DNA of 64,000 bases. Origin: Candidatus Zixiibacteriota bacterium. Its GTDB lineage: Bacteria > Zixibacteria > MSB-5A5 > CAIYYT01. The position numbers and the translations under genes are program-made. The notes beneath the pieces were generated by a model. The model was given only the letters and a program-made list of their open reading frames with translations, ran no database searches and was not told where the DNA came from. Below are positions 1-64,000 of this stretch, in pieces. Location: the NCBI GenBank assembly GCA_020853795.1, contig JADYYF010000136.1, positions 5,705 through 69,704 on the forward strand. The letters run 5' to 3'. The stretch's first letter is position 1. Each line of letters starts with the position of its first letter.

Positions 1-2274
<2,274 letters not shown>

Positions 2275-2330
2275 TCTGCAATCCCGTCCTGAAGGTCAAA
2301 ATAATTTGCGCCAATATATGAGTTTTATGC

Positions 2331-2383
2331 CAAAAACAAAAGTGCTGCAGTGAAATTCCGCTTGCGGAACTTCACTGCAGCAC
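2331..2383 (-). terminator. rho-independent terminator downstream of the basic-protein gene; lies just upstream of the ppdK start
   Basis: The arms gtgctgcagtgaa / ttcactgcagcac (2342-2354 and 2371-2383) give a 13-bp perfect stem, with further inner pairs. On the minus strand the hairpin is followed by UUUUGUUUUUG (plus-strand caaaaacaaaa, 2331-2341). Confidence 0.6.
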
Positions 2384-2412
2384 CAGCGCGCTAAGTGCTT
2401 GAGAGAGAATCT

Positions 2413-2769
2413 CTACATGGTGAACATTTTTTCGCCGGCGATGATCTTCTGCAAGATCTTAAGGGTTTTTTCGGCTGGCGAGTGCATGATGTCGTGGGTA
2501 TTGTAGGTCAGCCTGACGTTGTCGCGGCGGAACTCCAAGGCGTTCTTGCCTTTAGCTCCTGGTGCGCGCTGTTTCTTCTTGTGCAGCAGGTTGTACTGGC
2601 GTTGGTATTCCTTGGCTTTTTCGCGGTGGGCCAGGTAATACTGCCGCTGGTACTCCTGCCGACGGCGTTTGGCTTCCTCGGGAGAAAGCGGCTCTTTGCG
2701 CCGACGTCTGGATTTTGTGAGGGTAATTTTCGTCATCCCCGCCTTCCGTGGCCTGAAGGTTTCGGTCAC
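2413..2769 (-). CDS. hypothetical, highly basic coiled-coil-like small protein (118 aa)
   Basis: ORF track. The product is K/R-rich with an internal repeat: EYQRQYYLAHREKAKEYQRQYNLLHKKK. A sigma70-like promoter candidate sits upstream and a terminator downstream. No family was recognised. Confidence 0.5.
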   Translation of the reverse strand: MTETFRPRKAGMTKITLTKSRRRRKEPLSPEEAKRRRQEYQRQYYLAHREKAKEYQRQYNLLHKKKQRAPGAKGKNALEFRRDNVRLTYNTHDIMHSPAEKTLKILQKIIAGEKMFTM

Positions 2770-2829
2770 TCGTTCAAATTTCCAAAAAACCCTTGAATGC
2801 TGCGGGTTCCAAAAAGCATTTACGCAACT

Positions 2830-2858
2830 AATTTAACCCGTTGCACTTACCCTGTCAA
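2830..2858 (-). promoter_or_regulatory. putative sigma70-type promoter (TTGACA-N17-TAAATT) for the basic-protein gene
   Basis: Minus-strand reading: TTGACAgggtaagtgcaacgggtTAAATT. The -35 element is at 2853-2858 and the -10 at 2830-2835, about 55 nt upstream of the ATG at 2769. Confidence 0.3.
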
Positions 2859-2987
2859 GGGATTTTTTCGAGTTTTTGGCACTTTTTTCTTGATTTTTAG
2901 TGTTTTTTGTAAGCCGATCGGCGGAAATCGATTCCGGAACTTCAAGATTTGCACCTTGAGGGACACCGGAAGTACTGGGACGGTCAA

Positions 2988-3016
2988 TTAATACAATGTA
3001 GAGAGTGATTTGTCAA
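2988..3016 (-). promoter_or_regulatory. second putative sigma70-type promoter (TTGACA-N17-TATTAA), same orientation, in the AT-rich intergenic region
   Basis: Minus-strand reading: TTGACAaatcactctctacattgTATTAA. Both promoter candidates carry the TTGACAGGG/TTGACAAAT -35 context; the plus-strand word tgtcaaggg occurs at 2853-2861 and 3011-3019. Confidence 0.25.
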
Positions 3017-3054
3017 GGGGGAAACGATGGGGAACGTTGTAACATCCTCGTCTC

Positions 3055-3151
3055 CGGCCCCTCTCCCTCGAAGGGAGAGGGAAGTCGGCGTCATTCTCGC
3101 GCAGGTGGGAATCCAGGTTGGCGGTTCGCCGGAGGCGGGAGGGAAGCGTCA
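3055..3151. repeat. composite palindromic intergenic repeat, copy 1 (degenerate)
   Basis: ccggcccctctccctcgaagggagaggg...gtcattctcgcgcaggtgggaatccaggttggcggttcgccggaggcgggagggaagcgtcag. It has two internal hairpins and is about 90% identical to copy 2. Confidence 0.7.
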
Positions 3152-3381
3152 GATTGTCGGAGCGGAGATTGCTTAGTCGCGGTGGTTGGTTGTGAAAGGT
3201 GTCAGGATGCGGGCGCTCCTCGCGATGACAGGATGGGGCATTCCGGTAGAATTGTGGAGATCGAAAGTGCGGGACCGGGCGATGAATACAACCCCTTACC
3301 TTCTTTGTTAATGGGGAATCGAGAATCGCAAGCGCAGTGGAGACTCTTCCGGAGCTGACGGAACGAGTATGACCCTCACCC

Positions 3382-3479
3382 CCGGCCCCTCTCCCAACGG
3401 GAGAGGGGAGGGCGACGTCATTCCCGCGCAGGCGGGAATCCAGGTTGGCGGTTCGCGTGAGGCGGGAGGGAAGCGTCAG
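3382..3479. repeat. composite palindromic intergenic repeat, copy 2 (intact core GTCATTCCCGCGCAGGCGGGAATCCAG)
   Basis: cccctctcccaacgggagagggg is a 10-bp-stem hairpin. attcccgcgcaggcgggaat is a perfect ATTCCC-N8-GGGAAT palindrome (3419-3438). In frame the element reads VIPAQAGIQ, and its reverse complement reads LDSRLRGNDG. Confidence 0.7.
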
Positions 3480-3647
3480 GTCGCCTCGCGCGGATGAGGA
3501 TAGTGGTTCTTCCAGAATGACGGCGCGCGAAAAGACCTGACGCACCCTCAGCTAGCTTGAGAGCGGGTGCTCGGGACCACAAGAAGACGGGGCGGCCTGT
3601 GGGCCGCCCCGGAGTTGTCAGGTCGAATGCTGCAATCGTAAGGCGGG

Positions 3648-4325
3648 TTAGGTAAACATCTCCCACCAGCTCTTGATGTATTGCACGCGCTGGATGAAGA
3701 GCGAGATACGCGCCATGACGGTGTAGCCGAAAGAGGCGCCGAATCCGATCATCAACGTGTAGATACCGAGCTTGGCCAAGCCACCGAACCAACCCTTGTG
3801 CTCCTTGGAGAAGAAGAAATAAACCAGCGAGGCGATCACGAGGATCACCAGGATAACATCCCAGATGCCGGAGGGAATTCCAAAGAAGCCGGGTTTGGCA
3901 AAGTCAAAGCCGGTCTGGCCGACGGTACCGTAAACCTGCTGGATGACGCGGTTGCGCATCTCCAGCGGGATGGCGATACCGGTAGCGATACCGATATAGA
4001 GCGCGATTGGGTAACGGCTGACCCACGACCACTTTTTCGAGAAGCGGGCCCACATGAGGACACCGAGAATCAGCGGAAGCAGATAATAAAGCTGATCGAA
4101 CCTGGGCGTCCAGGTGTTGCTCATGAAGAGGTGGTCCAGGAGGTTTGGCCGCAGCCCGTTGTAGTAGAGAATGATGACGAAGTAACCGGCGGACACGCCG
4201 ACCACGAGATGTTCGGCGAACTTGTAGAAGGGGTTATCCTTGTACAAGAACGAGAAGGTCGACAGCGTCAAGAAGACGCCGAGGGTGGTCCACCAGAAGG
4301 TTTCCCAGTTCAGGGCCTGTTCCAT
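3648..4325 (-). CDS. module 1, subunit A: 6-TM integral membrane protein of unknown family (225 aa)
   Basis: Paralog of 7125..7940 and 10779..11414, sharing the motifs FLYKDNPFY(K/R)FAEH and YFFFSKEH(K/R)G.FG...FGASFGYTVM. The ATG lies 1 nt after the subunit B stop (TAGgATG) and is preceded by an AAGGAG Shine-Dalgarno. Confidence 0.7.
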   Translation of the reverse strand: MEQALNWETFWWTTLGVFLTLSTFSFLYKDNPFYKFAEHLVVGVSAGYFVIILYYNGLRPNLLDHLFMSNTWTPRFDQLYYLLPLILGVLMWARFSKKWSWVSRYPIALYIGIATGIAIPLEMRNRVIQQVYGTVGQTGFDFAKPGFFGIPSGIWDVILVILVIASLVYFFFSKEHKGWFGGLAKLGIYTLMIGFGASFGYTVMARISLFIQRVQYIKSWWEMFT

Positions 4326-4326
4326 C

Positions 4327-5208
4327 CTACATCTCCTTCTTTCTCTTGGCCTTCTCGCGTTTATCGAGGAAGTAGCCGATGTTGCCGATCACGATGAAGC
4401 CGATGATGACGATATGGGCGAAGGTTTGGACGCCCATCGCCTCGGTCGCCGGACCGGGGTTCTTGCAGAGGAACTCGTATTCCGCCGCGCCTTTCATACC
4501 GCCCATCAGACCGATGATCTGCTTGGACTGGTAGAAGGGATAGTAGTCAGAGGCGGAAACGCCGGTGAGGCCGAGAGCGACTTTGACGCCGTAGCGGCCA
4601 TTACCGTAGGCGATCCAGGCATCGGCGACATTGGAGCCGGTGATGTCGATGACACCGGCGATCTGGTCGTAGTTCTGGATCTTGGCCATAATCGGCATGG
4701 AGTCGAGCGGAGTGGAGTAGTAATCCTTCGGGAAGGGGATACGGAAGTTCTGTCCCATACCGAGGATGACGAGCGCAAAGTACGGTCGATAGCCGAGGAA
4801 GACGTAATCCTTGCCGTACTCGGGGGTGTAGCCATGGTACATTTTCACGGAATCCACCACAGCTTTGACCGCCTGTTCGGCCATACCAGCGCCGTTCTGT
4901 GACAGCGTCAGGGTGACCAGTTTAAGGCGTTTGGCCAGCGCCTGCTCCATGATGGCGAAGGCCATCGGGTGGAGTTCGGCGAGGGCGTTGGGATCGTAGT
5001 CGATCGCCACGAGCAGGTTTTGTCCCGGCTCGAGGTTTTCGACGAAATCATAAATTGCGCGCACTTCGTCAGAGACGACGGGCTTGACGGAGAAGCCGAG
5101 GATGAGCGGGACGACCACGAAGATCGCCAGCACGAGGAAGACCCAGCGCCGGTCGATGCTCATCAGGCGTTCGTTGAAGGTCAACTTCTTGTCGGTTTCA
5201 TTAGTCAT
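4327..5208 (-). CDS. module 1, subunit B: N-terminal TM anchor, ~230-aa extracytoplasmic domain, C-terminal TM helix and basic tail (293 aa)
   Basis: Paralog of 7933..8844 and 11417..12412. Shared features are DYDP.A.AELHPMA.A and the C-terminal AH.V.I.FIIIGN...F followed by K/R. Shine-Dalgarno AGGAGGG. Confidence 0.7.
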   Translation of the reverse strand: MTNETDKKLTFNERLMSIDRRWVFLVLAIFVVVPLILGFSVKPVVSDEVRAIYDFVENLEPGQNLLVAIDYDPNALAELHPMAFAIMEQALAKRLKLVTLTLSQNGAGMAEQAVKAVVDSVKMYHGYTPEYGKDYVFLGYRPYFALVILGMGQNFRIPFPKDYYSTPLDSMPIMAKIQNYDQIAGVIDITGSNVADAWIAYGNGRYGVKVALGLTGVSASDYYPFYQSKQIIGLMGGMKGAAEYEFLCKNPGPATEAMGVQTFAHIVIIGFIVIGNIGYFLDKREKAKRKKEM

Positions 5209-5220
5209 CGTTGGACCCTC

Positions 5221-5841
5221 CTAATCCCTTCCCAGGTACGAACGTTCGATGCCCAGCACGACTTTGAGAGCGGTCGCGACGATGCCCAGCCCGACGCCGA
5301 TCCAGATGGCGCGTTTGGCGGCGAGGTTGGGAACGAGCAGGATCCAATTGGAAACGACGGTGACGGCGTCCGAAAGCGGTCCCATCGGGATGACGCGGGC
5401 CATCAGGATGAAGGCGGCGATCAGCAGCACGCTCGAGAGCACCGAGCGGGCGCGGAAGGCGCGGTAGGCGGCGGACGCGATGAAGAACGCCAGCAGCGAG
5501 AACATCGTCGACTGGATCGGAATCATGATGTGATCGAAAAAGTGCGTAAACATGTAGCTCTCGAGGCCGCCCATGAAGGTGAAGCCGAAGAGGATCATGC
5601 CGAACAAGCCGGCGAGAGCGACATACGAGTAGAAATAGCCTTCCTGCTTCGTCTTGATCTTGTGGTAGCTGACGCGGATCAGCGACCAGATACCGAGGGC
5701 GAGAGCGAAGATGCCGATGATGATGGTCCAGTCAATGAGGAATTCATAGGCTTTCTCGGAGAATTCCGCCGGGACGAAGTACTGGATCACCATAAAGACG
5801 CCGGCGAGGAAGACGACTAACAGCGGTAATTGACGTTTCAT
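5221..5841 (-). CDS. module 1, subunit C: 6-TM integral membrane protein of unknown family (206 aa)
   Basis: Paralog of 8846..9520 and 12416..13087. Conserved motifs are P(L/I)QSTMFSLLAFF(I/V)ASA(A/S)YRAFRA(R/K) and LGIERSYLG. Shine-Dalgarno AGGAGGAGGA. Confidence 0.7.
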   Translation of the reverse strand: MKRQLPLLVVFLAGVFMVIQYFVPAEFSEKAYEFLIDWTIIIGIFALALGIWSLIRVSYHKIKTKQEGYFYSYVALAGLFGMILFGFTFMGGLESYMFTHFFDHIMIPIQSTMFSLLAFFIASAAYRAFRARSVLSSVLLIAAFILMARVIPMGPLSDAVTVVSNWILLVPNLAAKRAIWIGVGLGIVATALKVVLGIERSYLGRD

Positions 5842-5856
5842 ACGACCGTCCTCCTC

Positions 5857-7098
5857 CTATGACTCGACCTGGAACAGAATCGCCATGAACTCCTTGGAGG
5901 AGGCCGCGCGAATCGCCAGTCCGATTAAGATGGTGAGAATGACAACGCCCTTGGCCCAGTCCTGCGCCTTGAGGGTACCCATGAGGATCGGTTCGCGATT
6001 GAGATACACGCTGGCGGCATAGAGTTCCTCGCCGATAAGCGTGTAGTCGCAAGCCACGACAAAGAAGGGCAGCTGGGCGATTTCGTCGGTGCCGGCGATT
6101 TGGATCGATCCGGCAACCGCGCCGGTTTCGGCTAGCAGCAGCGACTCGGCGTAGAATTTGCCGAGGTAGACGTTGGTGGCCGGACGCTCGCGGAGCATAG
6201 TGCCGTTGACCGCGGCGACATAAGCAAACTGCGACTGGGTCACGAAGTAGACGGAGTCGGGCTTGAAGTCGTCGGGACGGCCGGCATCGGAGTAACCGGT
6301 CTTGACCGTTTCTTCCGCGACGGTCAGTACGATCGGGTCGTAGCACGGCACGAGGATCGGTGTCTGATACTCGGCGACCTTCTTGGCAACGCGGCCGAGC
6401 ACGGAGAAGGAGGCGATGGTCGCGATGTCGGAGGCGGTGCCGAGACCGAGGACGTAGAGAATCGGACGGCCCATTTCAGTGGCGCGGCCAATGGCTTCGT
6501 CGACGGCGTCGATGCCGGCGAGAGGCCGGACATAGAGGGTGCGGCCCGACTTGGCGGCGTTGATGAAGGCGATGGTGAGCAAAACGAAAATGATCACGAA
6601 GATCAGGACGATAACGCGTTTGGTGTTGAACCAGTTGTCGTGCGCCTGACCGACGGCGACAGCGGAGCGACCGGCGGCATCGGCGCTGACGGCATCAACG
6701 CGGTAGTACAAATCCGTCGCCTTAGGAATGAAGGCAGCCGACGCGGGATCGCGGGAGCCGCGGTCGACGTAGGCATGGGTGCCGCGGGCGACAGAGCCCC
6801 GTTCCACCCAAAGCGAGTCGGGGGCATCGGGCGACGTAGCCCGATAGATTCGGTAGCCCATGACGATGGCCCGGCCGGTGCTGTCGTCAGCGGAGGGTGT
6901 CCATTGGACGCGGAGCGAATGGCCGTTGTCATTGGGATTATCGGCGACCACGACATTCGTCGGCGGTGCCGGAGGGTCAGGGGCGGCAATCGCCGCCGGA
7001 GTTTGCACAATTGCGGTGTCGCTCTGCGCCAGCACGATAGCGGGCAGAAGCAGCATCGCAATTGCCGCAATCAGATAAATCGTACGTACCACATCCAC
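5857..7098 (-). CDS. module 1, subunit D: signal peptide, Fn3-like domain, TM helix, ~210-aa domain, C-terminal TM helix (413 aa)
   Basis: Paralog of 9528..10772 and 13100..14308. Invariant motifs are GRATEMGRP, AGRPD and FFV(A/V)(A/S)CDYTLIGEEL(F/Y)AAS.YL. The N-terminal ~110 aa follows an Fn3 pattern (L.V.W....D...Y.(I/V).R........Y.D......YYRV.AV). Shine-Dalgarno GAGGTGG. Confidence 0.7.
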   Translation of the reverse strand: MDVVRTIYLIAAIAMLLLPAIVLAQSDTAIVQTPAAIAAPDPPAPPTNVVVADNPNDNGHSLRVQWTPSADDSTGRAIVMGYRIYRATSPDAPDSLWVERGSVARGTHAYVDRGSRDPASAAFIPKATDLYYRVDAVSADAAGRSAVAVGQAHDNWFNTKRVIVLIFVIIFVLLTIAFINAAKSGRTLYVRPLAGIDAVDEAIGRATEMGRPILYVLGLGTASDIATIASFSVLGRVAKKVAEYQTPILVPCYDPIVLTVAEETVKTGYSDAGRPDDFKPDSVYFVTQSQFAYVAAVNGTMLRERPATNVYLGKFYAESLLLAETGAVAGSIQIAGTDEIAQLPFFVVACDYTLIGEELYAASVYLNREPILMGTLKAQDWAKGVVILTILIGLAIRAASSKEFMAILFQVES

Positions 7099-7124
7099 CT
7101 CATATCACAAAAAGGAATGATTTG

Positions 7125-7940
7125 TCACAATATATTCAACCAGTCGTGGAAGAGGAAGGTAATTCTGCCGACGAGCAGCGAGATACGGCCCATGACGGTG
7201 TAGCCGAACGATGCGCCGAAGGTAACCATGAGTACCCAGATGCCGATCCGGGAGGCGACACCGAAGGCGCCCTTGTGTTCTTTGGAGAAGAAGAAATAAA
7301 TCAGACCGCAGATAACGCCGACGAAAATGACCAGATTGGTCGCGATCATAGCCAATTGTCCTTCGGCGGAAAGTGAGAGCGTGCTGAAGAAGGGGCCGAT
7401 TCCCTGCCAGTCGGGCAGGATGGAGATAAAGGTGTTGTTCATCTGCTGGATGAAATCGGACTGCAGGTAACGCGGCAGATTCAGGCCGGCGGTGGTGCCG
7501 ATGATGAAGGCCAGCGGCCAGCGCGAGATCCAGCTCAACTTCGGGACGAGACGCATCAGCAAGATGATGCCGAGCGCAACGGGAATCAAGTAATGCCAGG
7601 AGAAGCCTTTGTATGGAACCTGGAAATACTCGGCGAAACTCGGCAACGTGCGCGGAATGAAGTTACCGACGATGGTGCTCCAGAATCCCTGGCACATCCA
7701 GTAGGCGGCGGAGATGCCGACGAAGAGGTGTTCGGCGAAACGATAAAACGGATTATCGCCATAGAGGAACGAGTAGATCGACAAAGTCAGGAACGCCGCC
7801 AGGGTCAGCAGGAAGGCATCGCGAACGGCGTGGTCTTCGGCAGCAGCAAGGCCGGATTGCGACTTGAGCAGCCAGCTAATGATGAACAGCACGGCGGCAC
7901 CGGCCATGATAATGCGCACCCACCTGGTGGAGTTAGCCAT
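7125..7940 (-). CDS. module 2, subunit A: 6-TM membrane protein (271 aa)
   Basis: Paralog of module 1 subunit A. Its ATG overlaps the subunit B2 stop (AATGGCTAA), indicating translational coupling. Confidence 0.7.
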   Translation of the reverse strand: MANSTRWVRIIMAGAAVLFIISWLLKSQSGLAAAEDHAVRDAFLLTLAAFLTLSIYSFLYGDNPFYRFAEHLFVGISAAYWMCQGFWSTIVGNFIPRTLPSFAEYFQVPYKGFSWHYLIPVALGIILLMRLVPKLSWISRWPLAFIIGTTAGLNLPRYLQSDFIQQMNNTFISILPDWQGIGPFFSTLSLSAEGQLAMIATNLVIFVGVICGLIYFFFSKEHKGAFGVASRIGIWVLMVTFGASFGYTVMGRISLLVGRITFLFHDWLNIL

Positions 7941-8844
7941 TCGTCACCTTCTTTCGCCGCGAGCGGAAGTAGGAAACGTTGCCGATGATGATAAACGCGA
8001 CAATGACGACGTGGGCCATCGTCTGCGGTCCCATCATCTGGAGCGCGGGTGTGTCGATATTGGCAAACTGCGGGTAGCGCTTGATCAGTTCGGATTCATA
8101 CTCGGCCGCGCCCTTGGTTCCTCCCAGCAGACCCACCAGCTGCCTCGGGTAGTAAGGATAGAGCAGTGGCGTGGAGACCGCAGCGGCGCCGCCGGCGGTG
8201 GGGATACCACCGCGGTCGCCGGCGAACAGCACCCATTCTTTGACGCCGGGTTTGCCGCCGCCGATCGAGATCAGCAGATCCATATCCTTGAGCGATTTGA
8301 CATCGGCCATCATCGGGAGCGAATCGAGCGGAGTGCCGTTGACATCCCCGGGGTACATTTTGCGAATATCGGTGATCACGACGTTAAGGACGCCCTCGTT
8401 GCCGGCCTTGTAGCCCATGTTGCAGTAGTCGATGCCGTAGCGGGCATCGGGAAACTCTTTCTTGAGGATGTCCTGCACGGTGACTTCGAGGAGTGATTGC
8501 CCGGTCGCCCAAAGAGAGAAGAAATAGATTTTGTGTTTCTTGGCGAGGGCGTGGCGGACGAAAGCGTTGGCCATGGGGTGGACTTCCGGCGCCATCGCGG
8601 GGTCGAAGTCGTAGGAGATGACGATCTTGGAGCCGGCGGGAAGTTGTTCGATCTTGTCGAACGCGGCTTTGACGATCGGCGTTGCCGACTCACCGAACTT
8701 CAACTGGAACAAGACAGCCAGGCAAACGGTGATGCCGATGAAGGTGAAGACGACGCGACGGTCAACGTCCTTCCCTTGCAGGGAGCGGATCAGGATCCAG
8801 AGGAGGCCGCCGCCGATGACGATCGCTGAAATCACAAAACCCAT
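7933..8844 (-). CDS. module 2, subunit B (start chosen at MGFVISAIV, ~303 aa)
   Basis: Paralog of module 1 subunit B. The chosen ATG is 1 nt after the C2 stop, the same spacing as in module 1. The ORF-track start at 8922 would overlap C2 by 77 nt. The protein has two N-terminal TM helices. Confidence 0.65.
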   Translation of the reverse strand: MGFVISAIVIGGGLLWILIRSLQGKDVDRRVVFTFIGITVCLAVLFQLKFGESATPIVKAAFDKIEQLPAGSKIVISYDFDPAMAPEVHPMANAFVRHALAKKHKIYFFSLWATGQSLLEVTVQDILKKEFPDARYGIDYCNMGYKAGNEGVLNVVITDIRKMYPGDVNGTPLDSLPMMADVKSLKDMDLLISIGGGKPGVKEWVLFAGDRGGIPTAGGAAAVSTPLLYPYYPRQLVGLLGGTKGAAEYESELIKRYPQFANIDTPALQMMGPQTMAHVVIVAFIIIGNVSYFRSRRKKVTNG

Positions 8845-8845
8845 A

Positions 8846-9520
8846 TCAGTTGTCCGATCCCAGGTAGCTGCGTTCGATGCCCAACAGGAGGCGCAGCGAC
8901 ATCGAGACGACGCCGAGCGCAATGCCGATCATGATGGCGCGTTGACCAGCGAGGTTGGGCGAATTCATAATCCAGATGGCGAGGTTCGGGATCTGCGCGA
9001 TCGAGAAGGAGTCGGGCACCCAGGCGGTCAGGATGGTGCCGAGCGGCGTGCGACCGAGCAGGATGACGAAGGCGGCGATCAGCAAGATGGTAGCCTCGGT
9101 GTTCTTGGCACGAAAGGCGCGGTATGACGCCGAGGCCACGAAGAACGCCAGCAGCGAGTACATGGTCGACTGGAGCGGCGACATGACGTACTTGAAGAGG
9201 AGTTGGAACCAGGAACCGGTGGCGTCGAGCGGCGCGCCGATGCCGCCGGTGTTGCCGATTTTGAAGAGGCCGACGTAGAGCATCGCCAGGAAGCCGACCA
9301 AGGTGACGACGGAGTAGCCCCAGTTGGCCGACTTGCGGGAGACCTTGGTGAAGTGGACGCGCAGGAGATTGCCGCCGCCGAGGAAGAAGGCGAAGACCGC
9401 GATGATGTCGAAGAAGAGCGAGGCCTCTTCGCCCCAGCTCTCCATCGGCGGGATGAAGACGGAGAACATCAGCACCCAGCCGACGACGACGATGATGAGC
9501 AGCGGAATCTGACGTTTCAT
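8846..9520 (-). CDS. module 2, subunit C: 6-TM membrane protein (start at MKRQIPLL, ~224 aa)
   Basis: Paralog of module 1 subunit C. The ORF-track start at 9565 is a TTG overlapping D2. The internal ATG begins with MKRQ.PLL, like C1 (MKRQLPLL), and lies a few nt after the D2 stop. Confidence 0.65.
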   Translation of the reverse strand: MKRQIPLLIIVVVGWVLMFSVFIPPMESWGEEASLFFDIIAVFAFFLGGGNLLRVHFTKVSRKSANWGYSVVTLVGFLAMLYVGLFKIGNTGGIGAPLDATGSWFQLLFKYVMSPLQSTMYSLLAFFVASASYRAFRAKNTEATILLIAAFVILLGRTPLGTILTAWVPDSFSIAQIPNLAIWIMNSPNLAGQRAIMIGIALGVVSMSLRLLLGIERSYLGSDN

Positions 9521-9527
9521 AAGCGCA

Positions 9528-10772
9528 TCAGCTGATCGAGAACATTCGATGCAGCAGTTCCTCAAGTGACTTCATAAATCCGATATCCCAGGCCTGTCCG
9601 ATCGTGGCGGCAACAACGCCGACGAAGATCGCAGCGAGGGCGATCGCCTTGCCGACATCCTGCCCTTTCAATGAGCCGAGCTGCTTGGGTTCCTCGGAGA
9701 GATAGGCCGAGGCCGCGAAGAGTTCCTCACCGATCAAGGTGTAATCGCAAGCGGCGACGAAGAAGGGCAGCTGCGCGGGCATGGCAGTACCGGCGATCTG
9801 GATCGCCTCGATCGAGTTGCCGGTCTCGGCGAGAATCAGCGACTCGGCGAAGAAGGCGCCGAGATAGAAACAGGTGGCCGGTTTTTGGCGCACCATGATG
9901 CCGTTGACGGCGGCGACATAGCCGAACTGCTCGTCGGTGGTGTAGTGGACCATGTCGTCGGAGTAGGCGTCGGGACGACCGGCGGTGGAATAGGCTTCCT
10001 TGATGATTTCGCGGCCGGCGGTCATGACCAGCGAGGCGCGGCACGGCATGTTGATCTGGGAATCATACTGCGCGATGGTGCGGGCGACGCGGCCAAGGAT
10101 AGTCAAGCCGGCGAGGGTCTGGACGTCATCCATGTCCTGCGTGCCGGCGACGAAGAGCACGGGACGGCCCATCTCGGTGGCACGGCCGACGGCCTCGTCG
10201 ATAGCCTCCAGGCCGGCGATGCGGCGCAGGAAGAGCTTCTTGCCGCGTTTGGCGGTTTCAATAAAGAGGATCACCGCGCCGCAGACGATCAGGCCGATGA
10301 CGACGACGGAGATTTTCGACCAGTTGAACCATTGCACGGTCGGCCAGGCGGGCGGCGACTCGACGGAAGGATAGGCGACGCCGTTGACGATGGCGGCGAC
10401 GCGATAGACAAACTCCGTTTCACCGACGGCGTTGTCGTCCGTCAATTCGCGCGCGCCGAAGGGAGCCGTGCCGATGACCGAAATCGAATCGGAGCGGACT
10501 TCGTGCCGCGTGACCTGAAAGCCTTCGAAACCGGGCAGGTTTTCGTAACCGGGGTCGGTCCAGGTGATGCGCAGTTGGCCGCCGTGGTCGTCGGGGACGT
10601 CAGCGACGGTGATTTCAAGCGGCGGCAGATTGAGTTGCGGTGGTGCCGTGGAGGAGTCAGCCGGCGGTAATTGCTGCGCGGCGAGGGCCGAGGCGACTAA
10701 CAACAAGCCGGCAAAGAAGATGACGACGGTGCGAACACGATACAGGCTTGAGAAAGTCTGCCGCACCAGCAT
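9528..10772 (-). CDS. module 2, subunit D: signal peptide, Fn3-like domain, TM, domain, TM (414 aa)
   Basis: Paralog of module 1 subunit D with the same invariant motifs. Its ATG lies only 6 nt after the module 3 subunit A stop (TAAacatccATG). Confidence 0.7.
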   Translation of the reverse strand: MLVRQTFSSLYRVRTVVIFFAGLLLVASALAAQQLPPADSSTAPPQLNLPPLEITVADVPDDHGGQLRITWTDPGYENLPGFEGFQVTRHEVRSDSISVIGTAPFGARELTDDNAVGETEFVYRVAAIVNGVAYPSVESPPAWPTVQWFNWSKISVVVIGLIVCGAVILFIETAKRGKKLFLRRIAGLEAIDEAVGRATEMGRPVLFVAGTQDMDDVQTLAGLTILGRVARTIAQYDSQINMPCRASLVMTAGREIIKEAYSTAGRPDAYSDDMVHYTTDEQFGYVAAVNGIMVRQKPATCFYLGAFFAESLILAETGNSIEAIQIAGTAMPAQLPFFVAACDYTLIGEELFAASAYLSEEPKQLGSLKGQDVGKAIALAAIFVGVVAATIGQAWDIGFMKSLEELLHRMFSIS

Positions 10773-10778
10773 GGATGT

Positions 10779-11414
10779 TTAGCGGATGAGCCTGAGCCAG
10801 TCGGTGAGCAGGAAATCGACGCGGCCGATGAGCAGGGACATACGGCTCATGACGGTGTAGCCGAAGGAGGCGCCGAAGGTGATCATGAGAATCCAGGTGC
10901 CGAGTTTGGCGGCGGCGCCGAAGGCACCGCGATGTTCCTTCGAGAAGAAGAAATAGATCAGCGCGGCGAAGGTGCCGGCGGCGACGACGATCGCACCGAA
11001 GATCGCGCCAAAGCCGGAGATGCCGACCAGGTTGTTGACGGTGGCGTGGACCTGGGCGAGGGCGTCGGTGACGAGATAAACCATCAGCTTGAGGCCGGCG
11101 GTGGCGCCGACGATGAAGGCGATGGGCCAGCGGGAGATCCAGCCGACCTTGTTGAAAAGCCGCAAGAGCATGAGAACGCCGAGGATGACGCCGACGAAGA
11201 GCCAGTAGTTGCCTTCGTGGAAGATGCCGATGAAGGCTTTGCGGTAGAGGTTATCCCAGAAATAGGTGATGAACCAATAGCCGGCGGAGATGCCGACGAA
11301 CACCGCCTCGGCGATCTTGTAGAGAATATTGTCTTTGTAGAGGAAGGACAGGATGCCGAGGGTGAGCAGCGCGCCGATCCAGATGCCGAGGATTTCCATC
11401 GTCGTGTGTTCCAT
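10779..11414 (-). CDS. module 3, subunit A: 6-TM membrane protein (start at MEHTTMEILG, 212 aa)
   Basis: Paralog of modules 1 and 2. The ORF-track N-terminus (an Arg-rich 93 aa) overlaps B3 and looks spurious. The internal ATG at 11414 follows a GAGG Shine-Dalgarno and sits just after the B3 stop. Confidence 0.65.
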   Translation of the reverse strand: MEHTTMEILGIWIGALLTLGILSFLYKDNILYKIAEAVFVGISAGYWFITYFWDNLYRKAFIGIFHEGNYWLFVGVILGVLMLLRLFNKVGWISRWPIAFIVGATAGLKLMVYLVTDALAQVHATVNNLVGISGFGAIFGAIVVAAGTFAALIYFFFSKEHRGAFGAAAKLGTWILMITFGASFGYTVMSRMSLLIGRVDFLLTDWLRLIR

Positions 11415-11416
11415 GC

Positions 11417-12412
11417 TTACCTCGTCTTCTTCTCCTTGCCGAGGAAGAGTGCGACGTTGCCGATGATGATGAAGGCGATGACGACGGCATGCGAGAACAA
11501 CTGGGAGAGCAGGGCCACGGTGGCGCGGCCATATTCGTTGGTGGCCATTTCGAATTCGGCGGCGCCGGTCATGCCGCCGGCGAGGCCGGTAAGTTGTCCG
11601 GCGTTGAGATAGGGATACATTTCGGGCGCCTGAACGGCGGTATTGCCGGCGCCGACTTTGACGCGGAAGCGGTCGACGGCGATCTGCACCCATTCCTTGG
11701 TGCCGGGATAACCGGAGGACCAGTTCACGACGAAGTCGACATTAGAGAAATTCTCGACGCCGCGCAGCAAGGGGATTTCGTCATAGGGTGTGTTGTAGAT
11801 ATCGCGCGGGAACATCGACCGGAAACTGGTGCCCATACTCTGGATGACGAACTCGTTGCCGGACTGGAAGCCGAGGTTGACATAGTCGGTGCCATACCTG
11901 AGGTTCTTGGCGGCAACTTCGGGCTCCGCCATGGCGCGGGTAATTGAGAGATTCGCCTGTTGCGGACCCTGCGGCCAGAGGCCGATGATGATCAGTTTGA
12001 GGTCGCGTTTGAAGGCGAATGCCATGAACGCGTCGGCCATCGGCTGGAGTTCCGGCGCCGAGGGCGGGTCGTAGTCGAAAGCGACGAGGACCTTGGAGCC
12101 GGGCGGAAGCGCATTAACGCCGTTAAACAGCCCTTGCACTTCCGGCGAGACTTTGGTCTTGAGGGTGATGCTCATGAAATACGGGAGCACCAGCGCGACG
12201 CCGACGAAGAGGAAGACCCAGCGGCGTTCGACGAAGATGCCTTTGATGGTCAGAATCAGCACGGCGATCATTGCCAGCGCCAACAGGCCGATGACGATAT
12301 AGGAGACGACCGGCGAAAAGGCGAGTGGATCGGGCTCCGCCATGAAGGTACGGACCAGGGCGACCAGGCAGATCAGAAACATAACGATGGCAAACCCGTA
12401 TTTCTTCAACAT
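11417..12412 (-). CDS. module 3, subunit B (331 aa, three N-terminal TM helices)
   Basis: Paralog of subunit B with the same motifs. The ATG is 3 nt after the C3 stop. Confidence 0.7.
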   Translation of the reverse strand: MLKKYGFAIVMFLICLVALVRTFMAEPDPLAFSPVVSYIVIGLLALAMIAVLILTIKGIFVERRWVFLFVGVALVLPYFMSITLKTKVSPEVQGLFNGVNALPPGSKVLVAFDYDPPSAPELQPMADAFMAFAFKRDLKLIIIGLWPQGPQQANLSITRAMAEPEVAAKNLRYGTDYVNLGFQSGNEFVIQSMGTSFRSMFPRDIYNTPYDEIPLLRGVENFSNVDFVVNWSSGYPGTKEWVQIAVDRFRVKVGAGNTAVQAPEMYPYLNAGQLTGLAGGMTGAAEFEMATNEYGRATVALLSQLFSHAVVIAFIIIGNVALFLGKEKKTR

Positions 12413-12415
12413 CGA

Positions 12416-13087
12416 CTATCCTTCCAGATGCGACCTTTCAATGCCGAGGATGATGCGCAGCGAGGTTGAGACGATTCCCAGCGCCACGCCGATCTTGATC
12501 GCGCGCTGACCCGCGGTATGGGGAAAGTTCATGATCCAACTGGCCCAATCGGAGGCGCGCCAACCCTCGGGCAGGTAGCTGGTCAGGATATCGCCGAGCG
12601 GCACACGGCCGAGCATGACCAAAAAGCCCGCCAGGAGCAGCAAGGTAGCCGCGGTGTTGCGCGCGCGGAAGGCGCGATAAGACGCGGAAGCCACGAAGAA
12701 GGCGAGAATGGCGAACATGGTCGAGGACAGCGGCGTGTAGATATATGTATAAAGCCAGTCGAAATTCGTGCCGGGATCGCGGAACGAAGTCTGCGGGTTG
12801 TTGCTCAAGCCGGCGTAGCCGTCGTAGAAGCCGACGGCGACGATGACGAGGAAGCAGATGACAATGACCCACGAGAGCTGCCAATCGTGCTGTTTGCGCG
12901 AGATGCGGATGAAGGAGAGCTTCATCAGGTTAAGAGCGCCGAGCCAGATGGCGAAGGAGGCGACGATGGAGAACCATTCATTGTAGAAGGTCTCCAGTTC
13001 GCCAAAGGGAGCGTGCGGGATGAAATAGGAAAGAATAAAGACAATACCGACGACGAGCGTGATGATTATGGGGACTTCGCGTTTCAT
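12416..13087 (-). CDS. module 3, subunit C: 6-TM membrane protein (223 aa)
   Basis: Paralog of subunit C, with STMFAILAFFVASASYRAFRARN and LGIERSHLEG. Confidence 0.7.
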   Translation of the reverse strand: MKREVPIIITLVVGIVFILSYFIPHAPFGELETFYNEWFSIVASFAIWLGALNLMKLSFIRISRKQHDWQLSWVIVICFLVIVAVGFYDGYAGLSNNPQTSFRDPGTNFDWLYTYIYTPLSSTMFAILAFFVASASYRAFRARNTAATLLLLAGFLVMLGRVPLGDILTSYLPEGWRASDWASWIMNFPHTAGQRAIKIGVALGIVSTSLRIILGIERSHLEG

Positions 13088-13099
13088 TCCTTTTTCGGT

Positions 13100-14308
13100 C
13101 TATCCTACTTCGAGAATTTTCAAGAATCCGGTCCAGCCGATGAGGACAGCGACAATACCCACCAGTATGGCCAACAAGAAGGCCGCCTTGGCGAAGTCCT
13201 GCCCCTTGAGGGAGCCGAGCAATTTCGGTTCCCGCGAGAGGTAGGCGCTGGCGGCGAACAATTCTTCACCAATCAGAGTATAGTCGCAGGAGGCGACAAA
13301 GAACGGCAACTGGGAGGGTTGGCCAGTGCCGGCGATCTGGATGGCGCCGGCGGCGTTGCCGGTTTCGGCCAGGATCAGCGACTCGGCAAAGAAGCAACCC
13401 ATATAGAACATCGTGGCCGGTTTGTCGCGTACGACCATGCCGTCAATGGCGGCGGCATAGCCGAACTGGTCGTCGGTAACGTAATGGACCATGTCATCAT
13501 GGAAAGCATCGGGACGACCGGCCTTCTGATAGGCCTCACGCACTGCCTCCCGCGCGACCACCATGACGAGCGATTTGCTGACCGGCACATCGAGCTTGGT
13601 ATCATTTTCCGCAGTGATACGGGCAACGCGACCAAGGATCGTGACGCCGGCGATCGTCTGGACGTCATCCATATCCTGAATGCCCGGGATGTACATGACC
13701 TTGCGGCCCATTTCGGTAGCGCGACCAATAGCTTCCTCGACGGCGTCGATGCCGGCGATTTTGCGGACGTAAAGCTCTTTGCCGGAGCGGGCGGCACGGA
13801 TATACAGGAGGATGGCGCCGCAGATGACGAGCGTCCAGATGAAGATCCAGATGCGATTCATATTAAACCATTGCGCAACCGGCACGATCGGTCCAAAGAC
13901 GGGCGACTCGGCCATCGTCGCCATGACACCGGCGGGCGCACGGACGGCGGCGACGCGATAGAAATAATCCACCGAGTCGCTGAGGTCGCCGTTGATGAAG
14001 GTGTTCTGCCCTTTCGTGGTTTCGCCGACGACCTGGAACGGTCCACTTTGCGAAGACGAGCGCAGAACCTGGTACTTGGTGACAAGCGCCTGGTCATCGG
14101 GCGAGAGGTCCCAACGGATTTCAAGGCTGCGGCCGTTGTCGTTGGGAGTGTCGGTGACGATGACGTTGACGGGCGGCGCGGGTACTGGCTGTTGAATCGC
14201 CGCAGTGTCGGGAGCGACGGCAGCGGAGTCGGTTTGGGCGACTACGGGCAGGCTAAAGAAGAGAATGCCGGCGAGCAGACATCGAAAGAACACTATCAAG
14301 TCGCGCAC
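13100..14308 (-). CDS. module 3, subunit D: signal peptide, Fn3-like domain, TM, domain, TM (402 aa); first gene of the array
   Basis: Paralog of subunit D. It starts at a GTG preceded by the AGGAGGAG Shine-Dalgarno. About 125 nt upstream is a promoter-like element. Confidence 0.7.
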   Translation of the reverse strand: MRDLIVFFRCLLAGILFFSLPVVAQTDSAAVAPDTAAIQQPVPAPPVNVIVTDTPNDNGRSLEIRWDLSPDDQALVTKYQVLRSSSQSGPFQVVGETTKGQNTFINGDLSDSVDYFYRVAAVRAPAGVMATMAESPVFGPIVPVAQWFNMNRIWIFIWTLVICGAILLYIRAARSGKELYVRKIAGIDAVEEAIGRATEMGRKVMYIPGIQDMDDVQTIAGVTILGRVARITAENDTKLDVPVSKSLVMVVAREAVREAYQKAGRPDAFHDDMVHYVTDDQFGYAAAIDGMVVRDKPATMFYMGCFFAESLILAETGNAAGAIQIAGTGQPSQLPFFVASCDYTLIGEELFAASAYLSREPKLLGSLKGQDFAKAAFLLAILVGIVAVLIGWTGFLKILEVG

Positions 14309-14434
14309 TCTCCTCCTGACAGGAGCGACGGGTTCGGAGTCAGAGTTGAATCAAGTTACGCCCGAGATCAGGACGTTTGAAGACGCACTTTGTTCAACGA
14401 AAACGCCGTCGGAAAGGGTTAACAAATTTGAGGC

Positions 14435-14463
14435 AAGTTAGGCGCGAGGGGCACAAGTGTCAA
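14435..14463 (-). promoter_or_regulatory. putative sigma70-type promoter (TTGACA-N17-TAACTT) upstream of the 12-gene array
   Basis: Minus-strand reading: TTGACActtgtgcccctcgcgccTAACTT. The -35 is at 14458-14463 and the -10 at 14435-14440. It is the only such element between the array and the divergent palindrome cluster. Confidence 0.3.
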
Positions 14464-14535
14464 GGTAAAAATGGAAGCGGGGACGGCCCAGGGACGCAAA
14501 TGTCCATGTTGAGGTTATGGCGGAGGCGGGCTTGT

Positions 14536-14890
14536 CGAGGGGGGAGAGTCCGACTGAAGTCGGACCCACAGAGATCTGTGGAGTCAGGTGGGGGTCCAGC
14601 GCGAGTCTTGTCCGACTGAAGTCGGAACTACATAAGCATGTGGCGTCGGAATGTGGCGTCAGGATCGCAGGGATCCTGACCTACATAGATTTGTGGGGCA
14701 CGAGCAAACATACCGCGAGCCCACGTTCGTCAGAAGGGTTCGGCGGACCCACCGCAAGCGGGGGGCACCGGGCGAGAGCGCTTCGCGGGAGGACCTGGCG
14801 CAACGGGTTGAGTCCGACTGAAGTCGGACCCACGGATGTTTGTGGCGGCAGGATCGCAGGGATCCTGACCTACGAAGTGACCTACGAACT
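14536..14890. repeat. cluster of REP-like palindromic units in a non-coding region
   Basis: GAGTCCGACTGAAGTCGGAC(C/A)C occurs three times (14536, 14600 and 14810). Each copy is followed by a CACA...TGTGG imperfect palindrome. CAGGATCGCAGGGATCCTGACCTAC occurs twice (14649 and 14849). The spans 14600-14673 and 14810-14873 are two copies of a ~70-bp composite element. Confidence 0.6.
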
Positions 14891-15033
14891 GAGCCGCGGA
14901 CCTCCAGGGGAGACGCGCAAATGGAGTTGAGGCAACGGATATGATTGCCTTTCAACGACAGGTGCGGTATATTGAAAAAAGATTAAAGACAGTCGGAATA
15001 CACCGACCATAGCTATCAAGAGGAGGCAGACTC

Positions 15034-15351
15034 ATGGCTCGAGGCGAGCGGTTCTCGCGCGGAACGAAGTTGATGGCGTTGTCGCGTCAGGGATGGAAGT
15101 GTGCCTTATGCGGGACGCAGATTTCTCTGCTCGGCAAAGGCGGCCGAGTAACTCATAAGTTCGGAGAGGGCTCACAGGCGCATCACGTTCGCCATGTAAA
15201 ACTCGGCGGGTCCAACATGGTCGAAAACTGTGTCGTGATTTGCGACTCCTGCCACTACTCGGTGCACGAAGGCGGCAACTATCGGTGGGGCAAAGTAATT
15301 GGAGGTCGAAGCGATTTCCCTTTCTATCGGCGTAGCCGAAGGAAGCGGTGA
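15034..15351 (+). CDS. small stand-alone HNH endonuclease-family protein (105 aa)
   Basis: The product has the pattern C.LCG...(17)...HH.(H)...G.N...N....C..CH...H, an HNH/zinc-finger nuclease arrangement. Strong Shine-Dalgarno AAGAGGAGG, and a TATATT -10-like element upstream. Confidence 0.65.
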   Translation: MARGERFSRGTKLMALSRQGWKCALCGTQISLLGKGGRVTHKFGEGSQAHHVRHVKLGGSNMVENCVVICDSCHYSVHEGGNYRWGKVIGGRSDFPFYRRSRRKR

Positions 15352-15430
15352 CGTTTTCAGATTCCACGCAGCACAGGTCAGGATGAGGTCGCACCAACGA
15401 GCTTGGTGAGCAGACCTCCCCATTGTACTG

Positions 15431-15456
15431 CAGGCTCTGTCGGGAGACAGAGCCTG
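15431..15456. terminator. bidirectional stem-loop between the convergent HNH gene and mdh
   Basis: caggctctgtc-ggga-gacagagcctg forms an 11-bp perfect stem. Confidence 0.5.
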
Positions 15457-15484
15457 CTGTGTGAATGGGTTTCTTAGAATCGAA

Positions 15485-16411
15485 TCAGTAGCCGAGGTCC
15501 TTGAGGTGCTCCTTGTAGGTCGCGGCAGATTTCTGCAGCGCGGCCAATTCGGCAGCCTCAAGTTTTAGTTCGTAGATCTTTTCAACGCCGCCACTGCCGA
15601 GCACGACCGGCACGCCGATGTAGATGTCCTTGATGCCGTACTGTCCGGTCAGGTGGGCCGAGCACGGGAACACCTTCTTGGTGTCGTTGAGGACGGCCTT
15701 GACCATTTCGACCGATGCCGCCGCGGGGGCGTAGTACGCCGAGCCGGTCTTGAGCAGCTTGACGATTTCGGCGCCGCCATCGATGGTGCGCTTGCTGAGA
15801 GCTTCGATGCGATCGGCGGCCATCAGTTCGGTGATCGGGACGCCGGCGACGGTGGTGTAGCGCGGCAGCGGCACCATGGTGTCGCCGTGGCCGCCGAGAA
15901 CCATGGCCTCGGTTTCGGTCTGAGCGACGTTAAGTTCCATACCGACAAAGGTGCGGAAGCGAATCGAGTCGAGAATTCCGGCCTGACCAAAGACGCGGTT
16001 GGGCGGGAAGCCAGTGACCTTAAAGGCGTGGAACGTCATGAGGTCGAGCGGATTGGCGACCATGATGATCACAGCCTGATCGGCGTACTGCTTGACGGAT
16101 TTGGCGACGTTGCCGACGATTTCGGCATTGGCCTTAAGCAGGTCCTCCCGCGACATGCCGGGTTTGCGCGCCAGACCGGCGGTGTGGACGACGATATCCG
16201 AGCCTTTGAGCAGCGAGAAATCGTTGGTACCGGTGATATTGACGTCGTAGCCACGGACGGGGCCGGCCTGCATGAGGTCGAGCGCCTTGCCCTGCGGCAG
16301 TCCTTCGACGACATCGAAGAGCATGATGTCGCAGACGTTATCTTCGGCCAGATATTGCGCGACGGCGGCGCCGACGTTGCCCGCTCCAATGACTGATACT
16401 TTCTTACGCAT
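15485..16411 (-). CDS. mdh: malate dehydrogenase (LDH-like MDH family), 308 aa from MRKKVSVIGAGNVG
   Basis: GAGNVG Rossmann motif and LDH/MDH-like sequence throughout. The ATG at 16411 follows a GGAGGAG Shine-Dalgarno; the ORF-track start 11 codons upstream lacks one. Confidence 0.85.
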   Translation of the reverse strand: MRKKVSVIGAGNVGAAVAQYLAEDNVCDIMLFDVVEGLPQGKALDLMQAGPVRGYDVNITGTNDFSLLKGSDIVVHTAGLARKPGMSREDLLKANAEIVGNVAKSVKQYADQAVIIMVANPLDLMTFHAFKVTGFPPNRVFGQAGILDSIRFRTFVGMELNVAQTETEAMVLGGHGDTMVPLPRYTTVAGVPITELMAADRIEALSKRTIDGGAEIVKLLKTGSAYYAPAAASVEMVKAVLNDTKKVFPCSAHLTGQYGIKDIYIGVPVVLGSGGVEKIYELKLEAAELAALQKSAATYKEHLKDLGY

Positions 16412-16440
16412 GAACTCCTCCCGTGCGGTCGGGTCGTTCT

Positions 16441-17679
16441 TCATGCCGCCCGGCGGTATAAGACCTGCGAGGCGGCGTCAAGCACGACGGCGATCCGACA
16501 ATGTTTCCCATATTTGTTAATCAACTCAGTTATTGTCCTATGGACATCGCTGCGCGCCGCGATTGGCAGCGCCCGCAGCAGCCCCGGTTCCAGACCTGAG
16601 CATAGCACAAGATCGACGCGTTTGGCAAGCCGGATTGTGCGCCGGACTTTGTGAATTCCCATCAAGGCCCGCTCGCCGGTAGCGGCCGGGGGCGTCTCGT
16701 CGCCCGCGATCTGCTCGGCGAGTTTGAGGAAGCGGTCGTCGCCGACGCCGTCGGGACAACCGGAGAGTAGCAGGATGGCGCCGCCGTCGCGGACCGCGGT
16801 GGCGACATTCTCGTAGGATTTCTGCAACTGGTAGAGATTGCGATCAAGGGGCGGATAGACGACAGAGATTACGACGTCGTACGGGTCTGAGACTCCGTGA
16901 GCGAAGTTCTCGGTCACGAAGGCGCAAGCGTGATCGTAGGATTGATCGGCGTCGCCGGCAGCGGCGAAGAAGATGTGCCCATGGTGATCGCAGACAACCT
17001 GAATTGAGGCGCGCGGAACGTGATCGAGCACATGGGTGCGGTGATGAATGTCTTCCCAGACTGGATTTCCCTGGCGACGCAGGGGACGACTCTCGACCGA
17101 GACGGCGGCGGCGTGGTTTTGCTCGATATCGGCAAAGGAAGCACAGCCGGGCAGGATAATCTTGCGACCGCCGGTAAAGCCGGCGAAGTAATGCGGTTCG
17201 ACCGAGCCGATAGTGAGGATGGCATCGCACTCGCGCAGGCGGTGATTCAGGCGGCAGCAGGCATCGCCGGTCTGGAAATCGACGAGAGTCTCAGCGGCGC
17301 AGGCATTGTGGGATTCGACGCCGTCGGCGATCGAAGGCCAGAAGCTGCCAAAGATCTGACGCAACTCGGCGGGGGTCGCGGCCGGATGCAAGCCGGTCGA
17401 GATCAGGAAGCGTGTCCGCCGGGGACGGAGGGCGTCCTGGAGGGCCGCCAGGATTCGCGCGGTGGGTGTGGGGCGGAACGCGTCGTTGACCACAACGAGC
17501 AATTCCTGTGCGCGCTCGAGGAAGTCGTCGAGGTCATCGGGAACCGGGCCGCGGTTGAGCCAGTGATTGGCCGGAAGCTCCTTCAGGCGGCGGCCGGGCA
17601 GATCGAAGAGATCGACGGCGGTGCCATCGGGGATGGTTATATCGATATTGTGCCCGTTATACCACGCGGTCAGATTCAT
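16441..17679 (-). CDS. LarA-family (DUF2088, nickel-pincer lactate racemase-like) protein
   Basis: ISTGLHP matches the LarA (A/S)TG(S/L)H region and FAGFTGGRK matches the Lys-containing GF(S/T)GGRK motif. The length is ~412 aa. Start taken at MNLTAWYNG because the upstream ATG sits inside the hairpin at 17699-17734. Confidence 0.55.
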   Translation of the reverse strand: MNLTAWYNGHNIDITIPDGTAVDLFDLPGRRLKELPANHWLNRGPVPDDLDDFLERAQELLVVVNDAFRPTPTARILAALQDALRPRRTRFLISTGLHPAATPAELRQIFGSFWPSIADGVESHNACAAETLVDFQTGDACCRLNHRLRECDAILTIGSVEPHYFAGFTGGRKIILPGCASFADIEQNHAAAVSVESRPLRRQGNPVWEDIHHRTHVLDHVPRASIQVVCDHHGHIFFAAAGDADQSYDHACAFVTENFAHGVSDPYDVVISVVYPPLDRNLYQLQKSYENVATAVRDGGAILLLSGCPDGVGDDRFLKLAEQIAGDETPPAATGERALMGIHKVRRTIRLAKRVDLVLCSGLEPGLLRALPIAARSDVHRTITELINKYGKHCRIAVVLDAASQVLYRRAA

Positions 17680-17698
17680 AGCGGCTTGGCAGATATGT

Positions 17699-17734
17699 CG
17701 CAATCCCTGCGGCGGCAAGGCCGCAGGGATTGCG
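17699..17734 (-). terminator. strong hairpin between ndk and the larA-like gene (terminator or attenuator)
   Basis: cgcaatccctgcggc-ggcaag-gccgcagggattgcg is a perfect 15-bp inverted repeat. No clear U-tract follows it. Confidence 0.4.
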
Positions 17735-17746
17735 CCGACGCAGCGT

Positions 17747-18154
17747 TCAGACTTTCCCGAAATGGAAGTGGATTTCGATTTCAGCGTTCTCCGGGCTGTC
17801 GGAGCCGTGCACCGAGTTCTTGCCGACGTCGATCGCGAAGTTTTGCCGGATCGTGCCGCAGGCAGCTTTCGCGGGATCGGTGGCGCCGATCAATTCGCGG
17901 AAGGCCGCGACGGCGTTGTCGCGTTCGAGGGCAGCGGCGACGATCGGCGACGAGCACATGAAGGCGACGAGTTCGTCGAGGAACGGTTTACCTTCATGGA
18001 CTTTGTAAAACTCGCGGGCGCGCTCGGGCGTCAGGTGCACCATTTTCAAGGCGATGATTTTGAAGCCGGAGGCCTCGACGCGTTCGAGGATTTTGCCCGC
18101 GAGGCGGCGTTCGACGGCATCCGGTTTGATCATCATCAAAGTACGTTGTTTCAC
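17747..18154 (-). CDS. ndk: nucleoside diphosphate kinase
   Basis: The product starts MIKPDAV and contains the active-site NSVHGSDS motif; 135 aa. Confidence 0.9.
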   Translation of the reverse strand: MKQRTLMMIKPDAVERRLAGKILERVEASGFKIIALKMVHLTPERAREFYKVHEGKPFLDELVAFMCSSPIVAAALERDNAVAAFRELIGATDPAKAACGTIRQNFAIDVGKNSVHGSDSPENAEIEIHFHFGKV

Positions 18155-18156
18155 GC

Positions 18157-18759
18157 TTATAAACCCTTCTTCGCTTCTTTTCCAACTTTGAGGCCGAGTT
18201 CGAGGGCGGCCAGGTTTTTCTCTTCGGTACCGCGCGGGGCGCGTTTCTTGACAATCTGGGTCAGCGACTCGACACTGACGATACCGGTGACGGCGCAGAT
18301 GGCACCGAGGGAGATGACGTTGGCGACCATCGGCACGCCGATTTCGTGGCGCGCAAGCTGGCTAAACGGAATCCCGATCGTGCGCGCAAACGGGGTCTGC
18401 GAGACCAGATGGTTGTCGACGATCATGACGCCGTTGTCTTTGATGTAGTTGTGGTAGAGGTCGCACGATTCCTGAGTCATCGCCAGCAGGAGGTCCAGCG
18501 CCATCGGTTTGGGGTAGTAGATTTCCCCGGCGGAGATGACGAGATCGGTGCGGGAGGCGCCGCCGCGGGCTTCCGGCCCGTAGCTTTGCGTCTGCACGAC
18601 GTTCTTGCCGTCGAGCGTGGAGACGGCTTCGGCCAGAATCACTCCGGCGAGGACCAGCCCCTGACCGCCGGAACCGGAGAGGCGGATTTCGTAGCGATCG
18701 AGGTTCAGAGTCGGTTCGGCCTGTTCGCGCGGGGCTTTGGCTTTCGATTTGGTCGGCAT
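18157..18759 (-). CDS. 2-oxoacid:ferredoxin oxidoreductase gamma subunit (probably 2-oxoglutarate, Kor-type)
   Basis: LSGSGGQGLVLAG is the PorG/KorC signature; 200 aa. Confidence 0.8.
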   Translation of the reverse strand: MPTKSKAKAPREQAEPTLNLDRYEIRLSGSGGQGLVLAGVILAEAVSTLDGKNVVQTQSYGPEARGGASRTDLVISAGEIYYPKPMALDLLLAMTQESCDLYHNYIKDNGVMIVDNHLVSQTPFARTIGIPFSQLARHEIGVPMVANVISLGAICAVTGIVSVESLTQIVKKRAPRGTEEKNLAALELGLKVGKEAKKGL

Positions 18760-18761
18760 GG

Positions 18762-19589
18762 CTATTTCCCTTTCAGGCTGTCGATGAGTTCCTGGTAACG
18801 ATCGCAGTATTCCGGTTTTTCCAGGTCCAGAAAGACTCCGGTCAGCATCTTGCCTTCAAGTTTCTCCGGCGGCAATTTGGCCGCAGCCTTGAGGGGAATA
18901 ACATTCTTCTTCATGTCCTCGATCATCTTGACCGCGTCGCCGGCACGGTTGAGACGGCCGTAGTAGGTGTGGCAATTGGAGAAAGCTTCGACGACCGAGA
19001 AGCCGCGCTTGGCGATGGCCTGCTCGATGAGTTCGTCGAGCTGGTTGACATGGTAGACGGTGCCGCGAGCGACGTAGGTTGCGCCGGCGCCCATGGCCAG
19101 CTTGGGGATATCGAAGTTGTTCTCTTTGTTGCCATAGGGCGAGGTCGTGGCATAGGAATCGGCGGGCGTGGTCGGCGAGAATTGGCCGCCGGTCATGCCG
19201 TAGATCATGTTGTTGATGACGATCGTGGTGATGTCGATGTTGCGGCGGGCCGAATGAATGAAGTGATTGCCACCAATAGCGAGGGCGTCGCCGTCGCCGG
19301 TAATAACGATCACCTTCATGTGCGGTTTGGCCAATTTGACACCGGTCGCAAAGGCGAGGGCGCGGCCGTGCGTGGTGTGCAGCGTATTGAAATCGAGATA
19401 GGCAGGCATGCGCGACGAGCAGCCGATGCCCGACACCAGGCAGACATCATCACGATTCAACTGCAGTGTATCGATCGCGCGGACGAGGCAGCCCATGACG
19501 ATGCCGATGCCGCAGCCGGGGCACCAGACGTTGGGGAAGGCCTTTTTCGGCCGCAAGTATTGATGAACGACATCAGATTTCTGTAACAT
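18762..19589 (-). CDS. korB: 2-oxoacid:ferredoxin oxidoreductase beta subunit (TPP-binding)
   Basis: Contains the CPGCGIG motif and the GDGD TPP-binding motif; 275 aa. Confidence 0.8.
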   Translation of the reverse strand: MLQKSDVVHQYLRPKKAFPNVWCPGCGIGIVMGCLVRAIDTLQLNRDDVCLVSGIGCSSRMPAYLDFNTLHTTHGRALAFATGVKLAKPHMKVIVITGDGDALAIGGNHFIHSARRNIDITTIVINNMIYGMTGGQFSPTTPADSYATTSPYGNKENNFDIPKLAMGAGATYVARGTVYHVNQLDELIEQAIAKRGFSVVEAFSNCHTYYGRLNRAGDAVKMIEDMKKNVIPLKAAAKLPPEKLEGKMLTGVFLDLEKPEYCDRYQELIDSLKGK

Positions 19590-19590
19590 C

Positions 19591-20727
19591 TTACCTCACC
19601 TCCTTGATCTTTTCAAGGATCTGGTCGGGAGTAATCAATTCGGAGTCGAACCGCGCCAGGCTGACGACCTTAACGTGCTTGGGAGCGACGCGCTCGATTT
19701 CGGTCACGTACTGACCCTGGTTGAGTTCCGCAACGATGATCACCTCGAGGCTCTTGGAGCCAAAGATCTCGTGGTACTTCTTCTCATTGGTGGGCCAGAT
19801 GGTAATCGGCCGCACCTGCCCGACTTTCATGCGCCGATGGCGCGCCATCATTACCGCTTGCTTGGCAGCACGAGCGACGCTACCGTAGGCAACGACGGCG
19901 ACGTGGGCATCGGCCATGCCGTCGGTTTCAATTTCGCAGATTTCGTCAACATAGCGCATGATCTTGTTGTGCAGCTTGTTCAGCTTATCGAAAGTGCGCT
20001 TGGGATCGGAGATCGGAAATCCCTCTTCGTTGTGCGTCAGGCCCGTGACGTGGAAGCGGTAGCCTTCTCCGAAAGCAGCCATGGGCGACTTGAAGCTCGG
20101 GGTGATCTCAAATGGTTTATACCAGTTGGCCGGGACGGTCGGTTTGACGCGGTCGATGATTTTGATCGCGCCCGGGTCCGGCATGACGACCTTCTCGCGC
20201 ATGTGCCCGAGGACTTCATCGAGCAGCAAAATCACCGGCGTGCGGTAGTCCTCAGCCAGGTTCATGGCGCGAACGGTGAGGCGGATGGTCTCCTCGACCG
20301 ACTGCGGCGCAACGGCAATCGCAACGTAGTCGCCATGGGTGCCCCAGCGGGCCTGCATCGTGTCGGCCTGCGAGACCTTGGTGGGCAGACCGGTGGAGGG
20401 GCCGCCGCGCTGGACGTTGACGACGACGCAGGGCACCTCGGCGATGTACGCATAGCCGAGATTTTCCTGCATGAGGGAGAATCCCGGGCCCGAGGTGGCC
20501 GTCATGGTTTTGGCGCCGGCGCAGGAGGCGCCGATGATCGCGGCCATGGAGGCGATTTCGTCCTCCATTTGGATAAATTTCCCGCCGACTTTGGGCAACC
20601 GGCGCGCGAGTCCTTCGGCGACTTCGGTTGACGGCGTGATCGGGTAGCCGGCGAAAAAGGTCAGCCCTCCGATCAAAGCGCCTTCGACGACGGCTTCGTT
20701 GCCTTGCAGCAATCTAACTTCAGCCAT
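19591..20727 (-). CDS. korA: 2-oxoacid:ferredoxin oxidoreductase alpha subunit
   Basis: Alpha-subunit-like sequence, 378 aa; sits in the delta-alpha-beta-gamma gene order. Confidence 0.8.
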   Translation of the reverse strand: MAEVRLLQGNEAVVEGALIGGLTFFAGYPITPSTEVAEGLARRLPKVGGKFIQMEDEIASMAAIIGASCAGAKTMTATSGPGFSLMQENLGYAYIAEVPCVVVNVQRGGPSTGLPTKVSQADTMQARWGTHGDYVAIAVAPQSVEETIRLTVRAMNLAEDYRTPVILLLDEVLGHMREKVVMPDPGAIKIIDRVKPTVPANWYKPFEITPSFKSPMAAFGEGYRFHVTGLTHNEEGFPISDPKRTFDKLNKLHNKIMRYVDEICEIETDGMADAHVAVVAYGSVARAAKQAVMMARHRRMKVGQVRPITIWPTNEKKYHEIFGSKSLEVIIVAELNQGQYVTEIERVAPKHVKVVSLARFDSELITPDQILEKIKEVR

Positions 20728-20739
20728 TGTATCCTTCTC

Positions 20740-20988
20740 CTACTTCACATTCGATACAATCGCCAGATCGGGACAATGCAGCCAGCAAATGGCGCACTGG
20801 GTGCATTTGTCCGGATAGGTGATGATCGGTTTGCCGTCGCGGTCGGTGGTAAATACCTGGTGCGGACAGAAGCTGATGCAAATGCCGCAGGCCTTGCACC
20901 AGTGCATGTAAATGGTAAGCGGCATCCGACCGTCCGGGGATGTCGATTCGGTCGCGGTGGGACCGGTGCCGCCGCTCATGTCAGCCAT
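20740..20988 (-). CDS. 2-oxoacid:ferredoxin oxidoreductase delta subunit (2x[4Fe-4S] ferredoxin)
   Basis: Two CxxCxxCxxxCP motifs: CKACGICISFCP and CTQCAICWLHCP. Confidence 0.8.
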   Translation of the reverse strand: MADMSGGTGPTATESTSPDGRMPLTIYMHWCKACGICISFCPHQVFTTDRDGKPIITYPDKCTQCAICWLHCPDLAIVSNVK

Positions 20989-21022
20989 GGCTTACTACTC
21001 CTAACCTTGCTTACGGGGCAAG

Positions 21023-22096
21023 TTATCTCTTCTTCGTCTTGGCCTTGTTGTTCTTACTTTTCGCCGCTTTGGCCAATTTGACTTTCGGCGCGGCCGCTTT
21101 GACTTTCTTGACGGCGGCCTTTTTGGCGGCGGATTTCCTGGCCGGTTTGGCCGTCTTCTTCGCCGCGGATGTCGGCGCCGCTTTCTTGGCGGCGGGTTTA
21201 GCGGCGGCTTTCGGCTTGGCCGACAACCCAGCCAGTTTCTTCTCGATCAGTTCGGCCACCTGTGATGGGGTCTTGGCGACCGGCACACCGACCGCCTGGA
21301 AGGCGGCGATCTTCTCCACCGCGGTGCCCTTGCCACCGGAGATGATGGCGCCGGCATGGCCCATGCGTTTGTCGGCGGGAGCGGTGAGGCCGGCGATGAA
21401 AGCGACGACCGGCTTGGTCACGTACTTCTTGATGAACTTGGCGGCTTCCTCTTCGTCGGTGCCGCCGATTTCGCCGACGAGCACAATCGCCTGCGTTTGC
21501 GGATCGGCCTGGAACGCGGCGAGGCAGTCGATGAAGTTGGTGCCGATGATCGGGTCACCACCGATGCCGATGCAACTGGACTGGCCGATTTTACGCATGG
21601 TCAGGTTGTAGACGATTTCGTAGGTGAGGGTGCCGGAGCGCGAGACGAGACCGACGTTGCCCTTGCGGTGGATGTGACCCGGCATGATGCCGACCTTGGT
21701 GACGCCGGGAGTGATGATACCGGGGCAGTTCGGGCCGATCAGGCGGGTACCTTTGGTCTTCAGGTAGTTGTAGGCCTTGAGCATATCGACGGCGGGGACG
21801 CCTTCGGAGATGCACACGATCACTTCGATGCCGGCGTCGGCGGCCTCGTAGATGGCGTCGACGGCGAACTGCGCCGGGACGTAGATCACGGAGGTGTTGG
21901 CGCCGGTCTTGGCGACGGCTTCGGCAACCGTATTGAAGATCGGGATGCCTTCGAAGCCGGTGCCGCCCTTGCCGGGGGTAACGCCGGCGACGACGTTGGA
22001 GCCGTATTCTTTCATCTGTCGCGCATGGAATGAGCCGTCGCGGCCGGTGATTCCCTGAACGATGATCTTGCTGCGTTTATCGACAAAAATTCCCAT
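21023..22096 (-). CDS. sucD: succinyl-CoA synthetase alpha subunit with a ~70-aa Lys/Ala/Pro-rich C-terminal tail
   Basis: MGIFVDK...[10 protein letters not shown] and the catalytic His region are canonical SucD. The protein then continues for ~70 aa beyond the normal end (about residue 290): [72 protein letters not shown]. Confidence 0.85.
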
Positions 22097-22110
22097 GGTC
22101 TGGTCCTTCC

Positions 22111-23247
22111 TTAGGCGACGTGCGCCAGTTCGATGGCTTTTTGGACGACGCCGTCCATTGTATCCGCGGAGATCATCTTCGAGTCCGCGAGGATTTTGCG
22201 GGCGATATCTTCGTTGGTGCCGGTGAGACGCACCACGATCGGCACGCGCGGCTTGAATTCAGAGACGGCTTTGACGATGCCGTTGGCGACGTCGTCGCAG
22301 CGGGTGATGCCGCCGAAGATGTTGAAAAGGATCGCCTTGACGTTGGGGTCGCGAAGGATGATGCGCATCGCGGTCACGACCTTGTCGGGGTTGGAGGAAC
22401 CGCCGATATCGAGGAAGTTGGCCGGTTCGCCGCCGTAGTGCTTGACGAGATCCATGGTCGCCATGGCGAGGCCGGCGCCATTGACGACGCAGCCGATATT
22501 GCCGCTGAGGCCGACGAAGGAAAGCCCCATTTCGCGGGCTTCGTTTTCGGAAGCTTCATTGGGGGCGACATCGCGGAGACCTTCGAAGTCCTTGTGACGA
22601 TACAGGGCGTTGTCATCGAGGTTGATCTTGGCATCGAGCGCAACAACTTCCCCGGCGGGTGTGGTCACCAGCGGATTGATTTCGGCGAGGGTGCAGTCGC
22701 TCTGGATAAAACAGTCATACAGCTTCATGATGATTCGCGCGGCCTGGTTGGCGGTGTGGAAATCGGAATAGAGTTTGAAGGCCAATTCGCGCGCCTGGAA
22801 GTACTGGATGCCGAGCAGCGGATCGACGTGCAGTTTGTGGATTTTTTCGGGGGTCTTGGCGGCGACCTCTTCGATGTCGATGCCGCCTTCCGCGGAGACC
22901 ATGATGACGGCCTTCTTGGCGGCGCGATCGACGATAATGCCGCAGTAGGCTTCATGGGCGATATCGCTGGCTTCGGTGACGAGCACTTTGCGCACGGTGA
23001 GGCCTTTGATGTTCATGCCGAGGATGGCCTGAGCGTTGGCGAAGGCCTCGTCGGCATCCTTGCTGAACTTAATACCGCCGGCTTTGCCGCGGCCGCCGAC
23101 GTGCACCTGTGACTTGACCATAACCGGCCGCCCGTATTCCTGGGCGATCGCGCGCGCCTCTTCGGGCGTCGTGGCGACCCGTCCCTTGGGAACCGGGATG
23201 CCGAATTTCGCAAAGATTTCTTTGGCTTGATATTCGTGTATTTTCAT
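22111..23247 (-). CDS. sucC: succinyl-CoA synthetase beta subunit
   Basis: Starts [20 protein letters not shown]; ATP-grasp plus CoA-ligase architecture; 378 aa; AAGGAG Shine-Dalgarno. Confidence 0.9.
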
Positions 23248-23258
23248 CTAAGACTCCT

Positions 23259-24632
23259 TCAGCCGTTGTCCGACTGAGATGCGTAATAGCGTTTTGCTTC
23301 TATCAGTAAAGTCTGGTAGTCGTTGTGTTCGGGGTAGTCGAGAACGTACTCGAGCAGGTGGTTGAGAATCTTCCCCACCGCGGGCCCGGGTTGCAGGTTG
23401 AATTCGCGCATGATGTCGTTGCCGTCAAGAGCCAGATCGGCGAGACCGAAGGGCGGCTTTTTGTCGAGTTCGGCGCGGATGCGGCGTTCGAGTTCGTCGA
23501 CGTCGTCGTTGGTTTGCCCCATGCCCTGACCGATGGTATCGGCGCGGCGCAGTTCCAGCAGCGGGAAGATCAAATCGAGACCAGCCTTGCGAATCAGCCG
23601 CCGCAGGCCTTTGTCGGTGACGTCGGTGGTGAACATATGGCGTTCCACGAGGCGACAGACGCTGTCGATGAGATCGTTGGAGTAGCGCAGGCGTTCGAGG
23701 ATGCTGTGCGCGAGGCGCGTGCCGAGAGCGTCATGGCCGTAGAAGCTTGAGCCGCTGTCGGTCAGGCGTTTGGTAGCGGGTTTGCCGAGGTCGTGCAAGA
23801 GCGCGGCCATGCGGAGTTGCAGGTCGAGCGGCGCGGCATCGACTACCGCGAGAGTGTGTTCGAAGACCGGCCACTTGTGATAGGGACCGGGCTGGGTAAC
23901 GCCGACGGCGGCCTCCAATTCAGGCAGGATCAGTTTAAGTAATCCCGATTTTTGCATGAGCAGAAAGCCGATGGAGGGTTTGCGCGCCTTGAGCAGCAGC
24001 TTGTTGAGCTCTTCGGCGATGCGCTCAGGGGTGATCGTCGTGATCAGGTGCGCTTGGTCGCACATGGATTGAAAGGTTTCCGGCTCGATGGCAAATTCGA
24101 AACGCGCGGCGAACTGGACGGCGCGCAGCATGCGCAGCGGGTCCTCCTTGAAGGACTCGGGCGAGGTGTGGCGGATCAGTTTGCGCTGGAGGTCGCCGCG
24201 ACCGTCCAGGGGATCGACGAATTTCCCGGTGGTGACTTCGCGCGCGATGGCGTTGATGGTGAAATCGCGGCGCACGAGATCAGCTTCGACGGGCAGCGCG
24301 TGATCGAATTCGACGGCGAAGTCGCGATGACCGACGCCGGTCGAATATTCGCGACGCGGCAGGGCGAAGTCGAAGGGCGCGGAAGTGTGCGGCGGCGAAT
24401 CGTGAGGCAGGAATTTGATGACGCCAAAGGACTTCCCCACTACGTCGACGCGGCCGTGATTTTTGAGGAGGCGGCAGAGTTGCTCGTAGGGGATACCGGT
24501 GACCAGATAGTCGAAGTCCTTGGAGGGAGGTTGACCGGTGAGGAGAGCATCGCGCACAGTGCCGCCGACTTCGAAGAGACTTCCCTGCTGGGTAAGATCT
24601 GCGATCAAGGCTTCCGGCAATCCGATCGCCAT
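23259..24632 (-). CDS. cca: CCA-adding tRNA nucleotidyltransferase / poly(A) polymerase-family enzyme with C-terminal HD domain
   Basis: GGTVRD and DFDY motifs of the pol-beta nucleotidyltransferase fold, plus an HD motif (LLHDLGK). Start chosen at MAIGLPEAL, immediately after the carbamate kinase stop; the longer ORF-track start would overlap that gene by 89 nt. Confidence 0.75.
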   Translation of the reverse strand: MAIGLPEALIADLTQQGSLFEVGGTVRDALLTGQPPSKDFDYLVTGIPYEQLCRLLKNHGRVDVVGKSFGVIKFLPHDSPPHTSAPFDFALPRREYSTGVGHRDFAVEFDHALPVEADLVRRDFTINAIAREVTTGKFVDPLDGRGDLQRKLIRHTSPESFKEDPLRMLRAVQFAARFEFAIEPETFQSMCDQAHLITTITPERIAEELNKLLLKARKPSIGFLLMQKSGLLKLILPELEAAVGVTQPGPYHKWPVFEHTLAVVDAAPLDLQLRMAALLHDLGKPATKRLTDSGSSFYGHDALGTRLAHSILERLRYSNDLIDSVCRLVERHMFTTDVTDKGLRRLIRKAGLDLIFPLLELRRADTIGQGMGQTNDDVDELERRIRAELDKKPPFGLADLALDGNDIMREFNLQPGPAVGKILNHLLEYVLDYPEHNDYQTLLIEAKRYYASQSDNG

Positions 24633-24633
24633 G

Positions 24634-25578
24634 TTAACCGCGCTCAATAACAGTTCCGGCATTTCCGAACACCGCCTCCGCAGCCTTTTCGATCGAGCTA
24701 ATGACGACTGTGGCACCGCCACGTTTGAGGAAGTCGATCGCCGCTTCGATCTTGGGACCCATGCTCCCCGAGGGAAAGTGCCCTTCTTTCAGGTATTGTT
24801 CAGCCTCGGCAAGCGTGATCCGGTCGAGCAGGCGCTGATTCGGTTTGCCGAAGTTCAGGGCAACCTTGTCGGTGCCGGTGAGGATGATCAGCATCTCGGC
24901 GCCGATTTCATGGGCGAGCAAAGCGGAAGCGCGGTCCTTGTCGATGACGACGTCAACGCCTTCGAGCGTACCGTCGGCCTCGTAGTAGACCGGGATACCG
25001 CCGCCGCCGGCCGCGATCACGATGACGCCGGCGTCGACGAGTTGCTTGATAATGCGGCCTTCGATGATCGACCGGGGAATCGGCGAGGGGACGACCCGGC
25101 GCCAGCCGCGATTGGAGTCTTCCTTCATCGCCCAACCGCGCTCGGTCTGGAAGAGCACCGCCTCTTGCTCAGAGTAGAACTGGCCGATGTACTTGGTCGG
25201 ATTCTGCATTTCCGGATCGTTGCGGTCGACCTCGATCTGCGTGATGATCGTCACAACCTCGCGGCGGAGATTGTCACGATGGAGACGGTTGTAGAGACTC
25301 TGGCCGATCATGTAACCCATGCCGCCTTCGGTATCGGCGACGCAGATACCGAGGGGCAGGATCGGCGCTTTACCGCGCGCGAGTTCGACCCGCAGGATGG
25401 CGTTGCCGACCTGCGGGCCGTTGCCGTGAGTAATGACAAGATTATAGCCGCGCCGGATCAGTTCAATAACACCGTGCAAAGAATTGCGGGTGTTGGCGAA
25501 CTGATTGGCGATCGTATCTTCGACTTCTTTGCGCGTGATGGCATTGCCACCCAGCGCAACAACGGCGCTCTTGCTCAT
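24634..25578 (-). CDS. arcC: carbamate kinase-family protein
   Basis: VVALGGNA and ITHGNGPQVG carbamate-kinase signatures; 314 aa. Confidence 0.8.
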   Translation of the reverse strand: MSKSAVVALGGNAITRKEVEDTIANQFANTRNSLHGVIELIRRGYNLVITHGNGPQVGNAILRVELARGKAPILPLGICVADTEGGMGYMIGQSLYNRLHRDNLRREVVTIITQIEVDRNDPEMQNPTKYIGQFYSEQEAVLFQTERGWAMKEDSNRGWRRVVPSPIPRSIIEGRIIKQLVDAGVIVIAAGGGGIPVYYEADGTLEGVDVVIDKDRASALLAHEIGAEMLIILTGTDKVALNFGKPNQRLLDRITLAEAEQYLKEGHFPSGSMGPKIEAAIDFLKRGGATVVISSIEKAAEAVFGNAGTVIERG

Positions 25579-25581
25579 CGC

Positions 25582-26940
25582 TTACTTCTTGCGCCCCTTC
25601 TTCATTTTGGAGACGAAGTCGCTAAGGATGTCGTAGAGCGTCGGGGAGCCGATTTCCTGCAGGTCGTAGCCGACGCGGGTCGACGGCTGTTTGATCTTGC
25701 AGACGCGGCGCAAATCGATTGGCGTGCCGATAATGACGCCGTCGCACTTGGTGGCGGCGATGGTGGCTTCCAGGTCTTTGACCTGCTTGCCGCCGTAGCC
25801 CATCGCCGGAAGCACGGTGCCGATATTGGGATACTTCTCAAACGTTTCGAGCAGCGTGCCTTTCAAGTATGGCCGCGGATCGACGATTTCGGCGGCGCCG
25901 AATTTATGGGCGGCGACGGTGCCGGCGCCGAACTGCATTTCGCCGTGCGTGGCGGTGGGGCCGTCTTCGATGACGAGGACGCGCTTGCCGCGAATGACGG
26001 AGGCGTCTTCCACGGAGATCGGCGAGGCGGCATCGACGATGATGGCTTCCGGGTTGTACTGGCGGATATTGCCGCGGACGTATTCGATATATTCGCCGTC
26101 GGCGGTGTCGATCTTGTTGATGACGACGACATCGGCCCAGCGCAGGTTGCTTTCGCCGGGATGGTACTGGATTTCGTGGCCGGGCCGATGCGGGTCGGCG
26201 ACGGTGATCCAGAGGTTGGGCTGATAGAACGGCATATCGTTATTGCCGCCGTCCCAGACGACGACGTCAGCTTCCTTCTCGGCCTGGCGCAGGATCATTT
26301 CGTAATCGACGCCGGCATAGATGACCTGGCCGCGGGCGATATGCGGCTCGTATTCTTCCATTTCCTCGATCGTGCAGTTGTGGAGTTCGAGGTCTTTGAG
26401 CGAAGCGAAGCGCTGGCAGGCCTGTTTGGCCAAATCGCCGTAAGGCATGGGATGGCGCACAGCGACGACTTTCATGCCGAGTTCCTTGAGGTCTTCGCAG
26501 ACCTTGCGGGTGGTCTGGCTCTTGCCGGCGCCGGTGCGCACGGCGGCGATGGCGACGACCGGTTTGGAGGACTTGAGCATGGTGGCCTTACCGCCGAGCA
26601 TGCTGAAATTCGCGCCGGCCGCGAGCACCATTGAGGCTTTGTGCATAACGTATTCGTGCGAGACGTCGGAATAGGAGAAGATGACCTCGTCGATGTCCTT
26701 CTCGGAGATCAAATCCAGCAGATCGACTTCGGAATAGATCGGGATGCCCTTCGGGTAGAGTTTACCCGCGAGCGAAGCCGGGTACTTGCGGTCGTCGATA
26801 TCGGGGATCTGCGTCGCGGTGAAGCAGACGACCTCGACCGAGGGGTCGTTGCGATAGTAGGTGTTGAAGTTGTGAAAATCACGCCCGGCCGCCCCCATGA
26901 TCAGAATCCGTTTTCTCGCCATAAAATCTATCTCCTGCAA
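25582..26940 (-). CDS. cyclic 2,3-diphosphoglycerate synthetase-like P-loop protein
   Basis: 452 aa. Has a GAGKS P-loop, and its overall sequence recalls the cDPGS family. Its stop is 3 nt from the carbamate kinase start. The family call rests on recollection of family sequences. Confidence 0.45.
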   Translation of the reverse strand: MQEIDFMARKRILIMGAAGRDFHNFNTYYRNDPSVEVVCFTATQIPDIDDRKYPASLAGKLYPKGIPIYSEVDLLDLISEKDIDEVIFSYSDVSHEYVMHKASMVLAAGANFSMLGGKATMLKSSKPVVAIAAVRTGAGKSQTTRKVCEDLKELGMKVVAVRHPMPYGDLAKQACQRFASLKDLELHNCTIEEMEEYEPHIARGQVIYAGVDYEMILRQAEKEADVVVWDGGNNDMPFYQPNLWITVADPHRPGHEIQYHPGESNLRWADVVVINKIDTADGEYIEYVRGNIRQYNPEAIIVDAASPISVEDASVIRGKRVLVIEDGPTATHGEMQFGAGTVAAHKFGAAEIVDPRPYLKGTLLETFEKYPNIGTVLPAMGYGGKQVKDLEATIAATKCDGVIIGTPIDLRRVCKIKQPSTRVGYDLQEIGSPTLYDILSDFVSKMKKGRKK

Positions 26941-27152
26941 ATTACGCGTTCTTCATCGTTACAGTGATTTTTAGAAAGACCTATCGTGGCGGGCGATTCA
27001 CACGGCGGACGCCAGCCAGATGATGAAGAGGAAATACGACATCACCCGTTGGCGCGGGCAGTGAGGGCGGTTGTGATGGGTCTGACTCATAGCGATCTTC
27101 AGTAACCGCCGGGTACCGGCTGATCGGCACCCGACGGTGATTCCATCCTATT

Positions 27153-28637
27153 TCAAGCGTCGATTTGCGCGCGCTGGAGCGTGCCGGAGAAGTCGACGTA
27201 GATTGATTTCCACTCGGAGAAGACATCCAACGCCTGATGGCCGGCTTCGCGATGACCATTACCGGTCGCCTTGGTGCCGCCGAACGGCAGGTGGACTTCC
27301 GCGCCGATGGTCGGGCTGTTGACGTAGAATATGCCGGTATAGACATCGCGCATGGCGACGAAGGCCTCGTTGATATCCTGCGTATAGATCGAGGCGGAGA
27401 GGCCATAGAGCGAGTCGTTGGCCATCTCGATGGCGTTCTCGAGGGAATCGCACATAGCGACGGAGACGACGGGTCCGAAGATCTCTTCGCGCCAGATCGT
27501 CATTTTCTGGGTGATGTCGGCGAAGACGGTGGGCATCAGGAAGAAGCCCTTGTCGTAGGCGCCGCCGGTGAGGCGCTCGCCGCCGTACAGCAGCTTGCCG
27601 CCGTCCTTCTTGCCGATTTCGATATAGCGCAGGTCGTTCTCGAGCTGGCTCTGGTTGACTGCCGGACCCATGTCGACGTTCGGGTCGAGGCCGTTGCCGA
27701 CACGCAGTTTCTTGACGCGTTCGACGAATTTGTCGAGGAACGGCTTATAGACGTCCTTGTGAACGATGATGCGCGAGGTAGCGGTACAGCGCTGGCCGGT
27801 CGTGCCGAACGCGCCCCAGAGGGCGCCATCGACCGCCAGTTCGAGTTTGGCGGAGGGCATAACCATCATGGCGTTCTTGCCGCCCATTTCCAGCGAGCAA
27901 TGTTTGAAGTCGGGGGCACAGGCTTTGGAAACGACTTGACCGATCTCAGAGGAGCCGGTGAAGGAAACGACCTTGATCGCCGGGTGATGCATGAGCGGAT
28001 CGCCGACGCCGGAACCGGTGCCGGTGACCATATTAACGACACCCTTGGGCATGCCGGCCTCTTCCATGGTCTTGATGAAGTTCACGACCGAAAGCGGCGT
28101 GTCGGTGGCGGGCTTGATCACCACGGTGTTGCCGCAGACGAGCGCCGGGATCATCTTCCAGGATGGAATGGCCATCGGGAAATTCCAAGGAGTGATCATG
28201 GCGCAGACGCCGAGCGGCTGGCGGATCGACATCTGGAACTTATTGCGCAGTTCCGAGGGCGTGGTCTGGCCGTGGAGACGGCGGCCTTCGCCGGCGGTGA
28301 AGTAGGAGATATCGATGGCTTCCTGCACGTCGCCGCGAGTCTCGTTGAGTACCTTGCCCATTTCGCGGGTCATGTCGTTTGCGAATTTCTCTTTGCGTTC
28401 GACGAGCAGTTGGGCGACGCGATAGAGGATTTCGGCCCGTTTCGGCGCGGGGACGAGCCGCCATTTTTTGTAGGCCTCCTGAGCGGCCTGGACAGCGGTT
28501 TCGACGTCGTTCTTGTCGGATTTCTGGAAAACACCGACGATTTCATCCGTATTTGCCGGGTTACGGTTTTCGAAGGTTTGACCGGTTTTCGACGCTACCC
28601 ATTCCCCGTTTATGTAGTTCTTATAGACTTCAGGCAT
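27153..28637 (-). CDS. NAD(P)-dependent aldehyde dehydrogenase-family protein (494 aa from [14 protein letters not shown])
   Basis: ALDH catalytic motifs LEMGGKNA and GQRCTA. GGAGGATGG Shine-Dalgarno before the ATG at 28637. Confidence 0.85.
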
Positions 28638-29200
28638 TCCATCCTCCCAAGAGATAGCTAACAACATCGGGCAATTTAGTGAATTTTTTCACTTCGCCCG
28701 ACCCGTAGAATGTTGAAAAATATAGCGACTAAGATACCTATGTCAAACGGTTTTGTTGCTAATCATGGGAATCATGCAGTTCGTTCTCCCTGATTCTGGA
28801 GGGCGCCTCCATCCAACTTTCGTCGTATTGGCTATCGAGGTTGGCACCCCCTTCATTCTACCGGAGGGGCACAGTCGCACCGTGTAGCGGCGGGTGCTGA
28901 TTAAGTCGTTTTTTTAGTAGTGGAGTGATTCCTGTGGTGGGTGAACACAAGATATTATCAGTTAATGATTTATGGTGGCAGGCGGGGCGTTGAAAGAGGT
29001 GTCGAAGACCACCCTCGCCCCCTTTGCTAAGGGGGAATCCGCAGTGGCGAGTGCGGTGGGTAATAGAGGGATTTGAGTGTGCCCGAAGCCCATCGCAATC
29101 CCTCGTTCCTCGAAACGCTTCGCAGACGGTGGGGTACCGGACCACCACTTGCGGTGGGACACCGGGAGGTCTGACACTCGGGGGGAGGAGATATTCGAGC

Positions 29201-29779
29201 TTAGTCGCCGGCCAGTTCGGGCGGTTGATTGGATTTGTGAAACGGCTTGATCTTGAGGCGGGAACGATCGATTCCAAGGGGTAAGCCTTGCGGGAACCGG
29301 GCGTATTTGGCCAGAGCGAGCCATTCCGATGGAACGGCATATTCATGCGCGGTTTTGGATTGGGAACCGGCAGCAATTGACCCGGAGATGATCCAGAGAG
29401 GAGCAGAAATGATCAACACCACGCCATGCGATATGGTCGAGAAGGAACCAAGCACTGTCCAGAAGGCCACTAAGCCGTGCCGGGAATCGAAGGACTGCAA
29501 GTGGACGCGGCCGGCATCTTGCGCCGAGAAGCCGTTGAGGAAGCCCAGGGTATCGAGAATGAAGATGCTGTCGAGTGTGACGGCGATGAGTTCGCCTTCG
29601 GTGTGAGTCATGTCCGGAGTGCCGGTTTCGAGCCGCGCCCAGGAGCCGTAGGCTTCGTGTTGCGTCACGCGCGGGGTTTCGAGCCAGCGATTCGGCGCGA
29701 TGGTACCGGCGCAGGCGGCGAGCATCAGGCACGAGGCGGCGACCAGTGCCGAGCAGAAACTAATTCGCGCTGCCGGCAT
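29201..29779 (-). CDS. hypothetical lipoprotein (lipobox LAAC)
   Basis: ORF track, with the start taken at MPAARISFCSALVAASCLMLAAC. No family recognised. The 3' part lies in a region with ORFs in all frames, so the true extent is uncertain. Confidence 0.4.
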   Translation of the reverse strand: MPAARISFCSALVAASCLMLAACAGTIAPNRWLETPRVTQHEAYGSWARLETGTPDMTHTEGELIAVTLDSIFILDTLGFLNGFSAQDAGRVHLQSFDSRHGLVAFWTVLGSFSTISHGVVLIISAPLWIISGSIAAGSQSKTAHEYAVPSEWLALAKYARFPQGLPLGIDRSRLKIKPFHKSNQPPELAGD

Positions 29780-31418
29780 AACGACTCTTCCAGAAATAGG
29801 CTTCCATTTCGCTTTCGATGCGTTTGTACTGGGGCGCCAGGACACGCATGGCCTGCTCGGGCTGCATCAGGATCATCATCGCCATCTCCGGATTGCGCTC
29901 GGCCTTCCAGTCTTCGCGCATCCACTCGAGATAGTAACCACGACTCTCCAGCCAGTACTCGTACTGCGGCGGTGATGGCGGCAGATCGAAGAAGAGTTCG
30001 AAGGTGTCGCCCGGCATGGACATGATCGGTTGATTGTCAACCAAGAGCGCCGCCAGAACGGAATCGCCCTGCCCGTTGCCGAATTTGATGGCCGAGGGTT
30101 TAATGCGCTCGACCGGCACCTGATCACCAAGACGTGCCAGTTGCGCGAGGTCGACACGCCAGCAGCCACGGGTCATACGCAATTGCAGTTTCTTGACCGA
30201 TTCGTCGTGTTTGCCCAAGCGCACGAGATGAACGTCGACCGCCAGCGGACCGGTTTCGCGGAAGGCGTCGACCCGGTACCAGCCGCCGCTGGTGTCTGGG
30301 AGCCAGACCTCAATGTCCGAGAGAGCCTCGCCGAAACCGCGGAACTTGGTCAATGATTCTTGGCCCTGCCGCTGCAGGCGGGCGAAGTAGTCGGCAACAT
30401 CTTCGCCCATGAAGGCCAGGGTCTTATAGAACAGAAAGGTCGTCAGGAGGGTTTGGCGGCAGCCGATGATCAGGCCCAATTCCCCGCTCAGGGGACGTTC
30501 GAACTCGACATTGACGGTGTCCTTGGTAGCCAGATCGGTGGAATCGGCGAGAGTGAACCATTCGCGGCCATCAATGGCAGTGACCATCGCGCTGTAGTCG
30601 CAGCAGGTACCGAACCACTGGGGATTGGTTGTTTCGAGCACGGGGTAGAATTCGCCGGCGGCGGTCGCGACGATGCGGGTGCTATCGGACCGGGGTGCCG
30701 CGAGCAGGTTGACGCTTCTGACGACATGGGTTTCGTAAGCTTCGTTAGTCATAACGAGGCGCGCCCGCGGTGGGGAGAATCGTGCCCGCCAGAGCGCATC
30801 GATGTCGGTTCGTTCGAGGGCGGGCGCAACGCTGGAGGAAAAGCCCTCGGCCTGGAGGAGGAGGCTGTCGCCATCATCGACGTAGAAAGTCGGGCAGGAG
30901 CCGAAACAAGCCTTGGGGTCGGCGATGCAGACAATGGTAATCGCGAGCGAGGCAACGGTAACGATCGAGAGTGCGGCGATGGCGGCGGAGGTGCGAGGCA
31001 CGTTGGTTTCGAAGATGGCCACCGAGTCGATGCTCAGCACGTACTGCCCCGAATCGATCAAATCGCGATTCCAGTCAAGATGGCGACCGAAGCCGCCGAC
31101 GGTGGCGCCAGTAGAAGGGACGGCCCAGTCGTGGAGGATATAGATGTCGCCAGCCTTCATGTGGACTTTGAGATACTTGGCCTCGGGGTTGAGCAGACGG
31201 GAGGCCTTGGGGCGCACCAACTCGCGTTCCTGCGTCATGACGGAGCAGCCGGCCAGGAGCAGCGCAAGCAGCGCGATGGTGAGCAACCGGATCAGGGATC
31301 TTGCGGCAGAATTGACCAAATCGCACTCCGCGTTGGGTGCCGGATGAGATGGATGTTCAATTCGAGTTGAAGGTTCGCGGTGATAAGATTGCAGGAAGTC
31401 CATCCGTCTGTCAACCAT
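29760..31418 (-). CDS. hypothetical lipoprotein with a lipobox LLAGCS and one internal TM segment
   Basis: ORF track, 552 aa. There is a long N-region before the lipobox. No family recognised. Confidence 0.5.
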   Translation of the reverse strand: MVDRRMDFLQSYHREPSTRIEHPSHPAPNAECDLVNSAARSLIRLLTIALLALLLAGCSVMTQERELVRPKASRLLNPEAKYLKVHMKAGDIYILHDWAVPSTGATVGGFGRHLDWNRDLIDSGQYVLSIDSVAIFETNVPRTSAAIAALSIVTVASLAITIVCIADPKACFGSCPTFYVDDGDSLLLQAEGFSSSVAPALERTDIDALWRARFSPPRARLVMTNEAYETHVVRSVNLLAAPRSDSTRIVATAAGEFYPVLETTNPQWFGTCCDYSAMVTAIDGREWFTLADSTDLATKDTVNVEFERPLSGELGLIIGCRQTLLTTFLFYKTLAFMGEDVADYFARLQRQGQESLTKFRGFGEALSDIEVWLPDTSGGWYRVDAFRETGPLAVDVHLVRLGKHDESVKKLQLRMTRGCWRVDLAQLARLGDQVPVERIKPSAIKFGNGQGDSVLAALLVDNQPIMSMPGDTFELFFDLPPSPPQYEYWLESRGYYLEWMREDWKAERNPEMAMMILMQPEQAMRVLAPQYKRIESEMEAYFWKSRYAGSAN

Positions 31419-31438
31419 TCATTTTCCGGCAGTCATCT

Positions 31439-32236
31439 TCATAGATCCAGCTCCAGGCCTTCGCGCGCCAAGCGGATTTGGCGGACGCCCCAGCGCAGCA
31501 GCTCCCGTCGCGCTGACTGGGAATCAAAGCCGACGTCGGTATGCGTGACAAGGACGAGGGTAACGCCGGCGGTGCGGAGCAAGGAACCGAGAGCGGCAAA
31601 GTCAACGTGGCTGGCCTCGACAACGAGCAGGTTGGTGGCGGCGAGAATACCGGTCAGATCGGCGGCCTGACCGAGGTCAGAGGAATAAACGAGGCGGCGA
31701 CGGGAGGCCTGAACAACAAAGGAGTAACACTGCGCCTGGTTGGGTTTGCCTGATCCTGTAAGAAGTTGGCGATGACGTTGGAGGTGGCTATTGGGATGCG
31801 CCTTGACCTTGACAGCGCCGATCGAGAATTCGCCACCGGGATTGATCGGATGGATTTGTATCGGGAAGCTAAGTTTGAGCGGATAGAGGTAAGTCAGGTC
31901 GAAGAGCGACTTGATACCGGCGACGGCTTCAGAGGGAGCGTAGATGTCGAGCCGCGAACGGCGTTTGAGGATGTAGTTCCACTGGATGAAGAGCGGCAGA
32001 CCCATGACATGATCGGCGTGCAGGTGCGAGATGACGACGGCATTGATGCGACGCGGATCATGGCCGAGCCGTTGCATCGCGGAGCTGGCGCCTTCGCCGA
32101 TATCGAGGAGGATGCGCTGTTGTCCGGCCTGCAAGAGGTAGCAGGAACAGGCCAGCCGGGGATGCGGATTGCCGGAGGAGCAGCCGATGACGGTCAGTTT
32201 GGGCATGGCGAACTTCGGCGAGAATGCCGGCGGCAC
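31439..32236 (-). CDS. MBL-fold metallo-hydrolase
   Basis: HLHADH motif (HxHxDH); 265 aa. Confidence 0.7.
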   Translation of the reverse strand: MPPAFSPKFAMPKLTVIGCSSGNPHPRLACSCYLLQAGQQRILLDIGEGASSAMQRLGHDPRRINAVVISHLHADHVMGLPLFIQWNYILKRRSRLDIYAPSEAVAGIKSLFDLTYLYPLKLSFPIQIHPINPGGEFSIGAVKVKAHPNSHLQRHRQLLTGSGKPNQAQCYSFVVQASRRRLVYSSDLGQAADLTGILAATNLLVVEASHVDFAALGSLLRTAGVTLVLVTHTDVGFDSQSARRELLRWGVRQIRLAREGLELDL

Positions 32237-32254
32237 CGTGCTGCCGGATCGGGG

Positions 32255-33289
32255 TTACGATTCGAAGACTTCACGGAAAACACGGATGGCCTCGGCGATG
32301 TCCTCGCGGTTGACATCCATGTGGGTGACACAGCGGATCTTGTGGCGGCCGAAGCCGACGGCGAGGACGCCCTTCTCCTTCAGGGCGGCGACGACATCGC
32401 TAACTTCGCGGCCCGATTTCTCGATGCCGATGACGACGATATTGGTTTGGACGCTGTCGAGGTCGATGTAGACCTCTTCGATCTCGGAGAGGGATTCGGC
32501 GAGATACCAGGCGTTGTCGTGGTCTTCAGCGAGGCGGGCGATGTTGTGATCGAGGGCGTAGACAGCCGCAGCGGCGAGGATACCGACCTGGCGCATACCG
32601 CCGCCGAACATTTTGCGATTTCGGCGGGCGATAGCGATGAGGTCGCGGTCGGCGACGACGGCCGAGCCGATCGGCGCGCCGAGGCCCTTGGAGAAGCAGA
32701 CGTTGATCGTGTCGGCGAACTGGGCATAGTCAGAGAGCGGGATGCCGGTGGCGACGTGGGCGTTCCAGATGCGGGCGCCGTCGAGGTGGATGGCGACGCG
32801 GTTTTCGTCGGCCAGCTCGCGCAGCGATTGCATGCCGTCGATCGGGAAAATTGTGCCGCCGGCGCGATTGTGGGTGTTTTCAATAGCGATAATGCCGGTA
32901 CGGGGCGAATGAAGATCGCCGCCACGCAGCAGCGGGGCGATATCGGCGGCGGTGAAGACGCCGCGGACGCCGCGGACGACGTGGAAGAGCAAGCCCGAAA
33001 GCGCCGCTCCGGCGGCGGCTTCATAGTTGAAGATGTGGCAGCCCTCGTCGCAGATAATTTCCTCGCCCGGCTGGGCGAGGGAGCGGATCGCGACTTGATT
33101 TCCCATGGTGCCGGAGGGCACGAACAAGGCGGCTTCCTTGCCGAACATCTCGGCAACTTTGCGTTCGAGACGGATGACGGTGGGATCGTCGCCGAAGACG
33201 TCATCACCGACCTCGGCGGAGGCGATAGCATTGCGCATCGCTTCGGACGGACGAGTGACGGTGTCGGATCTGAGGTCGATGTATTGCAT
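32255..33289 (-). CDS. ltaE: low-specificity L-threonine aldolase
   Basis: MQYIDLRSDTVTRP...GDDVFGDDPTV...SGTMGNQ is the threonine aldolase (PLP enzyme) N-terminal pattern; 344 aa. Confidence 0.85.
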   Translation of the reverse strand: MQYIDLRSDTVTRPSEAMRNAIASAEVGDDVFGDDPTVIRLERKVAEMFGKEAALFVPSGTMGNQVAIRSLAQPGEEIICDEGCHIFNYEAAAGAALSGLLFHVVRGVRGVFTAADIAPLLRGGDLHSPRTGIIAIENTHNRAGGTIFPIDGMQSLRELADENRVAIHLDGARIWNAHVATGIPLSDYAQFADTINVCFSKGLGAPIGSAVVADRDLIAIARRNRKMFGGGMRQVGILAAAAVYALDHNIARLAEDHDNAWYLAESLSEIEEVYIDLDSVQTNIVVIGIEKSGREVSDVVAALKEKGVLAVGFGRHKIRCVTHMDVNREDIAEAIRVFREVFES

Positions 33290-33349
33290 GCGAGGAAAAG
33301 AAGGGCAGTTGTTGGGGGTGGGTCAAGGAAAAAGCGAGAGGGGGGTTGA

Positions 33350-33964
33350 CTAAGGCAGCGCGGGCCACCAGGCCATCATCAGGTACATGACCAGGCCGGA
33401 GGTCAGGGGGACGGTGAGGTTGTCGTCGCGGTAGATGGAGACGGCTTCGACGAGAGCCGCAACGATCGCGCCAACCACACCGACGGTATAGGGAACCTTG
33501 GGCACGAGGACGATGATCAGGAGTGCCACGGCCAGGAAGCCGAGAGCGCCTTCGAGGGATTTTGGGCCGCGGATCTTGTGTTTGCCGAACTTGCGGCCGA
33601 CCATGGCCGAGGCGACATCGCCGGCGATTTCGAAGGTAATCGCGGTCGCGGCGAGCCAGCGTGGAAACAAGGCGATGGTCAGGGTTCCGGCCAGCAGGAT
33701 GTAGAAGGCGCCGGTGAAGTTGCCGTTGCGTTCTTTGGGGCGGATCATGCCGCCGACGAAAGGTTCAATCCAAAGCCAGGGGGCGAGGCGGCGGAGGCGG
33801 AAGACCTCGAAGGCGGCGACAATGAGGAAGGCGGTCGCCATGACGCCAATGGCCCACGGCCGGGGGAAAATGATGTAGCTGGTGGGAATCAGCAAAGCGA
33901 TGAAGTGCGTCGCTTTGCGCAACGCCTCTTGCTGATAGCTGATGTTGCTGTGATCAGTCTCCAC
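33350..33964 (-). CDS. polytopic membrane protein of the CTP-dependent phosphotransferase (CDS/dolichol-kinase/phytol-kinase-like) superfamily
   Basis: Multi-TM with a cytidylyltransferase-family-like core. Start set at the GTG (VETDHSN) that overlaps the upstream stop; the ORF-track start at 34018 would overlap the PPIase gene by 65 nt. Confidence 0.4.
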   Translation of the reverse strand: METDHSNISYQQEALRKATHFIALLIPTSYIIFPRPWAIGVMATAFLIVAAFEVFRLRRLAPWLWIEPFVGGMIRPKERNGNFTGAFYILLAGTLTIALFPRWLAATAITFEIAGDVASAMVGRKFGKHKIRGPKSLEGALGFLAVALLIIVLVPKVPYTVGVVGAIVAALVEAVSIYRDDNLTVPLTSGLVMYLMMAWWPALP

Positions 33965-35786
33965 GCGGCGGTTGCGCCTGCTGGAGTGAATCGGCGATTT
34001 GGAAGTAGCGCGGCGCATTGGCGAAGTCGATCTGCTTCCAGAGATCGTCGTAACGGACGATTTTCCGACCCTTCTTCAACCACGACACCCACTTGTTTTC
34101 CTGCTCCGCGTAAGCCTGCTCGCGCAGTTTGCGCCGCACATCGTTCTTGGCGGCCGAGAACTCCAGCTGCATTTTCTTGTCGAGGACTTTGACCAGGTGG
34201 AAGCCCCATTTGGTGCGCACCGGTCCAGTGACCTGGCCGACTTGAGTGAGCCAGGCCTTGTCGTACAGGGCCGAGTCGACATCGTTGCGACCGATCCAGC
34301 CGAGATCGAAGGCGGCCTCTTTGAAGTCCTGCTCGCCGGGGTAGTACTGCATGGCCACCTCCTTGAAGTCGGCGCCGGCGCGGACCTCGCGCAGTGCAGC
34401 CACGGCCTTCAGCGAATCCGCGAAGACGACCTGCTGGATTTGCACCGGCTTGTCGGCGTTGAACTCTTTCCGGTGTTTGTTGTAGTAGCCTTCAAGTTCG
34501 GCATCGCTCCACTCGAGATTGGTGGGGATGCGGTCGCGGCCGATGCGGTTTTGGATTTCGGAGCGGCGGAGGTTGTTGTAAGCGGTCTTGATCGTATCGG
34601 TGTCGAAGTAGCCGAGTTGACGGCTGACCGCGGAGAGCACCCAGGGCGCGGATTTCGAGATCACCAGGCTCTTGCGCACGTCGGGTGTGATTTCGACGCC
34701 GCGGCGGCCGGTGCGATACATCATTTCGTACTCGCGCAGGACGCCGGCGGTGATCGTATCGGTGCCGTTAACGATGCAGACCCAATCGTACTGGTCGTAG
34801 TCACCGACGTCACGAGTGAGAATATCATCGTTCCATTCATAGCTGGCCAGTTGGAAAACGCTGTCGACGAAGTGCTGGGCGATGCGGGTGTCGATCTGCA
34901 TCGCGAGCTGTTGGCGGATTTGCGCGCGCAGTGATTCATCGAGCGGCACGACGTGTTCGGCGGACGCGGAGTCGACGCGCAGAATGTGCCAGCCATAGAT
35001 TGACTTAAACGGTTTGCTGACTGCGCCGACCGGCAGTGAGAAGGCGGCATTGGAGAATTCCTCAACCATGTCCTCGCGCCTGAACCAGCCGGAGTCGCCG
35101 CGGCGCGCCTTGGAGTTGCTGTCGTGCGAGTATTTGGCGGCCAGCTCGGCGATATCGGCGCCGTTCTGAATCTCCTGGTAGTACCGGTCGATCAGCTCTT
35201 TCTCTTTGGCTTTCAGTGTTTCGGTCGACCAGCCGGTGACATCAAAGCCGGTGGCCTCCCACGCCTTGGGATTGTCGGACATCAGAATATGTGTGACGGC
35301 GCGACGCGCCGGCGTGGTATAGCTAGGGAGATTAACGCGGTAGAAGCTGTCGATCGACGAGTCGGGGACGACGGTATGCTGCGAGATGCGATCCCAGAAC
35401 ATGTACTGCATGACGACATCGTGGAGGCGATTGCGGGCGAGGCGATGGATTTCTTTGGGGTCGAAATCTCCGAAATCGCCGGCCTTGATGAAGGCGAGCT
35501 TGCGGTAGAGCACTTCGTTGTAGGCATTTTCCGGAGTCGCGGCCTTGTTGCTGCCGGGAATGGTGAGTTGATCCAATTCCCGCAACACTTCACCGAGGGT
35601 GATCGTTTCGTTGTCGACGGTGGCGATTACCGTATTGGCGTTGATCGGTCCTTCCTGTTGAATGCGGGGTGTATCTTTCTCGCAGCCGGCCAGCCAGAGA
35701 GCGCCACCGGTCAGACCGACGATCAGGATCAAGGCTAAACGCAGTTTCAACACTCGCAATACTCCTTCAGATGGAAGCTGTCGCAC
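33954..35786 (-). CDS. periplasmic chaperone / peptidyl-prolyl isomerase with two parvulin domains (SurA/PpiD-like)
   Basis: Two parvulin signatures (SIYGWHILRV and TKWGFHLVKV). N-terminal anchor or lipobox (LWLAGC). 610 aa. Confidence 0.75.
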   Translation of the reverse strand: MRQLPSEGVLRVLKLRLALILIVGLTGGALWLAGCEKDTPRIQQEGPINANTVIATVDNETITLGEVLRELDQLTIPGSNKAATPENAYNEVLYRKLAFIKAGDFGDFDPKEIHRLARNRLHDVVMQYMFWDRISQHTVVPDSSIDSFYRVNLPSYTTPARRAVTHILMSDNPKAWEATGFDVTGWSTETLKAKEKELIDRYYQEIQNGADIAELAAKYSHDSNSKARRGDSGWFRREDMVEEFSNAAFSLPVGAVSKPFKSIYGWHILRVDSASAEHVVPLDESLRAQIRQQLAMQIDTRIAQHFVDSVFQLASYEWNDDILTRDVGDYDQYDWVCIVNGTDTITAGVLREYEMMYRTGRRGVEITPDVRKSLVISKSAPWVLSAVSRQLGYFDTDTIKTAYNNLRRSEIQNRIGRDRIPTNLEWSDAELEGYYNKHRKEFNADKPVQIQQVVFADSLKAVAALREVRAGADFKEVAMQYYPGEQDFKEAAFDLGWIGRNDVDSALYDKAWLTQVGQVTGPVRTKWGFHLVKVLDKKMQLEFSAAKNDVRRKLREQAYAEQENKWVSWLKKGRKIVRYDDLWKQIDFANAPRYFQIADSLQQAQPPRGD

Positions 35787-35804
35787 CGGCCCGGAGACCG
35801 GTTC

Positions 35805-36758
35805 TCAGAGTTCGATATTAAGCGAAACCCGGTACGAATTGTCAAGGTCGCTGTGGTCCATAAAGGCGCCGTCGAGGCGGAAGCGCTGGTAGCGCAGGCC
35901 GATACCCAAGGTCAGGCGGCCGATGTCGGCGCCGCCGCGGAAGTAGACGATTTCGTGATAGCCGATTTCCCCACCGAGGTGGGTATCGAGAGAGGCGCCG
36001 CCGATTGCCAGTTGCGCGGACTCATCGCGGCCCTCGAACAAGATGTCGCCATCGGCCGCTGCCCGGACGGAGAAGTCATCGACGACCAGACGATACGAGG
36101 CGCCGAGTCGCAGTGCCGGCACGATCGATTCGGTGGTGCCGTTGTCGTATGACAGGAAGGTCGAGGTGGCGTTGGTGAGGGTTGCGCCAAACGTCAGGTC
36201 GTCACGGCGGCCGTACTGCAGGCCGGCATCGAGTCCGAGGCCCCAGGCGGAATTCCCGGCGAGCGAGCGCAGAACAACTTTGGCCGCACCGCCGAGGCGC
36301 CAGCGGTCAGACAAGCGGAGTCCGCCGCCGACCAGCACGAGGTAATCGTAATGCCCTTCTTCGGAGATGATCTTCGGACCGCCGGTGTTCGGATCCTTCT
36401 CGGTAAGAATGATGCCACCGCCGCCGACACGGTAGATGCCGATGGCGCCGGCGCCCGACTTGTCGCGAAGAGTAAGCGGCCGGGCGTAGGCCAGGAAATC
36501 ATGGTTGACGAGCGAGCCGAAGGTCTCCGAATGGAGCAAGGCTACCTGTTGCCGCTCCACGAGGGCCAAGCCGGCCGGGTTGTAATAGACGGCGGTGGGA
36601 TCATCAGTGAACGAGGCAGCGCTGCCGCCCATGGCGAGGGCGCGGGCATGGGCGCCGAGAACGAAAGCTTCGTTGGCGTATTTCGCCGCCGAAGCGGCGT
36701 CGAAGCAGACGACCAGCACGAAACAAGCGGTTATGAATCGTCGAATTGGGCTTTGCAT
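35805..36758 (-). CDS. putative outer-membrane beta-barrel protein (FadL/PorV- or PorP/SprF-like)
   Basis: Signal peptide starting at MQSPIRRFITACFVLVV, YYNPAGLA near the N-terminus, and alternating beta-strand pattern. Start moved to M30 because the first 29 codons overlap the terminator hairpin. Confidence 0.4.
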   Translation of the reverse strand: MQSPIRRFITACFVLVVCFDAASAAKYANEAFVLGAHARALAMGGSAASFTDDPTAVYYNPAGLALVERQQVALLHSETFGSLVNHDFLAYARPLTLRDKSGAGAIGIYRVGGGGIILTEKDPNTGGPKIISEEGHYDYLVLVGGGLRLSDRWRLGGAAKVVLRSLAGNSAWGLGLDAGLQYGRRDDLTFGATLTNATSTFLSYDNGTTESIVPALRLGASYRLVVDDFSVRAAADGDILFEGRDESAQLAIGGASLDTHLGGEIGYHEIVYFRGGADIGRLTLGIGLRYQRFRLDGAFMDHSDLDNSYRVSLNIEL

Positions 36759-36814
36759 CGTTCTCAATTGCCGCGCCAAGCTACGTCGCGTACCTGGCAG
36801 TGTCAATGCTTTAT

Positions 36815-36851
36815 ACCAACAAAAAGGGCGGTTGAACAAGTTCAACCGCCC
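36815..36851 (-). terminator. rho-independent terminator after the HMA-domain gene
   Basis: gggcggttgaac-aa-gttcaaccgccc is a 12-bp perfect stem (36826-36851). It is followed on the minus strand by UUUUUGUUGG. Confidence 0.65.
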
Positions 36852-36875
36852 GGAGATGACAATACCGCAGTCGGT

Positions 36876-37592
36876 TTACGACTCGCTGGTTTTGGTTTCC
36901 TTCGACTTGGTGCACGTAGCAGAGTTGGCACACTGCTTCTGGCACTGTTCCGGAGTCATGCTGGAGCCGAACACGGCCTTCATGTCTTCGGTGCAGTCGG
37001 TCTTGAGGCTGGCGACATAGCCGGCCTTCGAGATGGTGTTGATGACATCGTCGGTCTTAACCTTGTCGGCATGGAAGACGATGGTCGAGGTTTTCTTCTC
37101 AAGGCTGGTTTCGACCGCGCAGACGCCGTCGATGCTGCCAATAGCTTTGTTGATCGACTCAACGCAGCCGTTGCAGTGCATCTTGTCAACGCTGACGAAC
37201 GCCACTTTCGCGTCGCCGCACTTCAGGGCTTCCGCGACCGAGACGGACGGATGGCCGTTCGGCAGGGTTGCGCCAGCAGTGGTGGTTTTGGCGCCGCCCA
37301 TGCAGGCCGCTTTCTCAGCCGCGGTGCAGGTCGCACCGGCCTTGGTCGCGCCTTCCTTACCGGTACACGAGGCACCGGCCTTCATCGCGCCGTCTTTCGA
37401 GCCGCAGGTCGCGCCGACTTTCTGCACGGTGGCATTGTCATTGGTCGCCGCCGTCGTCGTCACTTTGGCCTTGTCGCCGCAGCCGGAGGCTGAAGCCTTC
37501 TCGGTCTTCGCGCCGTCACAGGCGAACATCGCCGGAGCCGCCACTAAGACTGCCAGTGCGACGGCCATACAGATAAAGGCGAATCGTCTCAT
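36876..37592 (-). CDS. secreted Cys-rich protein with a C-terminal heavy-metal-associated (HMA, MxCxxC) domain
   Basis: MHCNGCVESINKAI is an HMA motif. The N-terminal half has repeated G(A/T)(T/S)CxxK(D/E)GA(M/T)KAGA(S/T)C units. Signal peptide present. GGAGGA Shine-Dalgarno before the ATG at 37592. Confidence 0.75.
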   Translation of the reverse strand: MRRFAFICMAVALAVLVAAPAMFACDGAKTEKASASGCGDKAKVTTTAATNDNATVQKVGATCGSKDGAMKAGASCTGKEGATKAGATCTAAEKAACMGGAKTTTAGATLPNGHPSVSVAEALKCGDAKVAFVSVDKMHCNGCVESINKAIGSIDGVCAVETSLEKKTSTIVFHADKVKTDDVINTISKAGYVASLKTDCTEDMKAVFGSSMTPEQCQKQCANSATCTKSKETKTSES

Positions 37593-37657
37593 CTGTTTTT
37601 CCTCCTGATGTAGTGTTGTGGGTGTTTGGTTATTATTCATTCTCATCTATTTCGTAT

Positions 37658-38170
37658 TTACAGGTACTGAGCGATCTTCTGTTCCCAGTATTGGGCGTCT
37701 TTGAACCCGACGACCTTGTCGACGACGGCGCCGTCGCGATTGACCAGGATGGCGACCGGAATTGAGCGACCGATATTCCAGCGCATTGCGACATCCGGGT
37801 TGCCCATCAGAATCGTGTATGGTATCTGGAACGATCGCGCGAAACTGGCGACCGAGTCTTTGGCGATGTTGTCGAGCGAGATCCCGACGACTTCAAATCC
37901 GCGCCCGGAGAGCTTCTTGTGCAAGTCCGCCAGATGCGGAATCGAGCGCCGGCACGGTGGGCACCAAGTCGCCCAGAAGTCGACGAGGACGACCTTGCCC
38001 TTGTAGCTGCTGAAATCGACGGTTCCGCCGGCAACATTCTCCAGTTTGAATCCGGGGGCCGTTGCGGCCTGAGCCGTCGTGCCGCCGCTGCTTTGCGAGC
38101 CGCACGAAACCAACAACGCTGATGCCGCAGCGACCAGCACGGCAAAGATCGCAACGATTAATCGCTTCAC
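37658..38170 (-). CDS. TlpA/ResA-like thiol:disulfide oxidoreductase lipoprotein
   Basis: WATWCPPCRRSIPHL is a thioredoxin CxxC motif. Lipobox LLVSCGS. The ATG overlaps the upstream stop (ATGA). Confidence 0.8.
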   Translation of the reverse strand: MKRLIVAIFAVLVAAASALLVSCGSQSSGGTTAQAATAPGFKLENVAGGTVDFSSYKGKVVLVDFWATWCPPCRRSIPHLADLHKKLSGRGFEVVGISLDNIAKDSVASFARSFQIPYTILMGNPDVAMRWNIGRSIPVAILVNRDGAVVDKVVGFKDAQYWEQKIAQYL

Positions 38171-38952
38171 GGCTTGGCCGCCTTCTCCTTAACCGGGGTC
38201 GCGGCGGTGGCGCGATCGGTCACGCCATACAGTTTTCCGCCGCGGAAAGTGAGGCTGACATTATCCGAGTACAGCCAATCTTCTGCCGGACCTTGCGGAA
38301 GCGTCTTAGTTTCCACCGATTGCGGCGCGCCCCAACTGGCTTTCACCTGGGCCGCCGTCATACCCAATTTCAGTTTCGCCTGTGGGCGAACCGTTCCCAA
38401 TTTCTGCTGGAGGGTAATATAATCAGTGAAGGCCATTTCGTCATTATAATTATTACCCACGTAGTCAAGTATGTACTGCATGGCGGTAGAATCGATATAT
38501 CCCGGGGCGGGGGCGATCTTGGCGCCGGAGGGCTCCAGGAACCAAGTGGTCGGATAGCCGCGGACGCCGTATTGCAGAGTCAGACCCTTCTCGGTGATAT
38601 CCCCGTCGTTAAGCTTGAGGACATCGTAGGAGTCGCCGTCGACGACGGCGGCGACGAAACGGTCGCCGATGGTTTTCACGACCTCGGGATTGCGGTAGGT
38701 GGAGGCCTTCATCTTCTTGCACCAGCCGCACCAGGATGTGGTGAAATTGACGATGACGTGCTTGTTTTCTTTCTTGGCCTTGGCCAGTGCCTGATCGTAC
38801 TTCATCCACGTAATCAGATCGCCGGATTTTTCCTCGGCGTGGGCGATGAGCAGCGGCACGACGATAAAGGCGGCGCAGACGATAGCGAGCGGAAGCCCGA
38901 TCGGAAGTCGCTTGAGTTGTCGGTTGTCGTTAGCCAAGGTCGAAGTATCCAT
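38167..38952 (-). CDS. membrane-anchored thioredoxin-fold protein
   Basis: TSWCGWCKKM motif and an N-terminal TM helix. Start taken at MDTSTLAN (AAGGA Shine-Dalgarno), downstream of the hairpin at 38979-38996. Confidence 0.65.
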   Translation of the reverse strand: MDTSTLANDNRQLKRLPIGLPLAIVCAAFIVVPLLIAHAEEKSGDLITWMKYDQALAKAKKENKHVIVNFTTSWCGWCKKMKASTYRNPEVVKTIGDRFVAAVVDGDSYDVLKLNDGDITEKGLTLQYGVRGYPTTWFLEPSGAKIAPAPGYIDSTAMQYILDYVGNNYNDEMAFTDYITLQQKLGTVRPQAKLKLGMTAAQVKASWGAPQSVETKTLPQGPAEDWLYSDNVSLTFRGGKLYGVTDRATAATPVKEKAAKP

Positions 38953-38978
38953 CCTTGTGGCAAGATGCCGTCGAAGTA

Positions 38979-38996
38979 GAAAGACCGGGGTCTTTC
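38979..38996 (-). terminator. short hairpin downstream of dnaE (weak terminator candidate)
   Basis: gaaagac-cggg-gtctttc has a 7-bp stem and no U-tract. Confidence 0.25.
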
Positions 38997-39046
38997 GGAC
39001 GCTGTTTCTCATTTTAACCCTATCAAAATACTCCAGTTCCCGGAAT

Positions 39047-42000
39047 TCAGCCGGATTTGCGAAAACTGATGTTTTCCCGTCCGACGAGCTGCTCGAGCGC
39101 TTCCATCATGGGTGCTTCCGGCATGATCTTCAGGCGCTTGGGCGTGAGGGTGAAGAGCTGTTCGCCAGACATTAGAAAGATCTGGACCTTAACAGGACCC
39201 GGGTACTTTGTGAAAATTAAGTTTATGTCATTTAATAACTTATCGTTCGCATTCCCATTCACGAACAGTTCCAGCACTGCGGGGCGCTGGTTAAACAGCC
39301 CTTCGAGATTGACAATTTCGGAGGCGATCAGTTTGGGCTTTTCGTTTTCGCGAGTTGAGACGCGGCCGCGGCAAAGGAGGCGCGCATCAACATGAACCAG
39401 TTGTCTCGATTTTTCAAATAGATCGGCAAAAGCGATCACTTCGATAACCCCGAAGAAGTCCTCGAGGGTGATGAAGGCCATCTGCCGTCCCTGTTTGTCG
39501 TAGTTGATTTTGAGCGCCTGGACGATGCCGCCGAGCGAGACATCGCCGCCATCGGCCTTGTCGCCGATTTCATCGGAGTTGACCGTGGCGAAGGCAGTCA
39601 GTTCGACGCGGTAGTTTTCGAGGGGATGGCCGCTGACGTAGAAGCCAAGCGCCTCCTTCTCCTTCTGCAGCAGGGTGGCGCGATTCCATTCATCCAGACG
39701 CGGCAGCAAGGGTTCCTGAATGGTGGTGTCGTTGATGCCGCTGCCGAAGAGGTCGGACTGATTGATGGCCTCTTTGCGCTGGATCGACTGGCCGAAGCTG
39801 AGGGCCTGTTCAACGGCCTCGAATTTCTGCGCCCGCGATCCGGCGAGCGAATCGAGGGCACCGGCGGTGATCAGCGATTCGATGGTGCGCCGGTTGAGGG
39901 CGGTCAGTTCGACGCGCGCGCAGAGGTCGAAGATGGTGGTGAATTTGCCGCCTTCGGCGCGCGCCTTGAGGATGGCCTCGACGGCTCCCTGGCCGACGTT
40001 TTTGACGGCGGTGAGCGCGAAACGGACTTTGTCGGCAACGACGTTGAAGGCGAGTTCCGACTCGTTGACATCGGGGGGCAGCACCTGGATGCCCATGCGG
40101 CGGCACTCTTCCATCAGGACGATGATGCGTTCGGTGGAGTCCATTTCGGAGGTCATGCCGGCGGCCATGAATTCATGCGGGAAGTGCGTTTTCAGATAGG
40201 CCGTCTGGTAAGCCAAGAGGGCGTAGCCGACCGAATGAGATTTGTTGAAACCGTAACCGGCGAATTTCTCGATCAAGTCGAAGACTTTTTCGGCGGTGGG
40301 TTTGTCGATGCCGCGTTGCTGCGAGCCGGCGGTGAATTCCTCTTTTTGGGCACGCATCAATTCGGCGTTCTTTTTGCCCATGGCTTTGCGCAGGATATCG
40401 GCTTTGCCGAGCGAGTAGCCGGCCATCTCAGAAGCGATCTTGATTGCCTGTTCCTGGAAGACGATGACGCCGTAGGTGTCTTTGAGGATCGACTCGAGCA
40501 GCGGGTGCTCGTATTCGACTTTTTCGCGGCCGTGTTTGCGGTCGATGTAGAGATCGACGACACCGCCTTTGAGCGGACCCGGGCGGTAGAGGGCGTTCAT
40601 GGCGGCGAGGTCGTTGAGGTTCTCCGGCTTGAGTTTGCGGAGGTAGTCGCGCATGCCGGAGGATTCAAACTGGAAGATGCCGATCGTGTGGCCGGCACCA
40701 AAAAGCTTATAGACCTGCGCATCATCGAGCGGAATTGAGTCGATATCGATGTCGATATCGCGGTTACGTTTCACCAAAGTGAGCGTGTCATCGATTACCG
40801 TCAAGGTGCGCAGGCCAAGGAAGTCCATCTTCAACAGGCCGATTTCTTCGACGGCCTTCATGTCCCACTGGGTAGTGATTTCGTCCTTGCTGCCCTTGTG
40901 GAGCGGGACGTAGTCGGTCAAGCGCGAGGGCGCGATCACGACGCCGGCGGCGTGGGTCGAGGCGTGGCGCGTCAGGCCTTCCAGGACCTTGGAGTGCTCC
41001 AGCAATTTGGCGATGCGAGCGTCGGCGTTAGCCAGTTCAGTCAGTTGCGGTTCCAAGTTCAGCGCTTTTTCGATCGTCATGTCGAGCGCGAACGGGATCA
41101 GCTTGGCGATCTTGTCGACTTCGCCGTAAGGGATTCCAAGCGTGCGGCCAACGTCGCGCACAACGCCGCGGGCGGCCATGGTGCCGAAGGTGATGATCTG
41201 GCCGACGTTTTCCTGGCCGTACTTGTCGATAACGTACTTGATGATCTTGTCGCGGCCGCGGTCGGAGAAGTCGATGTCGATATCAGGCATGCTGATGCGT
41301 TCGGGATTGAGGAAGCGCTCGAAGAGCAGATCGTACTTGACCGGATCGATATTGGTGATGCCGAGAACGTAGGAGACGATTGAGCCGGCGGCAGAGCCGC
41401 GGCCGGGGCCGACCGAGACGCCGAGTTCCCGCGCTTTGCGGGTGAAGTCCTGCACGATCAGGAAGTAGCCGGCGTAGCCCATCTGTTTGATGACGCCGAG
41501 TTCGTACTCGAGGCGAGCGCGCAGTTGCGGGGTGATTTCCGCGTAGCGTTTGGCCAGACCGGCTTCCGCCAGCTCGGTCAGATACTCATCGGCGCTCTGG
41601 TGTTCTTGCGGCAGCGGGAAGGCGGGCAGGTGATTCTTGCCGAGTTCGATTTCGACGTTGCATTCCTCGGCGATCTTGAGGGTGTTCTCAATGGCGTTGG
41701 GATACTTGCCAAAGCGCTCTTTCATTTCATCGACCGATTTGACGTAGAGCTGGTCGGTGGTATAGCGCATGCGGTCGTTGTCGTTGAGCTGCTTGCCGGT
41801 CTGGATACAGAGGAGCACGTCGTGGGCGTCGGCGTGTTCGCGCTGGAGGTAGTGGCAGTCGTTGGTAGCGACGAGCTGGAAGCCGCTTTCCTTGGCCAGT
41901 TTGAGCAGGAACGGGCGGACGCGGTCTTCATCGGCGATGGTATGGTCCTGGACTTCGATATAGAAGTTCTCTTTGCCGAAGATGTCGGCGAATTCGAAGG

Positions 42001-42484
42001 CGGCGCGTTTGGCTTCCTCGTGGTTGTTGTTGCGCAGATGGAAAGAGACTTCGCCCTGCAGGCAGGCCGAGGTACAGATCAGGCCGTCGGCGTGCTTGCG
42101 CAACGCCTCCTTGTCGACGCGCGGCCGATGGTAGAACCCTTCGAGGTAACCGATGGTCGAGAGTTGGATCAGGTTCTGGTAACCGGTGTTATTTTTGGCG
42201 AGCAGGAGCAGATGATTGCCGCCATCGGGGTAGCCGGCGACAGGTTGTTTGAATTCGCGCGAGCGCGGCGCGACGTACATTTCGCAGCCGATGATCGGCT
42301 TGATTTTGGCGGCTTTGGCTTTCTTATAGAATTCGATCGCGCCGAACAGATTGCCGTGGTCGGTGATGGCCAGGGCGTGAAAGCCCATGGTTGCGGCCAG
42401 TTTGACGAACTCGTCGATGCGGCAGGCGCCGTCGAGGAGCGAGTACTGGGTGTGGTTATGAAGATGAACAAATTCCGCTGTCAT
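39047..42484 (-). CDS. dnaE: DNA polymerase III alpha subunit
   Basis: MTAEFVHLHNHTQYSLLDGA is the PHP-domain start. The 1145-aa ORF is DnaE-like along its whole length. Confidence 0.95.
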   Translation of the reverse strand: MTAEFVHLHNHTQYSLLDGACRIDEFVKLAATMGFHALAITDHGNLFGAIEFYKKAKAAKIKPIIGCEMYVAPRSREFKQPVAGYPDGGNHLLLLAKNNTGYQNLIQLSTIGYLEGFYHRPRVDKEALRKHADGLICTSACLQGEVSFHLRNNNHEEAKRAAFEFADIFGKENFYIEVQDHTIADEDRVRPFLLKLAKESGFQLVATNDCHYLQREHADAHDVLLCIQTGKQLNDNDRMRYTTDQLYVKSVDEMKERFGKYPNAIENTLKIAEECNVEIELGKNHLPAFPLPQEHQSADEYLTELAEAGLAKRYAEITPQLRARLEYELGVIKQMGYAGYFLIVQDFTRKARELGVSVGPGRGSAAGSIVSYVLGITNIDPVKYDLLFERFLNPERISMPDIDIDFSDRGRDKIIKYVIDKYGQENVGQIITFGTMAARGVVRDVGRTLGIPYGEVDKIAKLIPFALDMTIEKALNLEPQLTELANADARIAKLLEHSKVLEGLTRHASTHAAGVVIAPSRLTDYVPLHKGSKDEITTQWDMKAVEEIGLLKMDFLGLRTLTVIDDTLTLVKRNRDIDIDIDSIPLDDAQVYKLFGAGHTIGIFQFESSGMRDYLRKLKPENLNDLAAMNALYRPGPLKGGVVDLYIDRKHGREKVEYEHPLLESILKDTYGVIVFQEQAIKIASEMAGYSLGKADILRKAMGKKNAELMRAQKEEFTAGSQQRGIDKPTAEKVFDLIEKFAGYGFNKSHSVGYALLAYQTAYLKTHFPHEFMAAGMTSEMDSTERIIVLMEECRRMGIQVLPPDVNESELAFNVVADKVRFALTAVKNVGQGAVEAILKARAEGGKFTTIFDLCARVELTALNRRTIESLITAGALDSLAGSRAQKFEAVEQALSFGQSIQRKEAINQSDLFGSGINDTTIQEPLLPRLDEWNRATLLQKEKEALGFYVSGHPLENYRVELTAFATVNSDEIGDKADGGDVSLGGIVQALKINYDKQGRQMAFITLEDFFGVIEVIAFADLFEKSRQLVHVDARLLCRGRVSTRENEKPKLIASEIVNLEGLFNQRPAVLELFVNGNANDKLLNDINLIFTKYPGPVKVQIFLMSGEQLFTLTPKRLKIMPEAPMMEALEQLVGRENISFRKSG

Positions 42485-42506
42485 GGCTCAATGTCTCGCG
42501 CTGCGA

Positions 42507-43199
42507 TCAGTATCCCAAAGGTTCGTACGCCGGTCGCCGCCGGAGGAGTTTGAAGTAAAGCCAGCCGAAGGCGAAGCCGCCGACGTGGGCGAACCAAGCG
42601 ACGCCACCGCCGCCTTCGCTGAGCAGACCCGGCAGACCGTAGAGGATCTGCAGGCCGAACCAGATGATCAACAATACCCCGGCCGGAATGCGCACGACCT
42701 GGACGAAAAAGCCAAGAAAGATGACGGTATGCACGCGCGCTTTTGGATACAGAACCATATAGGCGCCGAGCACGCCGGCGATGGCACCGGAGGCGCCGAT
42801 GAGCGGGACCTCCGAGTTGGGATCGAGGACGGTGTGCAGGCCGACGGCCGCGATACCGGAGAGCAGGTAGAAGACGATGAAGTGCAACTTGCCGAGATTG
42901 TCCTCGACGTTGTTACCGAAGATCCAAAGGTAGAGCATGTTGCCGGCGAGGTGCATGAAGCCGCCGTGCATGAACATGCTGGTGATGACGGTGACGCCGT
43001 AGGGTACGGCCAGTTGCGGATAGACCTGGGTGAAGTGGGTGTATTCGATCGGGATGTACGCCCACTTGTAGACCAGGGCTTGCACAGCCGGCTCATCGAG
43101 AGTCAACTGGTAGATGTAGACCAGCACATTGACCGCGATGAACAGCACCGTGATCAGCGGAAACGAGCGGGTCGGGACTTCGTCGCGCAGTGGGAACAT
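42507..43199 (-). CDS. rhomboid-family intramembrane serine protease
   Basis: GASGAIAGVLGAY with the catalytic Ser and a downstream His; 6-7 TM helices; 230 aa. Confidence 0.8.
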   Translation of the reverse strand: MFPLRDEVPTRSFPLITVLFIAVNVLVYIYQLTLDEPAVQALVYKWAYIPIEYTHFTQVYPQLAVPYGVTVITSMFMHGGFMHLAGNMLYLWIFGNNVEDNLGKLHFIVFYLLSGIAAVGLHTVLDPNSEVPLIGASGAIAGVLGAYMVLYPKARVHTVIFLGFFVQVVRIPAGVLLIIWFGLQILYGLPGLLSEGGGGVAWFAHVGGFAFGWLYFKLLRRRPAYEPLGY

Positions 43200-43248
43200 T
43201 TAGATCAATATACGCAGCGGCTGCCTCGATGACAAGGACGCCTCCGGT

Positions 43249-45288
43249 CTACTTTTTCTTGCGGCTGCCGTAGGTAAATTCGCAGACATAGCGGGCGACA
43301 TTGCCCTGCTTGTCGGCGGCTTTGATCTCCAGCTTGTGTTTGCCTCTGGTCAGATTGAAGTGCGGCTCGGCCATGACCGTGCCGGACTCGTAGTCATAGA
43401 CCGGGATGACCCAGCGGCCGTCGATGTAGACGTCAATCTTGTCGCGGATACCGGAGAGGTCGTCGCTGATCGCGAAGGTGACGGCAGGTTTGGCGGTCGT
43501 GACAATGGCATTGGCGGCCGGGCGAACACGCCGGAAGGTCGGCGGGAGAGTATCCTGCTGCACGGTTATGGCCGCCAGCGTGTTGGCCTGCACGGAAATC
43601 ACATTCCCTTTGGTCTCGCCACCGAGGTAGTAGCGCTTGTTCCCTTCCACTGAATAGAGCCCGGCGCCGCGAGGAATCGGGCCGCCCAGGTCGAATTCGT
43701 AAGTGACGGGCTTGATCAGCGGTACGACGTCGGGAGCGGGTTTGTAGACGGCAAACTTGCCGTTGGATTCGCGATCGAGGCGAAAGTAGAGATTGGGATC
43801 GAGCGGGAAGAAGGCGTCCGAGTATGGCGCGAATTTGACGACGAAAGCGCCGTCGCGGCTCTTCAGTGTGCCGGCGGAAGAGGCGTCGGTAAAGATGCGG
43901 CCGCAGTTGACTGGGACGTTGGCGAAGTCGGTAACGCCGGAGGATTTGACGGCGATTGTGAGCGAGTCGCCGGCGATCAAGGCGCCGGTTGCGGCCAGCG
44001 AGTCGATGGCGCCGATCCAGAAGCGGCCGGCGATGTTGGTGAGAATAGCGGGTTGACTTGCCGATTCCAGTGCCGACGAAGAGTTCGCAGTGACGGATTC
44101 GACGCGGGAGTCAGGAGTCTGAACCAGCAGGAACAGCCGATTGCCGGCGGGGATCATTGCGGCGCCGAGCTTGCCCTTGGGGACATCGCCATACTTCTGG
44201 AGAAGCTTGGCCAGCTTGAGAGTATCCGGTCGGGGACGGAAGCCCTTGGCGTCCGACGCATGCGCGTCGTAGAAGGACACGGTGGCGCGGGCGGAGTTGC
44301 CGGCGGCATCGCGGGCAACGATTTCCAGCGGCGCGATTTGATCGCCGAACCAAGCGCAGATGCCGGATGCGGTTTGCGGCAGTTTGAGCGGGACGAGGTT
44401 GTAGAATTCCTGATTGCCGAGGACCGACTGGTCGAAGTTGCGCTGCGCGTCGATCAGATAGTTGTCCTCGAAAGCGACGCGGTCATACTTGAGCCGGTAG
44501 AATTCGCGGCCCGACGCACGCGCTTCGATTTCATAGACCGGCTTGTTCCAGGTGCTGATACCGACACGGTCGACGGCTTCGACGGCCAGCCAATAATCGT
44601 CGAGTCCGCACGGCAGCGGTGTGTTGACCGTATATTCGGCAGTACCGGGCGACTTGCGGAACTTGTATTCGAGCGTCCAGCCCAGTGCAGCGGCCAAGTC
44701 GTCGTTGCCGAAACCAATCAAGCGCAAGGAGCGAAATTCGGGCGGGGAGTTGTCGGCGACGTTCAAGCCAGGCAAGGTCAGCGGGTTGAGCGGCACGTTA
44801 CCCGACGTGCGCACCTCGAAATGCAGATGAGGCGCGCCGACGCCGGTCGATCCCGAGTACGCGATGGTGTCACCCTGGCGGACGTCAAACTTCCCTGCCG
44901 TCAGCTCGATATCCTGGTTGTAGGTTTCGCTCGCGATCTGTTTTTGGCGGACGAATTCTTCGATGACGGGAGTGAAGCGGCTGAGGTGCGCAAACACCGC
45001 GGAATTGCCGTCTTTCATAGTCAGATGGAGCGCTTTGCCGTAGCCAAAGTAGGAGGTGCGGATGCGGCTGATGTAGCCGGCCATCGGCGCGACCACGACC
45101 TTGCCGATTTCGCCGTTGGTGCGCATGTCGATGCCGAGGTGGTAGCGGCGGGTGCGGGAGTCGCCGAAGATGGAGGTAAGCTCCTTGCCAAACGGCAGGG
45201 GCCAGAGATACGGCTCGGCGGGCGCGGCGAAAGCGATAGCGGCCATCATGATCGCGAGCGCGGCCGTTCGAATTGCTGAAATATTCAT
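43249..45288 (-). CDS. M23-family metallopeptidase (large, multidomain, secreted)
   Basis: HLGIDM and GAPHLHFEVR match the M23 HxxxD and HxH motifs. Signal peptide present. 679 aa. Confidence 0.75.
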   Translation of the reverse strand: MNISAIRTAALAIMMAAIAFAAPAEPYLWPLPFGKELTSIFGDSRTRRYHLGIDMRTNGEIGKVVVAPMAGYISRIRTSYFGYGKALHLTMKDGNSAVFAHLSRFTPVIEEFVRQKQIASETYNQDIELTAGKFDVRQGDTIAYSGSTGVGAPHLHFEVRTSGNVPLNPLTLPGLNVADNSPPEFRSLRLIGFGNDDLAAALGWTLEYKFRKSPGTAEYTVNTPLPCGLDDYWLAVEAVDRVGISTWNKPVYEIEARASGREFYRLKYDRVAFEDNYLIDAQRNFDQSVLGNQEFYNLVPLKLPQTASGICAWFGDQIAPLEIVARDAAGNSARATVSFYDAHASDAKGFRPRPDTLKLAKLLQKYGDVPKGKLGAAMIPAGNRLFLLVQTPDSRVESVTANSSSALESASQPAILTNIAGRFWIGAIDSLAATGALIAGDSLTIAVKSSGVTDFANVPVNCGRIFTDASSAGTLKSRDGAFVVKFAPYSDAFFPLDPNLYFRLDRESNGKFAVYKPAPDVVPLIKPVTYEFDLGGPIPRGAGLYSVEGNKRYYLGGETKGNVISVQANTLAAITVQQDTLPPTFRRVRPAANAIVTTAKPAVTFAISDDLSGIRDKIDVYIDGRWVIPVYDYESGTVMAEPHFNLTRGKHKLEIKAADKQGNVARYVCEFTYGSRKKK

Positions 45289-45328
45289 GGTCTGAATCCC
45301 GGAATTCCTGTCTGGCGCGGCGACGCGG

Positions 45329-46366
45329 TTAGAACAATTCGAGGTTTTGCCCGATCGCCGGACGCGGTTGGGTCAGGTCGATGGTTCGCGGCGGCGCCTG
45401 ATCGCTGCGGAAACCCTTGTGCAGATATTCGGCATCGTAGCCCATTTCCCGCAGAATTTGCGCGAACTTGGGTTCGCCGTGGAGGGTGTAGATCTTGCAC
45501 GGTTTGCATTTTTCGATGTAGGCGACTAACTGGGTAAAATCCGCATGGTCGGACAAGGGCACGCCGAAATCGGTGCCGAAATTCGCACGACCGCGTCCGC
45601 CCTGCGACCAGCCGCTCAGGAAAAGAGAGCGTTTGCGCGGCAGTGCTTTGAATTTCTCATCGCGCAGGGTATGGGGGCTGACGACAACCACCTTGCCGGC
45701 GAGCGAGGTGTGGAGGTAGTGATCGGTCGCGGCGAGCGTCAGTCCGGCTTTGCGGTAGAGATGATTGATTTCATTGACCGATTTGTCACAGGCGACAGCG
45801 TAGCCTTGCTGCTGCATGAGCAGGATCGCCTCCTGCGACTTCCCCATCGCGTAGCCGACCAGCACGGGCGTGTAGCCGTCGGCGAAGGCGCGTTTGACAA
45901 AGGCGACGATCCGGCTATAGACTTCGTTCTGCGGCGGGAAAGAGTAGACGGGGTCGCCGTAGGTTGACTCCATGATCAGGATGTCGCACTCGCGGGCTTC
46001 CATGGTGGGACAAGTCAGATTGGGATAAACCTTGAAGTCGCCGGTGTAGACGATGCGAGTGCCTTTGACTTCGACCAAGATTTGCGCGGCGCCGAGCATA
46101 TGGCCGGAGGGAAACAGCTCGACGGATGCGGCGCCGAATTTGACTTTGCGCTTCAGCGGCAGCGCGCGCACCGGCACTTGCGGATAGCGGGCGCTGTACA
46201 TCAGGGCCGTTTCCGCGGTGGCGAGCACGCGCTTGTGCTTGCGCGCATGATCGGAGTGGCCGTGCGAGACAAACGCCAAGTCGGACATCTTGTGCGGGTC
46301 GAGGGCGAACTCGAGGCCGTCGATCTCGATGCCGTTTTCGTACTTGATCAGGGGCAAAGGTGACAA
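45329..46366 (-). CDS. MBL-fold / beta-CASP-like metallo-hydrolase (possibly nucleic-acid processing)
   Basis: VSHGHSDH motif, Asp/His motifs further downstream, and a C-terminal HGEP motif; 345 aa. Confidence 0.55.
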   Translation of the reverse strand: MSPLPLIKYENGIEIDGLEFALDPHKMSDLAFVSHGHSDHARKHKRVLATAETALMYSARYPQVPVRALPLKRKVKFGAASVELFPSGHMLGAAQILVEVKGTRIVYTGDFKVYPNLTCPTMEARECDILIMESTYGDPVYSFPPQNEVYSRIVAFVKRAFADGYTPVLVGYAMGKSQEAILLMQQQGYAVACDKSVNEINHLYRKAGLTLAATDHYLHTSLAGKVVVVSPHTLRDEKFKALPRKRSLFLSGWSQGGRGRANFGTDFGVPLSDHADFTQLVAYIEKCKPCKIYTLHGEPKFAQILREMGYDAEYLHKGFRSDQAPPRTIDLTQPRPAIGQNLELF

Positions 46367-46380
46367 GGGTGATTGTTCCT

Positions 46381-46863
46381 TTACAGCTTGTAGCCGATCG
46401 TCCGCAGGAAGGCGTGGCGTTTTTGTTTGGCGACGTCGTCTTCGATGCCGAGCGGCGGTTCGCCGTCGACGACGCCGAGAATTGCGCCGCCCTGTGCGGT
46501 GCGCGCGATGACGGCCTCGACGGGATTGGCGGTGGCGCAGAAGACGGTCACCACCTCGTACACGTTCTTCAAACTTTGCAGCACATTGACCGGGTAGCCG
46601 TCACGCATGAAGATGAGGAAACAGTGGCCACAGGCGAAGCGCTTGACGTTGTCGGCCGCGGCCTGGGCGAGGCCGGGGTCGTTGCCGGAGTAGCGCACCA
46701 GCCGGTCACCGGAGGCTTCGCTGAAGGCCAGGCCGAATTTCACACCCGGCACGGAGTTGACCATCATTTCGTGCAGGTCTTCCACGGACTTGATAAAGTG
46801 CGTCATGCCGAAAATCAGATTGCAGCCTTCCGGCATTTCGATTTTGACCGCTTCCAGGTTCAT
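46381..46863 (-). CDS. small conserved protein resembling the adenosine-specific kinase (PF04008-like) family
   Basis: ~160 aa from MNLEAVKIEMPEGCNLIFGMTHF. The family call is from memory. The start overlaps the upstream stop. Confidence 0.35.
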   Translation of the reverse strand: MNLEAVKIEMPEGCNLIFGMTHFIKSVEDLHEMMVNSVPGVKFGLAFSEASGDRLVRYSGNDPGLAQAAADNVKRFACGHCFLIFMRDGYPVNVLQSLKNVYEVVTVFCATANPVEAVIARTAQGGAILGVVDGEPPLGIEDDVAKQKRHAFLRTIGYKL

Positions 46864-47738
46864 CGGCTTTCCTCCTCTCCCCGGTACCAATAACGCCGGG
46901 CGAATACCGACTCGTCAATCGCATCGTCGCAGCGATAGTCGGAAAACTCTTCGATCACGCCAAAACGTCCCTTAAAAAACAGGAATCCCGCTTTGCCTTT
47001 CATCTCGAAGCGACTGGGAAGATAAACGATCGCCCCGGCCAGGAGCTGCTTGGCATAGTCCATCTCGAAATGCAAGGTATCGACGAAGCTCGGCATTTTC
47101 GACGGCGCAAAGACGGTGCGCAGGATGCCGGCGCTGTTGGCCTCGATCCAGTAGGTGGCATTCAGGCGGCGCTCATCGGGCGTTTTCGGCCGGGCCTGGA
47201 TGACGTAGACGGTCGCCAGTTTCTGGACGGTTTGATCGAAAATGTCGCCGTCGCGGACGCCGGCCACGGCGGCGGAGTCGTGAGCGACGGCGGAATCGCG
47301 GGTTTCGATCAGGAAGTAGTTGTACTGCGGGCGGCCGTCGCGGCTCAAGGGATCGATGAAGTTCTCACGCGAGGCCTTTTTCCTTTTCTCGGGGTCTTTC
47401 TGCCCTTTCTCCCACTCTTCGTTCTTATTGCGCGCCTGTTTTGCGATTTCTTCCGCAGCCAGCGGTTTGCCGTCCTTGTTCAATGCGAGTATTTGCTCGG
47501 AGATACGTTTGCCGGAGTGGTAACAGAGCTTGGTCATGGTGGTGATTTCGTCCGGCTGCATATTCTTGTCGTACTTGATTGACTGGGTGAGGGCGCGGTT
47601 GGAGTATTTGGCGCAGAGAGAATCCTGACGCTCGATGGCGGCGATCGCGCGGTCGACGATGTCGTCGACGGGAGGAGCGGCGAAGGTTGGCAGCGTCAGC
47701 GCCAAGAGGTAGAGCGCCAGATATCGGAATGGCTTCAA
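46860..47738 (-). CDS. hypothetical secreted protein
   Basis: Signal peptide MKPFRYLALYLLALTLPTFA; 292 aa; no family recognised. Confidence 0.5.
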   Translation of the reverse strand: MKPFRYLALYLLALTLPTFAAPPVDDIVDRAIAAIERQDSLCAKYSNRALTQSIKYDKNMQPDEITTMTKLCYHSGKRISEQILALNKDGKPLAAEEIAKQARNKNEEWEKGQKDPEKRKKASRENFIDPLSRDGRPQYNYFLIETRDSAVAHDSAAVAGVRDGDIFDQTVQKLATVYVIQARPKTPDERRLNATYWIEANSAGILRTVFAPSKMPSFVDTLHFEMDYAKQLLAGAIVYLPSRFEMKGKAGFLFFKGRFGVIEEFSDYRCDDAIDESVFARRYWYRGEEESR

Positions 47739-47747
47739 TGATACTCC

Positions 47748-49709
47748 TTAGTACGGAATTTCCCGCACTTCGACGACCTGATCGCCGGGCTGGATTGAGA
47801 GCACGATGTCCATGCCGGCCAGCACCTGGCCGAAGACCGTGTAACGGCCGTCGAGATGCGGCTGGGGCGACTGACAGATGAAGTACTGGCTGCCGCCGGT
47901 GTCCTTGCCAGAGGTCGCCATGCCGAGCGTACCGGCCAGGAACGGCAGCGCGTTGTATTCGCAGCGAATCGCGTAGCCCGGCCCGCCCCAGCCGTCGCCG
48001 CGCGGGCAGCCGTCCTGGATAACGAAGTCGGGCACCACACGGTGCCAAGTTTTGCGATTGTAGAATCCGGCCGCCGCCAGCTTCAGAAAGTTGTACACCG
48101 TTTTGGGCGCGACATCGGGATATAATTCCAGCAGAATTGTGCCGCGCGAGGTTTCGATCTCGACGTGCGGTCGCGACTTGGCCGGGTGATAGATTTCATC
48201 ATAGTTGCGCGCAGTGATGACACTGACGAAGTGATCGCGAGTCTCCGGAACCGGCAGCCCAAGCTGAGCGGCCAGATCGCGGCCGGCGCGGCGGATAAAG
48301 AAGTTCTCAGACTGCATCGCCGAATTTGCGACTTCGCTGAGCGACGGGCCCGCCATCGAGGAGTCAGCCAGTTGGATCAGCGTCCCCAGGATTGACTCGC
48401 TGACATCGTCGGAGAGCGAATTGAAATACCGCTCCGTGAGGCGCGGCAAATATTGAGTGAGCGAATCGGCGACGATCTTTTCGCCGACAATGGTGATGGG
48501 GATGAGGTCGGAGTCGCTGAGCGCCAGTTCGAGACTGCTGCGGGTGAAAGCCGAATCACCGAGGGCGAAGATCTGTTCGAGCGCTTCGCCGCGCACGAGC
48601 GGGATTTCGTCGTGCAGGAGGCGGAGGAGAATGGCGCGGGCGCCCTCTTCGCGTAGCAGGCCGCAGGCCTGAGCGGCGGCCTGGCGGCGAGCCGCGATCA
48701 TCGAATAGGAGAAGTCCGTCACGGTTCCGCGTGCCACCGCGGCGTTGAGGCGGACCAAGGCCAGCAGCGCTTCGGCGGCGATTGCCGGATTGTTGCTTTG
48801 CGCCGCCTCGTTGAGAAAATCACCGGCACCGGGGCTGCCGATACAGCGAAGCGCCGCGACCAGGACGTAGGGATTATCGATCCAGGCGAAATTGCCAAGG
48901 AAGTGATCGGTGGTGGCATTCATGCCGAGGCGTGCGGCGGCATCGATCATGTGATACTGGGTGCGCCATTCTTCCCCGATCGCCGAGCCGACGAGCAATC
49001 CGGCGAAAGCGGAGTCGGCGTTACGCGCCATCGCGTCGGCGGCATAGATTCTGATGTTTTCGTTGGGATCAGCCAGACCCTCCCGCCACAACGGAGCGAG
49101 ACCTTCGGTACGTCGCCGCGAAAGGGCGTAGAAGGCGGCTTCCCGCAATTCGCGCGGTTGATCCTTGGCGGCCAATTTCGCCAGCAGGTCGGCGGAGGAT
49201 TGGTCACGCAGGCGGAACAGCGACCTGGCGGCCGCGGCGCGCAGTTCCAGAGCGCGGGTGGTGTCAGCGGCGATGGTGCATAAGCGCGTCGACGCCTCGT
49301 CGGTACCCATCTTGCTGATGGCATCAACGCATAGCACCGCGGTTGCAGAAGAGCCTTTGGACATCTGCACCAGGACGTCTTTGAGCAGAGTGGGAGAAGC
49401 GAGTTGTCCGGCCGCGAAGACAGCCTCAGCGCGGACGCGGGTATTGTTGTCCCAGAGCAAAGTCTGCAGCGCGGGGATACCGGCGGTGTCGCCAACGATG
49501 CCGATGACGTAGGCTGTGCGCCGGCGCAGAAGGGTGTCGGGGTCCTCCGACCAGACGGTGAGGGACTCGGGATCGAGCAGGCGTTCATCTTCGGCAATTG
49601 CCAATGCCAAAAGCCGCGCGCGGTTGTCGGCGAGGAGCGCTGCGGCAGAAAGCAGCCAAGCAACGGCGGCAAGAAAGACCAAGCGGCGCATACACAGAGA
49701 GTAACGCAC
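47748..49709 (-). CDS. HEAT-repeat protein fused to a C-terminal cyclophilin-type peptidyl-prolyl isomerase domain
   Basis: The C-terminal ~160 aa (KTWHRVVPDFVIQDGCPRGDGWGGPGY...SGKDTGGSQYFIC...GRYTVFGQV) is a cyclophilin domain. The N-terminal ~480 aa is made of Ala/Leu-rich HEAT-like repeats. Signal peptide present. Confidence 0.7.
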   Translation of the reverse strand: MRYSLCMRRLVFLAAVAWLLSAAALLADNRARLLALAIAEDERLLDPESLTVWSEDPDTLLRRRTAYVIGIVGDTAGIPALQTLLWDNNTRVRAEAVFAAGQLASPTLLKDVLVQMSKGSSATAVLCVDAISKMGTDEASTRLCTIAADTTRALELRAAAARSLFRLRDQSSADLLAKLAAKDQPRELREAAFYALSRRRTEGLAPLWREGLADPNENIRIYAADAMARNADSAFAGLLVGSAIGEEWRTQYHMIDAAARLGMNATTDHFLGNFAWIDNPYVLVAALRCIGSPGAGDFLNEAAQSNNPAIAAEALLALVRLNAAVARGTVTDFSYSMIAARRQAAAQACGLLREEGARAILLRLLHDEIPLVRGEALEQIFALGDSAFTRSSLELALSDSDLIPITIVGEKIVADSLTQYLPRLTERYFNSLSDDVSESILGTLIQLADSSMAGPSLSEVANSAMQSENFFIRRAGRDLAAQLGLPVPETRDHFVSVITARNYDEIYHPAKSRPHVEIETSRGTILLELYPDVAPKTVYNFLKLAAAGFYNRKTWHRVVPDFVIQDGCPRGDGWGGPGYAIRCEYNALPFLAGTLGMATSGKDTGGSQYFICQSPQPHLDGRYTVFGQVLAGMDIVLSIQPGDQVVEVREIPY

Positions 49710-49760
49710 TGCGACACGTTAGACAAGATCGATTTTGGGCAGGAAAAAAGCGGGGCACCG

Positions 49761-52706
49761 CTACTTGAGCAGCATCATCTTGCGCACTTCCGTCCGCTGA
49801 GCCGTAGTTAAGCGGTAGAAGTAAACGCCGGAGGCAACCTCGTTGCCGGAATCGTCGAGGCCGTACCATTGGACGATGTGAGTGCCGGCGGGACGGTCGG
49901 CATCCAGCAAGGTGGCGACAGATTGCCCGAGCGTGTTGATCACTTCGAGGCGCACGGCGCCGGCACGCGGCAGGGCAAATTCGATTTGCGTCATCGGATT
50001 GAAAGGATTCGGGTAGTTTTGCGCCAGGGCAAAGTCGCCCGGCAGCGGAAGGTCGTCGTCTTCCACCGGCGTAGCCTGACGATAGATGGACTTCGCCCGC
50101 TGCGCGTAGCCCTTGAGTTCGTTGAGCGTGCGCGCGCCAATGATGGCGAAGGCGGCGGTATCCGAGGCACCGGGAGCAAGGTTGAACGGGCCGGTGGCGA
50201 TCGAGTAGGAACGGTCGGGAAGGATGTTGATGGTGTCGGCGTCGTGGAGCGTCAGCATCTGATACTTCTCCGCCTCGCTGACGCCGTCGTAGATCACCTC
50301 GGAGTTCGGGATGATGTAGTATGACGAAACACCTTCGGGATTGAGTACGGCGGTGCCGCGATAGTCGAGGTAGTTGTTCCGCCACATATAGCCGAGATCG
50401 AGATCGGCGACATAACCGGCACGATCCTGTCCGGAATTGGGCGGGAAATCCCAGTCGAAGTAGAGAGCGACGTAGAGGTCATTGAGTGCCGTATCGTTGT
50501 CGTTGACGATGGCATATTCCATGATTACGTAGTTGGCGTCGAGTGCGCCGAGGAAGCTGGCGGTGCGCTGTTCGACCGTGATGCCCAAGGGACGGCGGGC
50601 CAGATCATCGTGGAAGCGGGAGTAGGTTTCGCGATCGCCGAGGATGCCGTTGACAGTTGTGGTCAGGTTGCCGCCGGGAGCCACGGAGAAGTCTTCGTCG
50701 ATCGAGTTGATTTCGTTGGTGATTCCGTCCGAGACGCCGAGAGCGCTGTTGCCGATCAGCAGACCGCATTGATAGAGATTGTTGATGCCGGTCTTGGGGA
50801 ACAGAAAGCCGACACCGCCCTGATTGCTGGCGGAGCCGGGCGCCAGGCCGTAGCTGCCGTAGTTGGAGATCGTAAATTGAATGCTGTCGGAGCTATGCGT
50901 ATAGCGCGACTTGACCAATCCGGCTCCGACGGTGAAGTAGAGGCGCAGAGTCTTCTGGTACGCACCGCCGCCGCCGCTGATGAGCAGGTCAACCGCCACC
51001 TGGGTGCCGTCGACGAGGTTGTTGGCGAATTGCACGACGAAGGGATCGGCAGAGTTGTCGGCCGTGGCGTTCAGCGGCAGGTTGCCGAAAACGGAGGAGC
51101 CCTCGTCAATGGTCAAGCCGGATTCGGGGTTCGCGAGGGTTCCGGAAACCCCGAGCACGCCGAGGCCGGAATTGCGGAGAGTGACGCGCACTTCCAAGGT
51201 CATGCCAGGTTGAATCGGGCTGTGCTCGACCGCCTTGACGTAAATGTTGGTTTCATCGTTCGGCGGGAGCGCGGCCAGCGCGGCGGGGATATTGATGAGT
51301 CCCATGCCGGCGGAATTGTCCTCGCCGAGGGTGCCGATATCGGTAGCCGTATTCAGGAGCGCCAGTTTGATTTCATCCGCGGTGGCATTGGGATTGTATT
51401 GCCGCAGAAGCGCGACGGCGCCGGCGACATGGGGTGCTGCGAAGGACGTGCCGGAGACCAGAGTGTAGTACGACGTACCGCTCCACGGAGTAGTCGTGCG
51501 GACCGCCTGACCGGGGGCGACAACTTCCGGCTTGATCGAGGTGCCGTTACAATCGGACGGACCACGGCTGGAACTGATCCAGACAACTTCGCCCAAGGTA
51601 TCGGTAGCGCCGACCGAGAAGGTATTGATCGGCGAGGTCGCACGGTTGGCGGGATTGCGAATGGTGGCGGAGTTGGGACCCTCATTGCCGCAGGCAAAGA
51701 CTACAACCGTGCCGAGCGCTTCGAGGTTGTCGATCACTTGCCAGAAGACATCGGAACAATCAAGAACGCTTTGTTTGAAGCCCCAGGAGTTATTGAGCGC
51801 ATCGGGGACATCCTCGATGGTGTTGGGATTGCCATCGGGATCGGCGGCCCACTGAAATGCCTGGAGGTAGTTGGCGCCGGGGATATCGACGACGCGGGCG
51901 CTAATCCATTGGGCGCCGAAAGCAACGCCGGTGGTATCGCCGGTGGCGTCGTTCTTCCCGACCATGACGCCCATGGTGTGAGTGCCGTGCTTGCCGGGAT
52001 CGCTCATTGCGGGATCCCAGGTGGGGGTTTCATTCTGATAGACGGGGTCAAACCAAGACTGCTGACCGGGATGTGTCAGGCCACGCCAGGACGAAGCGAG
52101 TGCCGGATGCGTTCCGTCCACACCAGTATCAAATGAGGCGATGAGTCTTCCCTGTCCCGTATACCCCATCTGCCACATTTCGCGGGCTCCGATTGCATCA
52201 AGTCCGGGGGACGATCCAGCCTGAGAAGCGAGGACAGTCTCGACCTGATTGGGATTGGCCAGTGCCGTCGGCGGGACGTCAGGTATAATTGCTTCAATAT
52301 CAGGGCGTTGTGCCAACCGCTCGATGATCGACTTAGTCGCGGTGACCTTCATGGCATTGGCGATCCAGTAGGATTCCACAAGAGAGACATTGCCGGAGGT
52401 CCGAGCCTGAGCCAGCAATTCACGAACGGAGGATTGCTTCTCGTCGGCAAAGCGCTCCAATTCTGTAATGAGGAGCGAATGTGCCGCCTGACGGGTAAAA
52501 GCGCTGAGTTTATATTGAGCCTGCACCTGCTTGATATCGAGCTGGTCTTTGAAGAAAGCGAGAACGGAGACCTGGTCGTCCGGAGCTGCGTGAGTCAGCT
52601 GGTCGAGCAGAGCGTCGGAGATTTTTGCGCCAAGGGTGCTTGAGTAGGAGCCAGGCCCCCCGATGACGAGCAGGCCCACAAGCAGAAAACGACAGAAGAC
52701 ACTCAT
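49761..52706 (-). CDS. secreted S8 (subtilisin-family) serine peptidase with a type IX secretion (Por) C-terminal sorting domain
   Basis: Subtilase catalytic Asp/His/Ser regions are present (DTGVD, HGTHTMG, GTSFAAPHVAG). The C-terminus QNYPNPFNP...VYFYRL matches the T9SS CTD. 981 aa. Confidence 0.85.
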   Translation of the reverse strand: MSVFCRFLLVGLLVIGGPGSYSSTLGAKISDALLDQLTHAAPDDQVSVLAFFKDQLDIKQVQAQYKLSAFTRQAAHSLLITELERFADEKQSSVRELLAQARTSGNVSLVESYWIANAMKVTATKSIIERLAQRPDIEAIIPDVPPTALANPNQVETVLASQAGSSPGLDAIGAREMWQMGYTGQGRLIASFDTGVDGTHPALASSWRGLTHPGQQSWFDPVYQNETPTWDPAMSDPGKHGTHTMGVMVGKNDATGDTTGVAFGAQWISARVVDIPGANYLQAFQWAADPDGNPNTIEDVPDALNNSWGFKQSVLDCSDVFWQVIDNLEALGTVVVFACGNEGPNSATIRNPANRATSPINTFSVGATDTLGEVVWISSSRGPSDCNGTSIKPEVVAPGQAVRTTTPWSGTSYYTLVSGTSFAAPHVAGAVALLRQYNPNATADEIKLALLNTATDIGTLGEDNSAGMGLINIPAALAALPPNDETNIYVKAVEHSPIQPGMTLEVRVTLRNSGLGVLGVSGTLANPESGLTIDEGSSVFGNLPLNATADNSADPFVVQFANNLVDGTQVAVDLLISGGGGAYQKTLRLYFTVGAGLVKSRYTHSSDSIQFTISNYGSYGLAPGSASNQGGVGFLFPKTGINNLYQCGLLIGNSALGVSDGITNEINSIDEDFSVAPGGNLTTTVNGILGDRETYSRFHDDLARRPLGITVEQRTASFLGALDANYVIMEYAIVNDNDTALNDLYVALYFDWDFPPNSGQDRAGYVADLDLGYMWRNNYLDYRGTAVLNPEGVSSYYIIPNSEVIYDGVSEAEKYQMLTLHDADTINILPDRSYSIATGPFNLAPGASDTAAFAIIGARTLNELKGYAQRAKSIYRQATPVEDDDLPLPGDFALAQNYPNPFNPMTQIEFALPRAGAVRLEVINTLGQSVATLLDADRPAGTHIVQWYGLDDSGNEVASGVYFYRLTTAQRTEVRKMMLLK

Positions 52707-52893
52707 CCTATCCTTATGAAGCAGCGAAGATTATGCCTGATGCAGCGATTGCCGCATAAAATCGGCCAGAATCCCTATCTGCTTATCGTCTAATATGTTA
52801 AACGTACTGCCGAGGTCGGTTGTGCAATCGCCTCGACGGTCGAATTTGAAGCCTCGTGCAATCGCTTGCACTTAGTGTGCCAGCAATGACAAT

Positions 52894-53307
52894 TCAAATC
52901 TTGACGGCGGTACCCGATGCGGTCACCAGCAGCATTCCCTGGCGGATGACCTCATAATCGATGTCGACGCCGACGACGGCGTTGCCGCCGAGCTTGGCGG
53001 CTTCATCCTGCATTTCTTTGAGGGCGATATGGCGCGCCTTGATGAGCTCGTTTTCGTAGGTTGCCGAGCGACCGCCGACGATATCGGTGACGGTAGCGAA
53101 GAGATCCTTGACGATATTCGCTCCCATGACTGCTTCCCCGGCGACGACGCCAAGATATTCGCGGACGGGGCGTCCTTCGACTGATGGTGTGGTCGTGATA
53201 ATCACGCCGTTCTTTCCTCCAAGAGATTGGTCCAGAACTATGAATATAGTCCGGCACTGGTCTGAAAGCAATTGGAATGCGGGGACAGCTGACTCATTGG
53301 CGGACAA
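52894..53307 (-). CDS. YbjQ/UPF0145-family protein
   Basis: ITTTPSVEG...[17 protein letters not shown]...DIVGGRS..YE is collinear with the E. coli YbjQ sequence. Confidence 0.7.
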
Positions 53308-53627
53308 AAATTGCTTTGTTGATCCATAAGGCTATATTATTTTAAAGAAAGCGCACCAATCTCGATAGTTTCATCAACCGCGACGGATTCACGGCCTAAG
53401 GCAGGTAGGTGTGTGGTCAGCGACCCGAGCCAGGAGGTGATTGTGGTCTCGCAGTGCACGATCCGCGGCTATTGTTGGACAAGGCGGGCGATTGGTTGCA
53501 GCAGTCGCAGGGTGAGGAATTTCGGTCCACACATGCGGTACGCACTCGACCAAAAGACCAGCTCAGCATGCAGAGTTCTCCGAGTGAATGCTTCCTGCAC
53601 TTCGGTGTCCAGACTGAAGGACGTAGT

Positions 53628-54203
53628 ATGAGGCTCTGTTATCTAATGCTTCTCGCACTCACTCCATTGCCGGTCATCCTTGGTTGTGCGGGCATGAGGA
53701 CAGCGACGGGGCAGGCTGAAGTTCTCGTTCCTCTGCAGGTTCCCGTAGACAGCGCTGCACAGTGTTATGTCGCCGGATGGGAATATGTTCCATCGACCGG
53801 CAGACGCCAACCCTCGAGTTCTACGACGAGATGGTATCGCAAGACCATGATGCGAGCGCTGGACGAGGAGAAGATCTTCGCTGGAACTGCATCACGAGCA
53901 GACGGCGAGCGCTATTGGGTCACCTGCATAGTGGAAAGCACGGCGGTGGGAATCGATCGCAGGAGGCGTGACCCAACGCCGGCTCTTCATGTTCCCCGCG
54001 CCCAGGAACAGCCGCGACGGACGGCACAGCCGAGTTACTACGAGAGTGCAGTGGAATATCCCACAGTCGTGCTGATCAGTCTGGTAGATGAAACTACCGA
54101 CAAAACTCTTTTCATGGTGCGGATCAAACACTGCGACTATCGAGAGCGATTTGCCGCGCTATTAGGCGCAGCCGTCAGAGAGTTGAGATCAAGTGGACCA
54201 TGA
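53628..54203 (+). CDS. hypothetical lipoprotein (lipobox ILGCAG)
   Basis: The internal ATG at 53628 follows a GAAGGA Shine-Dalgarno and begins a signal peptide MRLCYLMLLALTPLPVILGCAG. The upstream part of the ORF-track frame is not supported. Confidence 0.55.
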   Translation: MRLCYLMLLALTPLPVILGCAGMRTATGQAEVLVPLQVPVDSAAQCYVAGWEYVPSTGRRQPSSSTTRWYRKTMMRALDEEKIFAGTASRADGERYWVTCIVESTAVGIDRRRRDPTPALHVPRAQEQPRRTAQPSYYESAVEYPTVVLISLVDETTDKTLFMVRIKHCDYRERFAALLGAAVRELRSSGP

Positions 54204-54324
54204 TAAATCTTACGAGTGACGTTCGATTGCGGCCATATCTGCGCGTCGTCGAAGCGGCTGACACGATTGCGGCCGTACGCGCTATCGCCGCGTTCGATCG
54301 AAGATGTGAAAGGCAGGATCACAA

Positions 54325-56223
54325 ATGAACTGGTTACGCTCCGGTCGTGTGCCAACAGCAGCGCTAATGCTACTGCTGGCGACAGCCGTGGCTGTCAAAG
54401 CCCAGGCACACGCAGGAACAATCCGGCTCGCGGTAGACGCGTCCGAAGCGCCACGGAGAATTATCCACGCCGTCGAGATCATTCCCGTAGCGTCGGGGCC
54501 TCTGACACTTCGTTATCCGAAGTGGATTCCTGGAGAGCATGCTCCCAGCGGGCCGATCGCCGATCTGGTGTCGGTGCGCATTTCCGCGGCGGGACAAGCC
54601 CTGTTGTGGCGGCGCGAGCCCGCTGATATGTATGCAATCAATCTCACGGTGCCGACAGGATCAGACAGCATCGAAGTGATGCTGGACTTTGTAACTCCGC
54701 CGCCGCAGACGGCCGGATTCACTTCCGGTGCATCGGCGACCCTGGAGCTGGCTGTGATCAACTGGAACCAAATCGTCCTCTATCCTGACTCACAGCCAAG
54801 TGACAGCATTGTTTGCGCTCCGAGTATCAAACTCCCGGCCGGCTGGAAATTCGCGACTGCGCTCGAACAGGAATCTTCCACAGGGGCGGTCGTTGCGTTT
54901 CGACCCGTCAACCTGACGACTCTGGTGGATTCGCCGCTTCTGACCGGTGCACACTTTCGACGCATCGACATTTCACCGGCAGTGGGCGAATCCCATTTCA
55001 TCGACCTCATTGCCGACGGTGAAGCCGCGCTGGCAATGCCGGAGTGGCAAGTCGCCGCATACAAGCGACTGGTGCTGGAGGAAAGTGCGATGTTTGGAGC
55101 CCGGCACTACAACCAGTATGACTTTCTCGTCTCGCTCAGCAGTCAGATTGCCAACTTTGGTCTCGAACATCATCAGTGCAGCGACGACCGCATGCCGGCA
55201 CGTGCCGTGATCGACAGCAGTCTGCAGCGCCTCTGGTCCAGTTTGTTGCCGCATGAATTTGCGTACTCGTGGAACGGCAAGTATCGCCGCCCCGCCGACC
55301 TCGGTGGCGCGGATTTCCAAGCCCCGATGAGCGGGAACCTGCTGTGGGTTTACGAGGGCTTCACGACCTATCTGGGGGAAGTTCTGGCCGCGCGCTCAGG
55401 ACTCGCGTCAGCAGAGGATTTCCGCGAGGAATTGGCGCTGCTGGCGGCTCGCCTGAGTCATCTCCCGGGCCGGACGTGGCGCTCGCTGCAAGATGATGCC
55501 GACGCGGCGCAAATCCTTTACGGATCTCGCGCGGACTGGCAGTCACTGCGCCGCACCGTTGATTTTTATGACGAGAGCTACTTGATCTGGCTTGAGGCGG
55601 ATGTCCTTGTACGGACCCAGACGGGCGGTCAGAAGTCATTGGATGATTTCTGCCGTTCCTTTTTCGGCGGCCGCGACAGCGGGCCAGCGCTGGCGACATA
55701 CCATCGTGCCGACGTCATCGCAGCCCTCAATGCGATTTACACTTACGACTGGGACGACTTCTTCTCGCAACGACTCGAGTCCGTCGCGGCGCAGGCACCG
55801 CTGGCGGGCATTGAGCAAGGCGGCTGGAAGCTGGTATATCGGGAGCTTGCCGGCCCGCTGCAAGAAGCGGTTGAGAATACGAATCACAGCATCGACGCCA
55901 GGTATTCCCTTGGTCTCGACCTGAAAGAGGACGGCACGTTAGTTGATGTGATTCCCGAATCGCCGGCGGCCCGGGCAGGACTGGCGCCGGGAATGAAGCT
56001 CGTTGCCATTGATGGTCGCCGGTTCTCCAAGGAGATCTTCCGCGATATGATGAAGGTAGCCAAGACGAGCAAGGATCCGATCGAACTGCTGGCAAGTGAC
56101 GGTGATTTCTTCCGCAGTTATGAAGTGGACTACCACGCCGGCGAGAAATATCCATGGCTTGAGCGCGATGTCAGCAAGCCGGATGTACTCGCAGAAATCA
56201 TCAAGCCGATTGCCCAGAGATGA
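54325..56223 (+). CDS. secreted M61-family (glycyl aminopeptidase-like) metallopeptidase with C-terminal PDZ domain
   Basis: The HEFAYSWN motif is M61-like. The C-terminal region GLDLKEDGTLVDVIPESPAARAGLAPGMKLVAIDG is PDZ-like. Signal peptide present. 632 aa. Confidence 0.65.
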   Translation: MNWLRSGRVPTAALMLLLATAVAVKAQAHAGTIRLAVDASEAPRRIIHAVEIIPVASGPLTLRYPKWIPGEHAPSGPIADLVSVRISAAGQALLWRREPADMYAINLTVPTGSDSIEVMLDFVTPPPQTAGFTSGASATLELAVINWNQIVLYPDSQPSDSIVCAPSIKLPAGWKFATALEQESSTGAVVAFRPVNLTTLVDSPLLTGAHFRRIDISPAVGESHFIDLIADGEAALAMPEWQVAAYKRLVLEESAMFGARHYNQYDFLVSLSSQIANFGLEHHQCSDDRMPARAVIDSSLQRLWSSLLPHEFAYSWNGKYRRPADLGGADFQAPMSGNLLWVYEGFTTYLGEVLAARSGLASAEDFREELALLAARLSHLPGRTWRSLQDDADAAQILYGSRADWQSLRRTVDFYDESYLIWLEADVLVRTQTGGQKSLDDFCRSFFGGRDSGPALATYHRADVIAALNAIYTYDWDDFFSQRLESVAAQAPLAGIEQGGWKLVYRELAGPLQEAVENTNHSIDARYSLGLDLKEDGTLVDVIPESPAARAGLAPGMKLVAIDGRRFSKEIFRDMMKVAKTSKDPIELLASDGDFFRSYEVDYHAGEKYPWLERDVSKPDVLAEIIKPIAQR

Positions 56224-56269
56224 GCCTGCAACTGCGAGGAGTTTGGCATCGAGCACGCACGAGGTACTT

Positions 56270-58927
56270 GTGATTTCTGACGACGACCGAACCCAGGAAG
56301 TGATGGTGCTGACGCAGGGCACCATGATCAATCACTACCGGATCGTGAGGAAGATCGGATCCGGCGGCATGGGGGACGTCTACCTCGCCGAAGACACCGC
56401 GCTCAATCGCCGGGTGGCGCTGAAGTTTCTCGCCTGGAATCTCTGTCAAAGTGTTGAATGTCGCGCGCGCTTCAAACAGGAGGCGCAAGCAGCGGCCAAG
56501 CTGGGCCACGCCAACATCGTGGCCGTGCATGAGGTGGGAGAATTTCAGGAGCGGCCGTTTTTCGCAATGGAATTCGTCGAGGGGCAGCCGCTCGACAAGA
56601 TCATCGAATCCGGTCCGCTGGCGGAACGCGAGGTGATTGAGCTGGCGCTGGGCATCTGCAACGGTCTTCGGAAAGCCCACGAGTCCGGCGTGATTCATCG
56701 GGACGTCAAACCGTCCAACATCATAGTCGATCATGACAGCGTCCCGCGGCTGCTTGATTTCGGGCTGGCGGCGCTGGGTGGAACGGAAGGCCGGGGCGAG
56801 TCCAGCTCGATTCTCGGTACGATCGGCTACATGTCTCCGGAACAGGTGCAGGGGGAACCCTCCGACCACCGCTCCGACCTTTTCTCGCTGGGTGTCGTGC
56901 TCTACGAAGCGATCAGCGGCAATTCGCCGTTTCGCGGCGCGACGGCGCCGGCGACGCTGAATGCCATTGCGCAGAAGACGCCCGAGCCATTGGCTCGATA
57001 TAAGGCCGACGTGGTGCCGGAACTGCAGCGCATCGTGTCGAAGCTGCTGCAGAAGGATCCGGCACAGCGCTATCAAGCGGCAGCGGAGGTGATCGACGAT
57101 CTGGAGCGCCTGAAATTCGAGCGGCAGTCGGGCGCGCGCGTGCCGGCGAAGACGCGGCGAAGAAGACGGCTCACCATTGTCGCAGTGGTGCTTGCCCTGC
57201 TGGCGGTGGCGACGTACGCCGTCGTCAAGCACGGCCTCCCCGGAGCCGGAAATTCACCGACGCCCCGCAAGATGCTGGCGGTGCTACCGTTCGAAAATCT
57301 GGGGGCTCCCGATGATGAGTACTTCGCCGACGGAATGACCGAGGAAATCACGACGGACCTGGCGGCACTCTCCGGACTGGGCGTGATCTCGCGCACGAGT
57401 TCGATGCAGTACAAAAAGACAAAGAAGAGCCTGCGACAAATCGGCAAGGAGTTGGACGTCGACTACATACTGGAGGGGACGATTCGCTGGGAGCGGCAAG
57501 GCGCGGAAAGCCGTGTCCGGATCAATCCCTATTTGATCAGGGTGTCCGACGATCTGCACTTGTGGGCGGACAAGTACGATGCCGTGCTCACTGATGTTTT
57601 CTCGGTGCAATCGGCGATCGCGCACGAAGTCGCGACCGCGCTGGAGATCACGCTGCTGCAAGGCGAGCAAGAGGCGTTAGCGCGCAAGCGGGAGATCGAC
57701 CCTTTGGCCTACGAGTACTATCTGAAGGGCAAGCAGTATTTCTCGATTGCGGGCTTTCAGCAGAAGGAGGCGCGGCTGGCGGAACGGATGCAGTGGCGGG
57801 CGATCGAACAAGCACCGGAGTTCGCGGAGGCTTACGCGGAATTGGGCTGCATTTACACGGAGCTGTACTGGAGCCAACCCAACCAGCCGCGGCAGCTTCT
57901 GGATAGCGCGCAGAGAATGATCGATAAGGCCGCGCAGCTGGCGCCGAATCTGCCCGAGACGCATCAGGCTCGAGGCTGGTACTATTATCACGGCCGGCAT
58001 GACTTCGATCGCGCCCTGGAGGAATTCGAGCGGGTAATCGCATTGCAACCGAACAATGTGCTGGCAAAGGCGAGCATTGCCTGGGTACAGCGGCGACAGG
58101 GGAAATGGGAGGAGGCGACGGCGGGACTCGAATCGGTGGTGCGACTCGATCCGCTCGATGATTGGTATCAATATGAGCTCGGCATGACCTATCATTGCCG
58201 TCGTCGCTATCGCGAGGCCATCGCGCAATTCGAGAAAGTTCTCGATTTGCAGCCCAGCCATCGTTGGGCCTATGTCGTCGAGTCCTGGTCAACCCTCAAT
58301 GAGACCGGTGATCTCAGCGCAGCGCGGGCGATACTTGAGCGGGGTCGAGCCGCCAACGGTCGGTGGCCGGAGCTAACCTGGCTGGAAGTCTACTACGACC
58401 TCTGCGAGCAGAAATACGATCAAGCGCTGAGCCTGCTGACAAAACGGGGCGACGTGTTGTCGCCGGAGAACCCTGACAGCTCGGATTACCATTTTCTGAA
58501 AGGGTTCACGTACGCTCTGATGGGACGGCTGCTTCCGGCCACAACTTCGCTCGACTCCGCGCGCCGGGAACTGGAGAGCAGGATGAAGGCTTCGGAGGCA
58601 ACCCCATCGCAGTTATCATCGATAGCAATTGTCTACGCCCAGCTGGGGCTGGCGGAGCAGGCGCTGGCAGCGGCCAATCGCGCGGTCGAGCTTAGTCCGG
58701 TGGCGAGGGATGCCCTGAGCGGCCCGACTTCCCTGCGCGCCTCAGCCTTCGTCTATGCAACGCTTGGGATGAAGGAGCGGGCGATCGAGACGATCGATCG
58801 GCTGCTGTCAATCCCCGCCAATGTGTCGGTGAAGACGCTGCGGATATCGCCGGAGTTACGGGCCCTCCACGGCGATCCCGGTTTTGAGACCGTGATGAAG
58901 AAACATGCGGAGGATGATGTCTCCTGA
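56270..58927 (+). CDS. Ser/Thr protein kinase with a TM helix, a TolB-N-terminal-like domain and TPR repeats
   Basis: Hanks kinase motifs: GSGGMGDVYLA, the catalytic Lys in ALKFL, HRDVKPSNI, DFGLA and GT.GYM.PE. The TM helix is RRRLTIVAVVLALLAV. The extracytoplasmic part contains LAVLPFENLG...FADGMTEEITTDL..L..LGVISR, followed by TPR repeats. Start placed at a GTG by alignment with the downstream paralog; uncertain by tens of nt. Confidence 0.75.
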   Translation: MISDDDRTQEVMVLTQGTMINHYRIVRKIGSGGMGDVYLAEDTALNRRVALKFLAWNLCQSVECRARFKQEAQAAAKLGHANIVAVHEVGEFQERPFFAMEFVEGQPLDKIIESGPLAEREVIELALGICNGLRKAHESGVIHRDVKPSNIIVDHDSVPRLLDFGLAALGGTEGRGESSSILGTIGYMSPEQVQGEPSDHRSDLFSLGVVLYEAISGNSPFRGATAPATLNAIAQKTPEPLARYKADVVPELQRIVSKLLQKDPAQRYQAAAEVIDDLERLKFERQSGARVPAKTRRRRRLTIVAVVLALLAVATYAVVKHGLPGAGNSPTPRKMLAVLPFENLGAPDDEYFADGMTEEITTDLAALSGLGVISRTSSMQYKKTKKSLRQIGKELDVDYILEGTIRWERQGAESRVRINPYLIRVSDDLHLWADKYDAVLTDVFSVQSAIAHEVATALEITLLQGEQEALARKREIDPLAYEYYLKGKQYFSIAGFQQKEARLAERMQWRAIEQAPEFAEAYAELGCIYTELYWSQPNQPRQLLDSAQRMIDKAAQLAPNLPETHQARGWYYYHGRHDFDRALEEFERVIALQPNNVLAKASIAWVQRRQGKWEEATAGLESVVRLDPLDDWYQYELGMTYHCRRRYREAIAQFEKVLDLQPSHRWAYVVESWSTLNETGDLSAARAILERGRAANGRWPELTWLEVYYDLCEQKYDQALSLLTKRGDVLSPENPDSSDYHFLKGFTYALMGRLLPATTSLDSARRELESRMKASEATPSQLSSIAIVYAQLGLAEQALAAANRAVELSPVARDALSGPTSLRASAFVYATLGMKERAIETIDRLLSIPANVSVKTLRISPELRALHGDPGFETVMKKHAEDDVS

Positions 58928-61508
58928 TGACGATTCGACGCAGGAGATGATCGTACTCTCAAGCGGCACGGTCATCAACCACTACCGGATCGTAAGGAAG
59001 ATCGGATCCGGCGGCATGGGGGATGTATACCTCGCCGAAGATACCGCGCTTAATCGCCAGGTGGCGCTGAAGTTTCTCGCCTGGAATCTATGTCAGAGTG
59101 CCGAGTGTCGCGCGCGTTTCAAGCGGGAAGCGCAGGCAGCGGCGCGTTTGGATCACCCGAATATTGTTACGGTCTATGAAGTCGGCGAGTACCAGAGTCG
59201 CCCTTTTTTCGCGATGCAGGCAATCGAGGGGAAATCATTGCGCGAGGCAATGATGACGGCCGACTTGTCACTTGAGTGTGCCATCGAAATCGGGCTGCAG
59301 GTTTGTGATGGCCTGCGCGCCGCGCATGAGCACGGGATCGTCCATCGCGACATCAAGCCGTCGAATCTACTGGTGGACGCTGAGGGTCGCGTCCGGATCG
59401 TCGATTTTGGACTGGCGGCGGTAGCGGGAGGCGAGCAAGTGACCCGCGCCGGTGCGCGTCTCGGCACGGTCGGATACATGGCTCCGGAGCAATTGCGCGG
59501 GGAGAAGACGGACCAGCGGGCCGACTTGTTCGCTCTGGGCGTGATCTTATACGAGTTGGTCACGGGCCGCCGGCCGTTTGCCGCCGACAATGAAGCCGGC
59601 ATCCACCACCGTCTCCTGGAGAGTGAACCCGAACCGCTCGCGCGATACCGTTCCGGCCTGCCCGAAGGATTGCAGGAAATAGTCCGGCGCGCGCTGGAGA
59701 AGGACCCGGCGATGCGCTTTCAGTCGGCCGCCGACTTTGGCGCAGAGCTGAAGCGTTTACGCCGCGACATGCCGGAGACGGGACCGATTCGGTCGGCGCT
59801 AAGGTGGGGGGCACGCCGCGAATGGTTGCAAACGCGCCTGGTGGTGCCGATTCTGCTGGCGGTTCTTGTTGCCGCGACGGTGTGGAAGCTCAATCGGGAA
59901 ACGGCGCCGCGCTCGCCGGTGCATCTGGCAGTGGTACCCTTTGTCAATCTTGGCGAACCGGCAACCAGCCAGCCGTTCTGCGACGGTTTGATGGAGACGC
60001 TCACGAGCAAGTTGACGGAGTTGTCCGGGGCGGAGCGTTCGCTCCTGGTGGTGCCGGCCACCGAGGTGCGCGAGCAGAAGATCACGAGTGTCGGTCAAGC
60101 ACACCGGGTGTTCGGCGTGAACTTCGCAGTCACGGGAAGTCTACAGAATACTGGTGACGGAGTCCGGGTGACACTCAATTTGGTCGACGCGGCGACCGGC
60201 CTGCAATTGGATTCGAGGGTTCTGGATGAACGGCGGCAGGATATCGTTGCCCTGCAGGACACCAGTGTTGTGGAAGTTGCAGGCATGCTTGACATCACGG
60301 TGCCGTCGGAGGCACGCCGTCGGCTGGTCGGAGGCGTCACGCAGTCGGCGGCGGCGTACAGCGCTTATCTTGAAGGCCGCGGCTTTTTGCTGCGCGACGA
60401 CACGATTGCAGGACTTGACAGCGCCCAGCAGCGATTCGAGCTGGCGATCGCCCGAGATTCGTCTTTCGCGCCGGCGTATGCCGCGCTGGGCGAGGTCTAT
60501 TGGCGCAAGTACAGTCTGACCAACGACGTGGCTTTGGTGGAGCCAGGACTCAGTTATTCCGGCCGCGCCCTCGAGCTTGACGATCAACTGGCACCAGTGT
60601 TGGTAACATTGGGGATGGTCCACCTTCAGACGGGGCAATCGCAGGAAGCGATCAGCTATCTCAAACGTGCCTTGCAGATCGATTCCACCGGGCATGGCGC
60701 CCGCGTGCAATTGGCGGCTGCCTATGAGTCCCTGGGCCGGATGGCCGAGGCTGAATCGACTTTTCAAGAGGCGATTCGGATACAGCCGCGACTCTGGCGA
60801 AGTCACTACAATTTGGCGCGATTCTATGCATACCGCGGTCGCAACAGCGAAGCGCTCCGCAGTATCGCGGACGCCGAGGCGGTGGCACCGACGGCGACAC
60901 TGCCACTCGAAGCGATCGGTAGCCTGTATACGTTCCTCGGCAGCTATGACCGAGCTGAACGACTGCTCAAGCGCTCGATTGCGATCGAGCCGCACTACAT
61001 CGCCTATTCGAATCTCGGCGTAATCTACCAGCTACGGCAGCAGTACGCCGAGGCTGCCGACATGTACCGCCGCGCGCGGGCGCTCAATGATAAAGATTTC
61101 AAAGTCTGGTACAATTTGGCCTCGGTGTATGAAAGCCTACCGGGCGGCATGACCCAGGCGCGCGAGTCGTATCAGGGGGCCATTGTCCTGGCGGAAGAGA
61201 ATCTGAAAGTCAACCCCACTGACGCCGAATTGATCTGCAACCTGGCCGATTGTTATTGGCAGGTCGAACAGCGCGACAAGGCCCTGGCGATGGTCGATCG
61301 CGGGGTCAGACTCGCACCGGACGATATTGAAGTCATGGTGCGCGCCGGCGTCATATATGAACAGGCAGGGCGACACGAGGAAGCCCTGCACCTGGTGGGA
61401 ATCGCCGCCCGGCGGGGATTTTCACTCGAACGGCTTCAGGCGACTCCAGCATTGAAGGACCTCATCGCCGATCCTCGCTTCGACAGTTTACTGAAGGCGG
61501 CGCATTAG
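58905..61508 (+). CDS. Ser/Thr protein kinase, tandem paralog of the upstream kinase (same kinase, TM, TolB-N-like and TPR layout)
   Basis: The kinase domain is about 70% identical to the upstream kinase. It is followed by LAVVPFVNLGEP...FCDGLMETLTSKL and multiple TPR repeats. 867 aa. Confidence 0.8.
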   Translation: MRRMMSPDDDSTQEMIVLSSGTVINHYRIVRKIGSGGMGDVYLAEDTALNRQVALKFLAWNLCQSAECRARFKREAQAAARLDHPNIVTVYEVGEYQSRPFFAMQAIEGKSLREAMMTADLSLECAIEIGLQVCDGLRAAHEHGIVHRDIKPSNLLVDAEGRVRIVDFGLAAVAGGEQVTRAGARLGTVGYMAPEQLRGEKTDQRADLFALGVILYELVTGRRPFAADNEAGIHHRLLESEPEPLARYRSGLPEGLQEIVRRALEKDPAMRFQSAADFGAELKRLRRDMPETGPIRSALRWGARREWLQTRLVVPILLAVLVAATVWKLNRETAPRSPVHLAVVPFVNLGEPATSQPFCDGLMETLTSKLTELSGAERSLLVVPATEVREQKITSVGQAHRVFGVNFAVTGSLQNTGDGVRVTLNLVDAATGLQLDSRVLDERRQDIVALQDTSVVEVAGMLDITVPSEARRRLVGGVTQSAAAYSAYLEGRGFLLRDDTIAGLDSAQQRFELAIARDSSFAPAYAALGEVYWRKYSLTNDVALVEPGLSYSGRALELDDQLAPVLVTLGMVHLQTGQSQEAISYLKRALQIDSTGHGARVQLAAAYESLGRMAEAESTFQEAIRIQPRLWRSHYNLARFYAYRGRNSEALRSIADAEAVAPTATLPLEAIGSLYTFLGSYDRAERLLKRSIAIEPHYIAYSNLGVIYQLRQQYAEAADMYRRARALNDKDFKVWYNLASVYESLPGGMTQARESYQGAIVLAEENLKVNPTDAELICNLADCYWQVEQRDKALAMVDRGVRLAPDDIEVMVRAGVIYEQAGRHEEALHLVGIAARRGFSLERLQATPALKDLIADPRFDSLLKAAH

Positions 61509-61613
61509 GCGCCTGACGCAAGTACCGGCCGCGGCCAACGCGAGGGAGACCGGCGGTGCGAGTCTAATACCGCCGATGTCCCGGGTGCGCCGGGCAAACA
61601 TAAAGGAGTTCCC

Positions 61614-61934
61614 ATGGCCCGAACCAGATCCGTCAGAATCAAGCTGGAGGGCAACCAGTGCGTTGTCACTCCCGCGGTCATCACCGTCGCTCCCCGGGAT
61701 CGCGTCAAGATCACCAATGCGACCGATTCCATGATTTTCGTCCGCATTGCGGGAATCAGGAAGACCCACAAGATTCCCGGGCGATTCGACAATGTCGTAA
61801 CGGTTCCTGATGTGCGACCGGGGATTTACTACTACGATGCCTTTTGCTACGATCTGCAGGACTTCTGCACGTCGCCCTGGGGACGGATTCCGATGATCGG
61901 CACGCCGATCATCATCGTGCCCCGGCGGGAGTAG
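61614..61934 (+). CDS. small beta-rich protein of unknown function (106 aa), paralog 1
   Basis: cataaaggagttcccATG gives a strong Shine-Dalgarno. It is about 40% identical to the next gene. Shared positions include R.R...IK..GN.C...P.VI.(V/L)AP.D.VK..N.T, AFCY.L..FC and PIIIVP(R/K)R. Confidence 0.6.
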   Translation: MARTRSVRIKLEGNQCVVTPAVITVAPRDRVKITNATDSMIFVRIAGIRKTHKIPGRFDNVVTVPDVRPGIYYYDAFCYDLQDFCTSPWGRIPMIGTPIIIVPRRE

Positions 61935-62045
61935 CGACAGTCAATACGAATAGAGAAGCCGCGAATGACGACCATCGGCGATACCGACGAATTTCCGCTC
62001 GTCGCAGCACTGGATGGCAGTAGCGGCAGGCATAAAGGAGATCTC

Positions 62046-62363
62046 ATGATGAGAACGAGAACTATCCGAATCAAACAAGCGGGCAATCGCTGTTACATCG
62101 AGCCAAGCGTGATCGTGCTGGCTCCGGGTGACAAAGTCAAGGTCATCAACATGACGAAGCAGACGATCTACATGCACATTCTCGGGACGAACACGGTTAT
62201 CGTCATTCCACAGCAGTCGAGCATCACCTGGGTCGTGCCCAGGCTTCGTACCGGGGCCTATCCGTATGTCGCTTTTTGCTATGAGCTGGCCAGTTTCTGC
62301 TTAACCACCGGGTTGCCGATCATCATCGTGCCCAAGCGTGGCGATGCGCCATTTGATCGCTGA
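62046..62363 (+). CDS. small beta-rich protein of unknown function (105 aa), paralog 2
   Basis: Same conserved RBS context (cataaaggagatctcATG). The start is moved to M28 of the ORF-track frame to align with paralog 1. Confidence 0.6.
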   Translation: MMRTRTIRIKQAGNRCYIEPSVIVLAPGDKVKVINMTKQTIYMHILGTNTVIVIPQQSSITWVVPRLRTGAYPYVAFCYELASFCLTTGLPIIIVPKRGDAPFDR

Positions 62364-62431
62364 GGCACGCCGGTCGGCAGCGCGCGACCTGAACGTGGCG
62401 TCAGTCAAGGCATGCAACGTGCATATCCCCC

Positions 62432-62459
62432 TTGACTTTTGCGCGCCAACTCGTAATTT
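62432..62459 (+). promoter_or_regulatory. putative sigma70-type promoter (TTGACT-N16-TAATTT) for tRNA-Met
   Basis: The -35 is at 62432-62437 and the -10 at 62454-62459, about 22 nt upstream of the tRNA 5' end. Confidence 0.4.
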
Positions 62460-62481
62460 GGCAGACTGGTTGAACGTTGAT

Positions 62482-62555
62482 GGCGGTGTAGCTCAGTTGG
62501 TTAGAGCAGCGGAATCATAATCCGCGTGTCCGGGGTTCAAGTCCCTGCACCGCTA
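62482..62555 (+). tRNA. tRNA-Met (anticodon CAT), elongator type
   Basis: GGCGGTG-TA-GCTCAGTTGGTTAGAGC-AGCGGA-ATCATAA-TCCGC-GTGTC-CGGGGTTCAAGTCCCTG-CACCGCT-A. The acceptor, D, anticodon and T arms can all be drawn. The anticodon loop AT-CAT-AA gives the CAT anticodon. No CCA is encoded. Confidence 0.8.
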
Positions 62556-64000
62556 TTCATCTTTGGATATGCAGGACTAATCAGGCCAGGTTGAAGAAGA
62601 TTCAGGGGGGAGAGGTGGCCGGTGATCGTGAAGGCGGCGGCGCTCCGCGTTCTGCTGTTGCGATCGTATTGAGGTTCGACGCGCAACGGCACCGGAATCA
62701 GGCGCTTCAAAAGGGCGTTAAACTCAGTCAGTAGTCGGCTGTTCCCCGAGATCGATTCATCGATCAAAGTCTCAAGCTGAAAAATATACTTGGCGATCTG
62801 GGTCGTGGTGGTGTCGGAGTCCGGGTCTGCGGCCGGGTGGGAGGAGGCGCCGGCGGCGCGGCCAGTACTTGCGGTGATCTGTTCGCGGATCTCGAAGAGC
62901 TCGGCTTCCCGCTGGCGGATACGTTCGACGATAAGCTGACTTCCCTGCCCATCCTCGATTGCCTCTAAAAGCCGCTGCAGGGCGGCAGAGAGCTGGCGCT
63001 CGCGGCGTTTCAGGCTTGGGGTCGATGCAGGAGTCGGCTTTTCGCTCCGGCGAAGAAATTCCCGAACGTGGGAAGCGATTCTCGAAAGCGATTCTTGGTT
63101 CAGCAGGAGCGATTTGAGTTCGGCGAAAATCGACTGTTCGGCTTCGCGGCGCGGAAGGCGGGCGGTGGACGAGCAGGCGAACGGCCCTCCGGACCGGTGG
63201 CGGTTGCAGGCGTAGGTCTGGACACCACGGGACTTGACGATAACGAGCTTGGAGCCGCAGTTGGCGCAAGTCAACAGGCCGGAGAGAGCGAAGCTCTTGC
63301 GATTGCCGGGTGACGTGCGCGCGCTGGACTGGCTGAGGCGATTTTGCACCTGCTGCCAGAGCGACGGAGGGACGATGCGGAGATCCTCGCAGCGGTGGTG
63401 CACCCAGGCAGAAGCGGGATTGAGCCGGGCAAGGCGCTTGCCGGTGGCGTTCTTCTTGTTCCATTTGGTGCGGTTCCATGTCCAGTCGCCGACGTATTTG
63501 GGCTGCTTCAGCATCGCCCTGATGGTCGAGCTTTGCCAATAGCCGGAGCGATGACCGCAACCGGAGTGCGGCGATTCGATTTGCTCGGCGTTCAGTGTCG
63601 ATGCGATGTGGCGGTAGCCGATGCCCTGGGCGAAGAGTTGGAAGATGCGGAGCACGACGGCGGCCTCGCGCGGGTTGATGACGACGCGAACTCCATGGCG
63701 TCGACGGCGGCCGAATTTGTCGTACTGCTCGGGTTCAATCCAGTCGGGCTTGGTATCGTAACCGTAGACGCGCCCACCGGCAGAATAGCCGCGGAGCACC
63801 TGGCCTTTCAGGCCGCGCACGATCTTGGCCTTGAGGTCATCGAGAAAAATCTCGTTGGTGATGCTCTTGAAGTAGTACGGCAGTTTCGAGGATTCGACCG
63901 CAGAGTCGATGCCGTCCGCGATCGCCGCGATGTTGACGCCGGCGGTGGTGAACTCCTGATAGACGTGCAGACACTCGGCGGCGTTGCGGCCAAGGCGCGA
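62537..64000 (-). CDS. large serine recombinase (resolvase-type catalytic domain, recombinase domain, zinc-ribbon and coiled-coil); N-terminus lies beyond the window end
   Basis: The frame is open to nt 64000 (no in-frame stop) and reads ...SRLGRNAAECLHVYQEF..., the DRLGR-type resolvase region. The C-terminal 427 aa carry the recombinase domain, a Cys cluster (C..C....C..C) and a long coiled-coil. The last ~6 codons overlap the 3' end of tRNA-Met. Confidence 0.8.
   Translation of the reverse strand, partial: SRLGRNAAECLHVYQEFTTAGVNIAAIADGIDSAVESSKLPYYFKSITNEIFLDDLKAKIVRGLKGQVLRGYSAGGRVYGYDTKPDWIEPEQYDKFGRRRRHGVRVVINPREAAVVLRIFQLFAQGIGYRHIASTLNAEQIESPHSGCGHRSGYWQSSTIRAMLKQPKYVGDWTWNRTKWNKKNATGKRLARLNPASAWVHHRCEDLRIVPPSLWQQVQNRLSQSSARTSPGNRKSFALSGLLTCANCGSKLVIVKSRGVQTYACNRHRSGGPFACSSTARLPRREAEQSIFAELKSLLLNQESLSRIASHVREFLRRSEKPTPASTPSLKRRERQLSAALQRLLEAIEDGQGSQLIVERIRQREAELFEIREQITASTGRAAGASSHPAADPDSDTTTTQIAKYIFQLETLIDESISGNSRLLTEFNALLKRLIPVPLRVEPQYDRNSRTRSAAAFTITGHLSPLNLLQPGLISPAYPKMNSGAGT
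62537..64000. mobile_element. left edge of an integrated element (island or prophage) inserted at the 3' end of tRNA-Met
   Basis: The serine recombinase gene abuts and overlaps the tRNA 3' end, and the element body would extend to the right of the window. Confidence 0.5.

Follow-up and report, generated by a model that had tools for sequence, protein, structure and literature searches.

A conserved DUF6754 membrane protein with an Fn3-like ectodomain heads a four-gene operon in Candidatus Zixiibacteriota

Three tandem D-A-B-C cassettes and the D paralogs

The window (the whole 64,000-nt stretch of Candidatus Zixiibacteriota DNA that was analyzed) carries a 12-gene array on the minus strand, in which three tandem cassettes repeat the gene order D-A-B-C and intergenic gaps do not exceed 26 nt. 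The first D gene, D1, is the subject of this report; the features of the array are as follows.

14312 to 14317, minus strand: Shine-Dalgarno-like AGGAGG, read off the sequence, 3 nt from the GTG at 14308
13100 to 14308, minus strand: D1, open reading frame of 402 aa with a GTG start
12416 to 13087, minus strand: A1, 223-aa polytopic subunit with ~6 TM helices and the motifs LAFFVASASYRAFRA and GIERS (open reading frame and alignment)
11417 to 12412, minus strand: B1, 331 aa, with N-terminal TM helix or helices, an alpha/beta-looking domain predicted to be periplasmic, and a C-terminal TM helix with a basic tail
10779 to 11414, minus strand: C1, ~211-aa polytopic subunit with the motifs SFLYKDNP, YFFFSKEHKG, and FGASFGYTVM
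7125 to 10772, minus strand: cassette 2 (D2, 9528 to 10772; A2, 8846 to 9520; B2, 7933 to 8844; C2, 7125 to 7940)
3648 to 7098, minus strand: cassette 3 (D3, 5857 to 7098; A3, 5221 to 5841; B3, 4327 to 5208; C3, 3648 to 4325)
3588 to 3611, minus strand: terminator-like GC hairpin with 10 G-C pairs, 37 nt beyond the C3 stop and closing the 12-gene unit

D1 has an alternative in-frame start, TTG, at codon 4, and the true start of C1 is the ATG at 11414, not 11693. Cassettes 2 and 3 are positional orthologues of the second and third cassettes in other Zixibacteria-type genomes. No riboswitch or other RNA was found 5' of the operon, either here or in five related loci.

D1 is 53% identical to D2 and 47% identical to D3. 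All three proteins match Pfam DUF6754 (PF20539) at E values of 1e-114 to 1e-124; thus, their similarity is far above chance. All three exceed the gathering score of 27 bits over the whole model: D1 scores 412 bits (E of 1e-123; residues 145 to 397 on model positions 3 to 255 of 257), D2 scores 412.6 bits, and D3 scores 379.8 bits. A protein identical to D1 is already in the databases (MCC6963694.1, from a Zixibacteria metagenome-assembled genome), and NCBI names DUF6754 proteins “fibronectin type III domain-containing protein.” D is therefore known as a deposited sequence from a family with a Pfam DUF number, and it is a real, widely conserved inner-membrane protein.

The three paralogs share one layout, in which a signal peptide, a disordered linker, and an Fn3 domain are followed by TM1, a Rossmann-like domain of ~185 aa, TM2, and a short tail; DUF6754 spans TM1 to TM2. 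Exactly three hydrophobic segments are seen in the hydropathy profile of each paralog (residues 5 to 23, 152 to 170, and 372 to 390 in D1). The order of signal peptide, Fn3 domain, TM helix, conserved domain, and second TM helix had been proposed in a preliminary description of the locus and is borne out by hydropathy, Pfam, and an AlphaFold2 (AF2) model. Its motif details needed correction. The K/R segment quoted after TM1, KSGRTLYVRPLAG, is the D3 sequence, and D1 has RAARSGKELYVRKIAG instead. Within the supposedly invariant GRATEMGRP(V/I)L(Y/F)V, invariance holds for GRATEMGR only, and D1 continues with KVMYI; D3 departs from FFVA(S/A)CDYTLIGEEL, likewise called invariant, with FFVVACDYTLIGEELYAASVYLNREP.

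Ectodomain and predicted topology of D

D1 can be divided into six segments.

14237 to 14308, minus strand: residues 1 to 24, Sec-type signal peptide (R2 in the n-region, h-region 5 to 23, predicted site VVA|QT; hydropathy of 2.37 and conservation of the site in homologues)
14177 to 14236, minus strand: residues 25 to 44, disordered linker rich in Ala, Pro, and Thr (pLDDT of <50 at 23 to 35; unconserved)
13883 to 14176, minus strand: residues 45 to 142, membrane-proximal periplasmic Fn3 domain with a conserved D-x-P-N-D-x-G...W motif (AF2, Foldseek, and profile)
13784 to 13882, minus strand: residues 143 to 175, invariant W147-F148 interface motif and TM1, predicted to run from out to in (hydropathy of 2.16; AF2 helix 150 to 174)
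13229 to 13783, minus strand: residues 176 to 360, DUF6754 cytoplasmic core, a Rossmann-like alpha/beta domain with five parallel strands (Pfam PF20539; AF2)
13100 to 13228, minus strand: residues 361 to 402 and the stop codon, conserved KGQD..K cap, TM2, predicted to run from in to out, and a short periplasmic tail (hydropathy of 2.72; AF2 helix 361 to 389)

Judged by sequence, the D presequence ends in a classical SPase I site and looks cleavable. Among 66 homologues, whose presequences are 26 aa long at the median, position −1, just before a conserved Gln, holds A, G, or S in 63, and position −3 holds V, A, L, I, S, or T in 62. The call was made with a heuristic (basic n-region, hydrophobic h-region, and small residues at −3 and −1), not with SignalP. 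Conservation of the SPase I site agrees with the earlier proposal of a cleavable signal peptide and not with an uncleaved anchor.

The Fn3-like beta-sandwich that had been suspected after the signal peptide is also seen in the AF2 model, in which residues 47 to 141 form a seven-strand sandwich (pLDDT of ~95) that superposes on solved Fn3 domains. In a Foldseek search of the PDB, this region matches the titin Fn3 domain A3 (4o00; E of 2.5e-6, target TM of 0.79 to 0.81, root mean square deviation of 3.1 to 3.2), and a family profile matches PDB Fn3 domains of titin, gp130, and neogenin, as well as the “Fn3-like protein” 3mpc (E of 1.8e-5). D1 itself has no match to Pfam fn3 (PF00041) at an E of ≤1, so its assignment is based on the family profile and the structure model; PF00041 is present in the precomputed annotation of close homologues (e.g., P0003 and P0008 to P0015).

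The ectodomain varies widely. Between paralogs it is 26 to 37% identical, compared to 57 to 69% for the cytoplasmic domain, and across the family the region N-terminal of DUF6754 ranges from 12 to 1,079 aa. Some DUF6754 proteins lack an ectodomain altogether, with the signal peptide and a WF(N/D) motif alone remaining. Among 77 diverse representatives, PQQ_2 (BamB-like) propellers occupy this position in 9, Fn3 domains in 6 to 8, and HEAT repeats in 1; where Fn3 domains occur, they can be additional copies.

Both hydrophobic helices bracket DUF6754 in 247 homologues, and the DUF6754 match is C-terminal in all 150 representatives listed; beta-rich extensions beyond TM2 occur in a few homologues. 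Topology was assigned from the positive-inside rule and the signal-peptide heuristic. Within 15 residues of TM1, the 247 family members have on average 4.4 Lys and Arg residues after the helix versus 1.9 before it; around TM2, the means are 2.6 before versus 0.96 after. From these counts and the cleavable-looking signal peptide, we place DUF6754 in the cytoplasm and both the Fn3 domain and the C-terminal tail outside. The preliminary description had proposed a domain on each side of the membrane, the conserved one being intracellular, and the bias at both helices agrees with this prediction.

If the conserved domain were instead periplasmic, it might serve as the tethered substrate-binding subunit of a transporter, for which its alpha/beta fold and an operon with polytopic membrane proteins could be cited. 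The chance of this seems to us close to nil: the positive-inside bias is opposite at both helices in >90% of the 247 homologues, the predicted external Fn3 domain is followed by one TM helix and the next domain is thereby forced inside, and no substrate-binding protein fold is among the Foldseek matches.

The layout of D, together with the supported topology, also resembles that of cytokine receptors and receptor tyrosine phosphatases. Single-pass Fn3 receptors of the eukaryotic type, such as those of the gp130 class, share with D a signal peptide, an Fn3 domain close to the membrane, a TM helix, and a cytoplasmic domain, and the Fn3 domain of D matches such proteins in the PDB. A receptor role, in which Fn3 would bind an external ligand and signal through TM1 to the cytoplasmic domain, is nevertheless very improbable. 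Across the family the ectodomain is variable and dispensable, it is the least conserved, fastest-evolving part of D, and in the AF2 model of D1 the Fn3 domain lies only ~8 residues from the membrane. A second TM helix clamps the cytoplasmic domain, and D is an obligate subunit of a four-gene operon. No kinase, HAMP, MCP, cyclase, GGDEF, phosphatase, or other output domain was found in D with Pfam or NCBIfam. The suggestion that D carries an Fn3 sensor is thus not supported.

The conserved cytoplasmic domain

By alignment, the cytoplasmic domain is the conserved core of the D family, with DUF6754 ~60% identical across phyla. In D1 it contains the motifs GRATEMG, GRPD, TDDQFGY, FFAESLILAETGN, IQIAGT, and QLPFFVAxCDYTLIGEELFAASAYL, and AF2 places strands at residues 204 to 208, 239 to 243, 274 to 276, 299 to 304, and 323 to 328. 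The most conserved stretch of D, residues 300 to 360 (29 of 61 positions invariant), is also the lowest-confidence part of the AF2 monomer models. Polar residues invariant in the 77 representatives are R182, R196, T198, E199, Q281, R294, E309, E315, Q324, Q333, D342, E349, and Y356.

With the full D1 model, Foldseek found only Fn3 matches in the PDB, and a PDB profile search matched nothing outside the Fn3 region of D. The model of the domain alone gave generic Rossmann-like matches (USP, LOG/MoCo-carrier, and halves of GT-B folds), the best at an E of 0.24. A cobalamin-binding role was considered: DxHxxG is absent, the loop after beta-1 (PGIQDMDD) has no His, and there is no B12-binding domain among the top 50 Foldseek matches of DUF6754. 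Two further candidates were dropped. A flavinylation-type motif in GRATEMG does not have the SGAT form and would face the wrong side of the membrane, and D3 does not conserve a DxD motif seen after beta-1.

With matches of this generic kind, the fold is as compatible with ligand binding or catalysis as with docking. DUF6754 might then be a membrane-tethered enzyme or a cofactor- or nucleotide-binding module at the cytoplasmic face, acting, e.g., on a lipid-linked or envelope precursor, with A and C handling or flipping the product and B processing it in the periplasm. Extreme conservation with invariant polar residues across the 77 representatives would suit such an activity, as would the position of many of these residues in loops that follow predicted beta-strands, where Rossmann-like domains usually bind ligands. 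The weak Foldseek resemblance to nucleotide-binding USP, LOG/MoCo-carrier, and GT-B structures and a weak Pfam CoA_binding_3 match (E of 0.038) point the same way. On the other hand, neither Pfam and NCBIfam nor PDB sequence and fold searches gave a significant enzyme-family match, a recognizable glycine-rich nucleotide-binding motif is missing, and the PGIQDMDD loop is not kept in D3. We regard an enzymatic or cofactor-binding role as distinctly unlikely.

Operon partners, genomic neighbors, and a proposed role

The D-A-B-C unit occurs in Zixibacteria, Fermentibacteria, WOR-3, Cloacimonadota, Marinimicrobia, Acidobacteriota, and Planctomycetota, and its gene order is kept across at least ten phylum-level lineages. 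The order, with D first, is strict in every locus whose length allows it to be seen; A follows D in every locus examined, and the positions of B and C are likewise conserved. No fusions of D to A, B, or C were found. Since D without exception opens a fixed four-gene membrane-complex operon, it seems to be an integral subunit of a cell-envelope machine and not a free-standing receptor.

For A, B, and C, Pfam and NCBIfam gave no match at meaningful E values and none of significance to the ABC, TRAP, ECF, MFS, or Rnf/Nqr families, and sequence and profile searches of the PDB found nothing significant. The transporter role named in the preliminary description is conjectural. Long variants of A, B, and C carry no Pfam domains. 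Two internal relationships were rejected with hhalign: B and D as distant paralogs with similar C termini (GAAEYE...TM and GEELFAASAY...TM) received a probability of 1%, with the TM helix alone aligned, and the idea that A and C form an inverted-repeat pair of the NqrD/NqrE kind received 0.3%.

Ectodomains of the kinds found in D (Fn3, BamB-like propeller, and HEAT) are all protein-interaction scaffolds, and D always comes first in the operon. D could therefore be a passive scaffold or assembly subunit that anchors A, B, and C and uses its ectodomain to tether periplasmic or outer-membrane partners, with no energy coupling. For a protein that does no more than scaffold, ~60% identity across phyla and dozens of invariant cytoplasmic residues would be unexpected, and we consider this role quite improbable.

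Directly upstream of D, 24 of 49 informative loci (those with at least 3.5 kb upstream of D) encode a GlmL-like ASKHA protein (PF13941; E of 1e-125) and a protein of ~375 aa, on the same strand as D in 16 loci and divergent in 8; the pair is absent beside D in the other 25. The GlmL-like protein has intact ASKHA motifs (DCGSTTTK, DIGGATTD, and SGGVLSHAP) and is 58 to 77% identical across phyla, and with 222 bits against a cutoff of 475 it falls far below the NCBIfam GlmL cutoffs. Its neighbor has an N-terminal barrel-sandwich-hybrid (BSH) domain, matched in one copy by RnfC_N (E of 9e-5). PDB sequence and profile searches with both proteins returned nothing significant. The ~375-aa protein was also considered as an ASKHA paralog, which was rejected (hhalign probability of 0.3% on clean alignments), and as a homologue of D (no homology found). 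The ASKHA/BSH pair is absent from the 64-kb window. In other loci it is on the D-A-B-C contig, either with no cassette next to it or ~3 kb upstream of the first D.

Of 81 related loci examined, 12, from three lineage groups, have TolQRAB or ExbBD-TonB genes within 8 kb, and in one genome the ASKHA/BSH pair immediately precedes tolQ-tolR-tolA-tolB-pal-cpoB. This neighborhood, seen in a minority of loci, could be lineage-specific synteny. D, A, B, C, and the ASKHA and BSH proteins match no PADLOC anti-phage model, and a search of the accessible literature on DUF6754/PF20539, PF13941, and GlmL-like proteins returned nothing relevant.

The analysis shows the domain content of D, its topology as predicted, its membership in DUF6754, the conservation of the operon, and a genomic association with ASKHA/BSH and Tol/Exb genes. 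As the best explanation of the whole, we tentatively favor D as the coupling subunit of an inner-membrane D-A-B-C complex, with its ectodomain as an adaptor; here we infer physical contacts, ATP coupling, a shared module, and an envelope function. After removal of the signal peptide, mature D would form a membrane hairpin: a periplasmic Fn3 domain sits on the membrane, TM1 runs inward, DUF6754 lies at the cytoplasmic face, and TM2 runs outward. A and C have invariant basic motifs at predicted cytoplasmic loop ends, and D has the invariant acidic residues E309, E315, D342, and E349. DUF6754 would be the functional core, packing against the conserved basic loops of A and C and docking a cytoplasmic module of the GlmL-like ATPase and the BSH protein, presumably encoded elsewhere in the genome of origin. 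ATP-driven changes might then travel through the TM1/TM2 hairpin to the periplasm, where they would reach the Fn3 domain of D and the periplasmic domain of B. The ectodomain would act as a lineage-specific adaptor or spacer, not as a ligand sensor, and the three tandem cassettes may be three specificity variants with a common, conserved cytoplasmic interface. The work of the complex would most likely be envelope related, either transport across, or upkeep of, the inner-membrane/periplasm/outer-membrane system.

Coupling of this kind has precedents. PilN, with PilM, in type IV pili and GspL in type II secretion are bitopic platform subunits that link an envelope machine to an actin-fold (ASKHA) protein. 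By analogy, D may be a small inner-membrane subunit that contacts an ASKHA protein in the cytoplasm and a machine in the periplasm, and an ASKHA gene adjoins D in the 24 loci above. No sequence relationship was detected, however; the ASKHA protein here is of the GlmL/MutL family (PF13941), not of the FtsA/PilM type, and D has the topology of a hairpin that carries a Rossmann-like domain. In B12-enzyme reactivases, pairs of the GlmL-GlmS and DdrA-DdrB type, an ASKHA-fold accessory or reactivase protein acts on a Rossmann-like partner. The D loci similarly link a GlmL-family ASKHA protein to a protein with a Rossmann-like domain, but DUF6754 is without DxHxxG, no mutase genes are nearby, the partner is membrane embedded, and the ASKHA protein scores below the GlmL cutoffs. 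A third likeness, to Na+-NQR and Rnf, is one of loose parts lists in outline only: a peripheral subunit with an N-terminal BSH domain, two six-helix subunits of ~210 aa (A and C), a B subunit with a periplasmic domain, and a membrane-anchored D with a cytoplasmic Rossmann-like domain. In contrast to those complexes, Pfam shows no match to Rnf-Nqr, FMN_bind, or NQR, A is not homologous to C, and conserved cysteines, a flavinylation motif, and an NqrB/RnfD-like subunit are missing.

A broader proposal, which we hold to be possible though unlikely, is that D-A-B-C, the GlmL-like ATPase, the BSH protein, and two small membrane-associated proteins together make up an undescribed ATP-powered machine, a housekeeping system of the envelope. 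Its power source would be an actin-fold ATPase instead of an ABC, AAA+, or P-loop ATPase, and DUF6754 of D would be the element coupling the ATPase to the periplasm. Such a machine would be housekeeping in many little-studied diderm phyla, among them the lineages named above, and Zixibacteria might run three specialized membrane modules from one ATPase module.

On sequence grounds, no D-A-B-C member has a detectable relative among characterized proteins, and the upstream ASKHA protein matches only the poorly understood GlmL/MutL family. Identities across phyla of ~60% for DUF6754 and 58 to 77% for the ASKHA protein are at the level usual for core machinery. These findings indicate a substantial gap in what is known about cell envelopes in non-model Gram-negative phyla and offer a concrete entry point, a small cytoplasmic domain clamped by two helices that is expected to bind defined partners. 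If coupling to the ASKHA protein is true, it would represent a new way to power a membrane complex.

Architecture and topology of D1

The D1 gene heads an array of twelve tightly packed minus-strand genes, organized as three tandem cassettes in which a D gene is followed by genes for the membrane subunits A, B, and C:

13100-14308, minus strand, D1 ORF, 402 codons
14308-10779, minus strand, cassette 1 (D1-A1-B1-C1)
10772-7125, minus strand, cassette 2 (D2-A2-B2-C2)
7098-3648, minus strand, cassette 3 (D3-A3-B3-C3)

D1 starts with a GTG at 14308, with an AGGAGG ending 3 nt before it; a TTG in frame, three codons past the GTG, is a possible alternative start. D1 shares 53% identity with its paralog D2 and 47% with D3. 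The hydrophobicity of each paralog agrees with the preliminary description in revealing exactly three hydrophobic segments (N-terminal, middle, and near the C terminus). The first shows the sequence features of a cleavable Sec signal, as had been suspected: of 66 D homologues, 63 have A, G, or S just ahead of a nearly invariant Gln and 62 have a small or aliphatic residue at -3, and the presequence has a median length of 26 residues; the predicted site in D1 lies between VVA and QT. The Fn3-like beta-sandwich proposed to follow is also upheld. D1 alone reaches no score with Pfam fn3; a 67-sequence family profile matches PDB chains of titin, gp130, neogenin, and an "Fn3-like protein" (profile positions about 36 to 148). 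An AlphaFold2 model of D1, computed from a 67-sequence alignment (mean pLDDT, 82), folds residues 47-141 into a sandwich of seven strands (pLDDT about 95) that superposes on titin Fn3 domains (E = 2.5e-6; target TM about 0.8).

Charge was measured over 15 flanking residues in 247 family members, beside the helix preceding GRATE (TM1) and beside the last helix (TM2). K+R is 1.9 before versus 4.4 after TM1 and 2.6 before versus 0.96 after TM2, and the sign of the bias is shared by 94% (TM1) and 91% (TM2) of the sequences, which supports the earlier positive-inside argument for a domain on each side of the membrane. Because of these charges and the exported Fn3 domain, we predict with high confidence, for architecture and topology jointly, that Fn3 lies outside, TM1 runs out to in, the DUF6754 core lies inside, TM2 runs in to out, and the tail, which averages 14 residues, is outside. 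An uncleaved signal peptide would leave the sidedness of the domains the same. Neither a periplasmic conserved domain of substrate-binding type nor an uncleaved N-terminal anchor was found, and the flanking charges, which put the core inside, make it exceedingly improbable that D is a periplasmic binding subunit. Three homologues from other metagenomes (P0130, P0177, and P0194) carry extensions of 80 to 155 aa after TM2, two beta-rich in appearance and one Pro/Ala-rich, consistent with a C terminus outside the cell. Since the Fn3 domain ends ∼8 residues before TM1 in the D1 model, it must rest on the membrane surface beside the periplasmic parts of its partners.

Residues 145-397 of D1 match Pfam DUF6754 (PF20539; E = 1e-123). 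Membership in this family is certain; D1 belongs to no characterized family beyond it, and NCBIfam has no model for the domain. DUFs are common, and D1's being a DUF member is no surprise in itself. As modeled, the core is a Rossmann-like three-layer alpha/beta fold: GRATEMG lies on a helix, followed by five parallel beta-strands (204-208, 239-243, 274-276, 299-304, and 323-328) alternating with helices, and helix 345-358 runs on into TM2. Thirteen polar residues (R182, R196, T198, E199, Q281, R294, E309, E315, Q324, Q333, D342, E349, and Y356) are invariant in 77 representatives, which are about 33 to 58% identical to the first sequence of the alignment. Among the motifs that had been called invariant, GRATEMGR is so; the rest of the first motif is not, and D3 departs in the second. 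The hydrophobic-helix string KSGRTLYVRPLAG is that of D3. We consider it unlikely that D is a membrane-tethered enzyme or ligand-binding domain. Residues 300-360 are the most conserved stretch of D (29 of the 61 positions do not vary among 67 sequences) and also have the lowest model confidence; moderately hydrophobic with embedded acidic residues, they may form an interface, or be partly embedded in the membrane, in a way that a monomer model does not capture.

The D-A-B-C cassettes and their surroundings

Intergenic gaps within the array are no longer than 26 nt, and a strong terminator-like hairpin (3611-3588) closes it. A mechanical ORF list overcalled three starts, which alignments place at 11414 (C1), 8844 (B2), and 9520 (A2). 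The best database match of D1, 100% identical, is MCC6963694.1 from a candidate division Zixibacteria MAG, annotated as "fibronectin type III domain-containing protein"; that record lists A1 and B1 as "hypothetical protein." By position, cassettes 1, 2, and 3 are orthologous to the first, second, and third cassettes of other genomes, and the triplication is therefore old.

HMMs built from D, A, B, and C were run across 81 related loci, and wherever a locus was long enough to reveal the gene order, it was D-A-B-C. A single cassette is present in most phyla, and tandem arrays of two, three, or more are present in Zixibacteria-type genomes. A (about 210 to 240 aa) has about 6 TM helices, and C (about 210 to 270 aa) is polytopic. 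The charge distribution of B (290 to 330 aa) suggests one or more N-terminal TMs, an alpha/beta-looking domain predicted to be periplasmic, a C-terminal TM, and a basic cytoplasmic tail. Searches of Pfam, NCBIfam, and PDB returned no relative of A, B, or C; comparison ruled out kinship of B with D and of A with C. At the ends of loops predicted to be cytoplasmic, A (yRAFRA and GieR) and C (FSKEH.G and R.sLl.gR) have nearly invariant basic motifs, which are candidate partners of D's invariant acidic residues.

The following genes flank the array, those at 15485-19589 being ordinary metabolic genes on its upstream side:

2413-2769, minus strand, 118-aa lysine/arginine-rich protein, RREYQRRYY...HKEKAKEYQRQYNL, no Pfam family
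15034-15351, plus strand, small ORF for an HNH endonuclease (Pfam HNH, E = 3e-6), between the palindromic repeats upstream of D1 and the malate dehydrogenase gene
15485-16444, minus strand, malate/lactate-dehydrogenase-like ORF, named by reading the translation
16441-17718, minus strand, LarA-like protein (Pfam Lar_N, E = 2e-28)
17747-18154, minus strand, nucleoside-diphosphate kinase-like ORF, named by reading the translation
18157-19589, minus strand, 2-oxoacid:ferredoxin oxidoreductase gamma- and beta-like ORFs, named by reading the translations

Six other Zixibacteria-type loci conserve the 118-aa protein directly downstream of their cassette arrays (61% identity to L001 16104-16451), and its gene has a promoter-like site of its own plus a terminator with a 20-bp stem (2384-2341). 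Upstream of D1, intergenic positions 14541-14873 hold palindromic repeat units of REP/MITE-like appearance: a ∼48-nt unit in three copies (core GTCCGACTGAAGTCGGAC; 5 matches versus 0 expected) and a 33-nt unit in two (palindrome CAGGATCGCAGGGATCCTG). Just past the array terminator, a unit with several palindromes is duplicated (3039-3152 and 3367-3479; ∼327-nt spacing, 91% identity over 74 nt) and is crossed by a spurious 185-aa ORF (2988-3545). GC skew is positive in all 2-kb bins of the window (1-64000), despite which most long ORFs at ∼3.6 to 52.7 kb are on the minus strand; it is weaker at ∼54 to 62 kb, where genes turn to the plus strand.

Family distribution and neighboring genes

The family comprises at least 8,000 proteins by word-indexed search, 3,896 clusters at 50% identity (E ≤ 1e-3; 836 with E ≤ 1e-30), some of which are Fn3-only matches, and at least 577 confirmed stretches among species-representative genomes. 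Carriers include Zixibacteria, bins labeled Ignavibacteria, Neomarinimicrobiota, Cloacimonadota, Fermentibacteria/Aegiribacteria, WOR-3, Stahlbacteria, Eisenbacteria, Acidobacteriota (Vicinamibacterales), Planctomycetota (Phycisphaerae and Planctomicrobium), and one "Deltaproteobacteria" MAG, across which DUF6754 is about 60% identical. DUF6754 is always C-terminal, and the stretch before TM1 ranges from 12 to 1,079 residues. Short forms keep the signal peptide and a W-F-(N/D) motif and have no Fn3; of 77 longer representatives, nine have BamB-like PQQ_2 propellers, six to eight have Fn3 domains, and one has HEAT repeats. Among D1 to D3, identity is 26 to 37% in Fn3 versus 57 to 69% in the cytoplasmic core. 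Being variable, less conserved than the core, and seated on the membrane, the ectodomain has the profile of a lineage-specific adaptor, not a conserved sensor. The finding itself is real and its topology call right, and the "receptor" label is unsupported; a receptor is improbable. D resembles Fn3 receptors in its outer half only.

Clustering of all other ORFs of the loci yielded one dominant neighbor pair, the genes for a GlmL-like putative ATPase (ASKHA) and a barrel-sandwich-hybrid (BSH) protein. The ∼620-aa ASKHA protein matches Pfam MutL/GlmL (PF13941; E = 1e-125), falls below the NCBIfam GlmL cutoffs, has intact phosphate and adenosine motifs, and is 58 to 77% identical across phyla. The ∼375-aa BSH protein has its hybrid domain at the N terminus and matches Biotin_lipoyl in one copy (E = 1e-6) and RnfC_N in another (E = 9e-5); precomputed annotations assign its homologues to PF25984 or PF13375. 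Its likeness to ASKHA, an artifact of a contaminated HMM, was dropped as a sign of paralogy. Of the 49 loci whose upstream sequence is long enough, 24 have the pair immediately upstream of the first D: in 16 (from Zixibacteria, Fermentibacteria, Acidobacteriota, Planctomycetota, and Marinimicrobia) it shares the strand of D, and in 8 it is divergent. Elsewhere it shares a contig with D-A-B-C, either ∼3 kb ahead of the first D or with no cassette beside it. It is absent from the 64-kb window, where the HNH ORF occupies its place, so insertion or rearrangement is possible.

Two further small genes, for a ∼150-aa two-TM protein and a ∼140-aa protein, often precede the pair, giving a conserved four-gene module (e.g., L047 3694-7543, L084 5575-11128, and L085 8124-15872) that often adjoins D-A-B-C; conservation of its ASKHA and BSH proteins across phyla is very high. 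Twelve of the 81 loci, representing three lineage groups, have TolQRAB or ExbBD-TonB genes no more than 8 kb away, and in one genome (L085) the pair is directly upstream of tolQ-tolR-tolA-tolB-pal-cpoB. In a WOR-3 locus (L054 10856-15977; equivalents in L064, L067, and L071), C is followed by a DUF4388 (PATAN) protein, four small unannotated genes, and ExbB/ExbD/TonB genes; in Fermentibacteria loci, the gene next after C encodes a TonB-dependent receptor. No riboswitch was found and defense-system models gave no match, neither offering a clue to function, and no paper of the searched library mentions the family.

A putative envelope-associated complex

D is a hairpin protein with an exported Fn3 domain and a cytoplasmic DUF6754 domain, the conserved core; it is invariably encoded in a four-gene membrane operon, and ASKHA and BSH genes are its most frequent neighbors. 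D, A, B, and C would form one inner-membrane complex, of which D is very likely a subunit. DUF6754 may pack against A and C on their cytoplasmic side and be where the ASKHA/BSH module docks or is coupled, a coupling that we propose tentatively, at somewhat below even odds. The TM hairpin could then relay nucleotide-driven changes to the Fn3 and B domains in the periplasm. A D acting as a passive scaffold is slightly less likely than an enzyme or ligand-binding domain. The three cassettes may be specificity variants with a common cytoplasmic interface. The work of the complex might be envelope related, a suggestion more doubtful than the coupling to ASKHA.

PilM-PilN or GspL platforms, GlmL-GlmS or DdrA-DdrB pairs, and the parts list of Na+-NQR/Rnf resemble this system in outline only, and every sequence test applied fails. 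Sequence and limited structure-based searches connected the D-A-B-C gene set to no known kind of system, and a remote relationship is possible. The D1 protein is catalogued yet uncharacterized, and its gene set is widespread and strongly conserved; D offers a well-delimited, testable way into a putative envelope-associated complex.
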